NCBI GenBank assembly: GCA_963842975.1
Contig: CAWJIH010000009.1
Location: 268,310 to 332,309 of the forward strand
DNA length: 64,000 nt
Reading direction: 5' to 3'
Source: an uncultured Actinomycetes bacterium
GTDB lineage: Bacteria; Actinomycetota; Actinomycetes; S36-B12; UBA10799
In this document: piece by piece, positions 1 to 64,000 of the stretch
How positions within the stretch are numbered: position 1 is the first letter of the stretch
Layout: the number at the start of each line of letters is the position of its first letter
Made by a program: the position numbers and the translations under genes
Notes under the pieces: generated by a model
Told to the model about the DNA's origin: nothing
The model's input: the letters and a program-made list of their open reading frames with translations, nothing else
Databases searched by the model: none

Positions 1-1
1 G

Positions 2-391
2 CTACTGGCCGCAACCGAGCGCGCCGACTCGGCGATGACGCGAATGGACTTCTCCGGCGGAATCGCGGCAATCCGGGGATTCGTGGAGGCTGTCAACCTC
101 TACGTCACCGAGCAGGAGCCCTGGAAGCTTGCAAAAGATCCGGAACGTGTCGAGCGGCTGAACACCGTCTTGTACGTGATGTGCGAGTCGTTGCGTGCCA
201 TCGCGGTGCTCTACAACGCTGTCATGCCGCACGCGATGTCGCTGGTGTGGAGTCGCATCGGGGCGCTACCGCATTTGGGTCCGATAGCCGCCCGAAACGT
301 CACTGATGCCGGAGTCTGGGGGCAATTGCCGCCGGGGGCGCTGGTGGCCAAGGGCGATGCGTTGTTCCCGCGGGTCGAGGTGGAGTCGTGA
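2..391 (+). CDS. metG: methionyl-tRNA synthetase, C-terminal part (5' end outside window)
   Basis: Frame open from window edge; ...FVEAVNLYVTEQEPWKLAK... resembles the MetRS anticodon-binding region; synteny with tatD/rsmA. Confidence 0.75.
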   Translation, partial: LLAATERADSAMTRMDFSGGIAAIRGFVEAVNLYVTEQEPWKLAKDPERVERLNTVLYVMCESLRAIAVLYNAVMPHAMSLVWSRIGALPHLGPIAARNVTDAGVWGQLPPGALVAKGDALFPRVEVES

Positions 392-1275
392 GTGCAGGCG
401 CATCGGCATCGTCCCCCCTGGGGGACGGCTACCCAGCGCCCCCCGATCCGCTGCCGGCCCTGGTTGCCGACAGCCACTGCCACCTTGACCTTGGACTCGA
501 TGGCGAACCGGCGCGGGAGGCCGATTCGCCGCGGATCGAGGCCGCGGTGCAGGCCGCGGCGCGGGTGGGTGTGACAGCGATCGTCCAGGTGGGTTGTGAC
601 TTGGCCGGATCCCATCGGGCAGTGCGCATCGCGGCGGCTCACCCGCACGTCTGGGCCACCGTCGCCTTGCACCCGAACGAGGCACCGAGGCTTGCGGAGC
701 AGCATGGTCGGGCGGCGTTGGAAGACGCCTGGCAGGAGTTGGACGAACTGGCCCGAGCACCCGAGGTCCGCGGAATCGGTGAGACTGGCATGGATTTCTA
801 CCGCACCGAGCCCGCCGGCCGGGCGGTCCAGGAGGAGTCGTTCCGGGAGCACATTCGGATCGCCAAACGATCCGGCAAGGCGCTGGTTGTGCACGACCGT
901 GAGGCCCACGACGACGTGCTGCGAATCCTCGACGACGAAGGCGCCCCCGAGACTGTGGTGTTGCACTGCTTCTCCGGGGATGCCGACTTCGCGCAGGCTG
1001 CTGTGGCGCGCGGCTACTACTGCTCGTTTGCCGGCGTCGTGACGTTCAAGAACGCCCAGGCGTTGCGAGACGCCCTGGCCCTGGTTCCGGCCGAGCTGCT
1101 GCTCGTCGAGACCGACGCGCCATTCCTCACCCCGATGCCGAATCGGGGCAAACCGAACGCCTCGTATGTGATTCCGTTCACCGTGCGGGCACTCGCCGAC
1201 TACCGCAATTGGGATCTCACGGACACCTGCGAACTCCTCATGGCCAATACCGAACGCGCCTTCGGGCCGATGTGA
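388..1275 (+). CDS. TatD-family metal-dependent hydrolase/DNase
   Basis: HCHLDL, ETGMDFYR, VVHDREAH, HCFSGD, ETDAPFLTP motifs; GTGA start/stop overlap with metG. Confidence 0.85.
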   Translation: MSAGASASSPLGDGYPAPPDPLPALVADSHCHLDLGLDGEPAREADSPRIEAAVQAAARVGVTAIVQVGCDLAGSHRAVRIAAAHPHVWATVALHPNEAPRLAEQHGRAALEDAWQELDELARAPEVRGIGETGMDFYRTEPAGRAVQEESFREHIRIAKRSGKALVVHDREAHDDVLRILDDEGAPETVVLHCFSGDADFAQAAVARGYYCSFAGVVTFKNAQALRDALALVPAELLLVETDAPFLTPMPNRGKPNASYVIPFTVRALADYRNWDLTDTCELLMANTERAFGPM

Positions 1276-1278
1276 TCC

Positions 1279-2145
1279 GTGACGACTGATCGTCTCCTCG
1301 GGCCGGCCGAGATCCGGGGTCTGGCAGCGCAACTGGGACTGCGTCCAACCAAGTCCCGGGGGCAAAACTTCGTGATCGATCCGAATACCGTTCGGATGAT
1401 TGCTGCTCGGGCCGAGTTGGACTCCAAGGACGTCGTGCTGGAGGTCGGGCCCGGGTTGGGATCGCTGACGTTGGCGCTGTTGCCGTTGGTGGCAGCCGTC
1501 ACGGCAGTCGAAGTTGAACCCGTTCTTGCCCAGGCTCTGCCCGCCACGGTGGCGGCCTACGCCCCCGACCGGGTCAACGGCCTGCGTGTGGTGGCAGCCG
1601 ACGCGTTGTCCCTGCGAGAACTCCCCGGACCCCAACCAACGGCACTGGTGGCGAACCTGCCGTACAACGTTGCAGTTCCGGTGCTGCTGGAGTCATTGGC
1701 CACCTGGCCCAGCATTCGGCACGGTCTGGTGATGGTGCAGAAGGAAGTCGCCGACCGTCTGTGCGCAGCTCCTGGCAGCCGCACCTACGGGGTCCCCAGC
1801 GCGAAACTTGCGTGGTACGCCGACGCCCGCCCGGCCGGTGTGGTGTCGGCCTCGGTGTTCTGGCCGGCGCCGCGGGTGGCCAGTGGGTTGGTGCGCTTCG
1901 TCCGGCGTCCACCGCCGGATGCACCGGAGACTCTCCGGCGGGACGCTTTCGCCGCCATCGATGCTGCCTTCGCGCAACGGCGCAAGATCCTGCGCACATC
2001 GCTGAGCGGGTGGGCCGGTGGTGTGACCCAAGCCGAAAAGTTGCTGGCGGAGTGCGGCATTCCCCCCACGGCGCGAGGCGAGACCTTGACTGCGGGTGAC
2101 TTCCGCTGCTTGGCCGACAAGCATTGCACCCACCTGTCCCCCTAG
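1279..2145 (+). CDS. rsmA: 16S rRNA (adenine1518/1519-N6)-dimethyltransferase
   Basis: [24 protein letters not shown] motif, ANLPYNV; conserved position before ispE. Confidence 0.9.
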
Positions 2146-2155
2146 GCTCCCAAGC

Positions 2156-3079
2156 GTGTCCGCGTTTGCGAAATCCGTCACCGCAGTGGTGCCCGCCAAG
2201 GTCAATTTGGCCTTAGGCGTTGGCCCCTTGCGCCCAGACGGCTTTCACGAACTTGCCACGGTCTATCAGGCAGTGGGCCTCTACGACGACGTCACGGTGA
2301 CCCGACGCAGCGCAGGCAGTGGAATCACCATGACGGTGACTGGTTCAGAGGCTGAGGCTGTGCCTTGCGACCCCACGAACCTGGCATGGCAGGCTGCCGA
2401 ACTGGTCGCTGCCGAAGCAGACATCGAACCGGACGTGCACATTCACCTCAACAAGCGGATTCCGGTTGCCGGCGGGATGGCAGGTGGGTCAGCCGATGCT
2501 GCTGGCGCACTGTTGGCGTGCGACATCCTTTGGCGGGCTAGCCTGCATCGGGAGGCCATGGTTGAGCTTGCTGGAGAGCTCGGCTCGGATGTCCCTTTCC
2601 TGCTCTACGGCGGCACCGCGGTGGGGACCGGTCGCGGGGAGAACATCACAAGTGCGATGGCCCGCGGAAGCTACCACTGGGTCTTTGCTTTGAGCGACCG
2701 CGGCCTGCCCACACCACGGGTGTACGCCGAGTGCGATCGGCTTCGGACCGGCTCCAAAGTCAGCGATCCGATCGTGCCGCCAGGGCTGATGGAGGGCTTG
2801 CTGGCCGGCGATCCGGTGCGGGTGGGCCAGGAGTTGAGCAATGATTTGCAGCCGGCGGCGGTGTCGTTGCGGCCCGAATTGGACATGGTCTTGGAGATTG
2901 GCAAAGACGCCGGAGCGCTCGGCTCGGTGGTGTCCGGTTCCGGTCCCACCTGTGCGTTTCTGGTGGCAGACGACGAGGCAGCGCTGGATTTGGCGGTGTC
3001 GTTGTCCGCCTCCGGGTTGTGTAGTGGCGTTGCTAGGGCCGAGGGGCCGGTCGGCGGCGCGAAACTCAAGGAGGGCTAA
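2156..3079 (+). CDS. ispE: 4-diphosphocytidyl-2-C-methyl-D-erythritol kinase
   Basis: PAKVNLAL...GPLRPDGFHEL, KRIPVAGGMAGGSADAA GHMP-kinase motif; GTG at 2156 chosen because it lies after the rsmA stop (ORF track start is 2096). Confidence 0.85.
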   Translation: MSAFAKSVTAVVPAKVNLALGVGPLRPDGFHELATVYQAVGLYDDVTVTRRSAGSGITMTVTGSEAEAVPCDPTNLAWQAAELVAAEADIEPDVHIHLNKRIPVAGGMAGGSADAAGALLACDILWRASLHREAMVELAGELGSDVPFLLYGGTAVGTGRGENITSAMARGSYHWVFALSDRGLPTPRVYAECDRLRTGSKVSDPIVPPGLMEGLLAGDPVRVGQELSNDLQPAAVSLRPELDMVLEIGKDAGALGSVVSGSGPTCAFLVADDEAALDLAVSLSASGLCSGVARAEGPVGGAKLKEG

Positions 3080-3147
3080 ATCCATCGCCGCCGGGGTAGC
3101 CTGGCCACGCGATCGTCTGGCAAACGACGCACCGAAACCTCTGGAGC

Positions 3148-4443
3148 GTGAGCATGGCTGACCGTTCGTCTCGTTGGTTTCGGATCACGGTCAGCGTGTT
3201 GGCCGTGATTGGTGCGCTGACATTACTGGCCGGAGTTGTGGCCGGGGCGGTGCTGGCTGTGGCACTGGTGCGGGATCGAGACAAATCAGCAGCGACTGAT
3301 GCAACGCTGGCACCCTTCTACACCGCGCCGGTAGATCTGCCCGATCAGCCCGGGGAAGTGATCCGAACTGCTCCGCTTGGCTATGACGTCAAGGGAGGAA
3401 CCGGTTACCGGGTGGTCTACACCTCACAGAACGAAGCGGGCGACATCGTTGCGGTATCGGGGATGATCTTCGTACCGGATACGCCTGCGCCGGACGAAGG
3501 TCGCGAAGTGCTCGCCTATGCGCATGGAACCGTGGGCACCGACCCGAGTTGTGCGCCGTCGCGTGCGACCTCGATCGAGCAGTTGGGTTCAGCGGACTGG
3601 CTGTATCCGGCACTACAACAAGGCTGGGTTGTCACCGCGACGGACTACCTCGGGCTCGGCCTGCCAGGGCCAAGCAGCTATTTGATCGGGGATCAGGAGG
3701 CGCGCGACGTCACCAACAGCGTGCGTGCCGCCCGATCTTTCGAAGCGGCTGACGCGGGCACCCAGTGGGTGGTGCTTGGGTCCTCCCAGGGCGGGAATTC
3801 GGCACTTTGGACGGCCAACTTGGCTGCCGAGATCGCACCTGAACTTGACCTTCGCGGGGTCATGGCTTCGGTGCCGGCAGCCGAACTCGGTGCCACGGTG
3901 CAAGCCCAGTGGTCCACCGCCGCGGCCTGGGCGTTGGTGCCCGCGATCTTGTCGTCGTGGCCCGAGTACTACCCGGACGCCGACTTCGAGTCGATTCTGA
4001 CGGACGAGGGCAGGTCCGCACTAGGAGAACTGGGGACCAAGTGCATAGTCGGTCAGGCCATTGACGGATTGATCAGGAGCAAATTCGGCGAGCAACTGTT
4101 CGCCTCCGACCCGACTCAAGATCCGGATTGGGCGCGGGCGATTCGGGAGCAGACACCTCCAATTGTGGATGCCGAAATGCCCATGCTGTTGATCCAGGGG
4201 ACCGCCGACAAGGTGGTGTTGGCGGGGAGCAACGCGACGCTGCAGGAGCAGTGGTGTCGGGTGCGGCCGATGGCGAGTCTGTGGCTCGGGGGAGTGTCCC
4301 ACCAGGACAGTGTGAATGCCGGTGGGCCAGTTGCGATGAACTGGGCGAGCGAGCGATTCGCCGGATCCGAGCCGATGAATACCTGTAGGTTCGGTGTGCC
4401 GGCACCGGTGGAACCTCTCCCGAACCCGTTGCCTCGGCAGTAG
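3148..4443 (+). CDS. secreted alpha/beta hydrolase, secretory-lipase (LIP)-like
   Basis: N-terminal TM/signal helix; GSSQGG nucleophile elbow; overall resemblance to LIP-family lipases (from memory, not searched). Confidence 0.55.
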   Translation: MSMADRSSRWFRITVSVLAVIGALTLLAGVVAGAVLAVALVRDRDKSAATDATLAPFYTAPVDLPDQPGEVIRTAPLGYDVKGGTGYRVVYTSQNEAGDIVAVSGMIFVPDTPAPDEGREVLAYAHGTVGTDPSCAPSRATSIEQLGSADWLYPALQQGWVVTATDYLGLGLPGPSSYLIGDQEARDVTNSVRAARSFEAADAGTQWVVLGSSQGGNSALWTANLAAEIAPELDLRGVMASVPAAELGATVQAQWSTAAAWALVPAILSSWPEYYPDADFESILTDEGRSALGELGTKCIVGQAIDGLIRSKFGEQLFASDPTQDPDWARAIREQTPPIVDAEMPMLLIQGTADKVVLAGSNATLQEQWCRVRPMASLWLGGVSHQDSVNAGGPVAMNWASERFAGSEPMNTCRFGVPAPVEPLPNPLPRQ

Positions 4444-4505
4444 TGTGTAAACCGACACCGCGACGTTGGCCGGTCCAGGTGGGGTCCTAACATTGGCCAG
4501 AGCAT

Positions 4506-4580
4506 TCCCCGTTGGTGTAATCGGCAACACCCCAGGTTTTGGTCCTGGTATTCGAGGTTCGAATCCTCGGCGGGGAGCCA
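4506..4580 (+). tRNA. tRNA-Gln (anticodon TTG)
   Basis: Hand-folded cloverleaf: acceptor TCCCCGT/GCGGGGA, anticodon stem CCAGG/CCTGG with loop TTTTGGT, T-arm CGAGG-TTCGAAT-CCTCG, encoded CCA. Confidence 0.9.
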
Positions 4581-4635
4581 GGCGATTGCCGCCGCGGTGC
4601 CAGGGTCGGATACCGGTGCCGTTTACGCTGACTTC

Positions 4636-6108
4636 ATGACTGACGTGTCTCCCTCGCTTGTTATCGTGCTGGCCGCCGGTGAAGGCACCCGGATGAAGTC
4701 GTCGCGGGCCAAAGTGCTGCATCCGATTCTGGGCACCCCACTACTGGGTCATGTGCTGCGCGAAGTTGGCGGTTTGCATCCAGCCGAAACGGTGGTTGTG
4801 ATCGGACACCAGCGGGAGCGGGTTGCCGAATATCTGGCGGCTGATTTTCCCGACGTGCGGTCGGCTATCCAGGACGCCCAACTCGGCACCGGCCATGCTG
4901 TTCGCTGCGCGCTCACGGCATTGGCCGAGCAAGGGGTGGAGCTCTCCGCCGGTCCAGTGGTCGTGACCGCCGGTGACACCCCGCTGCTCACCACCGAGAC
5001 TCTCGCCGCGCTGCTCGCCGAACATCAGCGGACCGGTGCCAAGGCCACCGTGCTCAGCGCGGAGTTGGCAGACCCGACAGGGTACGGCCGGATTGTGCGT
5101 GACTCCGACGGTTCGGTGATTGGGATTGTGGAGCACAAAGACGCCGACAAGGCCCAACTCGCGCTGCGCGAAATCAACTCCGGCGTTTTCGCCTTCGACG
5201 CCGCGACACTGAACGACGCCTTGGGTCGGCTCAACACCGACAACTCACAGGGTGAGGAGTACCTCACCGACGTCCTGGGCATTGTGCACAACGACGGTGG
5301 CCGCGTCTCCGCGTGGATTGCCGCTGATGCCGAAGATGTCCATGGCATCAACGATCGGGTCCAGTTGGCCGCTGCGGCCGCGGTCCTGCGCGACCGGATC
5401 AACGCCGCACTCATGCGCTCCGGGGTCACCATCGTCGACCCCGCCACCGCCTGGATCGCTCCAGGAGTGCGAGTCGGACGCGACGCGGTGGTGGAGCGCA
5501 ACACCTCCATCGGCCCCGGTAGCGAGGTTGGGGAGGGTGCTGTGGTGGGCCCCGACACGACTCTGCTCGCCACCTACGTCGGCGCCGGCGCCTCAGTAAT
5601 CCGCAGCCACTGCGATCACGCCGTCATCGGTGATTCGGCCACGGTCGGCCCTTTCACCTTCCTTCGCCCGGGTGCTGAACTGGGGGAGGCTGCCAAGGCT
5701 GGGGCGTACGTGGAAATCAAGAACGCCTCGGTCGGTGAGGCAGCGAAGGTGCCGCACCTGTCGTATGTCGGTGACGCTGAGATCGGGCCGCGGTCCAATA
5801 TCGGTGCAGCCACCGTTTTCGTCAACTACGACGGCGTGCACAAACACCGCACCACCGTTGGCGCTGACGCACGGGTGGGCAGCGATTCCATGTTGGTCGC
5901 TCCGGTCTCGGTAGGCGACGGGGCCTACACCGGAGCAGGTTCGGTGATCACTGAGGATGTGCCTGCCGGTGCGCTGGCGCTCGGGCGGGCTCGGCAGCGC
6001 AACATCGAAGGTTGGGTGCAGCGGGTTCGGCCCGGCTCGCCGGCTGCGCTTTCGGCAGCGGCGGCAGCCGAAACTTCGGGCCCGGTGGCAGCCGCCGAGG
6101 GTGAGTAG
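4636..6108 (+). CDS. glmU: bifunctional UDP-N-acetylglucosamine pyrophosphorylase / glucosamine-1-phosphate N-acetyltransferase
   Basis: LAAGEGTRMKS N-terminal motif, C-terminal hexapeptide-repeat region; ATG 4636 preferred over the track start 4597. Confidence 0.9.
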   Translation: MTDVSPSLVIVLAAGEGTRMKSSRAKVLHPILGTPLLGHVLREVGGLHPAETVVVIGHQRERVAEYLAADFPDVRSAIQDAQLGTGHAVRCALTALAEQGVELSAGPVVVTAGDTPLLTTETLAALLAEHQRTGAKATVLSAELADPTGYGRIVRDSDGSVIGIVEHKDADKAQLALREINSGVFAFDAATLNDALGRLNTDNSQGEEYLTDVLGIVHNDGGRVSAWIAADAEDVHGINDRVQLAAAAAVLRDRINAALMRSGVTIVDPATAWIAPGVRVGRDAVVERNTSIGPGSEVGEGAVVGPDTTLLATYVGAGASVIRSHCDHAVIGDSATVGPFTFLRPGAELGEAAKAGAYVEIKNASVGEAAKVPHLSYVGDAEIGPRSNIGAATVFVNYDGVHKHRTTVGADARVGSDSMLVAPVSVGDGAYTGAGSVITEDVPAGALALGRARQRNIEGWVQRVRPGSPAALSAAAAAETSGPVAAAEGE

Positions 6109-6182
6109 TCGGCATCAGTGATGGCCCATCGACTGGCGGCCCCTAGGATGACAGCCGAACGTCTGTTGACTGGAGGTCGAGC

Positions 6183-7163
6183 GTGACGCAGATCATTCAA
6201 ACGCCCCAGAAGAAGCTCAAACTCTTCGCTGGTCGCTCCCACCCGGAGCTAGCCGAGCACGTCGCCGCTGAATTGGGCATTTCACTGGCACCTACATCCG
6301 CGTACGACTTCGCCAACGGTGAAATGTTTATCCGCTTCGAGGAGAGCGTGCGCGGCACGGACTCCTTCGTGTTGCAGAGCCACGGACACGACATCAACAA
6401 GTGGATCATGGAACAGTTGATCATGGTTGATGCCCTGAAGCGTGCATCGGCGAAGCGGATCACCGTGATCATGCCGTTCTACGGATACGCCCGGCAAGAC
6501 AAGAAGCACCGAGGCCGGGAACCCATCACAGCCCGGCTCATGGCGGATTTGTTCCGTACCGCCGGGGCGGACCGGTTGATGGCCGTGGATCTGCACACCA
6601 GTCAGATTCAGGGCTTCTTCGACGGCCCGGTGGACCACCTCTTCGCGTTGCCAGTGCTCAGCGAGTACGTGGCCGACAACGTGGACCTTTCGAAGGTCAC
6701 GGTGGTGAGCCCCGATGCCGGTCGAGTGCGGGTTGCCGAGCGATGGACCGACGTCTTGGGCACACCGCTGGCGATCATCCACAAGCGCCGGGACCCGGAT
6801 GTGCCCAACCAGGTGAAAGTCTTCGAGGTCGTCGGTGAGGTGAAGGACCGGGTGTGTGTGGTGGTCGACGACATGATCGACACCGGCGGCACCATCGTGA
6901 AGGCAGCAGACACCCTTTTCGACCAGGGCGCCGCGGATGTGATCGTCACCGCCACTCACGGGGTGCTCAGTGACCCGGCAACCGAGCGGCTGAAGAACTC
7001 CCGGATCTCGGAAGTGATCGTCACCGACACCCTCCCAATCGCCTCTGAGAAGCGCATCGACAAACTGACAGTCCTGCCAATCGCTCCGCTGATCGCGAAG
7101 GCCATCAGCGAGGTCTTCACCGATGGTTCGGTGACCAGCCTCTTTGGATCTCCCAACGGGTGA
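6183..7163 (+). CDS. prs: ribose-phosphate pyrophosphokinase
   Basis: PFYGYARQDKK, VSPDAGRV, VVDDMIDTGGT PRPP-binding motif. Confidence 0.92.
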   Translation: MTQIIQTPQKKLKLFAGRSHPELAEHVAAELGISLAPTSAYDFANGEMFIRFEESVRGTDSFVLQSHGHDINKWIMEQLIMVDALKRASAKRITVIMPFYGYARQDKKHRGREPITARLMADLFRTAGADRLMAVDLHTSQIQGFFDGPVDHLFALPVLSEYVADNVDLSKVTVVSPDAGRVRVAERWTDVLGTPLAIIHKRRDPDVPNQVKVFEVVGEVKDRVCVVVDDMIDTGGTIVKAADTLFDQGAADVIVTATHGVLSDPATERLKNSRISEVIVTDTLPIASEKRIDKLTVLPIAPLIAKAISEVFTDGSVTSLFGSPNG

Positions 7164-7296
7164 CTGTTAGGCTCTGACCCGTTCGGCGAGGGCGGTACCC
7201 ACCGCCGTGATCGACGAGCCTGATGCCTGCACCGCTGGTTCACGTCTGCGCTCCTCATCGCCGCCACCACGACGTACACATTGAAGGAGCACTTCC

Positions 7297-7878
7297 ATGA
7301 CTCAGGTCAAACTTGCGGCCGAACCGCGCACTGAATACGGCAAGGGTGTGTCGCGGCGACTGCGCGCCACCGGTCGGGTCCCAGCCGTCATCTACGGTCA
7401 CTCCGCCGAAACCATCACTTTGTCGCTGGACGCCCACGACCTCATGCTGGCGCTGAAGCAGCCCAAGGTGGTCCTTGAGGTTGCACTCGAAGGTGAAACC
7501 CACACGGTTGCCCCTCGCGACGTTCAACGGCACCCGTTCAAGCCGATCATCGAGCACGTCGATCTGGTCCTCTTGTCGCGGCGCGAGATCCGCGAGCGCC
7601 TGGTCCTCGGGCAAGCCATGGCCAAGGCCGAAGAGATCGCAAGCGAGCGCGAACTTGACGCGGTCGCGGTGCAGAACGCAGTGAGCGAGATCCTCGCCGA
7701 TGACGACAACGACTACGACGCTGACCAGGCCATTGCTCTTGCTCTGGAGCAGGTGGAAGAGGCGATGAAGGCTCAGGCCGAGGCTGCTGCTGCCGCCGCT
7801 GCCGCTGCGGACCAGGCCAGCGCGGCTGAGGGAGCCGAAGATGGTGCCGGCGAGGCCGCAGAGGCGAGCGAGGGCTGA
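7297..7878 (+). CDS. rplY: 50S ribosomal protein L25/general stress protein Ctc
   Basis: N-terminal RRLRATGRVPAVIYG L25 motif, acidic/Ala-rich tail; position between prs and pth. Confidence 0.85.
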   Translation: MTQVKLAAEPRTEYGKGVSRRLRATGRVPAVIYGHSAETITLSLDAHDLMLALKQPKVVLEVALEGETHTVAPRDVQRHPFKPIIEHVDLVLLSRREIRERLVLGQAMAKAEEIASERELDAVAVQNAVSEILADDDNDYDADQAIALALEQVEEAMKAQAEAAAAAAAAADQASAAEGAEDGAGEAAEASEG

Positions 7879-7934
7879 GCCTCGCAGTCCGAAGACGACG
7901 CTGCTGCTGCATCCCGGGCTGGCTGATCGTCGGT

Positions 7935-8480
7935 TTGGGGAACCCTGGCACTGAGTACGCAGCAACCCGGCACAACATCGGCTTCGATGTGGTTGATCAC
8001 CTCGCTGACGTTTCCGACGTGAGGCTCAAACGTCATCGCCGGGCGATGGCTGAGGCCGGACAAGGCAGGGTTGCCGGGCACCCCGCGGTGCTGGCCAAGC
8101 CGCTCACGTTCATGAACAACTCGGGTTCTGCGGTGTCCGGTTTGGTGTCCTACTACGGTGTGGATGTCGAGCGGATAGTGGTGATCCACGACGAACTTGA
8201 CCTGCCTCTCGGAGGCCTGCGGATCAAGCGCGGCGGCGGTGACGGCGGCCACAACGGGCTCAAGTCGATCCGTTCGAGTCTTGGTACCGGCGAGTTTCTG
8301 CGGGTGCGGGTGGGTATCGGACGACCCCCTGGCCGGATGGATCCTGCCGCGTACGTGCTGCGGCGATTCGCCCCGGCCGAGCGAGCCGACGTTGGTCTGG
8401 TGGTGTCGGAAGCCTCCGATGCGGTGGAATGCCTGCTGACGCAAGGACTTGCTCCGGCGCAGAACCGGTTCAACCGCTAG
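7935..8480 (+). CDS. pth: peptidyl-tRNA hydrolase (start codon uncertain; frame open from 7830)
   Basis: GNPGTEYAATRHNIGF, HDELDL, GGHNGLKS motifs; conserved LIVGLGNPG would need a start at or before CTG 7923. Confidence 0.85.
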   Translation: MGNPGTEYAATRHNIGFDVVDHLADVSDVRLKRHRRAMAEAGQGRVAGHPAVLAKPLTFMNNSGSAVSGLVSYYGVDVERIVVIHDELDLPLGGLRIKRGGGDGGHNGLKSIRSSLGTGEFLRVRVGIGRPPGRMDPAAYVLRRFAPAERADVGLVVSEASDAVECLLTQGLAPAQNRFNR

Positions 8481-8570
8481 CTGGTGGCGTACGGTTGGCC
8501 CAGGCCTGCCTTGCCAACCGATTCGACTGCTGCTGATCCGCAGCGGTCCCGAGGAGTCTGATCCGACCTC

Positions 8571-9398
8571 ATGAACCAGAACGTTTCCGTCGACGACGCC
8601 GAGTTGGGTGTCGAGTTGGCCCGCACCGCTGGGGACCTCCTGCGCCAATTCCGAACCGAATTTGCCGGCCCGGCGAACGCAGATGCGCGCACGGTGGCAA
8701 ATGCGCTGCGCGATGCCGCAGATGCGGCATCGCAGGCCTACCTGGGGGCCGAACTCGCCGATCGCCGCCCAAGCGATGCGGTGTTGAGCGAGGAAGCGGC
8801 CGATTCTGCCGAGCGGGACACCGCCGATCGGGTGTGGATCATCGACCCGCTCGACGGCACCTGGGAATACGGCATGGGTCGGGAAGACTGGGCGGTGCAC
8901 ATCGCCCTGTGGGAACGTCAACCAGCGCCGGCCGGGCAGTTGGTTCTTGGGGTGGTGTCGATCCCAGACGAAGGAGTTGTGTTCACCTCCGCCGTACCGC
9001 CGAAATTGCCACCGCTGGACCTGTCCCGGCCGTTGCGCATCATCGCCTCACGCAGTCGTCCACCGGCGATGCTGGACCTGGTCGCCGAGACTCTCGCCGC
9101 TGCCTGGGCGGACCTGGGCGGTCCGGCGGAAGCCGAGGTGGTGCAGGTCGGCTCGGTGGGGGCGAAGGTGGCTCGGCTCCTCACCGGGCGGGCTGAGGTA
9201 TACCTGCACGACACCGGCTTCTACGAGTGGGACGTTGCCGCGCCCTACGCGGTCGCGCAGGCCGCCGGGTGCGTGGTGGCGCATATCGACGGTGCCGAGG
9301 TCACCTTCAACCATCGCCCGCCGTACGTGACCAGCCTGATGGCAGTTCGGCCAGAGTTGGCGGCAGCCGTGGCTTCCGCAGTGCGCAGCTCCGCGTAG
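8571..9398 (+). CDS. inositol monophosphatase-family protein / 3'(2'),5'-bisphosphate nucleotidase-like
   Basis: VLSEE..., WIIDPLDGTWEY metal-binding motifs of the IMPase/CysQ family. Confidence 0.7.
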   Translation: MNQNVSVDDAELGVELARTAGDLLRQFRTEFAGPANADARTVANALRDAADAASQAYLGAELADRRPSDAVLSEEAADSAERDTADRVWIIDPLDGTWEYGMGREDWAVHIALWERQPAPAGQLVLGVVSIPDEGVVFTSAVPPKLPPLDLSRPLRIIASRSRPPAMLDLVAETLAAAWADLGGPAEAEVVQVGSVGAKVARLLTGRAEVYLHDTGFYEWDVAAPYAVAQAAGCVVAHIDGAEVTFNHRPPYVTSLMAVRPELAAAVASAVRSSA

Positions 9399-9408
9399 GC
9401 TAGGCGCC

Positions 9409-12400
9409 GTGTCGCTGACCGGCCTGGAGAATCTGCTCACTGATGATCCGGCGGCTCGCCAGTGGACCGCCGCGTCCCGGTCGCGCCAGCAGGTGTCCCT
9501 GCGGCTGACCGCACCCGCAGGGGCCTACGGTGTGCTGTCGGCGCTAGCCGCCCATCCAGACCACGGCGATCGGCCGTTGTTGGTGGTCACACCGACTGTC
9601 CGTGCCGCGGAGGACCTCACAGCCGAGATCGCGGAACTGCTGGGTGAGCATGCGGTTGCGCTGTTCAATGCCTGGGAGACGTTGCCGCACGAACGGCTCA
9701 GCCCAAGCGCCGACGTGGTGGGTCAACGCCTGGCCGTCTTGCGCAGACTCGCGGCGCCGAACCAGGAAGTCCCGGACTCAGCCCAAGGACCCCTGGCAGT
9801 GGTGGTGGCGCCAGTCCGGGCAGTGCTGCAACCCATCGTCGCCGGGCTTGGTCAGGTGGAGCCGGTGGCACTGCGCACGGGTGATGAGATCGCGCCGCTG
9901 GTCCTAGCCACGCGACTGACGGCCACCGGCTACGCCCGCACCGACCTAGTGGAACGCCGCGGACAGTTCGCTGTGCGAGGCGGAATCGTCGACGTCTTTC
10001 CACCCACCAGCGATCACCCGATCCGGCTGGAGTTCTTCGGCGACGAAGTCGAGCAGCTGCGCTACTTCGCGGTCACCGACCAACGGTCACTTGCCGTCAC
10101 CGACCAACTCTGGGCGCCGGTCTGCCGGGAGCTCCTCCTCACCGACGACGTGCGTGCCAAAGCTGCGACGCAGCTGCGGGAGTATCCGCAGTTGGCGGAT
10201 CTGCTCGGCCCGGTGTCAGAGGGAATCGCAGTGGAGGGGATGGAGGCGATCGCACCATTGGTGGTCGACGGGCTCACGACCTTGGCCGAGTTGCTGCCCG
10301 AGGATGCTGCCGTGGTGGTGGTCGATCCGGATCGAGTCGCGGCCCGCGCCGACGAGTTGGTGGCCACGTCTGAGGAGTTCCTGGCCGCAGGCTGGGACGT
10401 CGCCGCAGGCGGTGGAAAGGTGCCGGTAGCACTGGCGGAGTCGGCCTACCGTTCGCTCGCACAGATTCGGACCACGGCAGACCATCGAGGTCAGGCCTGG
10501 TGGCAGTTGACGCCGTTCTCCGCCGAGCCGACGGACGAAACCGAAACCGCGCCTGCCGAACGCAGCGAGTCGGGCATCGACCTGCGTTTGGATGCCGCCG
10601 GAGCCCCGCGCTACCGCGGCGATGTGCCGCTGGCGGCAACCGATATTGGTTCCCGGTTGGATGAAGGCGATCGGGTGATTGTGGTCGCGGGCGGGCACGG
10701 ATCAGCCCAACGGCTGGTGGAACGATTCGCCGAACTCGACCTGCCCGCGCGGATTGCCGAGGCCGGGGACGTCGCCGGGGTGCACGGTGCTGGCAGCGCT
10801 GTTCCGAACAGTGACGAGCCGACCGTGGTGGTGACGACCGGACGCTGGCAGACCGGATTCGTCGACGATGTCGCCCGCCTGGTGGTCCTCACCGAATCAG
10901 ACTTGATGGGCGCCTCGTCAACCACGCAAACACAGCGGATGCCCACGCGGCGGCGGCGCGCGGTTGATCCGCTGACCTTGGCCACGGGCGACTATGTGGT
11001 GCATGAGCAGCACGGTGTCGGCCGCTATGTGGAAATGATCGAGCGCACGGTTGCCGGCTCCACCCGTGAGTACCTGGTGATCGAGTACGCCCCGAGCAAG
11101 CGGGGCCAGCCGCCGGACCGGCTATTTGTGCCCACGGATCAACTGGATCAGGTGAGCCGCTACGTCGGCGGGGAAGCGCCTTCGGTCCACCGGCTGGGAG
11201 GTGCGGACTGGCAGAAGGCCAAGGGGAAGGCGCGCAAAGCCGTCCGCCAAATCGTTGATGGCCTGGTGAAACTGTATGCCGCCCGGCAGCGCGCCAAGGG
11301 GCGTGCGTTCGGCCCGGACACACCGTGGCAGCGCGAACTCGAAGACGCGTTTCCCTATCAGGAAACCCCCGATCAACTCGCCAGCATCGATGAGGTGAAG
11401 GCGGACATGGCCCAGCCGGTCCCGATGGATCGGGTGATTTGCGGCGACGTCGGCTTCGGCAAGACCGAGATTGCCGTGCGGGCCGCGTTCAAGGCTGTGG
11501 CCGATGGCACCCAGGTGATTGTGCTTGTGCCCACCACGCTGTTGGCCCGTCAGCACCTGCAGACCTTCACCGAGCGCTTCGCCGCGTTCCCGGTGAAAGT
11601 TGCCGGCCTGAGTCGATTCACGAGTGACGCCGAAGCTCGAGCCGTGCTGGCAGGGCTCGCGGATGGCAGCGTCGACGTCGTGATCGGCACCCACCGGCTG
11701 CTCGGCCCGAAGACGAAACTGAAGAATCTCGGGCTGGTCATCATCGATGAGGAGCAGCGTTTCGGCGTCGAACACAAGGAGCATCTCAAGGCCTTGCGCA
11801 CGAACGTCGACGTGCTGACGATGTCAGCCACCCCGATTCCACGCACGCTTGAGATGGCCGTCACCGGGATTCGCGAGATGTCCACCATCACAACTCCGCC
11901 GGAAGAGCGGTTGCCGGTCTTGACCTTCGTCGGCCCCTATAACGACCGTCAAGTGGCCGCGGCGATCCGCCGGGAACTCACCCGCGACGGGCAGGTTTTC
12001 TTCCTGCACAATCGGGTGGCGTCGATCAACAAGATGGCGGCCAAGATCGCCGAATTGGTGCCGGAGGCCCGAATCGCGGTGGCACATGGGCAGATGAATG
12101 AGGACGCCCTCGAGAAGGTGATGGTGGACTTCTGGGAACGTTCCTTCGACGTGCTGGTGTCCACCACGATCGTCGAATCCGGCCTCGACATTCCGAATGC
12201 CAATACCTTGATTGTGGATCGCGCCGAACGCTTCGGGCTGAGTCAACTGCACCAGATTCGTGGTCGAGTCGGGCGTGGTCGGGACCGCGCCTACGCCTAC
12301 TTCTTCTTCGATGCCGACACCCCCTTGAGTGAAACTGCCTACGAGCGGCTGAGCACCATCGCCGCGCACACGGACCTCGGATCCGGCATGGCTGTAGCCA

Positions 12401-13020
12401 TGAAGGACCTTGAGATTCGGGGGGCGGGAAACCTCCTCGGTGGCGAGCAGTCCGGCCACATCGCAGACGTTGGCTTCGACCTCTACGTGCGGATGGTCGG
12501 CGAAGCACTTGCGGAAGTGAAGGGTGAGGGCGACGCTGTGGCCGAAGGTCCGGGCACCCGGGTGGAACTGCCGCTGGATGCGCACATCCCAAGGTCCTAC
12601 GTGCCGGACGAACGTTTGCGCCTGGAGGCATACCGCCGACTCGCGGAGGCCAACACCGACGATGCCGTCACCGAACTGCACGACGAATTGGTGGATCGAT
12701 ACGGCCGCCTGCCCGACCCGGTGGAGGCCTTGGTCGCCGCCGCGCGGCTGCGGATTCGGCTCCGCGGAATTGGCGTCACCGAAATCACGGCAGCCGGCAA
12801 CCGGATTCGGATTGAGGGCCTGGCATTGCCCGATTCGATGCAGGTGAGGTTGCACCGGCTCTATCCAGAGGCGACCCTGAAACCTGCAAGCAGGACGGTG
12901 CTCCTCCCGATGCCGAAGACCGCTAGAGTCGGGGGGAAACCATTGGTCGGATCCGACCTCATGGCATGGGTCGACAAGTTCATCGATTCAGTGGCTGGGC
13001 TCGCAACACCCGCCCGCTGA
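9409..13020 (+). CDS. mfd: transcription-repair coupling factor
   Basis: 1203 aa; CarD-like GDYVVHEQHGVGRY, helicase motifs GDVGFGKTE, DEEQRFG, TRG motif region. Confidence 0.95.
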   Translation: MSLTGLENLLTDDPAARQWTAASRSRQQVSLRLTAPAGAYGVLSALAAHPDHGDRPLLVVTPTVRAAEDLTAEIAELLGEHAVALFNAWETLPHERLSPSADVVGQRLAVLRRLAAPNQEVPDSAQGPLAVVVAPVRAVLQPIVAGLGQVEPVALRTGDEIAPLVLATRLTATGYARTDLVERRGQFAVRGGIVDVFPPTSDHPIRLEFFGDEVEQLRYFAVTDQRSLAVTDQLWAPVCRELLLTDDVRAKAATQLREYPQLADLLGPVSEGIAVEGMEAIAPLVVDGLTTLAELLPEDAAVVVVDPDRVAARADELVATSEEFLAAGWDVAAGGGKVPVALAESAYRSLAQIRTTADHRGQAWWQLTPFSAEPTDETETAPAERSESGIDLRLDAAGAPRYRGDVPLAATDIGSRLDEGDRVIVVAGGHGSAQRLVERFAELDLPARIAEAGDVAGVHGAGSAVPNSDEPTVVVTTGRWQTGFVDDVARLVVLTESDLMGASSTTQTQRMPTRRRRAVDPLTLATGDYVVHEQHGVGRYVEMIERTVAGSTREYLVIEYAPSKRGQPPDRLFVPTDQLDQVSRYVGGEAPSVHRLGGADWQKAKGKARKAVRQIVDGLVKLYAARQRAKGRAFGPDTPWQRELEDAFPYQETPDQLASIDEVKADMAQPVPMDRVICGDVGFGKTEIAVRAAFKAVADGTQVIVLVPTTLLARQHLQTFTERFAAFPVKVAGLSRFTSDAEARAVLAGLADGSVDVVIGTHRLLGPKTKLKNLGLVIIDEEQRFGVEHKEHLKALRTNVDVLTMSATPIPRTLEMAVTGIREMSTITTPPEERLPVLTFVGPYNDRQVAAAIRRELTRDGQVFFLHNRVASINKMAAKIAELVPEARIAVAHGQMNEDALEKVMVDFWERSFDVLVSTTIVESGLDIPNANTLIVDRAERFGLSQLHQIRGRVGRGRDRAYAYFFFDADTPLSETAYERLSTIAAHTDLGSGMAVAMKDLEIRGAGNLLGGEQSGHIADVGFDLYVRMVGEALAEVKGEGDAVAEGPGTRVELPLDAHIPRSYVPDERLRLEAYRRLAEANTDDAVTELHDELVDRYGRLPDPVEALVAAARLRIRLRGIGVTEITAAGNRIRIEGLALPDSMQVRLHRLYPEATLKPASRTVLLPMPKTARVGGKPLVGSDLMAWVDKFIDSVAGLATPAR

Positions 13021-13036
13021 CCACAAGGAGGCACAC

Positions 13037-13691
13037 GTGATGATTCGCCGTCGGGTGAAGGTCGGGGTCGGCATTGCCCTGGCCGGGATGGCTTTGTCGG
13101 CCTGTGCTGGCACCTCCCAGGCTGGCTCGGCGGTGGTGTGGGATTCCGGTCGCATCACGGAGGAGCAGCTCGCCGAGCAGGTGGACATCATTGCGGCCAT
13201 CGATAACCTCGATGTATCACCGCAACTGACGAACGAGGTACTCAACTTCCTTGCCCAGGAGGTCCTCATCACGGAGGCTGCCGACCGACTGGGGGTGTCT
13301 GTGACCCCGGGGAACGTGGAGCGGGGTGCCGTTGAGGCAATCGAAGCTAGCGGCGGGGAGGAAGAGATCGCCGCGAACCTGGCGGCAGCGTCGGAGGCCG
13401 AATTCGACGATTACGTTGAACTCATCGGCTCGTTGGTGCGCCGCAACCTGCTGCTCGAACAAATCGCTGAAAACCTGGCACCCGAGTCTGCCGAGTCTGG
13501 TCTGCCAGAAGAGGTGCTGGACTACTTGTCCGAGACCAGCGTGGAGATCAACCTCGGACACAAACCCGCGCTTCGGGGTGTGGGATCCGTTGAACCTGGC
13601 GGCACGGACGAATCCGGATCAACTTTCGCGCCCAGCCGACAATGCAGAGGCGGAGCTGCCCGAAGGCTTCATCCTGCCGGAGGGCAACTAG
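13037..13691 (+). pseudogene. SurA-N-like lipoprotein, apparent frameshift near 13552-13566
   Basis: Lipobox LSAC after the signal helix. Frame 2 reads sensibly to ...SETSVEINL. The conserved-looking NPRFGVWDP... tail continues in frame 3 to the stop at 13691. The frame-2 tail to 13801 is Arg/Gly-rich nonsense overlapping mazG. Confidence 0.55.
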
Positions 13692-13712
13692 ACCGACGCA
13701 CTGCGCGAACTC

Positions 13713-14351
13713 GTGGCGGTGATGAACACCTTGAGATCGCCAGGGGGCTGCCCGTGGGACGCCGAACAGACTCACACGAGTCTGCTGCCGTACCTGCTTG
13801 AGGAAACTTACGAAACCATCGAGGCCGTGGAGTCCGGCGATATCGCAGGGCTAGAGGAAGAACTCGGCGATCTGCTGCTGCAGGTGGTGTTTCACGCGCG
13901 CATCGCATCGGAGTCGCCGTCGGGGTTCGATATCGACGACGTGGCCGCTGGAATCACCGAGAAGTTGATCCGCCGTCACCCGCACGTTTTCGCCGACGAC
14001 GAGGTTCCGACCGATGGGGACGCTCGCTGGTGGGAACTGAAGCAGGCGGAGAAGAGTCGGACGTCGGTCACGCAGGGGGTTCCGCTGGGCTTACCTGCAC
14101 TTGCGTTGGCCACAAAACTGCGGCACCGGTCTCGAGCCGGCGGCCTCGAGGTCGAGCCTGCGGATCCGCCCGCCCAGAGGGCCGCAGCGGAGCTGCTCGC
14201 TAGCTTCGGTGATGACCCGCACGCTTTGGGTGAGGTGTTTATGGCGCTGGTGGTGGAAGCCGATCGCAGGGGGTGGGACGCCGAATCGGTGGCCCGATCC
14301 GCGGCCAGGTCCTACCGCGACCGACTGCGCGCCGCCGAGACGGAACAATGA
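13713..14351 (+). CDS. mazG: nucleoside triphosphate pyrophosphohydrolase MazG
   Basis: CPWDAEQTH, EETYE..., EELGDLLLQVVFHA MazG motifs. Confidence 0.9.
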   Translation: MAVMNTLRSPGGCPWDAEQTHTSLLPYLLEETYETIEAVESGDIAGLEEELGDLLLQVVFHARIASESPSGFDIDDVAAGITEKLIRRHPHVFADDEVPTDGDARWWELKQAEKSRTSVTQGVPLGLPALALATKLRHRSRAGGLEVEPADPPAQRAAAELLASFGDDPHALGEVFMALVVEADRRGWDAESVARSAARSYRDRLRAAETEQ

Positions 14352-15685
14352 CCCCGCGGGAGGTTGAGCGGGCGCGGCCGGGCGGACGACCACCGCCGGG
14401 CACCGGTGTGCTCCGTGCCGTCAAACTCGCCAACATGTCGGCCACGATGATGGCGCGGGCAGGTTACGGGCGGGTGCGGGTTTGGCGCGGGGAGAACCGT
14501 GCCAGTGTCCGCGACGAGGTTTCCCGAGCCAATGCGGCCACCATGCGTCACACCCTTGGTTCACTCAAGGGCGGCGCACAAAAGGCCGGCCAACTGCTCT
14601 CCACAGTGGATTCGCTGCTGCCGGCCGGAGAGTGGCGGGAAGCTGTGGATTCGCTGCAGGAGGCCGGCAATCCGGTTGGCTTCGACGTCATGGCCCCGGT
14701 GCTGGCGAAGTCGCTGGGGGCGAACTGGCGGGATCGGTTTGCCGAATTCGATCCGACGCCGGTGGCATCCGCCTCACTGGGTCAGGTGTATCGGGCGCGC
14801 TGGGCGGCCGACGGTCGCCAGGTGGCGGTGAAGGTTCAGTATCCCGGAGTTGATTCCGCGGTACGGGCCGATCTGACCGGCCTGACGTGGGCGCTGCGGC
14901 TGGCTGCACTCGTGAGTCCGGGGATGGCTGCTGCGCCGGTGGCTCACGAATTGCGCACCCGGGTTGAGGGGGAGTTGGACTACGTCGCCGAGGCCGATGC
15001 CCAGCGAACGTTCGCCCGCGCCTTCGACGGCGACGAAGACATCGCGGTGCCCGACGTGGTTACCGCCCGCTCGCAGGTGTTGATCACGGAATGGTTGACC
15101 GGCACCTCGCTGGCGCGGTACGCGGAGTCGGGTCCGCAGGATGGTCGCGATGTGGTGGGCACTCGCTTCCAACGGTTCACCCTGAGCTCGCCGGCCCGTA
15201 CCGGCCTCTTGCATGCCGACCCGCACCCGGGGAACTTTCGGGTGCTGGACGATCAACGCCTTGGGGTGCTCGATTTCGGGGCTGTGGTGCCGATGCCCGG
15301 TGGCCTGCCCGAGACCTTCGGGCACTTGATCTCAGCAATGCGGTCCGACGATCCGGCCCAGGTACATAGCCGGCTGCGGCAGGCGGGGTTGGTGCGTGCG
15401 GGTGCCCAGCTTGACACCCGCGCCCTGATGGATTTCCTGGGCCCGTTCTCCGATCCTGCACGCCACGAAGTCTTCACTTTCAGCCCCTCGTGGCTACAGC
15501 AGCAGTTCGCGCGGGAACACGATCCGCGCAATCCCGACTATTCGGTGGCGCTGCAGTTGACCCTGCCACCGGAGCAACTCATGACTCATCGGGTCTGGTT
15601 GGGAGTGGTGGGCGTGCTGGCACGGTTGAACGCCACAGTTGAGGTGCTGCCCGAATTGCGGCGCTGGCTGCCCGGAATCACCTGA
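14349..15685 (+). CDS. ABC1/UbiB (AarF) atypical kinase family protein
   Basis: ASASLGQVYRARW...VAVKVQYPG, HADPHPGNF motifs; ATGA overlap with the mazG stop used as start. Confidence 0.75.
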
Positions 15686-16559
15686 GGTCCAGGCGCTCTC
15701 TGGCGGCCGACAGGTGTGGGCCTTCGCGCACGGAGCGGGGGACTCGCGCCAAGGCGGTGCGCATTGATCGCAGAGTCACCGTGGCTTGGACGTCGAGCAT
15801 CGGCCCAGCGGCCATGAACCTGCCCGCCGGGGCGAAGATGCCCCCCAGCAGGGGCACTCCGGCCTCCGACAACCCTCCGGCCAGCGACCCCCGAACCCTC
15901 GACGGCAGCAGGGCGAAAGCCGTCGCCACTATGGTCGCCCACCCGGGGGCAGCAGGGGTCAGCCAGCGGACTTTGGTCGGCATCGGTGGGATCAATGCGA
16001 ATCGGACGAAGTCGACTGCCTGTTCGGTGGCGACCAGGCTGGGTGCGATCGAATGCATGTACAACTTCAAGGAGGCAACATCGGTGAAGACGTCCGCTGG
16101 GTCCAAACCCACGAGTTCTGCGGCAATGCGCTGTTCGAATACATAACGATCGGCCTCATCGGCGGACATGGGTGCGCCGGAACGCCGGTAACAGTCCAAG
16201 AGCGAATCGACGAAGCCCGCGTGAACCCACAGCAACCAGTCCGGATCGTCTAGACCAAGCCGATGATGCAGGCGCCGAACCATGCTCGCGGCGCGCTCCG
16301 CCTCCTCGCTGGTGCCGTAAGTGATCGCGCCGATGTATTCGGCCGTTCGGGCCAGCCGACCCCAGGGATCACGGCGGTAGTCGCTGGCCTCAGCGGCGGC
16401 AATCATCGGGCCAGGGAGCATGGTTTGCAGCAGGATCGCCCGCACCCCGCCGATTCCGATCACCGGATCGGAGTGGACCCGCCAGGTGATGGAACTCGGG
16501 CCGAAGAGTCCAGGATCCGAAGATGTCGTGTCTGGCTGTCCGTAGGTCAACTCTGGCAC
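15678..16559 (-). CDS. oxygenase MpaB-family (DUF2236) protein
   Basis: ITWRVHSDP...GGVRAILLQ...RRDPWGRL.RT pattern typical of DUF2236. Confidence 0.65.
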   Translation of the reverse strand: MPELTYGQPDTTSSDPGLFGPSSITWRVHSDPVIGIGGVRAILLQTMLPGPMIAAAEASDYRRDPWGRLARTAEYIGAITYGTSEEAERAASMVRRLHHRLGLDDPDWLLWVHAGFVDSLLDCYRRSGAPMSADEADRYVFEQRIAAELVGLDPADVFTDVASLKLYMHSIAPSLVATEQAVDFVRFALIPPMPTKVRWLTPAAPGWATIVATAFALLPSRVRGSLAGGLSEAGVPLLGGIFAPAGRFMAAGPMLDVQATVTLRSMRTALARVPRSVREGPHLSAARERLDLR

Positions 16560-16686
16560 GGTTCAAGTGTGACCGGATTCGAGACTTCCCGCACCTGCTC
16601 GGGGTGCCAACTGTTCACTTTCAGATCTTGTGCCGCTGGGCAGCATCGGGGTCCAGTTGGCCGCTAGGGTGAGGCGAACTCGTTGA

Positions 16687-17988
<1,302 letters not shown>

Positions 17989-18003
17989 GCGACGCTAGGA
18001 CGC

Positions 18004-18381
18004 ATGTCCGCGAAGCTTGCCAATCCTGCTGTTCGAGCAGGGATCCTCGCGCTGGTCGCCATCGTGATCGCCATGAGTCTTGCGGTGCCGTTGCGTTCTT
18101 TCGTGCGGCAATCCGGGGACAATGCGGCGTTGGCGGCGGAGATCGCGGACAAGGAACGCAACATTGCCGAACTGCAGTCCGAGATCGACAACTGGAACGA
18201 TGAGGCCTACGTCGAAGCCCAGGCCCGGGCTCGCTTGTCCTACGTGTTTCCGGGTGAAACCGGGTACGTGGTGGTAGACGAAGGCGGTTCCAGCGATAGC
18301 CGGCTGCCGGAGAAATCCGACGACTTCACTTCTGGGTCCTGGTACGAACGGTTCTGGGCGAGTGTCGAAGACGCCCGTTAG
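18004..18381 (+). CDS. septum formation initiator (FtsB/DivIC family)
   Basis: Single N-terminal TM helix, coiled-coil ...IAELQSEIDNWND..., ARARLSYVFPGE; conserved position after eno. Confidence 0.75.
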   Translation: MSAKLANPAVRAGILALVAIVIAMSLAVPLRSFVRQSGDNAALAAEIADKERNIAELQSEIDNWNDEAYVEAQARARLSYVFPGETGYVVVDEGGSSDSRLPEKSDDFTSGSWYERFWASVEDAR

Positions 18382-19822
18382 CCCGATCGACTACTCGGCA
18401 GTGGTCGGCCAACTCGGTCGACCACTGCGGGGTGAAGTGTCGGTAGCCCATAGGTGTCCGTGTGGGCAACCGGATGTGGTGGCCACCGCACCGCGACTCG
18501 ATGACGGATCCCCCTTCCCCACCGCCTTCTACCTCACGTGTCCCCGGGCGGTGGCAGCGGCGTCCACCCTGGAATCCGAGGGGGTGATGCCGCTGCTGCA
18601 AAGTCGGCTGGAGTCGGATGCCGAATTTGCCGCTGCCTACCGTCAGGCCCATGAGGATTACCTGCGCCGCCGGGTGGAACTCGGTGGGGAAGTGGCCGAG
18701 ATCGCGGACTACTCCGCCGGCGGTATGCCCACCAGGGTGAAATGCCTGCACGCCCTGGTGGCGCATTCCCTAGCCGCGGGTCCCGGTGTGAATCCGGTGG
18801 GCGATGAGGTTCTCCGCTTGCTACACGAGCGCGGATTGTGGCCGACTGATTCGACCTGTGTGCCGCGCGTGGTCGCCGCGGTCGACTGCGGCACGAACTC
18901 GATTCGGTTGCTCATCGCGCGGTGGGACCCGCAACTACAGGCGTTGGTCGACATTGAACGCACCATGCGGGTCGTACGTTTGGGCGAGGGGCTGGAGTCC
19001 ACTGGGGTGATTTCCGAGGCCGCGCTTGAGCGCACGTTCGCGGCGGTCGACGAATACGCCGCGGCGATGCGCGCCGCAGGGGTGGGTGCGGTGCGATTCG
19101 TGGCCACATCGGCCTCCCGCGACGCCAAGAATCGGGACGACTTCGTTGCCGGCGTTGCCCAACGGCTCGGGGTGGTCCCAGAAGTGATTTCCGGTGACGA
19201 GGAAGCCCGATTGTCCTTCACCGGAGCGGTGTCGTCGCCGCAAGTGGCGGCAGTGGCAGCCACGCCACGGTTGGTGGTGGATATTGGCGGTGGCTCAACC
19301 GAGTTCGTGTTCGGTTCGGAGACGCCGCAAGCCAGTCGAAGCGTGGACATCGGGTGTGTGCGTTTGGCTGAGCGACGGTTGTTCTCGGATCCGCCAACGG
19401 ACGCTGAGATCGCCGCGGTGGCTGCCGATGCCGATGCCGCGATCGCCCTGGCGGCAGCCGAGGTGCCGATCTCCTCGGCGGCCAGCTTGATCGGACTCGC
19501 CGGTACCGTGACCACGGTGGCGGCTATCGCCATGGGCTTGCCGGAGTACGACGCCGACGTGCTCCACGGTGCACGAATCAGTGCAGCCGACGTGCATCGG
19601 GTGGCTGCGCAACTGGCCGGGATGACCTTGGCCGAACGATTGGCGATGCCGGTGATGCATCCAGGGCGTGCCGACGTGATCGTGTCCGGTGCGACGATTC
19701 TCTCGCGGATTGTGACCGCGACCGGGGTGGATCACGTGGTCGTCAGTGAGCGCGACATTCTCGATGGGATTGCTGCCGATGTGGCCGCTGGCGCGGGCGA
19801 ATCTCCCTTGTGGCGTGAATGA
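18362..19822 (+). CDS. DUF501 domain fused in frame to Ppx/GppA-family exopolyphosphatase
   Basis: aa 1-165 resemble DUF501 (CPCG..., FYLTCP, VKCLHA). From ...VAAVDCGTNSIRLLI onward it looks like the Ppx/GppA ASKHA fold. No stop codon separates the two parts. Confidence 0.75.
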   Translation: MSKTPVSPIDYSAVVGQLGRPLRGEVSVAHRCPCGQPDVVATAPRLDDGSPFPTAFYLTCPRAVAAASTLESEGVMPLLQSRLESDAEFAAAYRQAHEDYLRRRVELGGEVAEIADYSAGGMPTRVKCLHALVAHSLAAGPGVNPVGDEVLRLLHERGLWPTDSTCVPRVVAAVDCGTNSIRLLIARWDPQLQALVDIERTMRVVRLGEGLESTGVISEAALERTFAAVDEYAAAMRAAGVGAVRFVATSASRDAKNRDDFVAGVAQRLGVVPEVISGDEEARLSFTGAVSSPQVAAVAATPRLVVDIGGGSTEFVFGSETPQASRSVDIGCVRLAERRLFSDPPTDAEIAAVAADADAAIALAAAEVPISSAASLIGLAGTVTTVAAIAMGLPEYDADVLHGARISAADVHRVAAQLAGMTLAERLAMPVMHPGRADVIVSGATILSRIVTATGVDHVVVSERDILDGIAADVAAGAGESPLWRE

Positions 19823-19829
19823 TGGTGAT

Positions 19830-20339
19830 ATGGAGTTAGTTGTGACGGTCGTCAGCCACGATCGACCGGGTTTGATTGCCGATGTGACCGGGGTGCTGGC
19901 CGACCTGGGTGGCAATCTCGAATCATCGTCGATGACGCTGCTACAGGGTCATTTCGCGTGGACTCTGGTGGTCGACATCGCCTGCGACGTGGAGACTTTG
20001 CGATCCGAGTTGTTGGCGGCATGTCCTACGGGGGTGACAGTCAGTGAGCTTGCGGATGAGGACGAGTCGAATGCCGTCGTGGGTGACCGCGTCGTCGTCA
20101 ACCTCAACGGCGCGGACCGGCGGGGAATCGTTGCCGCTGTTACGCGGGTCTTGGCCGATCGCGGGGGCAACATCGTGGAACTCAGCACACATCTTCACGG
20201 CGGGATGTACATCGGCACCGCGGAAGTTGAGTTTGCCCAGCGGATCGACCTGGAAGCGTTGACGGCTCGGCTGCACGAGGTCGCCACGGAGATCGGCGTG
20301 AGCGTGACCGCGCACCGCGAGGACGCCGACCTGCTGTGA
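19830..20339 (+). CDS. tandem ACT-domain protein (glycine-cleavage regulator GcvR-like)
   Basis: Two copies of the ...DRPGLIA.VT.VLA..GGNI... ACT signature; ATG 19830 chosen (track start is 19746). Confidence 0.65.
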   Translation: MELVVTVVSHDRPGLIADVTGVLADLGGNLESSSMTLLQGHFAWTLVVDIACDVETLRSELLAACPTGVTVSELADEDESNAVVGDRVVVNLNGADRRGIVAAVTRVLADRGGNIVELSTHLHGGMYIGTAEVEFAQRIDLEALTARLHEVATEIGVSVTAHREDADLL

Positions 20340-20884
20340 ACCGTTCTGCACCGTCGACGTTGGGCGTCGCATTGCCTCCTGGCACGATTCGGCCAGTGGT
20401 GGTGGCGCCGGCGGAGGTGTTGTCGAAACGATGTGAGGAAGTCGATCCGGCAGCTCCGGAGATAGTGGAACTGGCCGCTGACCTTGTCGCCACGATGGCG
20501 GTGTCGCCAGGTTGCGTTGGCCTCGCGGCGAATCAGATTGGCCATGGCTTGCGCGTGTTCAGCCTCAATGTGGTGGGCCACCCGAAGACTCGAACAACCC
20601 ACGGCGCCTTTGTGTTGTGCAATCCGCGGATTGTCGCGGCCTCGCGGAATGTGAAGGGTCGTGAGGGTTGTATGTCGGTGCCGGATTGGACCGGCGACGT
20701 CAAACGCGCCACCCGAATCGAAGTGGTGGGTCAACTGCCCATTTCGGCCGAGGAGGTGGTGTTTCGCACCGACGGATTCGAAGCAGTCGCGATCCAACAT
20801 GAAATTGACCACCTCGACGGGGCGCTGTTCCTCGACCGCCTCGTCGACGCCCGCGCCCTGCACCGCCGGGTGGTGTACCAGTAG
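20336..20884 (+). CDS. def: peptide deformylase
   Basis: GVGLAANQIG, EGCMSVP, HEIDHLDG metal-binding motifs; GTGA overlap with the upstream stop. Confidence 0.9.
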   Translation: MNRSAPSTLGVALPPGTIRPVVVAPAEVLSKRCEEVDPAAPEIVELAADLVATMAVSPGCVGLAANQIGHGLRVFSLNVVGHPKTRTTHGAFVLCNPRIVAASRNVKGREGCMSVPDWTGDVKRATRIEVVGQLPISAEEVVFRTDGFEAVAIQHEIDHLDGALFLDRLVDARALHRRVVYQ

Positions 20885-20917
20885 TCCCTCGGCGCTGGCA
20901 TCCATGCCTTGCGTACG

Positions 20918-21002
20918 TGCCCGGGGCGGGACTCGAACCCGCATGCCCCATATGGAGCCGAGGGGTTTAAGCCCTCTGCGTCTGCCATTCCGCCACCCGG
21001 GC
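20918..21002 (-). tRNA. tRNA-Leu (anticodon TAA), long variable arm
   Basis: Reverse complement GCCCGGGTGGCGGAATGG...GAGGG-CTTAAAC-CCCTC...GGGTTCGAGTCCCGCCCCGGGCA folds as a class II tRNA; CCA not encoded. Confidence 0.9.
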
Positions 21003-21176
21003 CGGAGAACTGCAGCAGCACAACTCTAGTTGCCTACGTCTCATTTTTGTGATGCCTAGGTGCGCGTTGGAATCGAATGTCCCAGGATTCGGTTACCTTT
21101 GTGCCATGCAGGGCACACGAAGCACCTTGCGTGAATAGACCAACAGCAATCAGGCCCACGTACCCAGGAGGATACT

Positions 21177-22031
21177 TTGGCAGGCAACCCAGTTCTCGCC
21201 CGATTTGAGAAGGAGGCGGAGCAGCCCGGCTCTCTATACGCGGAAGGAACCAACGCGTACGCGCAGGCGGGCGGCTCGGCGCAGGCAGCCGTGCGGCAGT
21301 CAGCCGCTGGAACCACCGGAACGCCCACCTACGGAACGCCGGTAGGCACGCCGGATCGCCGGATGACGATCGACGACGTTGTGGTGAAGAGCGGCATCTC
21401 GTTCGCCATCTTGCTGGTGTTCGCAGTGATCGGCTGGAACCTCGGCGGAGTGATGCAGCTCTTCGCCTTCGGATCAGCCCTGGTTGCCTTCGTGCTGGCC
21501 ATGGTCATCTCGTTCAAGAAGACTTCCAGCCCCATCCTCGTGATCCTCTACTCCGCGTTTGAGGGACTGTTCCTTGGCGCCATCAGTGCGTGGTACCAGT
21601 CGTTTGGCGAGGCAAACGGTAACGGCAACCTTGTGCTGCAGGCCGTCACTGCCACGTTCGTGGTCTTCTTCGTGACGCTGTTTGCCTACAAGTCCGGCGT
21701 GATCAGGGTCACCGAGAAGTCTCGCCGGATCTTCATGATCATGCTGTTCTCCTACCTGGGTATCGCATTGCTCTCGCTGGTTGCCGCGCTCTTCGGCGTC
21801 GGCGGCGGTTGGGGCTTCTACGGCGTTGGTCCGCTCGGGATCATCATCTCGCTGTTCGCCGTGGGTCTTGCGACCTTCTCCCTGGTGATCGACTTCGACG
21901 GCATCGTCCGCATGACCGAGTACGGCGTCGAAGAGAAGGAATCGTGGCGGATGGCCTTTGGTCTCATGGTCAGCCTGGTGTGGCTGTACCTGGAGATCCT
22001 GCGCCTGCTGGCGATTCTGCAGCGGAACTAG
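21177..22031 (+). CDS. Bax inhibitor-1/YccA-family membrane protein
   Basis: About 7 TM helices, Gly/Ala/Thr-rich N-terminus, family-like C-terminal ...LYLEILRLLAILQRN; GGAGG RBS before TTG 21177. Confidence 0.8.
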   Translation: MAGNPVLARFEKEAEQPGSLYAEGTNAYAQAGGSAQAAVRQSAAGTTGTPTYGTPVGTPDRRMTIDDVVVKSGISFAILLVFAVIGWNLGGVMQLFAFGSALVAFVLAMVISFKKTSSPILVILYSAFEGLFLGAISAWYQSFGEANGNGNLVLQAVTATFVVFFVTLFAYKSGVIRVTEKSRRIFMIMLFSYLGIALLSLVAALFGVGGGWGFYGVGPLGIIISLFAVGLATFSLVIDFDGIVRMTEYGVEEKESWRMAFGLMVSLVWLYLEILRLLAILQRN

Positions 22032-22426
22032 TGTCGATTGACACCTGACTTGACCTGACCTGACCTGACCTGACTTGGCGGTTTGATCGTCGCCGAAGGT
22101 TTCTCGGGCACGCGACAGTGGCCTCGCCCCTCACGGGCGGGGCCACTTTCGCTTTGGGGGGTGATCAACGCGGTCGGTGGTTGGGTTTGCGGTGATCAAC
22201 GCGGTTGGTGGTTGGGTTTGTGGTGATCAACGCGGTCGGTGGTCGGGTTGGTGGTGATCAACGCGGTCGGTGGTTGGGTGTGTGGTGATCAACGCGGTTG
22301 GTGGTTGGGTTGGTGGTGATCAACGCGGTCCGCGGTTGGGTTTGCGGTGATCAACTGGCCCGTTTTCCCTACTGGGCTCCGCGTTGATCATGGGTTGCCC
22401 TACTGGGACCAGCGTTGATCATCGCG
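22026..22426. repeat. left copy of long direct repeat flanking the island (pairs with 31983-32233)
   Basis: AACTAGTGTCGATTGACAYCTGACTTG...terminator hairpin...31-bp units...GTTGATCATCGCG is shared with the right copy. The length difference comes from 7 versus 3 A-type units and a (CTGAC)n expansion. Confidence 0.85.
22117..22156 (+). terminator. rho-independent-type terminator hairpin after the BI-1 gene
   Basis: AGTGGCCTCGCCC-CTCAC-GGGCGGGGCCACT (13-bp stem, one G-U) followed by TTCGCTTTGG. Confidence 0.7.
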
Positions 22427-22595
22427 GGAGGTGGTCGGGGGTGGTCATCACGGTCGGTGGTTGGGTTTGCGGTGATCATCGCGGTCGGTGGTTGGGTTTG
22501 CGGTGATCAACTGGCCCGTTTGCCCAACTGGGCCACGTGTTGATCATGGGTTGCCCTAATGGGCCCCGCGTTGATCATGGGTTGCCCCACTGGGC
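22160..22595. repeat. 31-bp tandem repeat arrays with TGATCA cores (A-type and B-type units)
   Basis: A-type GGTGATCAACGCGGTCGGTGGTTGGGTTTGC starts at 22160, 22191, 22222, 22253, 22284, 22315, 22346 (period exactly 31). B-type TGATCATGGGTTGCCCTACTGGGACCCGCGT follows. A second A+B sub-block lies at 22440-22595. No ORF >=60 aa lies in 22048-22556. Confidence 0.9.
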
Positions 22596-22901
22596 TGTCG
22601 ATTGACATGCAAGTTGGGGATCGACCCTCGTCGCATAGGAGTTCGCCCCTGTTTTCGCGCTGACTCTGGCACGACTGCGGCGGCCCTGCACATCTTTCCG
22701 GTGGGCCCGGTCGCCGACCGTTTGCTGTACCCAGCTCCTACACCTCCCAGCACAGCGTCACCCTCTGGCCGTGCGCCAGTAGAAACGTGACGTGCTTCCC
22801 CAACCAGGTGCGGCGTCCCCACCACCTGTTCCAAAAAGGGCATGCGTTCCACAGCGATCAGGCTGTGGCATCGGCCCTACCGGCGGGCACGGTCACCTGT
22901 C

Positions 22902-23765
22902 ATGCGAACCTTCCTCACCCCCGACCGTGCCGCCCGGCAGCGGAGCGGCTTCATCCTGATCGTGCTGATCGCCACCGTGACCGTCATCTCCATCCTCGCG
23001 GCGGTGGCGCTGGTCAGTGCCCAGTCAGCAATCGATCGGGTCAACCAGCGGGCCGTACAAGCCGCGGCCGTGCAGTTCACCCGCGACTTCACCGGCTCTG
23101 TCGCCTCCGGTTCCGACCCGACAGAAGCATTGAACGCTGCCGCCTCCGCTAACGCCGGCACCCCGGTGATCGTGGGTACCACCGCCACCCAGGCAGGCCC
23201 GCTGCGCATCTCCACCAACAGCCCTGGGGCTCCGGGCAGTGTCGCGATCGGCAAAGGCGGGGCATACGCCCACATCACCCTCACCGGCGACCTCACCCAG
23301 AAATCGGGCGGTGACCAAGGAGACGACGGTGTCAGTCGCATTATTCGCACCAACGTGCTCGACCAGGGCGTGTCCGCCACCGAAGACCCCGATGTGATCA
23401 ACCCGGGCCAAATCGTTCCCGCCGCCACGGACAGCAAACAGGCGCTGTCATCGTTCATGTCCCGCGTCGGTGGCGCCGGAAGCGAGGCCTTCGCCGGAGC
23501 TTCCATCGCCGCAGACGGCTCGGTCTACCTCGTCGGCCACTTCACTGGCACCGCCTCGTTCGGTTTGCACACGGTCACCTCCGCTGGTGGCTTTGACGGC
23601 TACATTGCGAAAACTGACCCGGCCGGGCGCTGGCAGTGGGTGACCACTTTCACCGGGCAAGGCCTATGGTCGGTCCCGACACACACCGGCTGCAGCACCG
23701 CAATCCAAGCCAAGCGCGGCCATTTGGGTCCGCCTCAAGCCGACGCCACTAACTATGGGTTTTGA
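22902..23765 (+). CDS. pilin-like N-terminal helix + SBBP beta-propeller-repeat protein, probably 3'-truncated
   Basis: RSG-FILIVLIATVTVISILA resembles a prepilin-type N-terminus but lacks Glu+5. C-terminal ...DGSVYLVGHFTGTASFG...GGFDGYIAKTDPAGRWQW matches the SBBP repeat pattern, and the repeat series ends abruptly. Confidence 0.5.
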   Translation: MRTFLTPDRAARQRSGFILIVLIATVTVISILAAVALVSAQSAIDRVNQRAVQAAAVQFTRDFTGSVASGSDPTEALNAAASANAGTPVIVGTTATQAGPLRISTNSPGAPGSVAIGKGGAYAHITLTGDLTQKSGGDQGDDGVSRIIRTNVLDQGVSATEDPDVINPGQIVPAATDSKQALSSFMSRVGGAGSEAFAGASIAADGSVYLVGHFTGTASFGLHTVTSAGGFDGYIAKTDPAGRWQWVTTFTGQGLWSVPTHTGCSTAIQAKRGHLGPPQADATNYGF

Positions 23766-24030
23766 TGAGGTTGTCTGAGGAGATGTCCTGCAGGAAGGCC
23801 AGGACGTCCGCACGGATCTGGCCGTCGGGCGCGTTGAAGGATCCCTCTAATTCCCGGATCAGAGCGCCCACGGTGATCGGTTCGGCCAGCAGTTCCCAGA
23901 TCCGCCGACCGACCGAATCCAGGGTCACGTAGTTGTTCGACGACATGCTGAGGATCACGAGCTCATCGTCGATCTCGGTGGACATCAGTCCAGGTGCTCG
24001 GGTGACTGTCGTATCCAAGGCGAACTCCAT
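23749..24030 (-). CDS. PqqD-family protein (second RRE-like protein of the cluster)
   Basis: 93 aa; ...DELVILSMSSNNYVTLDSVGRRIWELLAEPITVGALIRELEGSF...VLAFLQDI has the PqqD/RRE winged-helix pattern. Confidence 0.75.
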   Translation of the reverse strand: MEFALDTTVTRAPGLMSTEIDDELVILSMSSNNYVTLDSVGRRIWELLAEPITVGALIRELEGSFNAPDGQIRADVLAFLQDISSDNLIKTHS

Positions 24031-24072
24031 GTCGTGCCTCCTGCAAGGGGGTCGGGGGAACTGCTCGGGTGC

Positions 24073-24942
24073 TCACTTCGCGCCTGCGCCTTCCGGGCAG
24101 TCTGCCAAATATCCAAGCCTCGCCATTATCGGCCCGTGCGCCAGCGTCACAGCTGACACCTGCGCGGGCGTCAACTGGCCACGCCAGGCACCGCTGCGCC
24201 CATTTCGGAAGAAGCGCTCGGCGGAAAACCCCGGCCGTTCCCGGAACCCGCCGCGCAGTTCCTGTGCTTGGACTTGTGCGAAACTGGCATGCTCGACTGC
24301 GCGCTCAACCCGGTCGGTGTTGGTGTCCCATCCCAGGAATTCGACCACCCGGGCGAATTGCGCGACCGGGTCTGCGAGCAAGTCCTCATACCGCACCAAA
24401 CAGAGTCGCAGCTGGGGAGCGTCCACCCAACTGGCGACGTGAGTGCTCCACGACCCCATGAACACGGGAAGCTGCTCACGGGCGATCGTGTCGGCGGTGA
24501 TCCTGCCCCACTGCGGATCGTTCATACGTGCGATCGCTTCGTCAAGGCTCAAGCCGTAGTGGCTGGCGAACGAGGGCACTACATCCAGCGGGTTACGCAC
24601 GATGTAGACAGCGCCAGCCGTGGCATCGGGAGGGATAAGGGGCTCACCTGTGTCAACCGGGTGCCAGGCGTCGTGGATCTTCATCAGCAGTGGTTCCGGC
24701 TCGTGGTGGGCCATCAACCGATACACCTCGGGTCGAAGTCGTTCCACCAAATCCGGTGGGAGTAGCGACGCCTCCAGCCCGGCCCACTCGTCGAACCAGA
24801 GTCGGGAACTGGCAATCGGTCCTCCATCCAGCCGATTGATGTCGGCCGGTTCATCTGAGTCCTGGCGGTAGTTGGTCAGCAGTATCCGCAGCCAGGTGTT
24901 ACCCGACTTCGGGTACGAGGCAAGCCAGGTGATCTCACCCAT
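24073..24942 (-). CDS. PAPS-dependent sulfotransferase-domain protein
   Basis: YPKSGNTWLR (5'-PSB loop) and RNGRSGAWRGQL (3'-PB-like); the start ATG overlaps the kinase stop (ATGGGTGA). Confidence 0.8.
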   Translation of the reverse strand: MGEITWLASYPKSGNTWLRILLTNYRQDSDEPADINRLDGGPIASSRLWFDEWAGLEASLLPPDLVERLRPEVYRLMAHHEPEPLLMKIHDAWHPVDTGEPLIPPDATAGAVYIVRNPLDVVPSFASHYGLSLDEAIARMNDPQWGRITADTIAREQLPVFMGSWSTHVASWVDAPQLRLCLVRYEDLLADPVAQFARVVEFLGWDTNTDRVERAVEHASFAQVQAQELRGGFRERPGFSAERFFRNGRSGAWRGQLTPAQVSAVTLAHGPIMARLGYLADCPEGAGAK

Positions 24943-25813
24943 TGATGATCGCCTCGACGATCTCGTCCAGCGACCACCGTTCCTGGGGTCGGGTGATCCG
25001 CCAGACTCGCACGCTCCGGGCGAGCGCGGCCTGCACCGGGAAGCAGGCGGGTGTGTCCGCTGCCAACAACGGCCCATAGATGCAGTCCTGCAGCGCATCG
25101 AACAGTTGCGCTCCGTGTAGCCGCTTGACGCGCACCTGCGACTCTGGGCCTGTGACCAGCAGGTAGAGGTCTGCCAGCGCTACTGGCTGCACGGATGCCA
25201 CCTGCACAGGGATCACCGCTTTGGAGCGCATCGAATATCGGGACACACTCTCCTCACCTAGGCCGAGGGCGGCCACCGCCTCGGGTGTCAGATGCATCTC
25301 ACCGACCCCCGGAGCGACCGTCACCCGGCGATCTGCTGCGATGCTGACCGCCGCGACATCATCGGCAACCATGCTGGCACCCTTGGTGAGCAGGGCCGCA
25401 GCGGTGGTCGATTTGCCTGCGCCGGACAGCCCGCTGATCGCGACAGCACCCCGAGGCAGGCGCAGTGTATTGGCATGCAACACGAGCACACCTCGATTTC
25501 GCAGCACGGCCGCCATAAGGTTGTGCACAATCTGGAACGACACCATCGAGGTATCCGGCTGTGCGGATGCCTGGTATGTGATCCGGTCACCACCCTCGAC
25601 GAGGAACCGTCCAACCGCAGGCCCGCATCGCAGCAGGAATACCCCGGGGGCGGCCTGCCAGTAGTCCCCCCGGGCAGTTGCGTGATCCAAGTCGAATGGC
25701 ACTTCTCCGTGTCGCAGTTCAACGTCTGGCGACGTGGCGTCAGTTGAATGTTCCACCCCAAGTAGGGCGAAAGGCACTCGAACCTTCAGTCCGAATAACG
25801 TGTAGTCAGGCAT
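24935..25813 (-). CDS. HPr-kinase-like serine kinase (K1), lasso-precursor tailoring type
   Basis: VLVLHANT...AISGLSGAGKSTTAAALLTKGASMVADDV resembles the HprK/P C-terminal P-loop region (G.SG.GKS...LVADD). Confidence 0.75.
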   Translation of the reverse strand: MPDYTLFGLKVRVPFALLGVEHSTDATSPDVELRHGEVPFDLDHATARGDYWQAAPGVFLLRCGPAVGRFLVEGGDRITYQASAQPDTSMVSFQIVHNLMAAVLRNRGVLVLHANTLRLPRGAVAISGLSGAGKSTTAAALLTKGASMVADDVAAVSIAADRRVTVAPGVGEMHLTPEAVAALGLGEESVSRYSMRSKAVIPVQVASVQPVALADLYLLVTGPESQVRVKRLHGAQLFDALQDCIYGPLLAADTPACFPVQAALARSVRVWRITRPQERWSLDEIVEAIING

Positions 25814-26033
25814 AACAAGAAAACCCCGAACCCTGGGACGACAAAGAATTGCATCCAGCTACACAGAAGGAACCAAGTATGCCGAGCAACAAACCAACGC
25901 ATTCCCAGATAGACCAGTGCTTCACTGGAGGTATCGGTTGTACAGCGGGCAGACTGCCAAAAATCCAACACTTTGTCTTGTCTGACAGAAACCCAGGCCT
26001 GTTCTCCCGCCGATACTCGCAATCGCTATTTCG

Positions 26034-26147
26034 CTAGTCCGATTCCTCGGACGCGAAGTCGGGCCCACTGCCAGTTCCCGAAAGCGTACGGCTCAGTTCC
26101 CTGCGGTTGATCTGAGGGGAAGACCACGTCGTCTTCTCTTTCGACAT
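26034..26147 (-). CDS. lasso precursor peptide candidate A1 (37 aa): MSKEKTTWSSPQINRRELSRTL-SGTGSGPDFASEESD
   Basis: Hand translation; not in the ORF track (<60 aa). Leader has W(-15)xxP(-12)...T(-2); core Ser1 and Asp8. Lies directly upstream of K1, in a locally low-GC patch. Confidence 0.7.
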   Translation of the reverse strand: MSKEKTTWSSPQINRRELSRTLSGTGSGPDFASEESD

Positions 26148-26314
26148 TTTTACCCTTTTCTGCGATTTTCTTGCATCGGTAGGCTATCCGTTGCTGTCTC
26201 GGTGCCAACACGTACTCAGGCAGGCAGCGTCACCTACTTCAGGAACATGATCAACTTTACCGGCAACTTGGCATGAGCAGTTCGGAGCCTCCGAATCACC
26301 GTGGATGGGCTTCT

Positions 26315-26620
26315 TTACGGACCGTCGGCTAATACTGGCAGCCCCGACGCGCTGAGGGCCACTGGAACCAGATCGTCTTCCAGGACTTGCCAGCCGCGTT
26401 CCGCTATCGCGGCTGCGAGGGTGGACTTGCCCGTCCACGACATCCCGCATACAACACTGGCATGTGCAGGGCTATCGTTGGGAGGGATAGCCGCCGCGGC
26501 GTGGAGGGCGAGATGCCCGCGTTGGAAATGGGCTGCGGCTCGGGGGGTTGCCTCGGCGATCTGCGCGACCGAGTCTGGTGGGGCTTCGGGAGCAGGGAAT
26601 GCTGAGATGTCCCCATCGAT
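26315..26620 (-). pseudogene. fragment of HPrK-like kinase K2 (lacks N-terminus and C-terminal half)
   Basis: Reads IDGDISAFPAPEAPPDSVAQIAEATPRAAAHFQRGHLALHAAA...GMSWTGKSTLAA...GLPVLADGP*; near-identical DNA to 27847-28142; no start codon. Confidence 0.75.
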
Positions 26621-26935
26621 TTTGATGTGCAGTGGGAGAAGTGCGAAGAAAGACCAAAGGGTGCTGGGGCATAATTATCGAGCTCATAACACTCTCGGGG
26701 TGGATAGGGGGATGAGCCCAAGGACTTGTTGGCCGCTGTCACACCCCATCAGACAAGGCCTAGCCGTCAGGGAATACTGCTCCCGGTACTACCGTCGGTG
26801 AGGCTGCCCCCGCCAGTTAGGGTCCGACGCAACTCAGTGCGCTCGACGTTCGGACGTGTCCACGTCAGTTTTTGCGCTGTCATTCAAGTCTCCTATCACG
26901 AACATTTTGTGAAACCGTACCAGGCGCTCGGTTGT
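26325..26935. repeat. intra-cluster segmental duplication, copy a (pairs with 27847-28555)
   Basis: Near-identical by eye to copy b. Differs by a 110-bp deletion (equivalent to 28143-28252), a 1-nt indel in the precursor core and scattered substitutions. Confidence 0.85.
26767..26883 (-). CDS. lasso precursor peptide candidate A2 (38 aa): MTAQKLTWTRPNVERTELRRTL-TGGGSLTDGSTGSSIP
   Basis: Hand translation; GGAGA RBS 5 nt before the ATG; same leader register as A1 (W8, P11, T21, L22); Asp at core position 8. Confidence 0.65.
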   Translation of the reverse strand: MTAQKLTWTRPNVERTELRRTLTGGGSLTDGSTGSSIP

Positions 26936-27286
26936 TTACCGGAAGGGACGACGGTCCAGGGAGCCTGGCTCTCGGATTTTTCCTGGCATCGCTTCCGGGG
27001 GTGAGGTGAGTCGATCGTCTGCGGCGAAGTGCGGTGCCTCGTCACACCAGATGGCCCTTCAACGAAAGGGGTGCGTGTTTCAGTGGTCGACACACGCCGG
27101 TTGGCCCCGGGTTTTCCTGCTGGTGTGAGGCCAGGGGATATCTGGGCCTCTCACGGGTGAGCAGTGGAGGTCTTCCGGGTGCTGTGAGACACAGTGATGG
27201 GCGGGTAGGTGCACGAACTGTTGCGTTGGCGTGTGACGTTGTTGGAGATCACGGTGCACTGCTACGTGTGCGAGGGTTTCGGGTAT

Positions 27287-27529
27287 TTATGGCACCAAGA
27301 CACCTCGGCAACGACCGAGGAACTGTCCAACCGCAGGCCCGCATCGCAGCAGGAATACCCCGGGGGCGGCCTGCCAGTAGTCCCCCCGGGCAGTTGCGTG
27401 ATCCAAGTCGAATGGCACTTCACCGTGTCGCAGTTCAACGTCCGGCGACGTGGCGTCAGTCAACGGTTCCACCCCAAGCAGGGCGAAAGGCACTCGAACC
27501 TTCAATCCGAATAACGTGCAGTCAGGCAT
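27287..27529 (-). pseudogene. N-terminal fragment of kinase K1 (about 70 aa homologous, then a divergent tail)
   Basis: MPDCTLFGLKVRVPFALLGVEPLTDATSPDVELRHGEVPFDLDHATARGDYWQAAPGVFLLRCGPAVG matches K1 residues 1-68. DNA 27318-27529 parallels 25601-25812. Confidence 0.75.
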
Positions 27530-28229
27530 CGTTGCGCTCGCTGTCGGCCCCAGCACCACCCGAAGCATCCCCGTGGGCCGTGACCCTGGCCACGAGGTCG
27601 GCGACGTCCTCGATGCAGTCGACCCCGCGAGGGCGGTCAAGTTGCCACACCTCAACGTTGGTCGCAAGTGACGAAACCAGGCGGGCGAACGAGGCCGGTT
27701 CTAGCAGTGCGTCAGCCACGTGGCTTTGGTACACCGATCGTGTCAGCAGGTCGAAGATCTTGGCACCAGTGGCCCTCTTCACGCTCAATTCGGAGCCGCC
27801 GGGCAGGCGCAACAGGATGACCCAACGCACGGGGACTTCCGGGCGCTCGGCTAATACTGGCAGCCCCGACGCGCCGAGGGCCACCGGAACCAGATCGTCT
27901 TCCAGGACTTGCCAGCCGCGTTCCGCTAGCTCGGCTGCGAGGGTGGACTTGCCCGTCCACGACATCCCGCATATGACACTGGCATGTGCAGGGCTAGCGT
28001 TGGGAGGGACAACCGCCGCGGCGTGGAGGGCGAGATGCCCGCGTTGGAAATGGGCTGCGGCTCGGGGGGTTGCCTCGGCGATCTGCGCGACCGAGTCTGG
28101 TGGGGCTTCGGGAGCAGGGAATGCTGAGATGTCCCCATCGATCACCGTATAGTCAGCAACGCCAGGCACGCTCATGTGGAATCGTGAGCCGTCTAGACGC
28201 CACAACAGGCCGTTGGGTTGGAGTGACAT
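27522..28229 (-). CDS. HPr-kinase-like serine kinase paralog (K2)
   Basis: 235 aa; ...LALHAAAVVPPNASPAHASVICGMSWTGKSTLAAELAERGWQVLEDDLV P-loop region; the stop overlaps the ATG of the K1 fragment (ATGCCTGA). Confidence 0.7.
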   Translation of the reverse strand: MSLQPNGLLWRLDGSRFHMSVPGVADYTVIDGDISAFPAPEAPPDSVAQIAEATPRAAAHFQRGHLALHAAAVVPPNASPAHASVICGMSWTGKSTLAAELAERGWQVLEDDLVPVALGASGLPVLAERPEVPVRWVILLRLPGGSELSVKRATGAKIFDLLTRSVYQSHVADALLEPASFARLVSSLATNVEVWQLDRPRGVDCIEDVADLVARVTAHGDASGGAGADSERNDA

Positions 28230-28555
28230 CTACTCTTCTGCGGTGTCGCGCATTTGATGTGCAGTGGGAGAAGTGCGAAGAAAGACCAAAGGGTGCTGGG
28301 GCATAATTATCGAGCTCATAACACTCTCGGGGTGGATAGGAGGATGAGCCCAAGGACTTGTTGGCCGCTGTCACACCCCATCAGATAAGACCCAACCGTC
28401 AGGGAATACTGCTCCCGGTACTACCGTCGGTAGGCTGCCCGAGCCAGTTAGGGTCCGACGCAACTCAGTGCGCTCGACGTTCGGACGTGTCCACGTCAGT
28501 TTTTCCTCTGTCATTCAAGTCTCCTATCACGGCAACTTGTGAAACCGTACCAGGC
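27847..28555. repeat. intra-cluster segmental duplication, copy b (pairs with 26325-26935)
   Basis: See copy a; contains A3, the A3-K2 spacer and the 5' half of K2. Confidence 0.85.
28371..28514 (-). CDS. precursor-like ORF A3 (47 aa): MTEEKLTWTRPNVERTELRRTL-TGSGSLPTVVPGAVFPDGWVLSDGV; core frame-shifted relative to A2
   Basis: Hand translation; same RBS and leader as A2. A 1-nt gap (CAGCCT-ACCGAC versus CAGCCTCACCGAC) changes the frame after core residue 6, so there is no Asp/Glu at core positions 7-9. Confidence 0.5.
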   Translation of the reverse strand: MTEEKLTWTRPNVERTELRRTLTGSGSLPTVVPGAVFPDGWVLSDGV

Positions 28556-28583
28556 ACCAGGGGACGTTGGTCAAGGCCTTGTT

Positions 28584-30401
28584 CTATGTGGCCTCCTCCG
28601 CGACGAATAGCCCGGCCATCAGTCCGCGCGTCAGCGTCGTCACCGCAAGCCGAAACGACTCGGGGGTGTCCTCAGTTCGCACGATCTCCCACGTTCGTCG
28701 CAACAGCCGAGCATCGACCACATCCGCAGCTGGCCCAGAAGCCACCTCGTCGAGCGCTGCCTCCACCTCCCCAACGCTGCGCCGCAGGCGGATCGCGACA
28801 TCACCAGCCTGGCGGCCCCGGTTGCGGTTGAGGCGCACCTCATCCGGCAGCCGTCCAGCCATCGACGTCCGGATTAGCCACCTGTCGGTGTTGGTGCCCG
28901 GGTCGATGAACACCTCATCGGGCACCGACCAGGAATAGGCCAACAGGCGTGCGTCGGCGCTGGGATCACGGATCTCCACCCCTGCTGCCCGGCCCGCCTG
29001 GGCATGCAGCGCCCCGACGAAGGATCGGCCAGGTTGAAGAAAGTTCCGCATTTGAAGCGGTGTCCGCGGGGGCAACTGGTCCGGGTCGGCATCGAAGCGT
29101 TCCGTCAGCCGAAGCCGACGGGCGAACTCAGGGTTGATCGCAGTGTGTATGAACCGGTCCTTGCCGTGCCGCACGCGGCGAACACCCCGCACCGCCCCAG
29201 GAGGAACGCGCTGCCGCGCCTCGGCGTGCGCCCATGCTCGGACAGAATTCCGGTTGCGCCAGCGGTAGGCCATCGACTGCGAAAAAGAGCTGCCAGCCCA
29301 CGACAGGCCGGCGTTTCCGCACTGCCCTATCAGCAGCACACTGCAGCCTTGCTCGGCCGCCATCTGATTCAGGGCGATCATCCAGTACGCGTTGCCCGCC
29401 GAATGTCCGGGTTCCTGCTGGATCTCAAGTTGCCGACGAATCCCCGCCATCGGGCTGATATCCACCGCGTCCACCGGATACAGACCGACGTTGCCCGCGT
29501 GCTGAGAGATCATCCGGGCGTAGGGCAACTCGTCACCAAAACGCTTCGGCACAAACGCGCTCGTGTCCGCGATCGGCACCGAGGTGTACGCCTGGATACG
29601 CTCCCCTGGGAGCATCTCAGCCGCGGTGACAGTGATCGAACTGGAGTCAAGACCGCCGCTGAGCGTCGAACCGAGAGCCCCGCCGTCATCGCGGCGCAGT
29701 CGTGCCCGGACCGCCTCATCGAAAACCTCGGTGAAACCCTCCACGTACTCGCGGTGATCCTTCAACCGCAGCTCCGGGGTGTCCTCAAGAAACCAGTACT
29801 GACTGGTACGCACGGATTGCGGCGTGACTGTGATGGTGTGCGCCGGCGGCAGCCGCTTGATGCCGGTGCGCACCGTTCGCTCGCCGTGATACGCCGGCCA
29901 CGACACCAGCACCTGCGCCACATATAGCTCATCAATCTGGCCGGGCACCAGATTCAGATCGATCAACACCTGCTGTTCGCTGGCGAACGCGAACGTGCCC
30001 TCGGTGAGCGCGTAGTACAACGACGTCATGCCGAAGTGGTCGCGGGCCAGGAACACCTCACGGCTGTCCGGATGCCACACCGCAAAAGCCCAGTCGCCGT
30101 AGATCCGCTGCACACAGTCCGCACCCCAGCGGGTGTACGCACGATGGATCAAGTTCGCATCGTCGTGCTTAGCGTCGGTTGGTTGGTAGGTGCCCCACTC
30201 GCGGGCATCCAGCCCTAGTCCCGACAGCAACTCCTTGCGGTTGTCCACCCGCGCCGATGCTACACACACCGTGCCATCTGGGGCTTGCGACGACACCCGG
30301 CCCATAAAACGGGCACCGGGGCCAGCCCAACCCTGACCGGGTAGGTCTTGGCGCAACGGTTCGTCACGCCGGGAGATCAGACCGGACATCGTGGGGATCA
30401 C
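28584..30401 (-). CDS. asparagine-synthetase-like lasso peptide cyclase (C protein)
   Basis: About 600 aa; N-terminal glutaminase-like fold without a Cys2 start, SGGLDSS PP-loop, follows the B2 gene. GTG 30401 sits 5 nt after GGAGG (track start is 30407). Confidence 0.85.
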   Translation of the reverse strand: MIPTMSGLISRRDEPLRQDLPGQGWAGPGARFMGRVSSQAPDGTVCVASARVDNRKELLSGLGLDAREWGTYQPTDAKHDDANLIHRAYTRWGADCVQRIYGDWAFAVWHPDSREVFLARDHFGMTSLYYALTEGTFAFASEQQVLIDLNLVPGQIDELYVAQVLVSWPAYHGERTVRTGIKRLPPAHTITVTPQSVRTSQYWFLEDTPELRLKDHREYVEGFTEVFDEAVRARLRRDDGGALGSTLSGGLDSSSITVTAAEMLPGERIQAYTSVPIADTSAFVPKRFGDELPYARMISQHAGNVGLYPVDAVDISPMAGIRRQLEIQQEPGHSAGNAYWMIALNQMAAEQGCSVLLIGQCGNAGLSWAGSSFSQSMAYRWRNRNSVRAWAHAEARQRVPPGAVRGVRRVRHGKDRFIHTAINPEFARRLRLTERFDADPDQLPPRTPLQMRNFLQPGRSFVGALHAQAGRAAGVEIRDPSADARLLAYSWSVPDEVFIDPGTNTDRWLIRTSMAGRLPDEVRLNRNRGRQAGDVAIRLRRSVGEVEAALDEVASGPAADVVDARLLRRTWEIVRTEDTPESFRLAVTTLTRGLMAGLFVAEEAT

Positions 30402-30441
30402 GCGCACCTCCGCGGGCTAGCGCCCATTGTGACTGGCGGGG

Positions 30442-30948
30442 TCATCCGGTGAACCTTCCCACCGGCACATACACGTTGTTCTGCGTCGCTCCAGTGACCA
30501 CCACCGGCCCTTGCTCCAACCACGCGTGGGCACTCGACCGACCGCCAGAGCGGGACATCCCCAAAGTCACCGTCACGGGCAATCCACGCACACGAAGAAG
30601 TCGCGCCCCCGTCAAAGCCTGCGCCAGACACGTCGAGGTCCAGGGCGTGCGCGCGGCCACGGCGGTCACCGCCCGGCCCGTATCCACCGCGACCTCCCTG
30701 TCGACCCGGCCCCCCGCTATCGGTTCCGGTGACGGCCGCAACCCCAGGAACCCGGTGATGCGACGCAATGGAACCGTATTGACCGCTAGCGACATGGGCG
30801 GCAGCCACAACGCAGCCGACAGGATCAGTCGGCGCTGTCGCGGCGTCAAGGCCCGCCACTTGCGCCAGGCCGGGGCTGGAGCTTCTCCACGGCGGTGACT
30901 GTTCACGCCTGCCACGGACGTCACGGACGAGTTCACAAGAACGGCCAT
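30442..30948 (-). CDS. transglutaminase-like leader peptidase (lasso B2 protein)
   Basis: 168 aa; ...TPWTSTCLAQALTGARLL... (Cys) and ...SSAHAWLEQG... (His) are typical of lasso B2 proteins. Confidence 0.85.
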   Translation of the reverse strand: MAVLVNSSVTSVAGVNSHRRGEAPAPAWRKWRALTPRQRRLILSAALWLPPMSLAVNTVPLRRITGFLGLRPSPEPIAGGRVDREVAVDTGRAVTAVAARTPWTSTCLAQALTGARLLRVRGLPVTVTLGMSRSGGRSSAHAWLEQGPVVVTGATQNNVYVPVGRFTG

Positions 30949-30986
30949 CGTGACCTACGCCTCGCAGACCACAGGGCCCAGTTCGA

Positions 30987-31217
30987 CTAACGACCCAACC
31001 AAGCGCTCAACATAGGCTCGATCTCCACGATGTCCGCATCGAACTCTGTCGACAGGATTCCGGCGATCCGGCCGACAGTGCGTTGCTGGTCCAGCGCCGT
31101 CCAGATGGACGCACCGACATCATCCAACTCGACGTACTTCAACTCCGCCGACAACACGATGAGGGAATCAGCCACTCCTGCGGAAAGAGTTCCAGGTGCT
31201 TGCTGGTAGGTATTCAT
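30987..31217 (-). CDS. PqqD-family RRE protein (lasso B1)
   Basis: 76 aa; ...LIVLSAELKYVELDDVGASIWTALDQQRTVGRIAGIL...; immediately upstream of B2; GGAG-rich RBS. Confidence 0.8.
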   Translation of the reverse strand: MNTYQQAPGTLSAGVADSLIVLSAELKYVELDDVGASIWTALDQQRTVGRIAGILSTEFDADIVEIEPMLSAWLGR

Positions 31218-31457
31218 GGCTCCACTCCACTCCGTGACGCACGGGTGCCGTGCAAGGAGACGCTATCGCCCGGCCTTGCGATGTGCCTGCCGGTGACGTT
31301 GCATCAGCGTATCGGGAACATAGAAGGCCCTAAGGTGCACCCGTCCATGCTGCCCAGGCCACATATTGCATGGTTGATGGCAAGCCCCCTCGCCCCTCTG
31401 ACGGCGCCGGGGGCTGGTGGGTGTCCGGAAGCGTGTGGGGTAGGCCGCTTCCGGTGA

Positions 31458-32005
31458 TACCAGGCGCAGGCCCGCAACCCACTACGGTCGGCGCGTTTAT
31501 TGAGCAAAGTCCGCGCTGACGGCACCCGCACTTCCTTGACCCAGCCTCCCCTCTCGGGGCGTCTCACCTCTGACGGGTTCGGCGGTGCCGTACTTGCAGC
31601 AGTGACACCACTCACCAGCACTGTCACGTTGGGGAACGGGGTCACCCTGCCCGCCAACACCTCAGGTGGGCTGCTCAGTTTCGTTGCTGCCCGCATCGCT
31701 GCAGACGGAACCTGGCTGTGGGCGGGGTCGGCACCCACAACTGTGACCGGCGTCGTACCCCAACTCTGTGGATAAGGCTGGATGCGGTGCGGCTGGCCCC
31801 AAACGGTTCAGTTCTCGTGTCCGGGCAATTCTTCAACAAGGTCCTTTTCGACCAGCCTGTTGTGGCTGAAGTCACCTCATTCGGCGGCACCGACGGCATC
31901 GTCATCCGCTTCTATCCCACCAGCCGAATAACCCCCCGAGCCCCACGCGGCACCCGAGGTGCCAACTTGGATGTCAATCGACAACTAGTGTCGATTGACA
32001 TCTGA
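31458..32005 (+). pseudogene. SBBP beta-propeller-repeat gene remnant (two frames, shift near 31750-31770)
   Basis: ...SDGFGGAVLAAVTP...GGLLSFVAARIAADGTWLWAG... (frame a) and ...AVRLAPNGSVLVSGQFFNK...FGGTDGIVIRF... (frame b); same strand as the 22902-23765 ORF. Confidence 0.55.
31970..32002. promoter_or_regulatory. perfect 14-bp inverted repeat GATGTCAATCGACA-ACTAG-TGTCGATTGACATC at the island/right-repeat junction
   Basis: Read directly. The TGTCGATTGACA half also occurs at 22032-22043 and 22596-22607. Function unknown. Confidence 0.5.
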
Positions 32006-32233
32006 CTTGGCGATGTGACCGTCGCTGAGGGTTTCTCGCGCACGCGAAAGTGGCCTCGCCCCTCACGGACGGGGCCACTTTCGCTTTGGTGGTGATCAAC
32101 GCGGTCGGTGGTTGGGTTGGTGGTGATCAACGCGGTCCGCGGTTGGGTTTGCGGTGATCAACTGGCCCGTTTTCCCTACTGGGACCCGTGTTGATCATGG
32201 GTTGCCCTACTGGGACCCGCGTTGATCATCGCG
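31983..32233. repeat. right copy of long direct repeat flanking the island (pairs with 22026-22426)
   Basis: Same order of elements as the left copy: GTCGATTGACA motif, hairpin, 3 A-type 31-bp units (32091, 32122, 32153), 2 B-type units. Confidence 0.85.
32049..32088 (+). terminator. terminator-like hairpin (copy of 22117-22156)
   Basis: AGTGGCCTCG...CGGGGCCACT stem followed by TTCGCTTTGG. Confidence 0.6.
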
Positions 32234-32395
32234 CCCATACGCGCACCCCCCTCGCCCGCCGCGCAACGTGACGTTAGGGGCTACCTGAACCGGCCGAACA
32301 GGTCCACGGCAGTCACGTGTGTTGGTGATGGATCGCGCCCCGGGCGGCACCCCGTTGGGCATAGTGACTGCCCGGGTGTTCCGATCTCGGCCGTC

Positions 32396-32446
32396 GGCCA
32401 CGGCCACGGCCACGGCCACGGCCATCGGCCGATCGGCCACGGCCAC
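32396..32446. repeat. hexanucleotide microsatellite (GGCCAC)n, interrupted
   Basis: GGCCAC x4, GGCCAT, CGGCCGATC, GGCCAC x2 read directly; a nearby (CCGGA)n-like run lies at about 32512-32535. Confidence 0.85.
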
Positions 32447-32860
32447 ACCCAAAGCGCGCTTGTCTCGCCCCTGTGGGCCCGAACAGTGGTTGCGGGGAAC
32501 GAGAGGCGTAGGCCCGGACCGGACCGGACCGGATTGATCGGGTGGTGGTTGTCGCCGCTGAAGGAAGCTTCCTCCTCGGTGAAGTAGCCCAGCGCATCGA
32601 TGGCCAATTCGTTGGTTCAGTGGAGCCGGGGAATACCACGAACAACCCGCAGCAGGCCGGGCATCACCGCGTGGGTCCCTGCGGGCAGCCGATACCGAAC
32701 GCCTCGATACCGAATACCTCGATCCTGAACGACACAGCCGGGCGCACGGTGGCGAACGGATCCGTGATGAGTCGTGGATCCAACGCTGCGGTGCTGGCCC
32801 CGGGTGTCGACGACGCGGTGTGCGTGTAAACAGCCGGAGCCACCGAGGTGATTGTCGATG

Positions 32861-34625
32861 TCAGCGGCTGGGTTGCCCGCGATCCTTCCGGGCCTTGACC
32901 CGCTGACCTTTCAGCCGGGTGCTGCCGAGGGCTGCGATAACGTTTGCGGCCGCATCACTGGGGACGTCGACTGTGGTGTGTCGAGGCCGAATATCGATTG
33001 GCCCGATCTGTGAACCGGGCAATCCCGTCTCGTTTGCGATCGCCCCCACCACGTCTTGTGGTCGGATCCCCGCGTCGTTGCCAGCGTTGATGAAGATGCG
33101 CTGCTTGCCTTTCCCCGGTGGTCCGCCGCGGCCACCCTGGCGTTCCTTGCCTCCGCCACCTCCGCCAGCGCCGCCGGACCCGCCTGCGCGTTCCCGGTTC
33201 TTGAACCCGCCGGCGCCATCCCGTCGGCCGTGCCCGTGCTTGTCACCGCGATGATCACCGCGGCGCTCGCGCGGTTCGCTCACCTCGGGAATGTCGGTTT
33301 CGCCTTCGTCCCCGACCGTCGCCAGGTGCGTGGATTTGATGGCAGCCAACGCCACCTGTTCGATCCCGGCGTCCTCTGTGAGCGCGTCCAGCAGGGGCCG
33401 GAAACTGTCCAGGTCATCGTCCAAGCAGGTAAGCGCCAGGCGCGCCCTCGTCACTTCCAGGCGTCGCTCGCGCAACTGTGCGGAGGTGGGGAGTTTCCCG
33501 AGTTCGATCTGCTGGCCGGTGCTCCGGCCGATGGCGCTGAGTTGGCGGCGTTCCCGCGGTTCGGCGATCGTGATCGCGGTTCCGGTGCGATCGCCGCGGC
33601 CAACGCGGCCGATCCGGTGCACATACGATTCCGACGCAGCCGGCACATCGAAGTTGACCACGTGGGTGAGGTGGTCGACGTCGAGGCCGCGGGCGGCGAC
33701 ATCGGTGGCCACCAGCAGTTCGGCATTGCCGCTGCGCAGGCGGGTCATCACCCGGTCCCGCATTGCCTGATCCATGCCGCCGTGCAGTGCCTCGGCGCGG
33801 TAGCCACGACCATTGAGGGTTTCGGTAAGTTGATCCACATCTGCCCTGGTGCGGCAGAACACCAGCGCCGCCGTGGGTGATTCGATATCCAGGATGCGCC
33901 CGAGCGCTGCTGCCTTGTAGGGGCGCGCCACGACGTAGGCGACCTGTCGGATCTTGGGTCCTTCGTCGGGTGCCTGGGTTTCCCGTTCGATGGCGATGCG
34001 CAGGGGATCGTTCAAGTGGTTCTGGGCGATCCGCAGGATGCGGTGAGGCATCGTGGCTGAGAACATGACCGTTTGGCGATCCGCTGGAGCCTGCGAGAGG
34101 ATCTCTTCGATGTCCTCGGCAAAACCCATGTCGAGCATCTCATCGGCTTCATCGAGCACAACCGTGGCAACGTCGTGCAGCTTCAGCGATCGGCGATTCA
34201 GCAGGTCCAGCGCTCGGCCGGGGGTGGCCACCACGATGTCGACGCCGCGCTTGAGCGCGGTGATCTGGCGCCCGATGGGTTGACCGCCGTAGACCGGCAA
34301 GGTGCGCACGTCGAAAGGGCGACCGTAGCGGTGTACGGCCTGGGCCACCTGCATACACAATTCTCGGGTCGGCGCCAACACGAGCGCTGTGGGCAGGTTG
34401 CCGCGGAGCCTGCTCTTCGCTCATGCCGCTGACGATGGGCAGCGCGAAGGCCGCGGTCTTGCCGGTGCCCGTGGCGGCCTGGCAGAGCAGGTCGCGGCCG
34501 GTCAGCATTTCCGGGATAGCGGCGTTTTGAATGGGGGTGGGGGCTTCGTAGCCGAGGGTGGTGAGGCTGGATACGAGGTCTGGGTGGAGTCCGAGGGATT
34601 CGAATCCAGGGTCTTCAGTTGTCAC
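32861..34625 (-). pseudogene. DEAD-box RNA helicase (DeaD/CshA-like with DbpA-type C-terminal domain), frameshifted near 34381-34423
   Basis: The Q-motif and Walker A (TPIQ..., AATGTGKT) lie in one frame (34149-34676 ORF). PTRELCMQV, DEADEM, SAT, HRIGRVGR and the Gly/Arg-rich tail lie in another (32861-34381). Removing one C from the CCC run (plus-strand GGG at 34391-34393) would give ...RQPATALVLAPTREL. Confidence 0.8.
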
Positions 34626-34937
34626 GCAAGTAAGTCCTGTTCTCTGGCCGGTCGCGAGTGCGACGCAACCGTACAAGCGTAGGGGGTGGCCGCGCGCGCT
34701 ACACGAACGCGGGTCAAATGAACTGCGCCCGACAGCCAGACAGCAGGTATCCGGAGAACTCCGGCAGCTCGCTGAAGACCTTCAGGCCGGAGGCACCAAG
34801 CGCCACCAGCGAAACGAACTGCGCCCACCACCCGGAGCCCATCGACTGCGTGTGGCCCCAGGTGGTGAGAACGACGTGGGCGGTGATGAGGCCGACCGAC
34901 GGTGCGGGCGAGCACACTCATCTATGTGCCCCGGCAG

Positions 34938-35525
34938 TTAGCGAGTGAAGGCGTTCAGATGGCCTTGGGATGAACGAATCTGAGCATTCAGCACCCGAAG
35001 AACGTCTGCGTTGGTGAACAGCGATTTGGCGGCATTGAGGTCCTCAAGGTCCTTGCGCTCCACCGTCGCACCCGCGGCCAGGGCAGCCTCCGGAGTTGTG
35101 GCCGAGGCCAGCAGCTCGTTGTACATGGCTGCCAAATCCGGGTCGCTGAACACCCCATCGGCTTGGTCGACGGTGGGATCGGTGACGCCGTAGGTCGCCA
35201 TCAGCGAGCGCACCGAGTCCATGTGCTTCTGCTCGGAATTCGCGATGCTGGCGAATTGGGTGAGGTCGGGGTACTGAACTGCAAGCGCACGGTAGAGGTC
35301 TCGCGCTACCTTCTCCTCCTCGACCCAATAGGTCAGTTCGGCTTGCTGCTCCGGGGTCAGGGTAGCCGGGGTCTGCGTGACTGCCGAACTACTTTGCCCG
35401 GCGCGAGCGCCGTTGCCCGGTCCGCCGTTGCCGGCCGCGACCGCAGCTCCGGCCGGCGCTGCCACCGCACCTGCCAGTAGCACGGCGGCGGTGAGGGTGC
35501 CGGCGACTTTGGTTGACATTTTCAT
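34938..35525 (-). CDS. secreted ferritin-like DUF2202 protein
   Basis: Signal peptide MKMSTKVAGTLTAAVLLAGAVAAPAGA; ...EEEKVARDLY...ANSEQKHMDSV...YGV.DP pattern; AGGAGG RBS before ATG 35525. Confidence 0.7.
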   Translation of the reverse strand: MKMSTKVAGTLTAAVLLAGAVAAPAGAAVAAGNGGPGNGARAGQSSSAVTQTPATLTPEQQAELTYWVEEEKVARDLYRALAVQYPDLTQFASIANSEQKHMDSVRSLMATYGVTDPTVDQADGVFSDPDLAAMYNELLASATTPEAALAAGATVERKDLEDLNAAKSLFTNADVLRVLNAQIRSSQGHLNAFTR

Positions 35526-35694
35526 GACGACCTCCTGTGTCAGGGGCCCCGAGTGGGGCCGTTCGTGTGTTTCTGTAGCTCCACCATGGATCCGGCTGCT
35601 GAAGATCGAGTGGGGTCGATGTGGAGATCGTGTGGAGATTCCCGTTCGGTGGTTCCCGGGCAACGCGCGGGCACGCGGTTGCAGGCAAGATGGG

Positions 35695-36387
35695 GTGGTG
35701 GCGGACGTGTTGGTGGTCGAAGACGAACGAGATATCCGGGACCTGCTGCGCCGCTACCTGGAGCGCAACGGCCATTCAGTGATGACCACCGGTTCCGGCG
35801 CACAGGCACTGCTGGCGTTGGCCGACCAGCCGCCCGACCTGGTGCTGCTGGATCTGGGATTGCCGGATATCGATGGCCTCGAGGTGCTTGATGTCGCGAA
35901 GCAGGCAGGTATCGCGGTGATCGCGTTGACCGCACGCAGCGCGGTGTCGGATCGAATCGACGGCCTGTCGCGAGGGGCCGACGACTATGTGGTCAAGCCA
36001 TTCAGCCCGCAGGAGGTGGTGCTGCGGGTTTCGGCGGTGCTCGGCCGTGGGGCATTGGCCGATGCCGCGCAGGAAGGCACAGTGTCGTTCGGTGCGGGCC
36101 GGCTGCGCATCGATACCGCGCGGCATGAGGCGATCCTGGATTCCCACAAACTCGATCTCACGCCATCCGAATGGGGGATCCTGGTTGCCCTGGCATCGGC
36201 GCCGGGCAGGGTGTTCTCACGGACGGAACTAGTCAATCGTGCCCGTGGCTACGAATACTCCGGGTTTGAGCGCACGGTCGATTCCCACGTCAAGAATCTG
36301 CGGCGCAAACTGGGTGACTCCGCCACCGAAATCGTGGAAACCGTGCTCGGAGTTGGCTACCGCTTGGGGTTGGATCGTGATCGCTGA
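35695..36387 (+). CDS. OmpR-family two-component response regulator
   Basis: VLVVEDE...DLVLLDLGLPDIDG receiver domain; C-terminal winged helix ...VDSHVKNLRRKL...VLGVGYRL; GTG 35695 chosen as start. Confidence 0.88.
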   Translation: MVADVLVVEDERDIRDLLRRYLERNGHSVMTTGSGAQALLALADQPPDLVLLDLGLPDIDGLEVLDVAKQAGIAVIALTARSAVSDRIDGLSRGADDYVVKPFSPQEVVLRVSAVLGRGALADAAQEGTVSFGAGRLRIDTARHEAILDSHKLDLTPSEWGILVALASAPGRVFSRTELVNRARGYEYSGFERTVDSHVKNLRRKLGDSATEIVETVLGVGYRLGLDRDR

Positions 36388-37772
36388 GCGAGCCCTGCGA
36401 CTGGGACCGTTGGGCCGCCGACTGCTCGCAGCCTTCCTGGTGGTTGCACTGGTGTCGGTGGCGCTGGTGACGGCGGCAGCCTTGATCGGAACCACCCACG
36501 GGATCACTGCGAATCGGGCGGAACTGCGCGCCGCCGCCGCGCAGGGAGCCGCCGACGCGGCTGCCGAGGCCTATGTGGCGGCGGATGGCTGGGAAGATGC
36601 TGACCTACGACGGGCTGGCGCAATCGCGACGGCAGCCGGTGCTCGCCTGGTGGTTCGAGACGCCCAAGGTGAGGTGGTGTCGAACTCAGGTCCGGGTGAG
36701 GCTGGTGATGCCGCGGCCGGACCGCCCGATGACGCTGGTGCAGGCGGTGCCGCAGCGGCCGCCGGGCCGAATGCACTGGTCCGACCGGTGGTGGCCGACG
36801 GCGTTGAGGTGGGTTCGGTGCGTGTGGGATTTGGCCCGACCCAGCCCGGGCCCGGCCAACAGATCGCCTGGACCTGGACCCTCGCGGCGGCGATCGTGGC
36901 AATGCTGATCGCCACCATCGCTGCCTGGTTCGTCGCCCGGCGCATCACCGGCCCGCTAAATACCCTGATGGGTGCGGTTCGAGGTTTCGCCGCAGGTGAC
37001 CGCACTCAGCGCGCTGAGTCATCGGCCACCGACGCGCCTGGTGAACTCGGGGAATTGGCGCGATCGTTCAACTCAACAGCAGATTCAGTGGCGCTGTCGG
37101 AGGCGACTCGGCGACGCATGGCTGCCGATGTCGCACACGAGTTGCGGACTCCGTTGGCGGCGCTGCAGGCAGGTCTGGAGGAACTCACGGACGGATATCT
37201 GGATCCGGAGCCAGAGGTGCTTCGAGGCCTGCACGCGCAGTCTGTTCGATTGGGACGGATCGTGGCCGACCTATCCGAACTCACCAACGCCGAGTCGGCT
37301 TCACTGTCGATGGCTCGGGTGGCGGTGGACGTGGGGGAGATCGCAGCTGACGCGGTCGACGCCGCGACTCCGGTGCTGGCCGCTGGCGGGGGTAGCCGTC
37401 CGTACAGAGTTGGCGCCGGATTGCTGCATTGTTGGAGATGCGGATCGGCTGCATCAAGCACTGACCAACATGTTGAGCAACGCGGCGCGGTATTGCCGCT
37501 CCGGCGACGAGGTCAAGGTGGCGGTTTCGGCTGCGGATTCGGAGGTGGTGTTGACGGTGGCGGACACCGGTCCCGGGATCCCCTCGGCCGACCTGGACCG
37601 GGTTTTCGAGCGTTTGTGGCGAGGCACCGCAGACTCCGGCAGCCACGGTTTGGGAATCGGCTTGGCGGTGGTGAAATCTATCGTTGTTGCCCACGGGGGC
37701 ACAGTTGCGGTGGCCTCGGAGGCTGGCGCTGGCACCCAGTTTCAACTGCGGTTCCCGCGGCTGAATTCATGA
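36377..37772 (+). pseudogene. sensor histidine kinase, apparent frameshift at the G5 run 37388-37392
   Basis: TM, HAMP and H-box (ADVAHELRTPLAAL) lie in the 36239 frame. The N/G1/G2 boxes (LTNMLSNAARY, DTGPGIP, GLGIGLAVV) lie in the 36972 frame. The start overlaps the regulator stop. Confidence 0.8.
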
Positions 37773-37901
37773 TTCGTCTGGGTGAGGTTCAGATTCCGCA
37801 AACAAGGCCCGGACGGCAGTGACACCTCAGCGGGGATGCGCCATGCTGGTGAGGTAAAGCGCAATCAGCGCACCCTTTCCCAGCGTGATCCAGGAGGCCA
37901 T

Positions 37902-38420
37902 ATGTCCGATCTCATTGTCATCGGCTACGACGAAGAAGCCACCGGCCGACAGGCCTACGAGGAAGTGTTGAAACTCAACGAGGACATGGTTGTCCAACTC
38001 GAGGGTTTGGCCGTCGTCACGATGGATGAGCACGGCAAAAAGCACGTCGAGACGCCCACAAAACTTGTGGGTTCCGGTGCTGCCTTTGGCGCCCTTTGGG
38101 GACTGCTGATCGGCGTGCTGTTCTTCGTGCCGGTTTTCGGTCTCGCACTTGGTGGGGCCATGGGCGCCCTCATGGGCAAGATGGGCAAGTCGGGCATCAA
38201 CGACAAGTTCCGCAAGCAAGTCAACGACATGATGAAGCCAGGCACCGCAGCCGTGGTCATCATGGCTTCGAAGATCACCGAGGACAAGTTTGCCGAGGCG
38301 ATGAAGCCGTTCGGCGGCAACCTGCTGAAGACCTCACTCTCGACTGAGGACGAGCAGGAGCTTGCGCATGAGCTCGCTGGCGAGACAGCCAACGACGCCA
38401 GTGCGGAGGCAGGCGCCTAG
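37902..38420 (+). CDS. DUF1269 membrane protein
   Basis: MSDLIVIGYDEE..., Gly-rich TM pair GALWGLLIGVLFFVPVFGLALGGAMGALMG; GGAGG RBS before ATG 37902. Confidence 0.7.
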   Translation: MSDLIVIGYDEEATGRQAYEEVLKLNEDMVVQLEGLAVVTMDEHGKKHVETPTKLVGSGAAFGALWGLLIGVLFFVPVFGLALGGAMGALMGKMGKSGINDKFRKQVNDMMKPGTAAVVIMASKITEDKFAEAMKPFGGNLLKTSLSTEDEQELAHELAGETANDASAEAGA

Positions 38421-38461
38421 CAGGGCACCGAGGCCAAGGCCAAGTAGCAGTATCGACCCTC

Positions 38462-38505
38462 GGGCCGGTGCCGATCGTGTGACGATCGGCACCGGCCCGT
38501 TTTCG
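38462..38505 (+). terminator. strong rho-independent terminator after the DUF1269 gene
   Basis: GGGCCGGTGCCGATCG-TGTGA-CGATCGGCACCGGCCC (perfect 16-bp stem) followed by GTTTTCG. It lies inside the 5' extension of the 38362 track ORF, which argues for a later ndh start. Confidence 0.85.
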
Positions 38506-38538
38506 ACTGACGGCCCAAATCTGCGTTGGCTTGGCACA

Positions 38539-39945
38539 ATGGACCCCATGACAATGGCCGAGGACGGACTGGATCAGCACCGACCGCAGCGATCTGAGCC
38601 CCAGGCTGCCGATCCGGTGCCTTCCGCAGGTCGGCCCCGAGTTGTGATCGTCGGTTCGGGATTCGGTGGGTTATTCGCCGCCAAGCACCTGAAGCGCGCC
38701 AAGGTGGATGTCACCCTGATTTCGTCGTCCCCGAACCACCTCTTCCAACCGCTGCTCTATCAAGTGGCCACCGGAATCCTCTCCGAAGGGCTGATTGCTC
38801 CGCCCACGAGGGACATCCTCAAACGCTCTCGCAACACCGAAGTCCTGCTGGGCACCGTGACGGACATTGACCTGGCAGCGCACCAGGTCACGTCCGAAGT
38901 TGGTTCGGTGCAAACCACCACCGACTACGACTATCTGATCGTGGCCGCCGGCGCTGGTTCGTCGTACTTCGGTCATGACGACTATGAACTGTTCGCTCCC
39001 GGACTCAAGACCTTGGACGATGCCAAGGAGCTGCGGGCGCGCATCTTCGGTGCGTTCGAGTCTGCAGAATTACTCGCCGACGAGCAGGACGTGACCGAAT
39101 GGCTGACTTTCGTGGTGGTCGGCGCCGGACCCACCGGGGTGGAAATGGCTGGGCAGATTCGGGAACTCGCCAAGCGTTCGCTCAAGCGAAACTTCCGGCG
39201 GATCAACCCGGCCGATGCCCGAGTGGTGCTGGTCGACGGGGCCGATCAGGTGTTGGCGCCGTTCGGACCGAAGCAAGGCGTGCACACCCAGAAGTCGCTG
39301 GAAGACATGGGCATCGAGGTCAAGCTCAACGCCATGGTCGACCAAGTCGACGCCACAGGAGTCACGGTGAAACATCCGGATGGCACCACCGAGCGGATTC
39401 CTTCACGATGCAAGGTGTGGGCCGCGGGCGTGTCGGCATCGCCGTTGGCGGCCCAGTTAGCTGCTCAAACAGGCGTTGAGGTGGACCGTGCCGGACGGAT
39501 CCCGACACTGCCGGATCTGTCCTTGCCAGGGCATCCCGAGGTGTTCGTCGTGGGCGACATGGTGACGTTGAATGGCTACCCGGGGGTGGCGCAGGTGGCT
39601 ATGCAGGGCGGTGAGTTCGTGGCCAAACGCATCAAACGTCTAGCTGAAGGCAGGGAGGCGGACCGGAACGAAGAATTCCACTATCGAGACAAGGGCTCGA
39701 TGGCCACGATCTCGCGGTTCCGGGCAGTGGCGAACATCGGCCCGCTGAAGGTCCGCGGTTTTCCGGCCTGGGTGCTGTGGTTGGTGATCCACATCTCGTT
39801 CTTGGTGGGATTCCATCAACGCGTGACCACCCTGGGCCATTGGGCGGTTTCCTTCGTTGGGCGCACTCGAACGGAACGGACCTTCGTACTCAACGACGTT
39901 GAACTTGAACACGCCCGTCGGCACCCCGCCGACGATAAGGCGTGA
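38539..39945 (+). CDS. ndh: type II NADH:quinone oxidoreductase
   Basis: VVIVGSGFGGLFAAK and VVVGAGPTGVEMAG dinucleotide-binding motifs; start ATG 38539 (38548 or 38554 also possible). Confidence 0.88.
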   Translation: MDPMTMAEDGLDQHRPQRSEPQAADPVPSAGRPRVVIVGSGFGGLFAAKHLKRAKVDVTLISSSPNHLFQPLLYQVATGILSEGLIAPPTRDILKRSRNTEVLLGTVTDIDLAAHQVTSEVGSVQTTTDYDYLIVAAGAGSSYFGHDDYELFAPGLKTLDDAKELRARIFGAFESAELLADEQDVTEWLTFVVVGAGPTGVEMAGQIRELAKRSLKRNFRRINPADARVVLVDGADQVLAPFGPKQGVHTQKSLEDMGIEVKLNAMVDQVDATGVTVKHPDGTTERIPSRCKVWAAGVSASPLAAQLAAQTGVEVDRAGRIPTLPDLSLPGHPEVFVVGDMVTLNGYPGVAQVAMQGGEFVAKRIKRLAEGREADRNEEFHYRDKGSMATISRFRAVANIGPLKVRGFPAWVLWLVIHISFLVGFHQRVTTLGHWAVSFVGRTRTERTFVLNDVELEHARRHPADDKA

Positions 39946-39968
39946 GCCCACACAAGTCTGGAGTTTCG

Positions 39969-41369
39969 CTAGAGCGGTGACGTGCCGGTGACCACCATCT
40001 GCGGACGGCCCAAACCGTCGAGGCCCAAAACCTCATCGCCGGTTGCGGCTGGGCCACAGCGCACGATTTGATCGGCATACTGCGGATCTCGGTCGATTAG
40101 GTCGTGGCATGCAGCCAGTGCCCGTTGGCCCCAGTAGTTGGGGTGCACCGGCAGCGTCGCTGCGTCGGCGACACGGCCGGACACGGACTTCATGAGGGTG
40201 GGGTAGCGCTGCGCCGCACACTTCGCGTCCGGGTTTCGGCCGATGCAGTTGATGATGATCGGTGCCACCCAGGCGCCTCCTTGCCCGGCGAACTGGTCAA
40301 ACTGCGCCACGGTGGTGTTGGTCTGCGGGCCGTTGTTTTTCGGTGGGTTGTACTTGGTGCACAACTCGTGCGCAGTGAAACTAGGCGCCATCACGACCAC
40401 GTTGACGCCTGCCAACGCGCCCTTCTTCGCCTCCTGCACGCCGGCGATCATGGCGTTGGATAAACCGGGCAGCATCGTGTTTTGGAAGAACGTGAGATCG
40501 CCGTCGGTGAAGGGACACCCGCCGTAGTCTTGCCGTCCCCAACCGTGGTCGCCGCCCAACGTCGGCCACAGATCCTGCGGGCTGGGCACGATCATGGGCG
40601 GTAGTTGGTAGGCGATGGTGTACGAGTCCGGGGCCCGCCCGGCGGCGTCCATCGCGGTCCGGACATTGGTGAACGCCTTTGTGACATTGGCCTGCACCGT
40701 GGGCAGGCTGGCCATCGCTGCGCCGACGGGAGTCTTCGGATCATCCGCGGATTTCCAGCACGCCGACGCCAGGGGGATCACGAACTGTTGGGCGCAGTAG
40801 GCGACGACGTCGGCGAAACCTGCATCGTTTCCTCCGATCGAGACCATCACCACCGGCAGGTCGTCGCCGTTGGCGGTGACTTCGGTGGCGAACTGCTGCA
40901 ACTGAGCGGCCTGACCGGTGCCGTTGTCGAAGTCGAGGCCGGGTTTGTAGACCCCATCGGAATTGGTGTGTGAATACGTCAGTGCCCCAGAACATGCGAT
41001 GTTCTTACCGGTGCTGTCTTGGCCGCCGGAGAACATCGCCGCTGAGGCTGACCGGTGGCACATACCGCCAGGTTGGCCGGAATAGTCCCCGGGAAAGGTC
41101 TGCTCAAGGCTTGCCCCGAAAGCGAGCACCCGCCAGTCGCCAGGGGAGTTGTTGCCGTAGTTCTTGCCCATCCACGAGGCACCCTCACCAGACATGAAGG
41201 AGTCACCGATTCCCACCACCCAGGTGCGCTTCTCAGGTGTGGGATCGGGTTCCGCGGCGACTGCAGCGGGCATGGTGACACACGCAGTGGCCAGCAGCGC
41301 CGTTGCGGACAGCCCAGCGAGGGCGGCACGGGCACCGGCTGGAGAGAAAACGTGCAGGCCTGCAGACAT
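39969..41369 (-). CDS. secreted SGNH/GDSL-family hydrolase
   Basis: Signal peptide; GIGDSFMSGEG (block I Ser), VSIGGNDAGF (block III). Confidence 0.65.
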   Translation of the reverse strand: MSAGLHVFSPAGARAALAGLSATALLATACVTMPAAVAAEPDPTPEKRTWVVGIGDSFMSGEGASWMGKNYGNNSPGDWRVLAFGASLEQTFPGDYSGQPGGMCHRSASAAMFSGGQDSTGKNIACSGALTYSHTNSDGVYKPGLDFDNGTGQAAQLQQFATEVTANGDDLPVVMVSIGGNDAGFADVVAYCAQQFVIPLASACWKSADDPKTPVGAAMASLPTVQANVTKAFTNVRTAMDAAGRAPDSYTIAYQLPPMIVPSPQDLWPTLGGDHGWGRQDYGGCPFTDGDLTFFQNTMLPGLSNAMIAGVQEAKKGALAGVNVVVMAPSFTAHELCTKYNPPKNNGPQTNTTVAQFDQFAGQGGAWVAPIIINCIGRNPDAKCAAQRYPTLMKSVSGRVADAATLPVHPNYWGQRALAACHDLIDRDPQYADQIVRCGPAATGDEVLGLDGLGRPQMVVTGTSPL

Positions 41370-41761
41370 GGGGCTCCACTTCTCCGATCAGGTCCCCGCC
41401 TAGTCATTGCCGACCCTAACGCGCCACAACGCGGCAGGTCGAATCAGCGCGGAACGCGATCCTGGACCACCGCGGCCACTCAGTTGGTTGCGCTGGCTGC
41501 TACGGTTGCATCACCGCCCGGCCATTGTCGGGCAGGTTGGCTCTGCAGCCGTGTGGCCCGAATGCGCTCGTGTGAAGCGTTCGGTGCCGGAATGGATCGG
41601 CGCAGCCAAGGCCTCTGCGGTACTCAGGAGCTACTGATCGCGGCCACCTTCATGTGATCCCCAGACTCGACGTCTTCGGCGGTTGTGCGCGTTGCGATGT
41701 GACGCCACCGCCTGATCCGACTTCGACTGCGGACACCACCCGTTCTTCAGGAGCACAACGC

Positions 41762-43009
41762 ATGACCACCGCAACCCCCATGAACCCTGTGACCACCCCG
41801 ATAGCTGACCTCGGCCTGCCAGCCACGCTGGTGGATTCGCTTGCCAAACGCGGAATCACCACCGCATTCGACATCCAGGCCCAGACCATTCCACCGGCCT
41901 TGGCCGGTCGCGATGTCTGTGGCAAAGCCCCGACCGGCTCGGGAAAGACGTTGGCGTTCGGCATCCCAGTGGTGCAGCGCGTCCAGAAGGCACGGCCGAA
42001 ACGGCCCCGGGCGCTCATCTTGAGCCCCACCCGTGAACTGGCATCCCAGATTGCCGGTGAGCTTCGACTGCTCATCGGCGACCGCAACATCTCCGTTGCC
42101 ACCTTCTACGGCGGCGTGGGCTTCGGTCCGCAACTGTCCGCGTTGCGCCGCGGTGTGGACATCGCCGTGGCGTGTCCAGGGCGACTCGCCGACCTGATTC
42201 GCAGAGGTGACGTCTCGCTGGCCGACGTCGATCTGGTGGTCCTTGACGAGGCCGACCGGATGGCCGACATGGGCTTTCTCCCCGAGGTTCGGCGGCTGCT
42301 CAACCAAGTGCGACCGGACCGCCAGACACTGCTCTTCTCTGCCACCCTCGACGGTGCCATCAACGTGTTGGTGCGCGACTACCAGCGCGACCCATTGCAC
42401 TGCGAGGTAACTGCAGACCCTGACCAGGTCGATCGGACGACCCACAGTTTCGTCTCGGTGCGACGCGATGGTCGCGTGGCGATGGCCGCAAACCTGGTCA
42501 ATGCCCATGGCAGTGCGGTGGTGTTCTGCCGCACCAAGCGTGGGGCCGACCGCGTGGCCAAACAACTCGGCAATGCCGGTGTCGCTGCCGTGGCCATCCA
42601 CGGTGGCCGCAGCCAAAGCCAGCGCGACCGGGCGTTGGACAGCTTCGCGCGGGGCAAGGCGCAGGCCCTCGTCGCCACGGATGTGGCAGCCCGCGGCATC
42701 CACATCGACGATGTGCAATGTGTGGTGCACTTCGACATCGCCGGTGACCACAAGGACTATGTGCACCGCTCGGGCCGCACTGGTCGCGCCGGGGCCGAAG
42801 GCACTGTGGTGTCGCTGTTCACCGATGAGGATGCCGCCGCAGTGCGCACCTTGCAGCGGGCCCTCGGGTTTGAGGTCACCGTCGGTGGCGGCGCTAGCCA
42901 GGGGGCTGCGCGAAATGGCAACCAGGGATCGTCTCGGAATGGCCGTCCCGGCACCGCGCGCAACGGCCGCCGAAGCTCCTCGCAGAGCACCCGGCGCCGC
43001 TCCCGGTAG
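41762..43009 (+). CDS. DEAD-box ATP-dependent RNA helicase
   Basis: FDIQAQTIP Q-motif, APTGSGKT, PTRELA, DEADRM, SAT, HRSGRTGRAG; basic C-terminal tail. Confidence 0.9.
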   Translation: MTTATPMNPVTTPIADLGLPATLVDSLAKRGITTAFDIQAQTIPPALAGRDVCGKAPTGSGKTLAFGIPVVQRVQKARPKRPRALILSPTRELASQIAGELRLLIGDRNISVATFYGGVGFGPQLSALRRGVDIAVACPGRLADLIRRGDVSLADVDLVVLDEADRMADMGFLPEVRRLLNQVRPDRQTLLFSATLDGAINVLVRDYQRDPLHCEVTADPDQVDRTTHSFVSVRRDGRVAMAANLVNAHGSAVVFCRTKRGADRVAKQLGNAGVAAVAIHGGRSQSQRDRALDSFARGKAQALVATDVAARGIHIDDVQCVVHFDIAGDHKDYVHRSGRTGRAGAEGTVVSLFTDEDAAAVRTLQRALGFEVTVGGGASQGAARNGNQGSSRNGRPGTARNGRRSSSQSTRRRSR

Positions 43010-43118
43010 TCGGCGCACCCGCCACGAACTCTGCGGCGCAACGGGCCACCGAACGTCGGCGAATGTCGAATCGGCTCGCCGTTCTCAGCGCGGGCAGGTC
43101 TCGCCGGCGACTTCGGGT

Positions 43119-43325
43119 TTACTTCGCGACTTCGTAGCCGGCTTCGTCGACGGCCGCACGAATCGCGGCATCGTCCAGGCCGCTGCCCTGCACGGTCACG
43201 GTTCCGGTTTCGAGGTCGACCTTGACCTCGGTGACACCGGCCACCGAGCTGACCTCGTCGGTCACGGCGTTCACGCAGTGTTGGCAGGTCATCCCGGTGA
43301 CGGTGTAGCTGGTGGTCTCGGACAT
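43119..43325 (-). CDS. copZ: heavy-metal-associated copper chaperone
   Basis: 68 aa with the GMTCQHC metal-binding motif. Confidence 0.88.
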   Translation of the reverse strand: MSETTSYTVTGMTCQHCVNAVTDEVSSVAGVTEVKVDLETGTVTVQGSGLDDAAIRAAVDEAGYEVAK

Positions 43326-43365
43326 TGTGATCTCCTCACGTTGCGGACTTAGGGCGGTGCGGGAC

Positions 43366-45657
43366 TTAGGCGGTGCGGCCTTTGAAGCGGCGCAGTCGCA
43401 GACTATTCGTCACCACGAACACCGACGAGAAGGCCATCGCTGCACCGGCCACCAAAGGGTTGAGCAGTCCGGCCATGGCCAGGGGAATCGCGGCGACGTT
43501 GTAGGCGAACGCCCAGAACAGGTTCCCCTGGATCGTTCGTAGGGTGCGTCGCGAAAGGGCAACCGCATCTGCGGCAGCACGCAAGTCCCCGCTGACGAGG
43601 GTGAGGTCGCTGGCCTCAATTGCGACGTCAGTTCCGGTGCCCATGGAGATGCCAAGATCGGCCGCGGCCAGCGCCGCGGCGTCGTTCACGCCGTCGCCGA
43701 CCATGGCGACAACGTGGCCGGAATCCTGCAATCGCCGCACATGGTTGAGTTTGTCCGCGGGAAGCACATCAGCGATCACCTCGGAGATGCCCACCTCAGT
43801 GGCGACTGCATGCGCAGCTCGGGTGTTGTCTCCAGTGAGCAGTACCGGAGTGAGCCCCAAATCGCGCAGCTCAGCAATTGCGGTGGCGCTGGTCAGTTTG
43901 ACGGTGTCGGACACCACTGCGATGCCGACGGCGCGGCCGTCCGCGGCGATTCCCACCACAGTGCGCCCCAACTCTTGGGCTTCCGCTGCGGCAGCAGCGA
44001 GACTCTCAGGCAGCTCCACTGCCCAGTCCTCAGCCAGCCAACTGAGGCGCCCGGCCAAGACAGCGCGCCCCGCCACCACCCCGGCGACCCCACGACCGGG
44101 GGTGTTGACGAAGTCGGACGTCGGCTCTGGGGCACCGAATCGGTCAATCGCGTGGGCGGCGATGGCTCGTCCGATCGGATGCTCGGAGCCGTGCTCGAGG
44201 GCGCCGGCCAACTTCGCCACTTCGGCAGCGTCCTCACCGTCGGCGACGATGATGGCCTGCACGCGCATCTCACCTGTGGTGACGGTGCCGGTTTTGTCGA
44301 GCACGACGGTGTCGACGCGTCGGGTTGATTCCAGAACTTGTGGGCCCTTGATGAGGATGCCCAACTGGGCGGCTCGGCCAGTGCCCACCAGCAGGGCGGT
44401 CGGGGTGGCAAGCCCGAGGGCACAAGGGCAAGCGATGATCAGCACCGCAACAGCGGCGGTAAAGGCCGCCTGCACGTCGCCGGTGAACACTAGCCAACCG
44501 GCCAGGGTGGCCACCGACAGCAGCAGTACGACTGGGACGAATACGCCCGAGATCCGATCGGCCAGGCGCTGCACCGGGGACTTGCCGGACTGCGCTTCGC
44601 TGACCAACTTGGCCATTTGGGCGAGCTGGGTATCCGAACCGACTCGGGTTGCCTGCACCAGCAGTCGGCCGCCGGTGTTGATGGTGGCACCCACGACGGC
44701 GTCACCTGGTGAGACGTCGACCGGCACCGACTCGCCGGTCAGCATGGAGGCGTCGATGCTCGAGTCACCGTCGAGGATGACGCCGTCGGTGGCGATCTTT
44801 CCGCCCGGCCGGACGACGAACTCATCACCGACCGCCAGCTGGCTGATCGGAATCCGAGTTTCGGCACCATCTCGGAGCACCACAACGTCCTTGGCGCCGA
44901 GATTCAGCAAGAACCGCAACGCCTCGGAGGAACGTGATTTGGCGCGAAGTTCAAGGAAGCGGCCAAGCAGGATGAACACTGTTACCGCCGCGGCAACTTC
45001 GAGGTAGATGCTGGCGCCGGGGTGTGCACCAATCAACTCGAAATTCATGGTCATACCGGGCATTCCGGCATCGCCGAGGAAGAGCGCGTAGACCGACCAC
45101 AAGAAGGCTGCGCTGACTCCGATGCTGATGAGGGTGTCCATTGTGGCTGCGCCGTGACGAGCGTTGAGCCAGGCGGCACGATGAAATGGCCACGCCCCCC
45201 AGACTGCAACTGGGGCCGCGAGCGTCAGCGAAGCCCACTGCCAGTAGGTGAATTGGAATGCCGGGATCATCGCCATCAGCACGACTGGGATCGTGAGGAG
45301 GGTAGAGATCACCAACCGCTGCCGCAGGTTGGCCAATTCCTCGGCGTGAGGGTCCGCAGGGTCCGCGGGCTGGTCGCCTAGTGAGCCATCCAAGCCTTCG
45401 TCGGACCCGAGTGTGGGCACTTCCGGTTCGATGGTCGCTGCAGAGTAGCCGGTGGCCTTGATCACCGAGATGAGCTCGTCGGCCTCAACATCGGCTGGCA
45501 CTGTGACGGTCGCGCGTTCGGTGGCATAGTTCACTTCTGCGGTCACGTCGGGGAGTCGGTTGAGTTTCTTCTCCACCCGCGCTGCACACGAGGTACACGT
45601 CATGCCGCCGATCTGCAGCTCCAACACTCGGCTGCCGTCGGCAAGCGTGCTGGACAT
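43366..45657 (-). CDS. copA: copper-translocating P1B-type ATPase
   Basis: N-terminal GMTCTSC HMA domain, CPC in a TM helix, DKTGT phosphorylation site, GDGVNDA hinge. Confidence 0.93.
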
Positions 45658-45785
45658 GTCGTCCTCCTCTGCCTGTTCCAGTCATCTGCGTGGTGACGCA
45701 GCATGATTCGGTGACGCCTGCGGCAACGCAAGGCGGGTCCCTGATCATTCCTGATTCTGGAATGTCGAGTCCGCAGGACACTGTG

Positions 45786-46520
45786 TCAGGCCGTGAGGTC
45801 GCCTCGAAGCACGGAGACCGAGGAGTGCGTTGGATCACCATCAAGCGGTTCTTCGGAGATGTCTACGGCAGAGAACGCCGTGAGGTCAACGCCGGCGGGG
45901 ATCGGCAGCATGGTCTGGTGGCTCCCGGCGGGCACCGCCCCCACGGCGATCATGCCGCCGGTATCAAGGTTGAGCAGCCACACCTCATAGAAACCTTGTG
46001 GATCGGCGAGGTCGTTGGTGGTCACGAGCAGAACCTCGACCCCGTCCACCACCGCGACCTCAGCGTAGCCGGTCTGCGGACCAGCAGGGCCATCCTGGAC
46101 CGGACCCAGAGCTGCGGCGGCAAGCACTGTTGGCTCGGTCTGCCAGGCTCCTACTGCGGCGACGAGTCCAGCACCGACGATGAGTCCGACCACAGCAGCC
46201 GCGAGCAGCGGAAACATCGGCCAGCCTCGCGAGCGAGTACGCCGAGTGGGGAACTCCACCACCGACGCTGAACCTGCCTGGTCGGCTGACGAAAGACGCT
46301 CGTTGATCCCTCGCCAGACAGATGCCGGCGGGGCAACCCCAGGCGGTTCCGACACACTGTCGCGTCCGAGATCCACGACACGGGACATGTCGTCGACTTC
46401 CATCCGGCAGACCAGGCACGAATCGATATGCACTCGGGCGCCGTCGTCAAGTGTTTCGCCGAGAGCCGCCAGCAGGATGTCGTCGTCGGACAGATGTGAC
46501 TGGAGGTCGCCGCTAGGCAT
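45786..46520 (-). CDS. anti-sigma factor with RskA-type C-terminal domain
   Basis: N-terminal anti-sigma region, one central TM helix, C-terminal ...YEVWLLN...PLDGDPTHSSVSVLRG pattern; overlaps the sigma gene stop. Confidence 0.7.
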   Translation of the reverse strand: MPSGDLQSHLSDDDILLAALGETLDDGARVHIDSCLVCRMEVDDMSRVVDLGRDSVSEPPGVAPPASVWRGINERLSSADQAGSASVVEFPTRRTRSRGWPMFPLLAAAVVGLIVGAGLVAAVGAWQTEPTVLAAAALGPVQDGPAGPQTGYAEVAVVDGVEVLLVTTNDLADPQGFYEVWLLNLDTGGMIAVGAVPAGSHQTMLPIPAGVDLTAFSAVDISEEPLDGDPTHSSVSVLRGDLTA

Positions 46521-47067
46521 GTCGGCTTTCCTCCAATCGGCTTCGCAGTTTGGTCAGACTGCGCCTGAGGTGACTCTTGACAGTCCCCAGGGGCATGTCC
46601 AACCGATGTGCGATCTCGGTGTGGGTCAGTTGCTCGAAAAATGCAAGTTCGACAATGGTGCGGGCCGGTTGCTCTAGGGAATCGAGTTCGTCGCGGATGA
46701 TGATCCGATCCACGACGACCTCGGAGTGGTCTGGCCCGGCAGGATCGTTCGAAGTTGGGTTCTCGTAGTGCTCGGCGGTTGACACCTCCCGAACCGCCAC
46801 GGGTTTGCGCAAGTGATCAATTGCCCGGCGTCTCGCAATCGAGGTGAGCCAGGACTTGAACGGAGCACGGGCGGGGTCATATGACTCCCGCCCGTGCCAC
46901 GCTGAAAGAAATGTTGCTTGGGTGATGTCGGCAGCGTCGTCGGGGTGGCCAACCGTACGAAGGGCGATGGTGTAGATCAATCCGCCCCACTGCTGGTAGG
47001 CCCGCTCCACCGCGTCCGGGTCGCCGGCAGCAAAAGCCTGCCCGACAGCGTCCTCGATCGCGACCAT
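46513..47067 (-). CDS. ECF (sigma-70 family group IV) RNA polymerase sigma factor
   Basis: Region 2 (...DAADITQATFLSAW...) and region 4 (...LTHTEIAHRLDMPLGTVKSHLRR) signatures. Confidence 0.85.
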   Translation of the reverse strand: MVAIEDAVGQAFAAGDPDAVERAYQQWGGLIYTIALRTVGHPDDAADITQATFLSAWHGRESYDPARAPFKSWLTSIARRRAIDHLRKPVAVREVSTAEHYENPTSNDPAGPDHSEVVVDRIIIRDELDSLEQPARTIVELAFFEQLTHTEIAHRLDMPLGTVKSHLRRSLTKLRSRLEESRHA

Positions 47068-47141
47068 GGGATTCAGTCTCCCATAAATCGGCCTCGATCA
47101 AATCGACCCGCAACACGATGGTCGCCCTCTGCCTTTGTCCC

Positions 47142-47750
47142 CTACTGCAGGGTTGCCGGGTCGAAGTCCGGGGGCAGCAGGACGGTGTCGATCAGGTGGA
47201 TCACGCCGTTGCTGGCCTCAACGTCGGCGGTTGTGACCGTAGCGCCGTTCACCGTCACGCCGTCAGCCGTGCTCAGGGTGAGGCTCTGGCCTTCCAGCGT
47301 CGGAACTTCGCCGTCGGTGACGTCGGCGGCCATCACAGCGCCCTCGACCACGTGGTAGGTGAGGACCTTGGTCAACGCGTCCTTGTTTTCGGGCTGAACG
47401 AGTTGGTCGAGCACACCCTCGGGCAGCGCGGCGAAAGCGTCATCGGTGGGAGCGAAGACGGTGAAGGGGCCGGGTGCCTGAAGCGCTTCCACCAAGTCCG
47501 CAGCGTCAAGTGCGGTTACCAGCGTGCTGGTGGTGGGGTTGGCGGAGGCGACACCGACGATGTCGGTGGCCGACGCCTCGTCGCTCATCTCTTCACTCGC
47601 CGACGCCGAGGGGGAGGCTTCGGCGCTGGTCGCGGCGGGTGATGGGCTGGTGGTCTCCTCGGTGGACGAGTCAGACCCGCAAGCGGCAAGCGTGAGTGAG
47701 GCGGCGGCGGCTAAACCGATGAAGGTGACTCGGATCTTCGTGGTGCGCAT
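47142..47750 (-). CDS. fasciclin (FAS1)-domain lipoprotein, MPT70/MPT83-like
   Basis: Lipobox LTLAAC; FTVFAPTDDAFAALP and VIHLIDTVLLP FAS1 motifs; AAGGAG RBS before ATG 47750. Confidence 0.8.
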   Translation of the reverse strand: MRTTKIRVTFIGLAAAASLTLAACGSDSSTEETTSPSPAATSAEASPSASASEEMSDEASATDIVGVASANPTTSTLVTALDAADLVEALQAPGPFTVFAPTDDAFAALPEGVLDQLVQPENKDALTKVLTYHVVEGAVMAADVTDGEVPTLEGQSLTLSTADGVTVNGATVTTADVEASNGVIHLIDTVLLPPDFDPATLQ

Positions 47751-47878
47751 GGAAGTTCTCCTTGGGTCCGGTGGCAAGTGCCACTGTTGGTCTGTCACTC
47801 ATCTATACGAGGTCAAGACCGATTCGGATGCACAAGGTTGCACAATTTTTGAAACGATTTTTCTGGCGAGGATTTGGA

Positions 47879-48358
47879 CTACTCCGAAAGTGCCTTACTT
47901 GGCACCACCAACACCGGCGATGCGGCATGGTGAATCACGTAGCCGGACACCGATCCCATGACGGCCCGTCTGAGCGCTCCCTGACCGCGTTGGGCGATCA
48001 CGATGACATCTGCGGCCAACTCCGCGGCCAGTGCACAGATCGCCTCGCCTGGTTTGCCGTCCAGCACCCGATGTTCGGCGGCGGGCAAGCCGAGGCGGTT
48101 CGCGGTGTCGGTGAGTAGTTCCGCGCCTCGGGTCAGGACCACTTCCGCCATCGCCTTTTCGTGCTCCGGTGGCAGCGGAGGTGGCAAACCGGGCTGGGAT
48201 CCGAGTTGCGTGACGGGTGCGGAGAGCCCGGTGGGAAGCGTCTCCACCGTGGTGGTCAGGACGACCCGATCACCGGGTTTCGTCAGCAGCGCCAAGCCGG
48301 TGGCGATGGCCTGTTCAGCAAGTTCGGAACCGTCAGTGCAGGCGATGATGGTGGTCAT
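47879..48358 (-). CDS. universal stress protein family
   Basis: ...IIACTDGS... and C-terminal VIVIAQRGQGALRRAVMGSVSGYVIHHAASPVLVV USP ATP-binding pattern; ATG 48358 chosen. Confidence 0.75.
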   Translation of the reverse strand: MTTIIACTDGSELAEQAIATGLALLTKPGDRVVLTTTVETLPTGLSAPVTQLGSQPGLPPPLPPEHEKAMAEVVLTRGAELLTDTANRLGLPAAEHRVLDGKPGEAICALAAELAADVIVIAQRGQGALRRAVMGSVSGYVIHHAASPVLVVPSKALSE

Positions 48359-48467
48359 AACTAGATGGTTGCATGATTCTGGCGGCAGAGGCCATGCGGT
48401 TTCATACCTGAGCGGGCTAACGTCGCAGATGGCTGAAGTCGGGCGCAGATGCGAAGGAGCTATAGAC

Positions 48468-49175
48468 ATGAGAGTTGTTGAATTGGCAGGACCCGTCTAC
48501 CGGATCCCCACCCTGGGCGACTACATCAACTCCTTCGCTTTCGTGGAGCCCGATGGTTCGGTGACCCTGGTGGATTGCGGAATCGCACAAGCTCCACCTC
48601 GGATCGTCGCGGGGTTAGCCGCCATTGGGAAGCACCCGCGCGATGTTCAGCGAATCATCCTCACCCATGCGCACATGGACCATGCCGGTGGCGCTGCAAA
48701 GATGGTGGCCGCATCCACAGCCACCGGGGTCGCAGTCCACGCTGCGGACAGCGACGACATTCGTCGGGGCCAGTCCGCACCCGGAGACCCGGGCAGTGTG
48801 GTCTTTCGGTTCTACCAACGGATCGTGTCGGGCCGATTCGACCCGGTGCCGGTGGAGCACGTGGTCGCCGACGGGGATGTGCTGGCCGTGGCCGGTGGGC
48901 TCACTGTGCACCACACCCCTGGCCACACTCCCGGCCACATCTCATTGCTGCACGAGGACACCGGAGTGCTCATCACCGGCGATGCCATCTTCAATATGGC
49001 CGCACGTATGAGCTGGCCGATCAAGATGGTCTGCACGTCGTTTCCGCAGAATCGAAAGTCAGCGGCGGTCTTGAGCGAACTGGACTACCAGATCGCGGCG
49101 TTCACTCACGGACCTGAAATTCGCGATCAGGCCAGGGAGAAGGTGCGTGATTTTGTCCGACGACGAAATGCCTGA
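48468..49175 (+). CDS. MBL-fold metallo-hydrolase
   Basis: THAHMDHAGG metal-binding motif; AGGAG RBS before ATG 48468. The 5' part of the track ORF is antisense to the USP gene. Confidence 0.8.
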   Translation: MRVVELAGPVYRIPTLGDYINSFAFVEPDGSVTLVDCGIAQAPPRIVAGLAAIGKHPRDVQRIILTHAHMDHAGGAAKMVAASTATGVAVHAADSDDIRRGQSAPGDPGSVVFRFYQRIVSGRFDPVPVEHVVADGDVLAVAGGLTVHHTPGHTPGHISLLHEDTGVLITGDAIFNMAARMSWPIKMVCTSFPQNRKSAAVLSELDYQIAAFTHGPEIRDQAREKVRDFVRRRNA

Positions 49176-49584
49176 GGGAGTCGCCCCGACAGACGAAGCG
49201 GCGTCGGGCGAAGCGCTGGTGCAACTACGCCGGACAGCCGATTGGCTGCGCCACCTCACTGGTGCCCGGCTGGCGGCAGATGAGCACCGAATTGCACGCC
49301 GTGCCACCGCCCTCGTGCACGCCGTCTTCGCCGTGACCCGGACGCTCTGCGATAGCGGGCCAACCGCAAAGGACTGCCCGGAATGCCCACCACCGCAGGC
49401 ACAGCCGCACCGCGTCGACGATCTCACCCTCGGTGCCCAACTCGCGGTCTTCGCCGATCAGTTGGAGCGGGTACTGGAATGCTGCGCTGCCGCAGGGGTC
49501 GCTAGTGCCGCTGAGGTTCGCGGGCAACTGCATCAGTTGGCTGGGGAGTCATTGGCGTTGCGAAGTGGCGGACCCTTGGGTTGA
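49147..49584 (+). CDS. hypothetical protein (weak support)
   Basis: Only an open frame with plausible composition; overlaps neighbours at both ends; no recognisable motif. Confidence 0.3.
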   Translation: MILSDDEMPEGVAPTDEAASGEALVQLRRTADWLRHLTGARLAADEHRIARRATALVHAVFAVTRTLCDSGPTAKDCPECPPPQAQPHRVDDLTLGAQLAVFADQLERVLECCAAAGVASAAEVRGQLHQLAGESLALRSGGPLG

Positions 49585-51743
49585 AGGTGGGTATCCAGGA
49601 AGGCAGCTTGCGTGCGCAGCAGGTTGGCTGCGACTTCCGGCTGCGGGGTCATGTGGGTGACCCTCGTGAGCGGCAGCACGCTGTGGGCCTTACCGGCGGT
49701 CAGTAGCGCGGCGGACATTTGCAGCGTGTGCGCTGCCACCACATTGTCATCTGCTAGCCCATGAATAAGAAGCAGCGGACGGGTCAGGGAAGGTGCGCGC
49801 CTGATCAGGTCGCTGACCTCGTAGTGGTCTGGCTGGGTGCGCGGATCACCGAGGTAACGCTCGGTGTAGCCGGTGTCGTAGAGGCACCAATCCGTCACCG
49901 GCGCCCCGGCGACGGCCACCTGGAAACGGTCTGGCCGATCCAACACGGCCAGCGCCGCGAGATAGCCGCCGAATGACCATCCCATGATTCCAACGCGGCT
50001 GCCATCGACCAAGTCACCCAGTTCGGCCACCACGTGATCCAGCGCTTTCACCTGGTCGGCGAGCACTCGGGTAGCGAAGTCGCCGTGGATCAAACGCTCC
50101 CAAGAAGGGGAGACCCCTGGGGTGCCGGCGCCGTCGGCGATGATCACCGCGTAACCACGCTCGGCCCACCAGCGAGCTTCGATATAGGCGGGACCGGCGG
50201 CCATTGTCCGCTGGGCGTGAGGCCCGCCGTAGGGCAAGAGCAGGATCGGTAGCGCGTCCCGAGCGGGGGCATCGGCGGTGTCGATCCAGCTGGGAAGAAT
50301 CACGGCGATTCGGATGCCGCCAACCCGATCGAGTTGGGGTCGGGCGACAGGTCCAGGTGCTTCTGCTCGGGAACCGATGGTCGCCAGCAAGGTCGCGTCG
50401 TCAGAGGTGAGCCGATGCACGTCGGTGCGCCAGGAGGCGTCGGCAAGCGTGGCCCCGGTGCAGGTCAGCAGCCCATGGCCGACCGTGGCCGTGAACCAGC
50501 CACCGCCGATCAAAGGCACTGTGGCGCCTTGTGGTTCGAGCCGAATGACATCGGAAGTTTCCGGGGTGGTGGCCACTCGCAGAATCACCCCGCCGTTTGC
50601 CTCGGTACCCACCACCGAACGCACCAGAAGGTCCGCAGGTGAGATCGCGGCGTCGTCTGCGTACAGCCGAAGTGTGTCCGCGTGGGAATCCCGACGAACG
50701 GTGAGGATTCGACCATCCGGCAATTCGGCAGGAGTGCCTGCGACCACGTCTACCCAGGCATCATCGCTCCACTCGGTGACAACTTCCGTCCCCGCCTCAC
50801 TGGGGCGAAGTTCCGGCTGGCCAGCGCCGGCCGATTCGCCCATGGCAGGGTCGATGGCGACGATCGCGCTGGTGCGCTGGTCCCTGGTGAGTACCTGGGC
50901 CAGTACCTTGCGGTGCCCCCACGTCACCGACGCCAGATATTCGTAGGCGTGATCAGGTCCTACGGTGAGCACTGGCACCGGGTCGACATCCGGCGTCGAG
51001 GTGTCGATCAGCCACAACGACACCGTGGCATTTGTCGTGCCGGCCGCGGGATATTTGTGAGCCACAGGTGCCGAATCGGGGGCGGAGGGGTCGGAGATCC
51101 ACCAGGTGGGCACGCTGGAATCGTCCACGCGCGCCACCAGCAGTTGCCGGCCCTCAGGTGACCACCAGAATCCGCGGTGGCGCCCGAGTTCTTCAGCAGC
51201 CACGAAATCCGCCAGCCCCCAGGTGGCTCCATCGTCAGGAGTGACCTGACGTGCCCAGGTGCCTTCGTAGTCGCACACCCACACGGAACCGCCACGGTTC
51301 CACGCGATCTCTCGTGACCCGGCCCTGGGGTCCACCACCGGGCCCGGAACCGGGAGGGTGCGCACTGACGACGAATCCTCGTCGAACTCAACGCAATACA
51401 GTTCGCCGCCCAGGGCGAAGATCACTGCGGATCCATCGGGACGAATGTCGAAGGCGGTCAAGCCCGCACCGCCCTCGCGCAGCCGCTCGCGCCGGGCTCG
51501 TTCGGCAGCCGGCACCGTCACATCGTCGGCAGCAAGGCTCGATGCATCGACCAGCAGTGATTCCTGACCGGACTCTAAGTCCAGCGACCACAGATCGGCT
51601 CGAGGGCTCTGCCCATGTGCCGAACGCAGAAAAACCAAGGAGCGCGCAGTGCGCGGCCGCACGTTGCGTGGCGCCCCGCGAGAAAACCTGCCGGTCTCGG
51701 CGTAGCGCAAGGGGAAGTCGTCTATCGAGCGATCGCCGGTCAC
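49533..51743 (-). CDS. S9-family dipeptidyl aminopeptidase/prolyl oligopeptidase
   Basis: DPP-IV-like beta-propeller N-domain; C-terminal GWSFGGY nucleophile elbow and ...HGLADDNV...; GTG 51743 chosen (GTGA overlap with the small upstream ORF). Confidence 0.8.
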   Translation of the reverse strand: MTGDRSIDDFPLRYAETGRFSRGAPRNVRPRTARSLVFLRSAHGQSPRADLWSLDLESGQESLLVDASSLAADDVTVPAAERARRERLREGGAGLTAFDIRPDGSAVIFALGGELYCVEFDEDSSSVRTLPVPGPVVDPRAGSREIAWNRGGSVWVCDYEGTWARQVTPDDGATWGLADFVAAEELGRHRGFWWSPEGRQLLVARVDDSSVPTWWISDPSAPDSAPVAHKYPAAGTTNATVSLWLIDTSTPDVDPVPVLTVGPDHAYEYLASVTWGHRKVLAQVLTRDQRTSAIVAIDPAMGESAGAGQPELRPSEAGTEVVTEWSDDAWVDVVAGTPAELPDGRILTVRRDSHADTLRLYADDAAISPADLLVRSVVGTEANGGVILRVATTPETSDVIRLEPQGATVPLIGGGWFTATVGHGLLTCTGATLADASWRTDVHRLTSDDATLLATIGSRAEAPGPVARPQLDRVGGIRIAVILPSWIDTADAPARDALPILLLPYGGPHAQRTMAAGPAYIEARWWAERGYAVIIADGAGTPGVSPSWERLIHGDFATRVLADQVKALDHVVAELGDLVDGSRVGIMGWSFGGYLAALAVLDRPDRFQVAVAGAPVTDWCLYDTGYTERYLGDPRTQPDHYEVSDLIRRAPSLTRPLLLIHGLADDNVVAAHTLQMSAALLTAGKAHSVLPLTRVTHMTPQPEVAANLLRTQAAFLDTHLQPKGPPLRNANDSPAN

Positions 51744-51856
51744 GACAGCACAACGGTGAGAATCAAGCTGATCACCACCAGCACCAGTACGATCCAGGCC
51801 ACGATCTTGAAGATCGGCGCCTTGGTGGGGTCGTCGGCATCGTCGTCGAGAGGCAT
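51740..51856 (-). CDS. small single-TM membrane protein (38 aa), translationally coupled to the peptidase
   Basis: MPLDDDADDPTKAPIFKIVAWIVLVLVVISLILTVVLS; the stop overlaps the peptidase GTG; hand call, below the track threshold as an independent ORF. Confidence 0.35.
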   Translation of the reverse strand: MPLDDDADDPTKAPIFKIVAWIVLVLVVISLILTVVLS

Positions 51857-51964
51857 GGCACCATCCTGCCCCACGCGACGGGAAGAATCTGACTTGTCCG
51901 GCGCCACCTTCCACCTATGTACATGCCCAGCCGTACTCGCGGCGTGGTCGTACAGTGTCGTCCC

Positions 51965-52861
51965 ATGACTGCATCCGCCCACGCCGATCGGCGCCTGCTC
52001 TTGGTCCATGCCCACCCGGATGACGAAACCTTGACGACCGGCGCGACGATGGCCGCCTACGCCGCTGATGGCGTGCACGTGACGTTGCTGACCTGCACCC
52101 TTGGGGAAGAGGGGGAGGTGCTGCTGGCGGACAAGGCCCATCTCGCGGCCCACGAAGAAGATGCGCTTGGCCCGCACCGGGCAGCGGAGTTGGCTGCTGC
52201 AGTGGCGGCGCTCGGGATCGCCGAGCAGCGCCAACTCGGCGGCCCTGGCCGCTACCGCGACAGCGGCATGGTGGGAACCCCCGCCAACGAACGACCCGAC
52301 AACTTTTGGCACGCCGACCTGCTCGAAGCCGCAAGTGAGCTAGTGGCTGTGATCCGGGAACTGCGGCCGCAAGTGGTCATCACCTATGACGATTTCGGAG
52401 GGTACGGCCACCCCGACCACATCCAAGCCCACCGGGTCACCACCTACGCGGTGATGTTGGCCGGGGTGCCCTCCTTTCGGACTGATTTGGGCGAACCCTG
52501 GTCGGTGTCGAAGATGTACTGGACTGCGTTTCCGCGCCAGGTGATGATCGACGCCATGGCCGCGGTGCCGGAGGAAAACCGCCGGGAGTTGTTTGGCGAC
52601 GTGGACGTCGCCGAGGCGCCGTTCCTGATTGACGACGCCCTGGTCACGACCCGTATCGATGGGGTGGCGTTCCTGCCGCAGAAGCTTGCAGCCATGCGGG
52701 CACACGCATCCCAAATCGATATGGAAGGTCCATTTTTCGCGATGTCGGCAGTTGCCGGCCCGGAGGCGTTGGGGCTTGAGCACTACCGGTTGGTGCTCGG
52801 AGAGTTGGGGCCTGTCTCGGCCGACGGATTCGAGACCGACGTGTTCGCTGGGCTTGCCTGA
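51965..52861 (+). CDS. mshB: GlcNAc-Ins deacetylase (mycothiol biosynthesis), LmbE family
   Basis: LLLVHAHPDDE zinc motif, HPDH, MshB-like length; conserved position before fdxA/dapC. Confidence 0.8.
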   Translation: MTASAHADRRLLLVHAHPDDETLTTGATMAAYAADGVHVTLLTCTLGEEGEVLLADKAHLAAHEEDALGPHRAAELAAAVAALGIAEQRQLGGPGRYRDSGMVGTPANERPDNFWHADLLEAASELVAVIRELRPQVVITYDDFGGYGHPDHIQAHRVTTYAVMLAGVPSFRTDLGEPWSVSKMYWTAFPRQVMIDAMAAVPEENRRELFGDVDVAEAPFLIDDALVTTRIDGVAFLPQKLAAMRAHASQIDMEGPFFAMSAVAGPEALGLEHYRLVLGELGPVSADGFETDVFAGLA

Positions 52862-52909
52862 GGCTTTCCCGGAGTGTGCGCTTCGCTGCGGGCCGAGTAG
52901 CCTCGGGGC

Positions 52910-53422
52910 GTGCAACTTGACCCAGGCGATCCGACGGCATTCCGTCGGGTCCTCGCTCGCTACGCCACCGGCGTCGTGGTGGTAAGCGTCGCCGTGGATG
53001 GCGTCGATCATGCGATGACGGCCAATTCGTTTGCCTCGGTATCGCTTGATCCGCCGCTGGTCCTGGTGTGCGTGGAACGTCGCGCGCGCTTCCACAGCGC
53101 TGTCACGAGTGCGAATACCTGGGCCATCAGCATCTTGGGGGGTCCGTCCCGGGAAGCGGCATCGTGGTTCGCAACCCGCGGACGTCCGTTGCGAGGCCAG
53201 TTCGCCGGCTTTCCCACCACGAGGGGAACCGCCAGCGGGGCCTTGATGCTCGATGACGCCCTGGGTCGCATGGAATGCGCCACGGAGGCCATCCACCCGG
53301 GGGGTGACCACGACATCGTGGTGGGCCGAGTGGTGGCCATGGACTTGACTGAGGACGGTTCCGATGAAATCGGGCCGCTGATCTACTACCGGCACGGCTT
53401 CCGCAGCCCGCCGTCGGAATAG
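52910..53422 (+). CDS. flavin reductase-like FMN-binding protein
   Basis: FRRVLARYATGVVVV...MTANSFASVSLDPPLVLVC pattern of the flavin reductase family. Confidence 0.8.
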   Translation: MQLDPGDPTAFRRVLARYATGVVVVSVAVDGVDHAMTANSFASVSLDPPLVLVCVERRARFHSAVTSANTWAISILGGPSREAASWFATRGRPLRGQFAGFPTTRGTASGALMLDDALGRMECATEAIHPGGDHDIVVGRVVAMDLTEDGSDEIGPLIYYRHGFRSPPSE

Positions 53423-53599
53423 CGGGCGCTCCCATAACCGTCCTGGCGGCCTCGGGCTCATATGTGTTTGGTAGCACTACGATTCAGCGCGAGGCACAAG
53501 GCACGATCGGGGCTAGGATTCGAAGTGGAGTTTGGCGTTGCAGAGTCGCCCAACCCCCACAGTTGGCACCCAACAGGGTAGGCAGAGGAGGCAGGTCTG

Positions 53600-53926
53600 A
53601 TGACATACGTGATTGCAGAACCATGCGTGGACGTTAAGGACAGGTCCTGCATCGAAGAGTGTCCGGTGGACTGCATCTACGAGGGTGATCGGATGCTCTA
53701 CATCCAGCCTGACGAATGCGTCGACTGCGGGGCGTGCGAGCCGGTGTGTCCGGTGGAGGCGATCTTCTACGAAGACGATGTACCCGAGGAGTGGAACGAT
53801 TTCACCGCGGCCAACGCCGAGTTCTTCGACGACTTGGGTTCCCCCGGTGGCGCCGCGAAGCTTGGCCACATCAAGCAGGACGCACCGCTGGTGTCCGCGC
53901 TGCCCGCGGGCATTAACGCCGAGTGA
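53600..53926 (+). CDS. fdxA: 7Fe ferredoxin
   Basis: MTYVIAEPCVDVKDRSCIEECPVDCIYEG...CVDCGACEPVCPVEAI cluster-binding cysteines. Confidence 0.93.
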   Translation: MTYVIAEPCVDVKDRSCIEECPVDCIYEGDRMLYIQPDECVDCGACEPVCPVEAIFYEDDVPEEWNDFTAANAEFFDDLGSPGGAAKLGHIKQDAPLVSALPAGINAE

Positions 53927-55023
53927 CCCTGGCCAGTCCGCAACTGCCGGACTTTCCCTGGGACTCCCTAGCCGGAGCTAAAGCGCTCGCCAGCGAACAC
54001 CCTGGAGGCATTGTCGACCTCAGCGTGGGCACGCCGGTGGATCCAACCCCGCGCGTGGTGCAAACGGCTTTGGCCGACGCTTCGGACGCTCCGGGATATC
54101 CCACCACCCACGGCACCGAAGAATTGCGCACCGCAATCGCTGGTTGGCTCCGGCGGCGACGAGGCGTCAACGTGGCCCCGACGGCGATTCTGCCGGTGAT
54201 CGGAACCAAAGAACTGGTGGCCTGGTTGCCGAGCATGCTGGGCGTCACTGGAGTAGTCGGTTTCCCGGAGTTGGCCTACCCGACCTACGAGGTGGGGGCT
54301 CGGTTGGCGGGCGCCGAGCCGGTGCGGGGTGATTCCACGCTCGGTTGGGGTCCGAGTGGCCCCGACTTGTTGTGGTTGAATTCGCCCGCGAACCCAACCG
54401 GGGCAGTTCTCGGGGAGGCTCACCTGGCGAAAGTCGTGGAATGGGCGCGCAGCCGAAGCACCGTGATCGCCTCGGACGAGTGCTATGCAGGTTTGGAGTG
54501 GGAAGCCGAGGCCCCGTCGCTACTCGCGACCCGCATCACCGGTGATGACCACTCCGGGCTGCTGATGGTCCACTCATTGTCCAAGCGCAGCAACATGGCC
54601 GGATATCGCTTCGGCTTCGTGGCTGGTGATCCGGAACTCGTCGCGCGGCTGCTTGGGGTGGCCAAGCACGCCGGAATGATCGTGCCCGCTCCCGTGCAAG
54701 CGGCCGCGACCGCTGCCTACAACGACGATGCTCATGCGTTGGCTCAGGCCGACCGCTATGCGGAACGTCGCGCGGTGCTGCTGCCGGCAGTGCTCGATGC
54801 GGGCTTCAGGGTTGATCACTCTGAAGCAAGCCTGTACTTGTGGGTCACCGAGGGCAGAAACTGTCGGGAGACTGTCGAACGGCTGGCAGGGCTCGGGATC
54901 CTCGTTGCGCCGGGTGACTTCTACGGAATCCTTGGCGAACAACACGTCCGGATCGCGTTGACAGCCTCGGATGAACGCATCGCAGAGGCCGCCCGGCGGT
55001 TCCGCGAACACGGCGTTGCCTGA
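53923..55023 (+). CDS. dapC: succinyldiaminopimelate aminotransferase (class I PLP aminotransferase)
   Basis: ...NSPANPTG..., SLSKRSNMAGYR PLP-lysine motif; GTGA overlap with fdxA; actinobacterial fdx-dapC synteny. Confidence 0.8.
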   Translation: MTLASPQLPDFPWDSLAGAKALASEHPGGIVDLSVGTPVDPTPRVVQTALADASDAPGYPTTHGTEELRTAIAGWLRRRRGVNVAPTAILPVIGTKELVAWLPSMLGVTGVVGFPELAYPTYEVGARLAGAEPVRGDSTLGWGPSGPDLLWLNSPANPTGAVLGEAHLAKVVEWARSRSTVIASDECYAGLEWEAEAPSLLATRITGDDHSGLLMVHSLSKRSNMAGYRFGFVAGDPELVARLLGVAKHAGMIVPAPVQAAATAAYNDDAHALAQADRYAERRAVLLPAVLDAGFRVDHSEASLYLWVTEGRNCRETVERLAGLGILVAPGDFYGILGEQHVRIALTASDERIAEAARRFREHGVA

Positions 55024-55101
55024 GTCGGAGCAGTCCCAACCTAGGGCAATTAGGTCGAAAGTCCCTCCCCAACAATGCCTCTGGCGTACTAACGTGGCCG
55101 C

Positions 55102-56388
55102 ATGACCGATGCCACCTTGAACCATCCGCGCGGATCACTGGAACTCCCGTACGTACCCTCAACAGAAGGTGAATCGGGCCTCGACGTCTCATCTCTGCTC
55201 AGAAGAACCGGCGATGTCGCGTACGACCCCGGCTTCGTCAACACCGCATCCTGCTCGTCGGCGATCACCTTCATCAACGGAGACGTGGGCATTCTGCGGT
55301 ATCGCGGCTATCCGATTGAGCAACTCGCAGAGCACTCCACTTACTTGGAGACTGCCTACTTGCTGATCAACGGTTCGCTGCCGACGGCCGACGAACTAGC
55401 GGGTTTTGAAGGTTGGATCTCCAAGCACACAATGCTTCACGAGGATCTCAAGCGCTTCTTCCAGGGTTTCCCGTCCGACGCTCACCCCATGCCGGTGCTG
55501 TCCAGCGCAGTCAGTGCCATTAGCACCTTCTACCAGGATTCGCTGGACCCGTTCGACCCCAAGCAGGTGGAGGTGTCCACCATTCGGCTGCTTGCCAAGT
55601 TGCCGACGATCGCCGCCTACGCGCACCGCACCTCGCTGGGTCAGCCGCTGCTCTACCCGGATAACTCACTGAGCCTGGTCGAGAACTTCCTGCGGATGAC
55701 GTTCGGGTGGCCGGCAGAGCCCTACGAAGTGGATCCGGTGTTGGTTCGAGCATTGGACATGCTGCTGATCCTGCACTCCGACCACGAGCAAAACTGTTCA
55801 ACCTCCACGGTGCGTTTGGTCGGTTCCAGCCACGCGAACCTCTTTGCCAGCGTGAGCGCCGGAATCAATGCATTGTTCGGCCCACTGCACGGCGGAGCAA
55901 ACCAGGCCGTGTTGGAGATGCTGCAGCGCATCCATGAATCCGACGATGACGTGGCGAGTTTTGTGAGCAAGGTGAAGGACAAATCCTCCGGTACCAAACT
56001 CATGGGCTTCGGCCACCGGGTCTACAAGAACTATGATCCGCGCGCCACGATTGTCAAAGCCATGGCCGACCAGGTGCTCAACCACCTCAAGATTGACGAC
56101 CCGCTGTTGAACATCGCCCGACAGCTTGAGGAAACGGCCCTGGCCGATGACTTCTTCATCTCCCGCAAGCTCTACCCGAATGTGGATTTCTACACCGGGC
56201 TGATCTACAAGGCGATGGGCTTCCCGAACAACATGTTCACGGTCTTGTTTGCGCTGGGTCGGCTGCCTGGCTGGATCGCCCAGTGGCGGGAGATGATTTT
56301 GGACCCGACCACCAAGATCGGCCGTCCGCGCCAGGTCTACATCGGCGAAACGGAGCGCAACTACGTACCCCTCGCCGAACGCGGGTAG
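55102..56388 (+). CDS. gltA: citrate synthase
   Basis: ILHSDHEQNCSTSTVR, GPLHGGAN, GFGHRVYKNYDPR motifs. Confidence 0.95.
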   Translation: MTDATLNHPRGSLELPYVPSTEGESGLDVSSLLRRTGDVAYDPGFVNTASCSSAITFINGDVGILRYRGYPIEQLAEHSTYLETAYLLINGSLPTADELAGFEGWISKHTMLHEDLKRFFQGFPSDAHPMPVLSSAVSAISTFYQDSLDPFDPKQVEVSTIRLLAKLPTIAAYAHRTSLGQPLLYPDNSLSLVENFLRMTFGWPAEPYEVDPVLVRALDMLLILHSDHEQNCSTSTVRLVGSSHANLFASVSAGINALFGPLHGGANQAVLEMLQRIHESDDDVASFVSKVKDKSSGTKLMGFGHRVYKNYDPRATIVKAMADQVLNHLKIDDPLLNIARQLEETALADDFFISRKLYPNVDFYTGLIYKAMGFPNNMFTVLFALGRLPGWIAQWREMILDPTTKIGRPRQVYIGETERNYVPLAERG

Positions 56389-56492
56389 CCAGCAGTTGCA
56401 CAACGCGAGTAGCCAGCAGTTGTACAACAGGCAAACCGGAGGGAAGCGGTGCTGCTCGGCCTCACCGGGGGTCGGTGCTTGCTGGTTGAATC

Positions 56493-57140
56493 GTGTCCAT
56501 GCGGATTGACATCCTGGTCTATGACGGCAATGACGAACTCGACGTCGTGGGCCCGTTCGAAGTTTTCCGCCTCGCTGGGGAGTCCGTGAAGTTGAAGTCA
56601 CGGCTGGTGACGCTGTGGCCGCAAAGCAGGGTCAAAGGGTCCCACGGGTTGAGGTTCAAACCGGATGCGTATCTGCTGGAAGAGGGACAAGGCGCCAAGA
56701 AGATGGCTCGCCGGAAGAACTGGCCGGATGCGATTCTGGTGCCCGGTGGAGGGTGGAACGACAAGGGTGCCAAGGCCGGGGTGCGGATTCAGGCAGAGCT
56801 TGGCGACATCCCAACGTTTCTCCGGATCGCTCGCCGGTCGGTGCCCACACTCGCCGGGGTGTGCACTGGTGTGATGCTGCTCGCGGAGGCCGGGGTCATC
56901 GGAAAGCGGCCGGCCACAACCCACGCCACCGCCTTGGCTGACCTTGCAGCGGCGGGGGCGAAGGTGAGCCAGGATCGGGTCGTCGACGATGGGGACTTGG
57001 TGACCTGCGGGGGAGTGACCAGCGGGATCGATCTGGCATTGTGGCTGGTCGAGCGGGAGTTCGGCCAGGCGTTGGCAGACGACATTGCAACCACCTTGGA
57101 GTATCAGCGGTGGCGGCCAGCGCAGCCCGCTGAGCCCTAG
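56493..57140 (+). CDS. DJ-1/PfpI-family (class I glutamine amidotransferase-like) protein
   Basis: ...LAGVCTGVMLLAEAGV nucleophile-elbow Cys, ...DGDLVTCGGVTSGIDLAL. Confidence 0.75.
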   Translation: MSMRIDILVYDGNDELDVVGPFEVFRLAGESVKLKSRLVTLWPQSRVKGSHGLRFKPDAYLLEEGQGAKKMARRKNWPDAILVPGGGWNDKGAKAGVRIQAELGDIPTFLRIARRSVPTLAGVCTGVMLLAEAGVIGKRPATTHATALADLAAAGAKVSQDRVVDDGDLVTCGGVTSGIDLALWLVEREFGQALADDIATTLEYQRWRPAQPAEP

Positions 57141-57150
57141 ACTGGGCTAG

Positions 57151-58797
57151 GTGTTGGACACCGACTTCGCGCAGATCGCCGCCATCCTGGTGTTGGCGGT
57201 CGCTGCCGGGTCGCTGGCCAAATTGCTCCGGCAGCCGGTCATCGTCTCCTACATCGTCGTAGGCATCCTGGTCGGACCCGCACTGCTGGGGCTGGTCGAG
57301 TCCAACGAAGCGGTGGAGATCCTCGCCGAGGTTGGCATCGCCATCCTGCTCTTCCTCGTCGGCCTCAAACTCGACATTCACCTGATCCGAGCCACCGGTC
57401 TGGTGGCGACCTTAACCGGCGTGGGGCAGGTGCTGTTCACCTCGGTCGTGGGCTACCTCATCCTGCTGGCACTCGGTTTCGAGTCTCTCCCAGCGCTATA
57501 CATCGCTGTTGCACTGACGTTCTCGTCCACGATCATCATTGTCAAACTGCTGTCGGACAAGCACGAAATTGATCAGTTACACGGCCGGATTGCAGTCGGC
57601 TTTCTGATCGTTCAGGACCTGCTTGTGATCGTCGCGATGATCGTGGTGGTGGCAATCTCCACACCGGCGGGTGCGGACAGCGGCACCAGTATGGTGACGA
57701 TTGTCGGGGGTGGAGTCTCCTTTCTGGTGATTGTTGGGCTGCTCGCCAAGTTCGTGTTGCCGCCACTGTTGGGTTGGATGGCGCGGTCGCAGGAGTTGAC
57801 GCTGCTGTTCGGCGTGGCTTGGGCACTGGCCCTCGCCGCCGTGACCTACCAACTTGGCCTGAGCATGGAGGTGGGAGCGTTTGTGGCCGGTGTGGCGCTG
57901 GCCTCCACCCCCTACCGGGAGAGTCTCGGTGCCCGTTTGGTGAGTCTGCGCGACTTGATGATCCTGTTCTTCTTCATCGAACTCGGCGCCGCAATGACCT
58001 TCACCGACGCCTTCGATCAGATCGGTCCGGCGATCCTGCTCTCGCTGTTCGTACTCATTGGCAACCCGATCATCGTGCTCATCATCATGGGCATGATGGG
58101 CTACCCGAAGAAGGTGTCCTTCAAGGCTGGACTCGCGGTCGCCCAGATCAGTGAGTTCTCCTTCATCCTGATCGCGCTGGCCTATTCGCTGGGGCAGGTC
58201 ACCGAGGATGTCCTCGGGTTGGTGACTGCGGTTGGGGTCGTGACCATCACCCTGTCCACCTACCTGATCCTCTACTCCGATGAGATCTACCAGCGAATCG
58301 CTCCGGCGCTGACGGTCTTCGAACGCAAGACCGTCACTAGGGGCCTCGACGATGCTCGTGAGACTCAGCCCTACGACGCCATCGTGGTGGGTGCGGGTCG
58401 CTTGGGGCGCCAGATCATTGAGGGGCTGACGTCTGCGGGAGCGAAACTGCTGGTGGTGGACTTCGACCCGCGCGCGCTCAAACGAGTCAAGCAATACGGC
58501 GTGGACACCCTCTACGGCAATGTGGACGAGCCCGAATTCGCAAAGTCATTGCCGCTCCACGAGGCCTCCAGCGTGGTGTGCGCGGTCGCGGTGCCGACAA
58601 CCAATCTGCTGTTGCAGCAGTCGATCCGGAGGGTCGGATTCGACGGTAGCGTGTGGCTGACTGCCCTTGATAGCCGCACGGTCGACCGGCTTGACAAGGG
58701 CCCAGGTGTGACCATCGTGCAGCCGTTCCAACTCGCCGCCGACACCCTGGTGCGGGAGTTGACCGACGAATACAAGCTGTCGCGCGGTGGAGATTGA
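57151..58797 (+). CDS. cation:proton antiporter (CPA2) with C-terminal RCK/TrkA-N domain
   Basis: About 11 TM helices, then AIVVGAGRLGRQIIEGL Rossmann motif. Confidence 0.8.
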   Translation: MLDTDFAQIAAILVLAVAAGSLAKLLRQPVIVSYIVVGILVGPALLGLVESNEAVEILAEVGIAILLFLVGLKLDIHLIRATGLVATLTGVGQVLFTSVVGYLILLALGFESLPALYIAVALTFSSTIIIVKLLSDKHEIDQLHGRIAVGFLIVQDLLVIVAMIVVVAISTPAGADSGTSMVTIVGGGVSFLVIVGLLAKFVLPPLLGWMARSQELTLLFGVAWALALAAVTYQLGLSMEVGAFVAGVALASTPYRESLGARLVSLRDLMILFFFIELGAAMTFTDAFDQIGPAILLSLFVLIGNPIIVLIIMGMMGYPKKVSFKAGLAVAQISEFSFILIALAYSLGQVTEDVLGLVTAVGVVTITLSTYLILYSDEIYQRIAPALTVFERKTVTRGLDDARETQPYDAIVVGAGRLGRQIIEGLTSAGAKLLVVDFDPRALKRVKQYGVDTLYGNVDEPEFAKSLPLHEASSVVCAVAVPTTNLLLQQSIRRVGFDGSVWLTALDSRTVDRLDKGPGVTIVQPFQLAADTLVRELTDEYKLSRGGD

Positions 58798-58934
58798 CCG
58801 ACTCAGTGGTAGGAGCGAGCCACCGGTCCCGCGACTTGTCGGTGCGGACGACTGTGGAGTTGCCATCCGGGGCACACTGAAGATACGACTGGTGCTCTGC
58901 GTCGGCCAAGGCGCCACCACGGGCCAACCTCGGG

Positions 58935-59393
58935 GTGGAAGATCCGGCAGTGAAGCCGCGGATCGGCTTCACCTTGGTGCCGGAACCAGAGTTGAGCCGA
59001 CTGCACCGGACCACCCTGCGCTCGGCCCTGGGGCTTGGGCTCGGCGCATTTGCTGTGTCCTGGACCGGCCGCCACAACGAGGTGTGGATGCTCATGACCC
59101 TGATCGCGCTTGTGCCGCCGGCGATGCCGCTCACGATCGACCGGGTTCTGCAGCGTTTGGCGGGCGCTGTCGCGATGGTGGTGCTCACGGTGGTCGACGC
59201 TGTGGTGCCTGTGGTGCCTGTGGTGCCTGTGGTGCCTGTGGTGCCTGTGCGATTCCTTGCCTTGGCGCCGGGGATAGTCCTGACGGAGGCGTACATGAAG
59301 CGTTCTTACGTCCTGTCCGTGCTGGACATCACGGTCTCATCCTGCATGCGCGTCATGCCTCGACGGCTGCAACCCGGGCGCGCCGCACGATAG
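58935..59393 (+). CDS. FUSC-like membrane protein fragment with (VVP)5 repeat
   Basis: ...LRSALGLGLGAFAVSW...WMLMTLIALVPP...RVLQRLAGAVAMVVL resembles the FUSC/ArAE N-region but is far shorter than family members. Confidence 0.35.
   Translation: MEDPAVKPRIGFTLVPEPELSRLHRTTLRSALGLGLGAFAVSWTGRHNEVWMLMTLIALVPPAMPLTIDRVLQRLAGAVAMVVLTVVDAVVPVVPVVPVVPVVPVRFLALAPGIVLTEAYMKRSYVLSVLDITVSSCMRVMPRRLQPGRAAR
59202..59246. repeat. 9-bp tandem repeat (GTGGTGCCT)x5
   Basis: Read directly; in frame within the FUSC-like ORF (VVPVVPVVPVVPVVP). Confidence 0.9.
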
Positions 59394-59487
59394 GTTCATG
59401 ATCAAGCGTTGACCTGCACTTTGTCGTCCCGGGGATGTTTCGTGGGCAGCTGCAGCTTTGCCGTCACATTCGGAGGGGAGACACCAC

Positions 59488-61203
59488 ATGGCCCAGATGA
59501 TTCCGCCGGTGCTCGAAGGGTCTGCGCCACCAGGTGAGGTGGCGTTGTTCGATGCCCTCGCCAGCGCACCTGGGACCCAGGACTGGATCGTGTTGCACGG
59601 TTTGCGTTTGTCCACCCACCCAACCCAGGAACGTGGCGAGGCAGACTTCGTGGTCGTCGCACCCGGGCACGGGGTGCTGGTGATTGAGGTGAAGTCGCAC
59701 AAGTCGGTGGGTCGCGATGCCCAGGGTCGGTGGCTGCTGGGCCGTAGTAGGGCCACCACCCGGAGTCCCTTCGCCCAAGCCGACACTGAGAAGTTCGCCA
59801 TCGTGTCGTACCTGAGCAAGAAGATGGGACTCACCTCTACCCACGTCGAATCGTGTGTCTGGTTCACCCATGCGCCGGCCCGGCGGGAATTCGTCGGGTG
59901 CATCGAATGGGAACCGTGGCAATTGCTGGACTCGCAGGATCTGGTTGATGTGGCGGCGAGGGTGATTCACGTGCTGTCGGCGGGACGCGCACACCGGGCA
60001 GCTGCTGGCCACGATTGGCCCGATGTGGTGGGTCCGGACGGCGCGACGGCGCGACGGATTGTGTCTGAGCTGAAGCCCGCGATGCATGCCGAAGTTCGGC
60101 CAGCAGACTTGCGCAAGGCCCGGGCCGAAGAGTTGGTCCGGCTCCTCGAGGACCAATTGTTGGTACTCGATTCGCTCGCCGGCAACGATCGCATGCTCGT
60201 CACCGGGCCCGCCGGATGCGGCAAGACCTTCCTTGCGTTGGAGGCGGCTCGGCTGGAATCAGAGGCGGGCAAGCAGGGTCTGCTGGTCTGCTACAACCAC
60301 GCGATCGGGGAGTACCTCAAGGTCGAGGTCACGGGTATTCCCGGGCTTTCCGTGACCACAATCCACGAACTCATGCTGGACGCTGCCGGTGCCGATCCCG
60401 TAGCCCTGAATGATCGGAGGTTCTGGGAGGAAGTGCTCCCCTGGCGAGCGTGGGAATCATTGGCCGACAAGCCGCGGCCGGCAGTTGATTACCTGATTGT
60501 GGACGAGGTCCAGGACATCTGCCGACGCAACTACCTCGATGTGTTGGATCTCGTGGTCAAAGGTGGCCTACGTGGGGGCAGGTGCCTGTTTTTCGGAGAC
60601 TTCGACGAGCAAATGTTGTACTCCGAATCGGAGCGGGCGTTGCTCGACGACGTCGCCGGCCCACTTACGGTCTTCCGGCAACGGATCAACTGCAGAAACA
60701 CCCCGGGTATCGCGCGAGTGGCCGAGAGCCTTGCTGATGATCCGGAACCCTACGCCCGCTTCCGGCGCAGTGACGACGGAGCGGTGCCGCGGATCCTGAC
60801 CTACGAATCGCAGGCCCACCAACAGGAGTTGCTGCTTGAGTGCATCGGCCAATTGCGTGAGGAGGGTTTTGAACTTCACGAGATCGTGGTGTTGAGTCGC
60901 TACCGAGATGCTGCCGCGGCAGCTACGACCGAAGACCCGTGGCTACGCGAACGGTTGCTGGATGTGCGGCGGGGAGGGGCAGTCACGAAGGGCCGAATCC
61001 GGTATTCGACGATCCACTCTTTCAAGGGGCTCGAAGCACCCGCTGTCATCCTCACTGACATCACCGAATCAAGCCGCGGGCCGTACTTCGATCTGCTCAA
61101 CGTTGGCATCACGCGGGCGCGTGATCGGCTCGTGGTGCTGGGGAGCCCAGAGGGTTTCCGGCAGCATGGGATGGTGGCGACACCTTGGTCGGACGGATCG
61201 TGA
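59488..61203 (+). CDS. NERD-domain nuclease-like protein fused to a UvrD/AAA-type helicase
   Basis: N-terminal ...GEADFVVVAPGHGVLVIEVKSHK (NERD pattern); LVTGPAGCGKTF Walker A; YLIVDEVQD Walker B; YSTIHSFKGLEAPAVIL and GITRARDRLVVLG (UvrD_C-like). Confidence 0.75.
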   Translation: MAQMIPPVLEGSAPPGEVALFDALASAPGTQDWIVLHGLRLSTHPTQERGEADFVVVAPGHGVLVIEVKSHKSVGRDAQGRWLLGRSRATTRSPFAQADTEKFAIVSYLSKKMGLTSTHVESCVWFTHAPARREFVGCIEWEPWQLLDSQDLVDVAARVIHVLSAGRAHRAAAGHDWPDVVGPDGATARRIVSELKPAMHAEVRPADLRKARAEELVRLLEDQLLVLDSLAGNDRMLVTGPAGCGKTFLALEAARLESEAGKQGLLVCYNHAIGEYLKVEVTGIPGLSVTTIHELMLDAAGADPVALNDRRFWEEVLPWRAWESLADKPRPAVDYLIVDEVQDICRRNYLDVLDLVVKGGLRGGRCLFFGDFDEQMLYSESERALLDDVAGPLTVFRQRINCRNTPGIARVAESLADDPEPYARFRRSDDGAVPRILTYESQAHQQELLLECIGQLREEGFELHEIVVLSRYRDAAAAATTEDPWLRERLLDVRRGGAVTKGRIRYSTIHSFKGLEAPAVILTDITESSRGPYFDLLNVGITRARDRLVVLGSPEGFRQHGMVATPWSDGS

Positions 61204-61263
61204 CATCAAGCCGCGTGGGTAGGGCATGCTAGGACCGGTGGAGCCGACTACAGAAGGTGCGAG

Positions 61264-61758
61264 ATGACTGACTCAGCAAGCGATCCCGGCCAGCGTGGTT
61301 CGATGCGGGCCGGTACCCGTGATCGGGATGCGACAGCCCAGATGCTGCAGGAGGCCTACGCGGAAGGCCGGTTGACTTCGGATGAGCACGACGAGCGGCT
61401 TTCGCGCTGCTATTCGGCGGTAACGATGGCGGACCTGGCCGCGCTGACGGCTGATTTGCCGGATTCGGCGCCGGCTGGCTCGACACCGGTGACCCCTGGT
61501 GCTTCCGATCGTTCGGTTCCTGCGCCGCAACCCGCGGGATCGTCCGCCGCGCCGACCTCAACGGGGTCAGTGATGAGCAGGTCGGGCTCGCAGAAAAGCG
61601 TACGGAACATCTGGATTGGCTGGCTTGCGCTGTCTGCGTTCATGGTTTTCGTCTGGGCTTTCTCCGGGATGGGTGGCTTCTGGCCCGTCTGGGTGATCGT
61701 GCCAACCGGAATCGGTGCCTTCGTGACAACCTTCACCCGGGGCGACCGGAGCGGTTGA
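61264..61758 (+). CDS. DUF1707 (SHOCT-like) domain membrane protein
   Basis: RDRDATAQMLQEAYAEGRLTSDEHDERLSR N-terminal motif; two C-terminal TM helices. Confidence 0.7.
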   Translation: MTDSASDPGQRGSMRAGTRDRDATAQMLQEAYAEGRLTSDEHDERLSRCYSAVTMADLAALTADLPDSAPAGSTPVTPGASDRSVPAPQPAGSSAAPTSTGSVMSRSGSQKSVRNIWIGWLALSAFMVFVWAFSGMGGFWPVWVIVPTGIGAFVTTFTRGDRSG

Positions 61759-61830
61759 CAGCGACTCCGGGGTGCACAGATCCCGGGTGGCACTTGTGAT
61801 CTTGCTGTGTGCCGTGGAGGCGTTGGCGGA

Positions 61831-62841
61831 TCAGCAGATGGCGCGGCGGAGGGTCTCGACCAAAGACTGGTGTAAACCTTGGAGTGACTCGGCAGACTCG
61901 GGCGCGAACTTATTGGCGGCGTGATACATGCCGGGCACCACGAGGAGTTCGACGTCCCCGCCTGCAGCGGCCAGTCGGTTTGCGTAGTCGACGTCCTCCT
62001 CGTAGAAGAGGTCGAGGTCGCCGACGCCGATCCAGGCTGGCGGCAGTCCCGCCAGGTTGTCACAGCGGCCGGGTACCGCCCATGGCCGAAGGTCGCGATG
62101 CCCGGGCGGCCCGCCGAGGTAACTGCGCCACGCGAATCGATTCGACCTGGCTGTCCACACCAGTCGGCCGCGGCCCTGGTCATCGGCCCGTAGCACAGTT
62201 CGGTCGTCCAGCATGGGGTACACCAGTACCTGCGCGGCCAGCGGCAGTTGCGCGCCATCCCGGTTGCGCTGAGCTAACGAAGCCGCCAAACCACCACCGG
62301 CGCTGATACCGAGTAGGGCGATCCGGTTGCGGTCGATTCCCAGCTCAATGGCGTCGGTGTGCAGCCATTTGAGTGCTGCGAGGCAATCGTCCAGTGCGGC
62401 CGGGAACGGGTGCTCCGGTGCCAGCCGGTAGCGGGGAAGCGCCACAATGGCACCAAGTTCGCGGGCCAGAGTTCCGGCCGCTGCGAGCTCGGATTCAGGC
62501 GCCCCCATCACGAAACCGCCGCCATGCATCCAGAGCACCGCGCCGGTCGGCCCCCGTCGATTCGTCGGCTCCACGGTTATCACGTCAAGCACATCTTGGG
62601 CATCGGGGCCGGGCACCATCCGATGGGCCACATGAACGCCATTGAGGTCCGGCTTTGAGGGTTCCTTCGCTCGCCGTGCCAGGGCAAGGGACAACTGGCC
62701 GCCGACGGAGACCGGTACCCACAGTGCCGGGCTGCGCAGGTCCTGGGCTACTGGTGCCAGCGCACTCGCTCGACGGCGTGCAGCCCAACCGAGGGCGACC
62801 GCTGTTGCGGTTGCTGCTGCAACGGCGAAGGCTCTTCTCAT
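61831..62841 (-). CDS. alpha/beta hydrolase fold-3 (HSL-type) esterase/lipase
   Basis: HGGGF oxyanion motif, GISAGGGLA nucleophile elbow, N-terminal signal-like helix. Confidence 0.8.
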   Translation of the reverse strand: MRRAFAVAAATATAVALGWAARRRASALAPVAQDLRSPALWVPVSVGGQLSLALARRAKEPSKPDLNGVHVAHRMVPGPDAQDVLDVITVEPTNRRGPTGAVLWMHGGGFVMGAPESELAAAGTLARELGAIVALPRYRLAPEHPFPAALDDCLAALKWLHTDAIELGIDRNRIALLGISAGGGLAASLAQRNRDGAQLPLAAQVLVYPMLDDRTVLRADDQGRGRLVWTARSNRFAWRSYLGGPPGHRDLRPWAVPGRCDNLAGLPPAWIGVGDLDLFYEEDVDYANRLAAAGGDVELLVVPGMYHAANKFAPESAESLQGLHQSLVETLRRAIC

Positions 62842-63081
62842 GTGGGCTCCGTCTCTCGTGCGCCGATGCGCTCAGGCTAGTGCGCCTGCTGCGGTTTGTT
62901 CGGATGAGATAGCCGGTCGTGGGACACCGGCTTCGATCCGGCCAGCGTCGAAACGACGTGGTGCGTGCCGGCAACAACCACTCCCGCGGCAGCGGGCCTG
63001 CGGACGGGATCGCCTGGCGCGGAGTCTGCGTCTCTGGATCAGGACTCCGGCGTAGGGTCTCACGTGAGGGAGGTGGTTGAG

Positions 63082-64000
63082 ATGTCTGGATCAAGGCATA
63101 TGGCCGTGGCAGCTTTGGCGTGTGTAGGAGCCCTCACCCTCGGCGGTTGCGGGGGTGACTCGCCTAGCGACACCGACGAGTCGGACGCCGCAGGACTGGT
63201 CACGGAGTCCTGGGTGACGATCGATGACGTGAGCGCAGACCTGGCGCCTCGGTTGGAGCAGGACTACGGACAAGCCCAGTTGCTGTGCGGATTGACGGAC
63301 ATCTCCGGCGGCGGTTTCGCCGCCGGCCCACTGCGTGAAGGCAACGCCATGGGATGCACCTACATCAGCGACCAGCAATCGATCGAGACCGACCAAGGTG
63401 CGGTCTGGCTGGATCTCCTGGTGCTCATGGTGTCCGACAATTCGTACGCATACGCGGTCACGAGCGGTGCCGGGGAAGCGGCGGCAGCGCAGGGGCTGCC
63501 GCGGATCAACGAGACGGTGCCGGAGTGGCTCTACCGCGACGGGCTCAGCTGCGAGCAGCTAGGCGCGCCGCTCAGCGTCGAGACCGTGCCCGGACCGGAC
63601 TTCGCCCAGGCTGCCGGGACGAACCTCGCCGGCGACGACGGCTTGTCGTATCCCGAGCTTGTGTACTACTGGTTCGACGCTGGCAGGCCCGCCGACCTCG
63701 ATCCCTCCGGGGAAGGCCGGCCGTGTAGCCAGGTGTACCCAGCAGAGGCGGTCGAGGGCTTCTTCGGCAGCGCAGTGGAGGTTGCCGGTTCCGCAGCAAG
63801 CGTGGAATGGACGGATCCGCTGATCACCACGAACGCCATTCGATCCGAACTGGCCGCTGCCGCCACGCTGCCGGAGAAGGCGACCCAGGTTGACTGCTCG
63901 CTCGTTGGTCCGGTCGCCCGAGGCAGCGTGTTCACGTGTGCGCCCAGGCTGAATCGGGAGCCAGATTCGCGGGTGGTGGCGGTTGTCCGAGCCGATGGCG
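63082..64000 (+). CDS. lipoprotein of unknown function, 3' end outside window (not in the ORF track)
   Basis: I checked frame 1 codon by codon: no stop from ATG 63082 to the window end. GGGAGG RBS; signal plus lipobox ALTLGGC. Confidence 0.6.
   Translation, partial: MSGSRHMAVAALACVGALTLGGCGGDSPSDTDESDAAGLVTESWVTIDDVSADLAPRLEQDYGQAQLLCGLTDISGGGFAAGPLREGNAMGCTYISDQQSIETDQGAVWLDLLVLMVSDNSYAYAVTSGAGEAAAAQGLPRINETVPEWLYRDGLSCEQLGAPLSVETVPGPDFAQAAGTNLAGDDGLSYPELVYYWFDAGRPADLDPSGEGRPCSQVYPAEAVEGFFGSAVEVAGSAASVEWTDPLITTNAIRSELAAAATLPEKATQVDCSLVGPVARGSVFTCAPRLNREPDSRVVAVVRADG

Follow-up and report, generated by a model that had tools for sequence, protein, structure and literature searches.

A probable paeninodin-like lasso peptide cluster with two HPrK-like proteins and a sulfotransferase in an uncultured actinobacterium

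Gene content of the locus

The window, i.e., the whole stretch of 64,000 nucleotides analyzed here, belongs to the genome of an uncultured member of the Actinomycetota, in which a sequence-only reading had proposed a lasso peptide cluster of the B1/B2/C type that also encodes HPrK-like kinases and a PAPS-type sulfotransferase. All the open reading frames described there were found on the minus strand at the same coordinates, and the proposal was supported by Pfam and NCBIfam matches, with hits to PqqD, Transglut_core3, Asn_synthase and Sulfotransfer_1. The following features were annotated:

22070-22613, plus strand: left flanking repeat, a 90-nt unit with a hairpin followed by 31-nt tandem repeats
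23749-24030, minus strand: PqqD2, the genuine RRE (B1) of the cassette (PF05402, 9e-16; lasso_PqqD_Bac, 61 bits)
24073-24942, minus strand: ST, a PAPS-type sulfotransferase (PF00685, Sulfotransfer_1, 9e-27)
24935-25813, minus strand: K1, a Kb-clade HPrK-like kinase (39-47% identity to Kb of the cassette loci)
26034-26147, minus strand: precursor A3, 37 aa, predicted core SGTGSGPDFASEESD
26315-26614, minus strand: K2 gene fragment, internal part, truncated and with no start (96% identical to 27837-28136)
26767-26883, minus strand: precursor A2, 38 aa, predicted core TGGGSLTDGSTGSSIP
27287-27529, minus strand: K1 gene fragment, first 71 codons, overlapping the K2 stop
27522-28229, minus strand: K2, a Ka-clade HPrK-like P-loop protein, short form (35% identity to L011 Ka)
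28371-28514, minus strand: precursor A1, frameshifted by a 1-nt deletion relative to A2 (pseudogene or sequencing error)
28584-30407, minus strand: C, an Asn-synthetase-like lasso macrolactam synthetase (PF00733, 8e-28; GATase_7, 9e-20)
30442-30948, minus strand: B2 leader peptidase, a transglutaminase-like Cys protease (PF13471, 1e-19)
30987-31217, minus strand: PqqD1, a divergent extra RRE, probably a pseudogene (PF05402, 6e-09)
32002-32233, plus strand: right flanking repeat, a 90-nt unit followed by two 31-nt repeats

The identification of a B2-like protease and an Asn-synthetase-like enzyme was confirmed by PF13471, PF00733 and the lasso-specific models. B2 matches NF033537 (lasso_biosyn_B2) with 72 bits against a cut-off of 33, and an alignment with nine homologues shows conservation of its Cys (TCLAQAL) and His (AHAW) columns, while C matches the lasso cyclase model with 255 bits and carries the PP-loop motif SGGLDSS. 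The sulfotransferase contains both the YPKSGNTW and RNGRSGAW motifs on which its assignment had been based, but its start, previously placed at 25098, was corrected to 24942, resulting in a protein of 289 aa whose gene overlaps the K1 stop by 8 nt.

The cluster occupies a variable region of about 7.5-8 kb. The two flanking 90-nt units form a direct repeat pair, the right one being 90% identical to the left, and the island seems to be placed inside a broken beta-propeller gene. The scan covered the island and the genes adjoining it, which represent part of the ORFs of the 64-kb window, and detected no gene for an ABC exporter, an isopeptidase or a nucleotidyltransferase, as previously remarked for the exporter and the isopeptidase; among the window ORFs scanned, no gene for PAPS synthesis was detected.

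Conservation of the cassette in related loci

The locus was compared with about 60 related loci, revealing a conserved cassette with the gene order C, kinase Ka, kinase Kb, ST, B1, B2. The arrangement C-Ka-Kb-ST-PqqD(-B2) occurs in five independent loci, namely L064, L004, L005/L008 (Sporomusa silvacetica), L011 (Chloroflexi) and L007 (Desulfuromonadaceae), and the same genes are present in rearranged order in L002. An ST gene adjoins a kinase gene in about 14 independent lasso loci, which span at least nine phylum-level groups, including archaea. The two kinases and the sulfotransferase, which had been regarded as an unusual accumulation, thus represent a fixed core, Ka-Kb-ST, of a cassette that occurs widely. 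Their novelty had also been overstated, since genes for HPr kinase and sulfotransferase have been on record from lasso clusters since 2014 (PMC4289311) and were reported by Zhu et al. 2016, as covered in PMC8498205. The cluster type is widespread and was noticed before; a sulfated product has never been demonstrated, and no product of any kind is on record for clusters of the C-Ka-Kb-ST type. In our view, this conserved cassette (C, Ka, Kb, ST, B1, B2) is likely to form the basis of a paeninodin-like lasso peptide cluster of class II at the locus.

The comparison reversed the roles assigned to the two RREs. PqqD2, which had been taken as the second, extra copy, is 44-52% identical to the cassette RREs of L002, L007, L063, L011, L004 and L064 and is, by this sequence comparison, the orthologue of the single cassette RRE (B1). 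The closest other RRE to PqqD1 is only 35-40% identical, and PqqD1 is damaged by different lesions in two population variants: in the window, a 1-nt deletion at 31014 replaces the last helix and truncates the C-terminus, while in the variant L001 the start codon is changed from ATG to ATC and an in-frame stop occurs. These lesions indicate that PqqD1 is probably a pseudogene.

HPrK-like proteins

The presence of two P-loop proteins resembling the C-terminal domain of HprK/P was upheld, although the Pfam Hpr_kinase_C scores (26.9 bits for 24935-25813 and 16.2 bits for 27522-28229) are both below the cut-off of 33.3. K1 has 268 homologues and carries 14 of the 14 family-invariant residues, including H113, GAGKST and D152; its family profile matches the PDB structures of HPrK/P (2e-06), and its structure model (pLDDT 91.6) matches the fold of HPrK/P and PEP-carboxykinase. 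K2 shows a weak HprK_rel_A match (3e-08), is 35% identical to the Ka protein of L011 over 241 aa (E 5e-33) and clusters with the Ka paralogues in the alignment. Family profile and K1 model thus place both proteins as putative HPrK-like enzymes. However, the Walker A motif of K2 (GMSWTGKST) is unusual in having a Trp inside, K2 is shorter than most Ka proteins and its closest L002 counterpart has lost the Walker Lys, which suggests that Ka may be a pseudokinase in the window lineage.

Two kinase gene fragments had been overlooked. The stretch 27316-27529 is 95% identical to 25600-25813, and a tblastn search with K1 residues 1-71 returned 94% identity; in the K2 fragment (26315-26614), a 110-nt deletion removed the start codon and the frame closes at LPVLADGP followed by a stop. 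Judging from these identities, the fragments mark a partial tandem duplication.

Precursor peptides

Three leader-bearing precursors had been proposed; the leaders were confirmed, all three small ORFs having a WxxPx[VI] motif, but only A2 and A3 are intact. WxxP is the leader motif of paeninodin-type precursors (PMC13381572). A1 differs from A2 in 2 of the first 24 residues, but reads AGCCT-ACC where A2 has AGCCTCACC, and this 1-nt deletion abolishes Asp8 and destroys the core; in L001, a +1 insertion at the same spot leads to an early stop. In A2, which is preceded by AGGAG 7 nt upstream of the ATG, W8, P11, T21 (leader position -2) and D30 (core Asp8) fall in columns that are invariant among 12 precursors of the cassette loci, aligned without internal gaps, and A3 shows the same W, P, Thr(-2) and Asp8 columns.

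The cores are acidic and rich in Gly, Ser and Thr, as previously described, and the cassette precursors end in a short Gly/Ser/Thr tail. Neither intact core ends in Ser, so that the paeninodin rule of C-terminal Ser phosphorylation, invoked in the sequence-only reading, cannot apply here. Since C-terminal Ser is missing in 11 of the 12 precursors and Tyr is not conserved, internal Ser/Thr residues are most likely the targets of both kinase and ST. HPrK-like kinases use the linear lasso precursor as their substrate (PMC8498205), and the HPrK-like LppK can polyphosphorylate internal Ser (PMC13381572). No obvious bulky plug residues occur in the A2 and A3 tails, and a threaded lasso is thus not assured.

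Two RREs, two kinases and two leader types at one locus might also reflect two co-located RiPP pathways with an RRE each, i.e., a lasso pathway (PqqD1-B2-C, A1/A2, K2) and a linear phospho-/sulfopeptide pathway (A3-K1-ST-PqqD2). This reading would be analogous to LPP clusters adjoining paeninodin-like clusters, as clusters of an RRE and an HprK-like kinase for linear polyphosphorylated peptides do lie beside lasso clusters (Popov et al. 2026, PMC13381572), and L002 likewise has two RREs in two gene groups. Nonetheless, we regard it as very improbable: canonical cassettes combine C and B2 with both kinases, the ST and a single RRE, A3 shows Thr(-2) and Asp8 as every lasso precursor of the family, both leaders carry WxxP instead of the LPP motif YxxPxVLxHQ, no peptidase of the SpI type, exporter of the MsbA type or NTP transferase occurs in the island, and PqqD1 is damaged.

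Working genes and relics

The single lasso cluster would then comprise a working set of B2, C, K2 (Ka), A2, A3, K1 (Kb), ST and PqqD2 (B1), while PqqD1, A1 and the two kinase fragments would be relics, left by an old duplication of the RRE and by the partial tandem duplication. A DEAD-box helicase gene nearby is frameshifted; together with the relic genes, this points to two possibilities, a decaying region or an assembly with indel errors. Sequence and comparisons show gene decay alongside gene identities, cassette conservation and precursor invariants.

The whole cluster might be a non-functional relic, a decaying lasso island of horizontal origin from which the host obtains no mature peptide. 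The different lesions disrupting A1 and PqqD1 in two variants, the kinase fragments, the atypical K2 P-loop, the lack of a nearby exporter or PAPS gene and the apparent beta-propeller gene disruption are consistent with this explanation, as is the absence of the cluster genes from 80 loci with the neighbouring BaxI gene, relatives at most 79% identical and mostly on short contigs. We consider it unlikely, however, because B2, C, K1, K2, ST, PqqD2, A2 and A3 are intact ORFs retaining all family-invariant residues. Furthermore, L001, an independent contig, carries A2, A3, K1, K2 and PqqD2 without any difference from the window, the ST differs at 1 nt, and six of the eight nucleotide differences in C are synonymous, the other two altering an amino acid; differences are concentrated in PqqD1 and A1. 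Identical working genes with lesions piling up in the relics fit selection on the working set, and L064 has an equally minimal cassette, also without exporter. The locus is a partly decayed example of the cassette and a poor starting point for experiments.

Sulfotransferase and predicted products

The ST shares 42-51% identity with its counterparts in L002 and the five two-kinase cassette loci, and 32-44% with those of other lasso loci. The family-invariant K88/H90, R116/S124 and FFRxGxxGxW are present, the PAPS loops and the catalytic His being retained.

We consider it unlikely that the product is only phosphorylated and that the ST either has a non-catalytic role or modifies something else, such as a different metabolite or a sugar attached elsewhere. 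As the sequence-only reading had supposed, no characterized sulfated lasso peptide was found in the literature searched, up to mid-2026, and we know of no precedent for Ser/Thr O-sulfation of a bacterial RiPP. The ST is not addressed in the paeninodin studies, and many ST loci also contain NTP_transf_5, the enzyme type that attaches hexose to phospho-Ser in pseudomycoidin. On the other hand, the ST gene shows translational coupling to Kb, with an overlap of 8 nt here and of 4 to 8 nt in L005 and L007, lies between Kb and the RRE, is kept in minimal cassettes without a glycosylation gene (L064 and the window) and has catalytic and PAPS-binding residues invariant across the family; APS kinase genes adjoin the cluster in two loci, L002 and Sporomusa.

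The products are probably lasso peptides, with phosphate decoration likely and sulfate only perhaps. We infer the chemistry, modification sites, order of steps and threaded topology as follows. PqqD2, by homology, would bind the WxxPx[V/I] leader of A2 and A3, and the HPrK-like kinases would phosphorylate internal tail Ser/Thr at about positions 11-14 (G-x-T-G-S-S) on the linear precursor. Given the lack of a conserved Tyr, the PAPS-dependent ST would then sulfate a Ser/Thr hydroxyl or, conceivably, a phosphate. Finally, B2 would cut after Thr(-2)-Leu(-1) and C would link the new N-terminus (Thr1 or Ser1) to Asp8. The resulting lasso peptides would have 16 and 15 residues, with a ring of eight members and a tail that is short and highly anionic.

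Comparison with known systems

The closest solved relatives of the ST are StaL, Teg12 and Teg14 (PDB 2ov8/4eec, 3mg9 and 3nib; E 2e-17 to 3e-12), PAPS-dependent Sulfotransfer_1 enzymes acting on peptide natural products and sharing the PSB loop, the catalytic His of the KxH motif and RNPxD. These enzymes modify peptide antibiotics, placing sulfate on phenolic or benzylic hydroxyls of the aglycones of non-ribosomal glycopeptides, whereas the window substrate has no conserved aromatic hydroxyl. Among bacterial RiPPs, the sulfatyrotide RaxX is sulfated from PAPS by RaxST, a tyrosine sulfotransferase working on a linear peptide, while Tyr is absent from the window cores.

The LPP system (LppK/LppB/LppS; Popov et al. 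2026, PMC13381572) shares a discrete RRE and an HprK-like kinase that phosphorylates internal Ser, and its clusters adjoin lasso clusters, hence two RREs per locus. The present cluster differs in its WxxP leader as opposed to YxxPxVLxHQ and in the presence of C, B2 and precursors with lasso features (Thr -2, Asp8); it lacks a leader peptidase of the SpI type, an MsbA exporter and an NTP transferase.

In pseudomycoidin (PsmK/PsmN; Zyubko et al. 2019, as covered in PMC8498205), the phosphate added by the kinase is the handle for a second tailoring enzyme. An NTP_transf_5 gene of this type also occurs in the cassette loci L002, L004 and L005, while the window has no nucleotidyltransferase and its second tailoring enzyme would be a PAPS-type sulfotransferase.

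Compared with the paeninodin group (PadeK, ThcoK and SyanK; Zhu et al. 2016, as covered in PMC8498205), this locus has a pair of kinase paralogues (Ka and Kb) rather than a single kinase, cores not ending in Ser, the known phosphorylation site of that group, neither ABC exporter nor nucleotidyltransferase, an actinobacterial host rather than a Firmicute or Proteobacterium, and a product that is a prediction. Sulfotransferase genes were previously noted beside some of the paeninodin-group clusters, while in the window cassette the ST is a fixed core gene between Kb and B1. Both share split B1/B2 with C, the WxxP leader with Thr at position -2 and an in-cluster HPrK-like kinase, which in paeninodin works on the linear precursor.

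Gene Content of the Island

The genes and relic genes of the island, all encoded on the minus strand, are as follows.

Features of the lasso cluster, in transcription order
30987-31217, minus strand: PqqD protein (PqqD1), first in transcription order; PqqD (Pfam, NCBIfam)
30442-30948, minus strand: transglutaminase-like protein (leader peptidase B2); Transglut_core3/lasso_biosyn_B2
28584-30407, minus strand: Asn-synthetase-like protein (macrolactam synthetase C) with PP-loop motif SGGLDSS; Asn_synthase plus GATase
28371-28514, minus strand: small ORF A1, with a leader similar to those of A2 and A3
27522-28229, minus strand: P-loop protein K2
27287-27529, minus strand: K1 fragment (relic)
26767-26883, minus strand: small ORF A2
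26315-26614, minus strand: K2 fragment (relic)
26034-26147, minus strand: small ORF A3
24935-25813, minus strand: P-loop protein K1
Start at 24942, minus strand: sulfotransferase (ST), 289 aa; Sulfotransfer_1
23749-24030, minus strand: second PqqD protein (PqqD2); PF05402

The sequence-only reading had recognised the B1/B2/C triad of lasso peptide biosynthesis, and this was confirmed, the PqqD, Transglut_core3/lasso_biosyn_B2 and Asn_synthase plus GATase families all scoring well in Pfam and NCBIfam. The synthetase C matched PF00733 at 8e-28 as well as GATase_7 (Pfam), and returned 255 bits with the NCBIfam lasso cyclase model, a value under the 525-bit exception cut-off of that model. B2 scored 72 bits with NF033537 (cut-off 33) and kept the Cys and His alignment columns. 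PqqD2 reached 58 bits with PF05402 (cut-off 23.4); PqqD1 was positive with the same family, but is truncated. The small ORFs were assessed for a leader motif, defined for class II split-B lasso precursors as [Y/W]xxPx[LVI], for a Thr at position -2 and for an Asp or Glu at core positions 7-9. All three features occur in A2 and A3, while A1 lacks the Asp/Glu because of a frameshift. The precursors returned no matching NCBIfam model even at E<=10, and neither the island nor those neighbouring genes that were scanned contained an ABC exporter (D). By its genes this is a real lasso cluster, belonging to a group that is known bioinformatically and chemically unsolved.

A Conserved Cassette in Related Loci

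Gene neighbourhoods were collected from two sources, namely direct homologue look-ups and at least 56 representative-genome loci, the latter found with the K1 family alignment and annotated by HMMs built from the window proteins. A fixed cassette emerged, consisting of C, a first kinase (Ka), a second kinase (Kb), ST, PqqD and B2. The exact cassette order was observed in the comparison loci L064, L004 and L011 (Chloroflexi), L064 having neither an exporter nor a nucleotidyltransferase. L007 (Desulfuromonadaceae) showed the same order, its Ka being known only from translation of the gap between C and Kb. In Sporomusa silvacetica DSM 10669 (CP155573, about 2.648-2.655 Mb; L005/L008) the order is precursor-C-Ka-Kb-ST-PqqD-NTP_transf_5, with no B2 detected within 10 kb, and the cassette is adjoined by a CysN/APS-kinase gene and ABC transporters. 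L002 contains the same cassette genes in a rearranged order.

The sulfotransferase gene adjoins a kinase gene in at least about 14 independent lasso loci, from Bacillota, Thermodesulfobacteriota, Chloroflexota, Actinomycetota, Acidobacteriota, Pseudomonadota, Bacteroidota, Cyanobacteriota and Thermoplasmatota. Archaeal MAGs of the Thermoplasmatota also yielded clusters of the lasso type that encode HPrK-like kinases (L033, 10678-14126; L012, 9989-14493), and L033 additionally encodes a sulfotransferase and four WxxP precursors, each ending in Ser.

Kinases K1 and K2

The two P-loop proteins had been read as HPrK-like kinases. Direct comparison with PF07475 returned 26.9 bits for K1 and 16.2 bits for K2, both under the Pfam cut-off of 33.3, and the kinship with HPrK was upheld by other evidence. 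A profile of 33 K1 homologues retrieved the solved HPr kinase/phosphorylases 3tqf, 1jb1 and 1ko7 (E 2e-06 to 2e-05), the match spanning H-A-N...GxSGxGKS...DD, and the AlphaFold model of K1 (pLDDT 91.6) matches both HPrK/P and the related fold of PEP-carboxykinase. A search with K1 detected 268 homologues; the nearest are two metagenome proteins with 87-90% identity, one of them partial, and the next best shares only 50%. Within the cassette families, K1 falls in the Kb clade (39-47% identity) and K2 in the Ka clade (35% identity to the Ka of L011, E 5e-33).

Both kinases of the canonical cassettes carry GDSGAGKST and ADD. As the window Ka (K2) reads GMSWTGKST and has a short N-terminus, and as the Ka paralogue of L002 that is its closest counterpart (2418-3158) has lost the Walker A lysine (GGSLCGRSS), Ka may be drifting to a non-catalytic role in the lineage of the window. 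The L002 paralogue gene overlaps the start of the sulfotransferase gene, and its product may be a pseudokinase serving as an adaptor of that enzyme. K2 was also considered as a chimeric gene, since it shows an "internal deletion" when set against certain Ka proteins. This explanation was rejected, as Ka orthologues vary in length in this region and the L011 Ka aligns through it.

Sulfotransferase

The assignment of ST as a PAPS-type sulfotransferase was supported, with PF00685 (Sulfotransfer_1) at 94 bits (cut-off 22) and with the 5'-PSB, the 3'-PB, the catalytic His and the C-terminal RxGxxGxW all present. The motifs PKSGNTW (5'-PSB loop), K-x-H, RNPxD...S and FFRxGxxGxW are kept, as judged from positions invariant or nearly so over 13 lasso-linked sulfotransferases. 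The gene does not correspond to the longer ORF starting at 25098; its start was placed at 24942, giving an 8-nt overlap with the K1 stop, and was called likewise on the independent contig L001. ST shares 42-51% identity with the sulfotransferases of five two-kinase cassette loci and L002, and 32-44% with those of other lasso loci. APS-kinase genes adjoin the cluster solely in L002 and Sporomusa, and none is present in the window.

Two RREs, Internal Duplications and Probably Decaying Genes

The PqqD protein at the far end of the island had been regarded as an extra RRE, and the one adjoining B2 as the genuine component. The comparison with the cassette loci reversed these roles. PqqD2 shares 44-52% identity with the sole RRE of the cassette loci (L002 b-copy, L007, L063, L011, L004, L064), while the best matches of PqqD1 reach just 35-40%, the second-best being PqqD2 itself (40% over 60 residues). 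Because of these identities, PqqD2 is assigned as the B1 of the cassette and PqqD1, which also bears a deletion, as a supernumerary damaged copy. Two RREs per locus recur in L002, L041 and L060, without being the rule.

The island also contains internal duplications. Segments 26315-26900 and 27837-28531 are 96-97% identical, the unit comprising a precursor gene and the 5' part of K2, and in the lower copy a 110-nt deletion takes out the K2 start. Likewise, 25600-25813 (K1 codons 1-71) and 27316-27529 share 95% identity, and the latter copy directly overlaps the K2 stop. These duplications point to A-Ka-Kb as the probable ancestral order, its stop and start coupled as elsewhere among the cassettes; an [A-Ka-5'Kb] segment would later have been duplicated and the copies would then have decayed. 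Compared with A2, A1 carries a 1-nt deletion at 28435 (AGCCT-ACC in place of AGCCTCACC), which shifts the reading frame of the core, so that the ring-forming Asp is lost.

A variant of the cluster was available in L001, an 8.8-kb metagenome contig (ENA ERZ25039514) with 99.65% identity and the same architecture. The window and L001 do not differ in A2, A3, K1, K2 or PqqD2; they differ by 1 nt in ST and by 8 nt in C, two of which change an amino acid. PqqD1 (231 nt) and A1 (144 nt) show 7 and 6 differences respectively, and of the three indels that separate the contigs, two lie within these 375 nt. A1 of L001 has a +1 insertion at the very spot of the window deletion, resulting in an early stop, and PqqD1 of L001 has its start changed from ATG to ATC and an in-frame stop. 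It retains a longer C-terminus (...EPDVERLVGSLVELGLV), whose match to the RRE profile runs through to the end, while the window copy of PqqD1 has a 1-nt deletion at 31014 that swaps this last helix for 10 unrelated residues. PqqD1 and A1 are read here as genes in decay.

A frameshift near 34381-34430 divides a DbpA-type DEAD-box helicase gene in the vicinity (32861-34676, minus strand), placing motif I (GTGKT) in one frame and PTREL onwards in another. The gene may truly be a pseudogene, or the indel may stem from assembly, and the case bears on the trust to be placed in other frameshifts. Since this neighbouring gene is also frameshifted, the PqqD1 and A1 lesions may in part be explained by assembly error.

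Precursors and Predicted Cores

The 12 precursors of the cassette loci could be aligned without internal gaps, with Trp(-15), Pro(-12), Thr(-2) and Asp8 invariant and Gly4 nearly so, giving the family signature W-x-x-P ... T-x followed by X1 ... D8-G ... S-[ST]. The leaders of A2 and A3 contain WxxP motifs (TWTRPNV and TWSSPQI), the hallmark of paeninodin-like leaders (PMC13381572). The predicted cores, TGGGSLTD-GSTGSSIP for A2 and SGTGSGPD-FASEESD for A3, would consist of an 8-residue ring and a tail of 7-8 residues with few bulky residues; the A2 tail nearly matches one from L004 (GGTGSSF). A C-terminal Ser, the phosphosite of paeninodin-type precursors, is missing from both, A2 ending in ...SSIP and A3 in ...EESD. 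It is absent from 11 of the 12 cassette precursors, in which Tyr is not conserved either. The precursors of single-kinase loci, with or without ST, are mostly Ser-terminated, as in paeninodin.

Genomic Surroundings and a Possible Insertion Site

Exact protein look-ups place the proteins of the window on an 873-kb contig, from an uncultured member of the Actinomycetota. The gene set of the window includes tRNA-Gln, glmU, mfd and ppx, and the nearest taxon-labelled GlmU relatives come from an Actinomycetota MAG (61% identity) and from the Actinomycetes MAG carrying L029 (62%). Synteny with relatives covers the upstream genes ppx, ACT, def, tRNA-Leu and BaxI; past BaxI, on the downstream side, no conservation remains. 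No cluster genes were found in 80 BaxI-related metagenome loci, a set of relatives with at most 79% identity located mostly on short contigs.

A 9.9-kb segment holding the island is bracketed by direct repeats at 22070-22613 and 32002-32233. Each begins with a 90-nt unit, which contains a GC-rich hairpin (GTGGCCTCGCCCC...GGGGCCAC), and continues in 31-nt tandem repeats (GGTGATCAACGCGGTCGGTGGTTGGGTTTGY), present in at least 8 copies on the left and 2 on the right; the direct repeats have no other copies in the 64 kb. They could belong to a family of intergenic repeats or be a remnant of the way in which the segment was acquired. A hexanucleotide repeat, CGGCCA x 8, lies at 32395-32446, just right of the right repeat. 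A tRNA-Leu(taa) gene (20917-21002, minus strand) is located about 1 kb left of the left repeat, with the BaxI-like gene between them; genes for tRNAs often mark variable regions.

The plus-strand ORF 22842-23765 ends where the island begins and encodes a prepilin-like N-terminus and a single SBBP beta-propeller blade, while its intact relatives have seven. Just beyond the other end of the island, decayed and frameshifted blades were detected at 31581-31921 (plus strand; E about 1e-4, for a search space of 900 nt only). A tblastn search of the whole window with three representative proteins (E<=1e-3) located SBBP repeats only at 23358-23648. The single blade, together with the decayed blades across the island, is suggestive of insertion of the island inside this gene.

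Proposed Modification Chemistry

HPr-kinase and sulfotransferase genes were already reported in lasso clusters in 2014 (PMC4289311), and the same gene types were described by Zhu et al. in 2016, as relayed in PMC8498205. The latter, a 2021 review, treats the lasso-cluster sulfotransferase as uncharacterised, and a 2026 review of interlocked peptides gives lasso modifications without sulfation among them. No characterised sulfated lasso peptide was found in the literature searched, mostly papers accessible without subscription. What is new here is a defined cassette of two kinases and a sulfotransferase with its precursor signature, the RRE reassignment and the evidence of decay in the window copy. 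The family can now be defined by a fixed gene order, two kinase paralogues and the precursor signature. For the window, the main gain is a corrected annotation that separates the likely functional RRE and precursors from relic genes.

The proposed route follows established lasso biosynthesis and the known behaviour of HPrK-like RiPP kinases. These kinases act on the linear precursor with RRE assistance and can polyphosphorylate it (PMC8498205, PMC13381572), and LppK targets an internal Ser (PMC13381572). Since the position of ST is conserved, its active site intact and the cores devoid of Tyr, the enzyme may sulfate Ser/Thr or the phosphate itself. It is possible, though on balance doubtful, that the cassette clusters make lasso peptides with O-phosphate and O-sulfate on tail Ser/Thr, or with a phospho-sulfate on the kinase product. 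Added to the linear precursor, such anionic groups might double as steric plugs for an otherwise plug-less tail. If true, the product would be the first lasso peptide to carry sulfate and the first bacterial RiPP sulfated on Ser/Thr. Were ST to act on the peptide, Ser/Thr O-sulfation would constitute a new modification for lasso peptides and for bacterial RiPPs generally, and RRE-guided kinase/sulfotransferase pairs could be used in peptide engineering. The best experimental entry, better than the window, is offered by the cultured strain Sporomusa silvacetica DSM 10669, in which genes for PAPS synthesis and export adjoin the cassette.

Comparison with Known Systems

A second pathway of the linear polyphosphorylated peptide (LPP) type was considered for the island and rejected, every ORF being accounted for by another family or a fragment and the leaders being of the WxxP type. 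According to the cluster criteria of PMC13381572, LPP systems have a SpI/SipW-type peptidase, a YxxPxVLxHQxIxFET leader, a MsbA-type exporter and an NTP transferase, all of which are absent from the island. Paeninodin-type systems differ from the island in having a C-terminal Ser phosphosite and an ABC exporter (D), and share with it a cluster-encoded HPrK-like kinase and the WxxP leader. As for the sulfotransferase, the closest solved structures are Teg12, with which ST can be aligned, Teg14 and StaL, PAPS-dependent enzymes that sulfate glycopeptide antibiotics and are the nearest structural relatives of the window protein.
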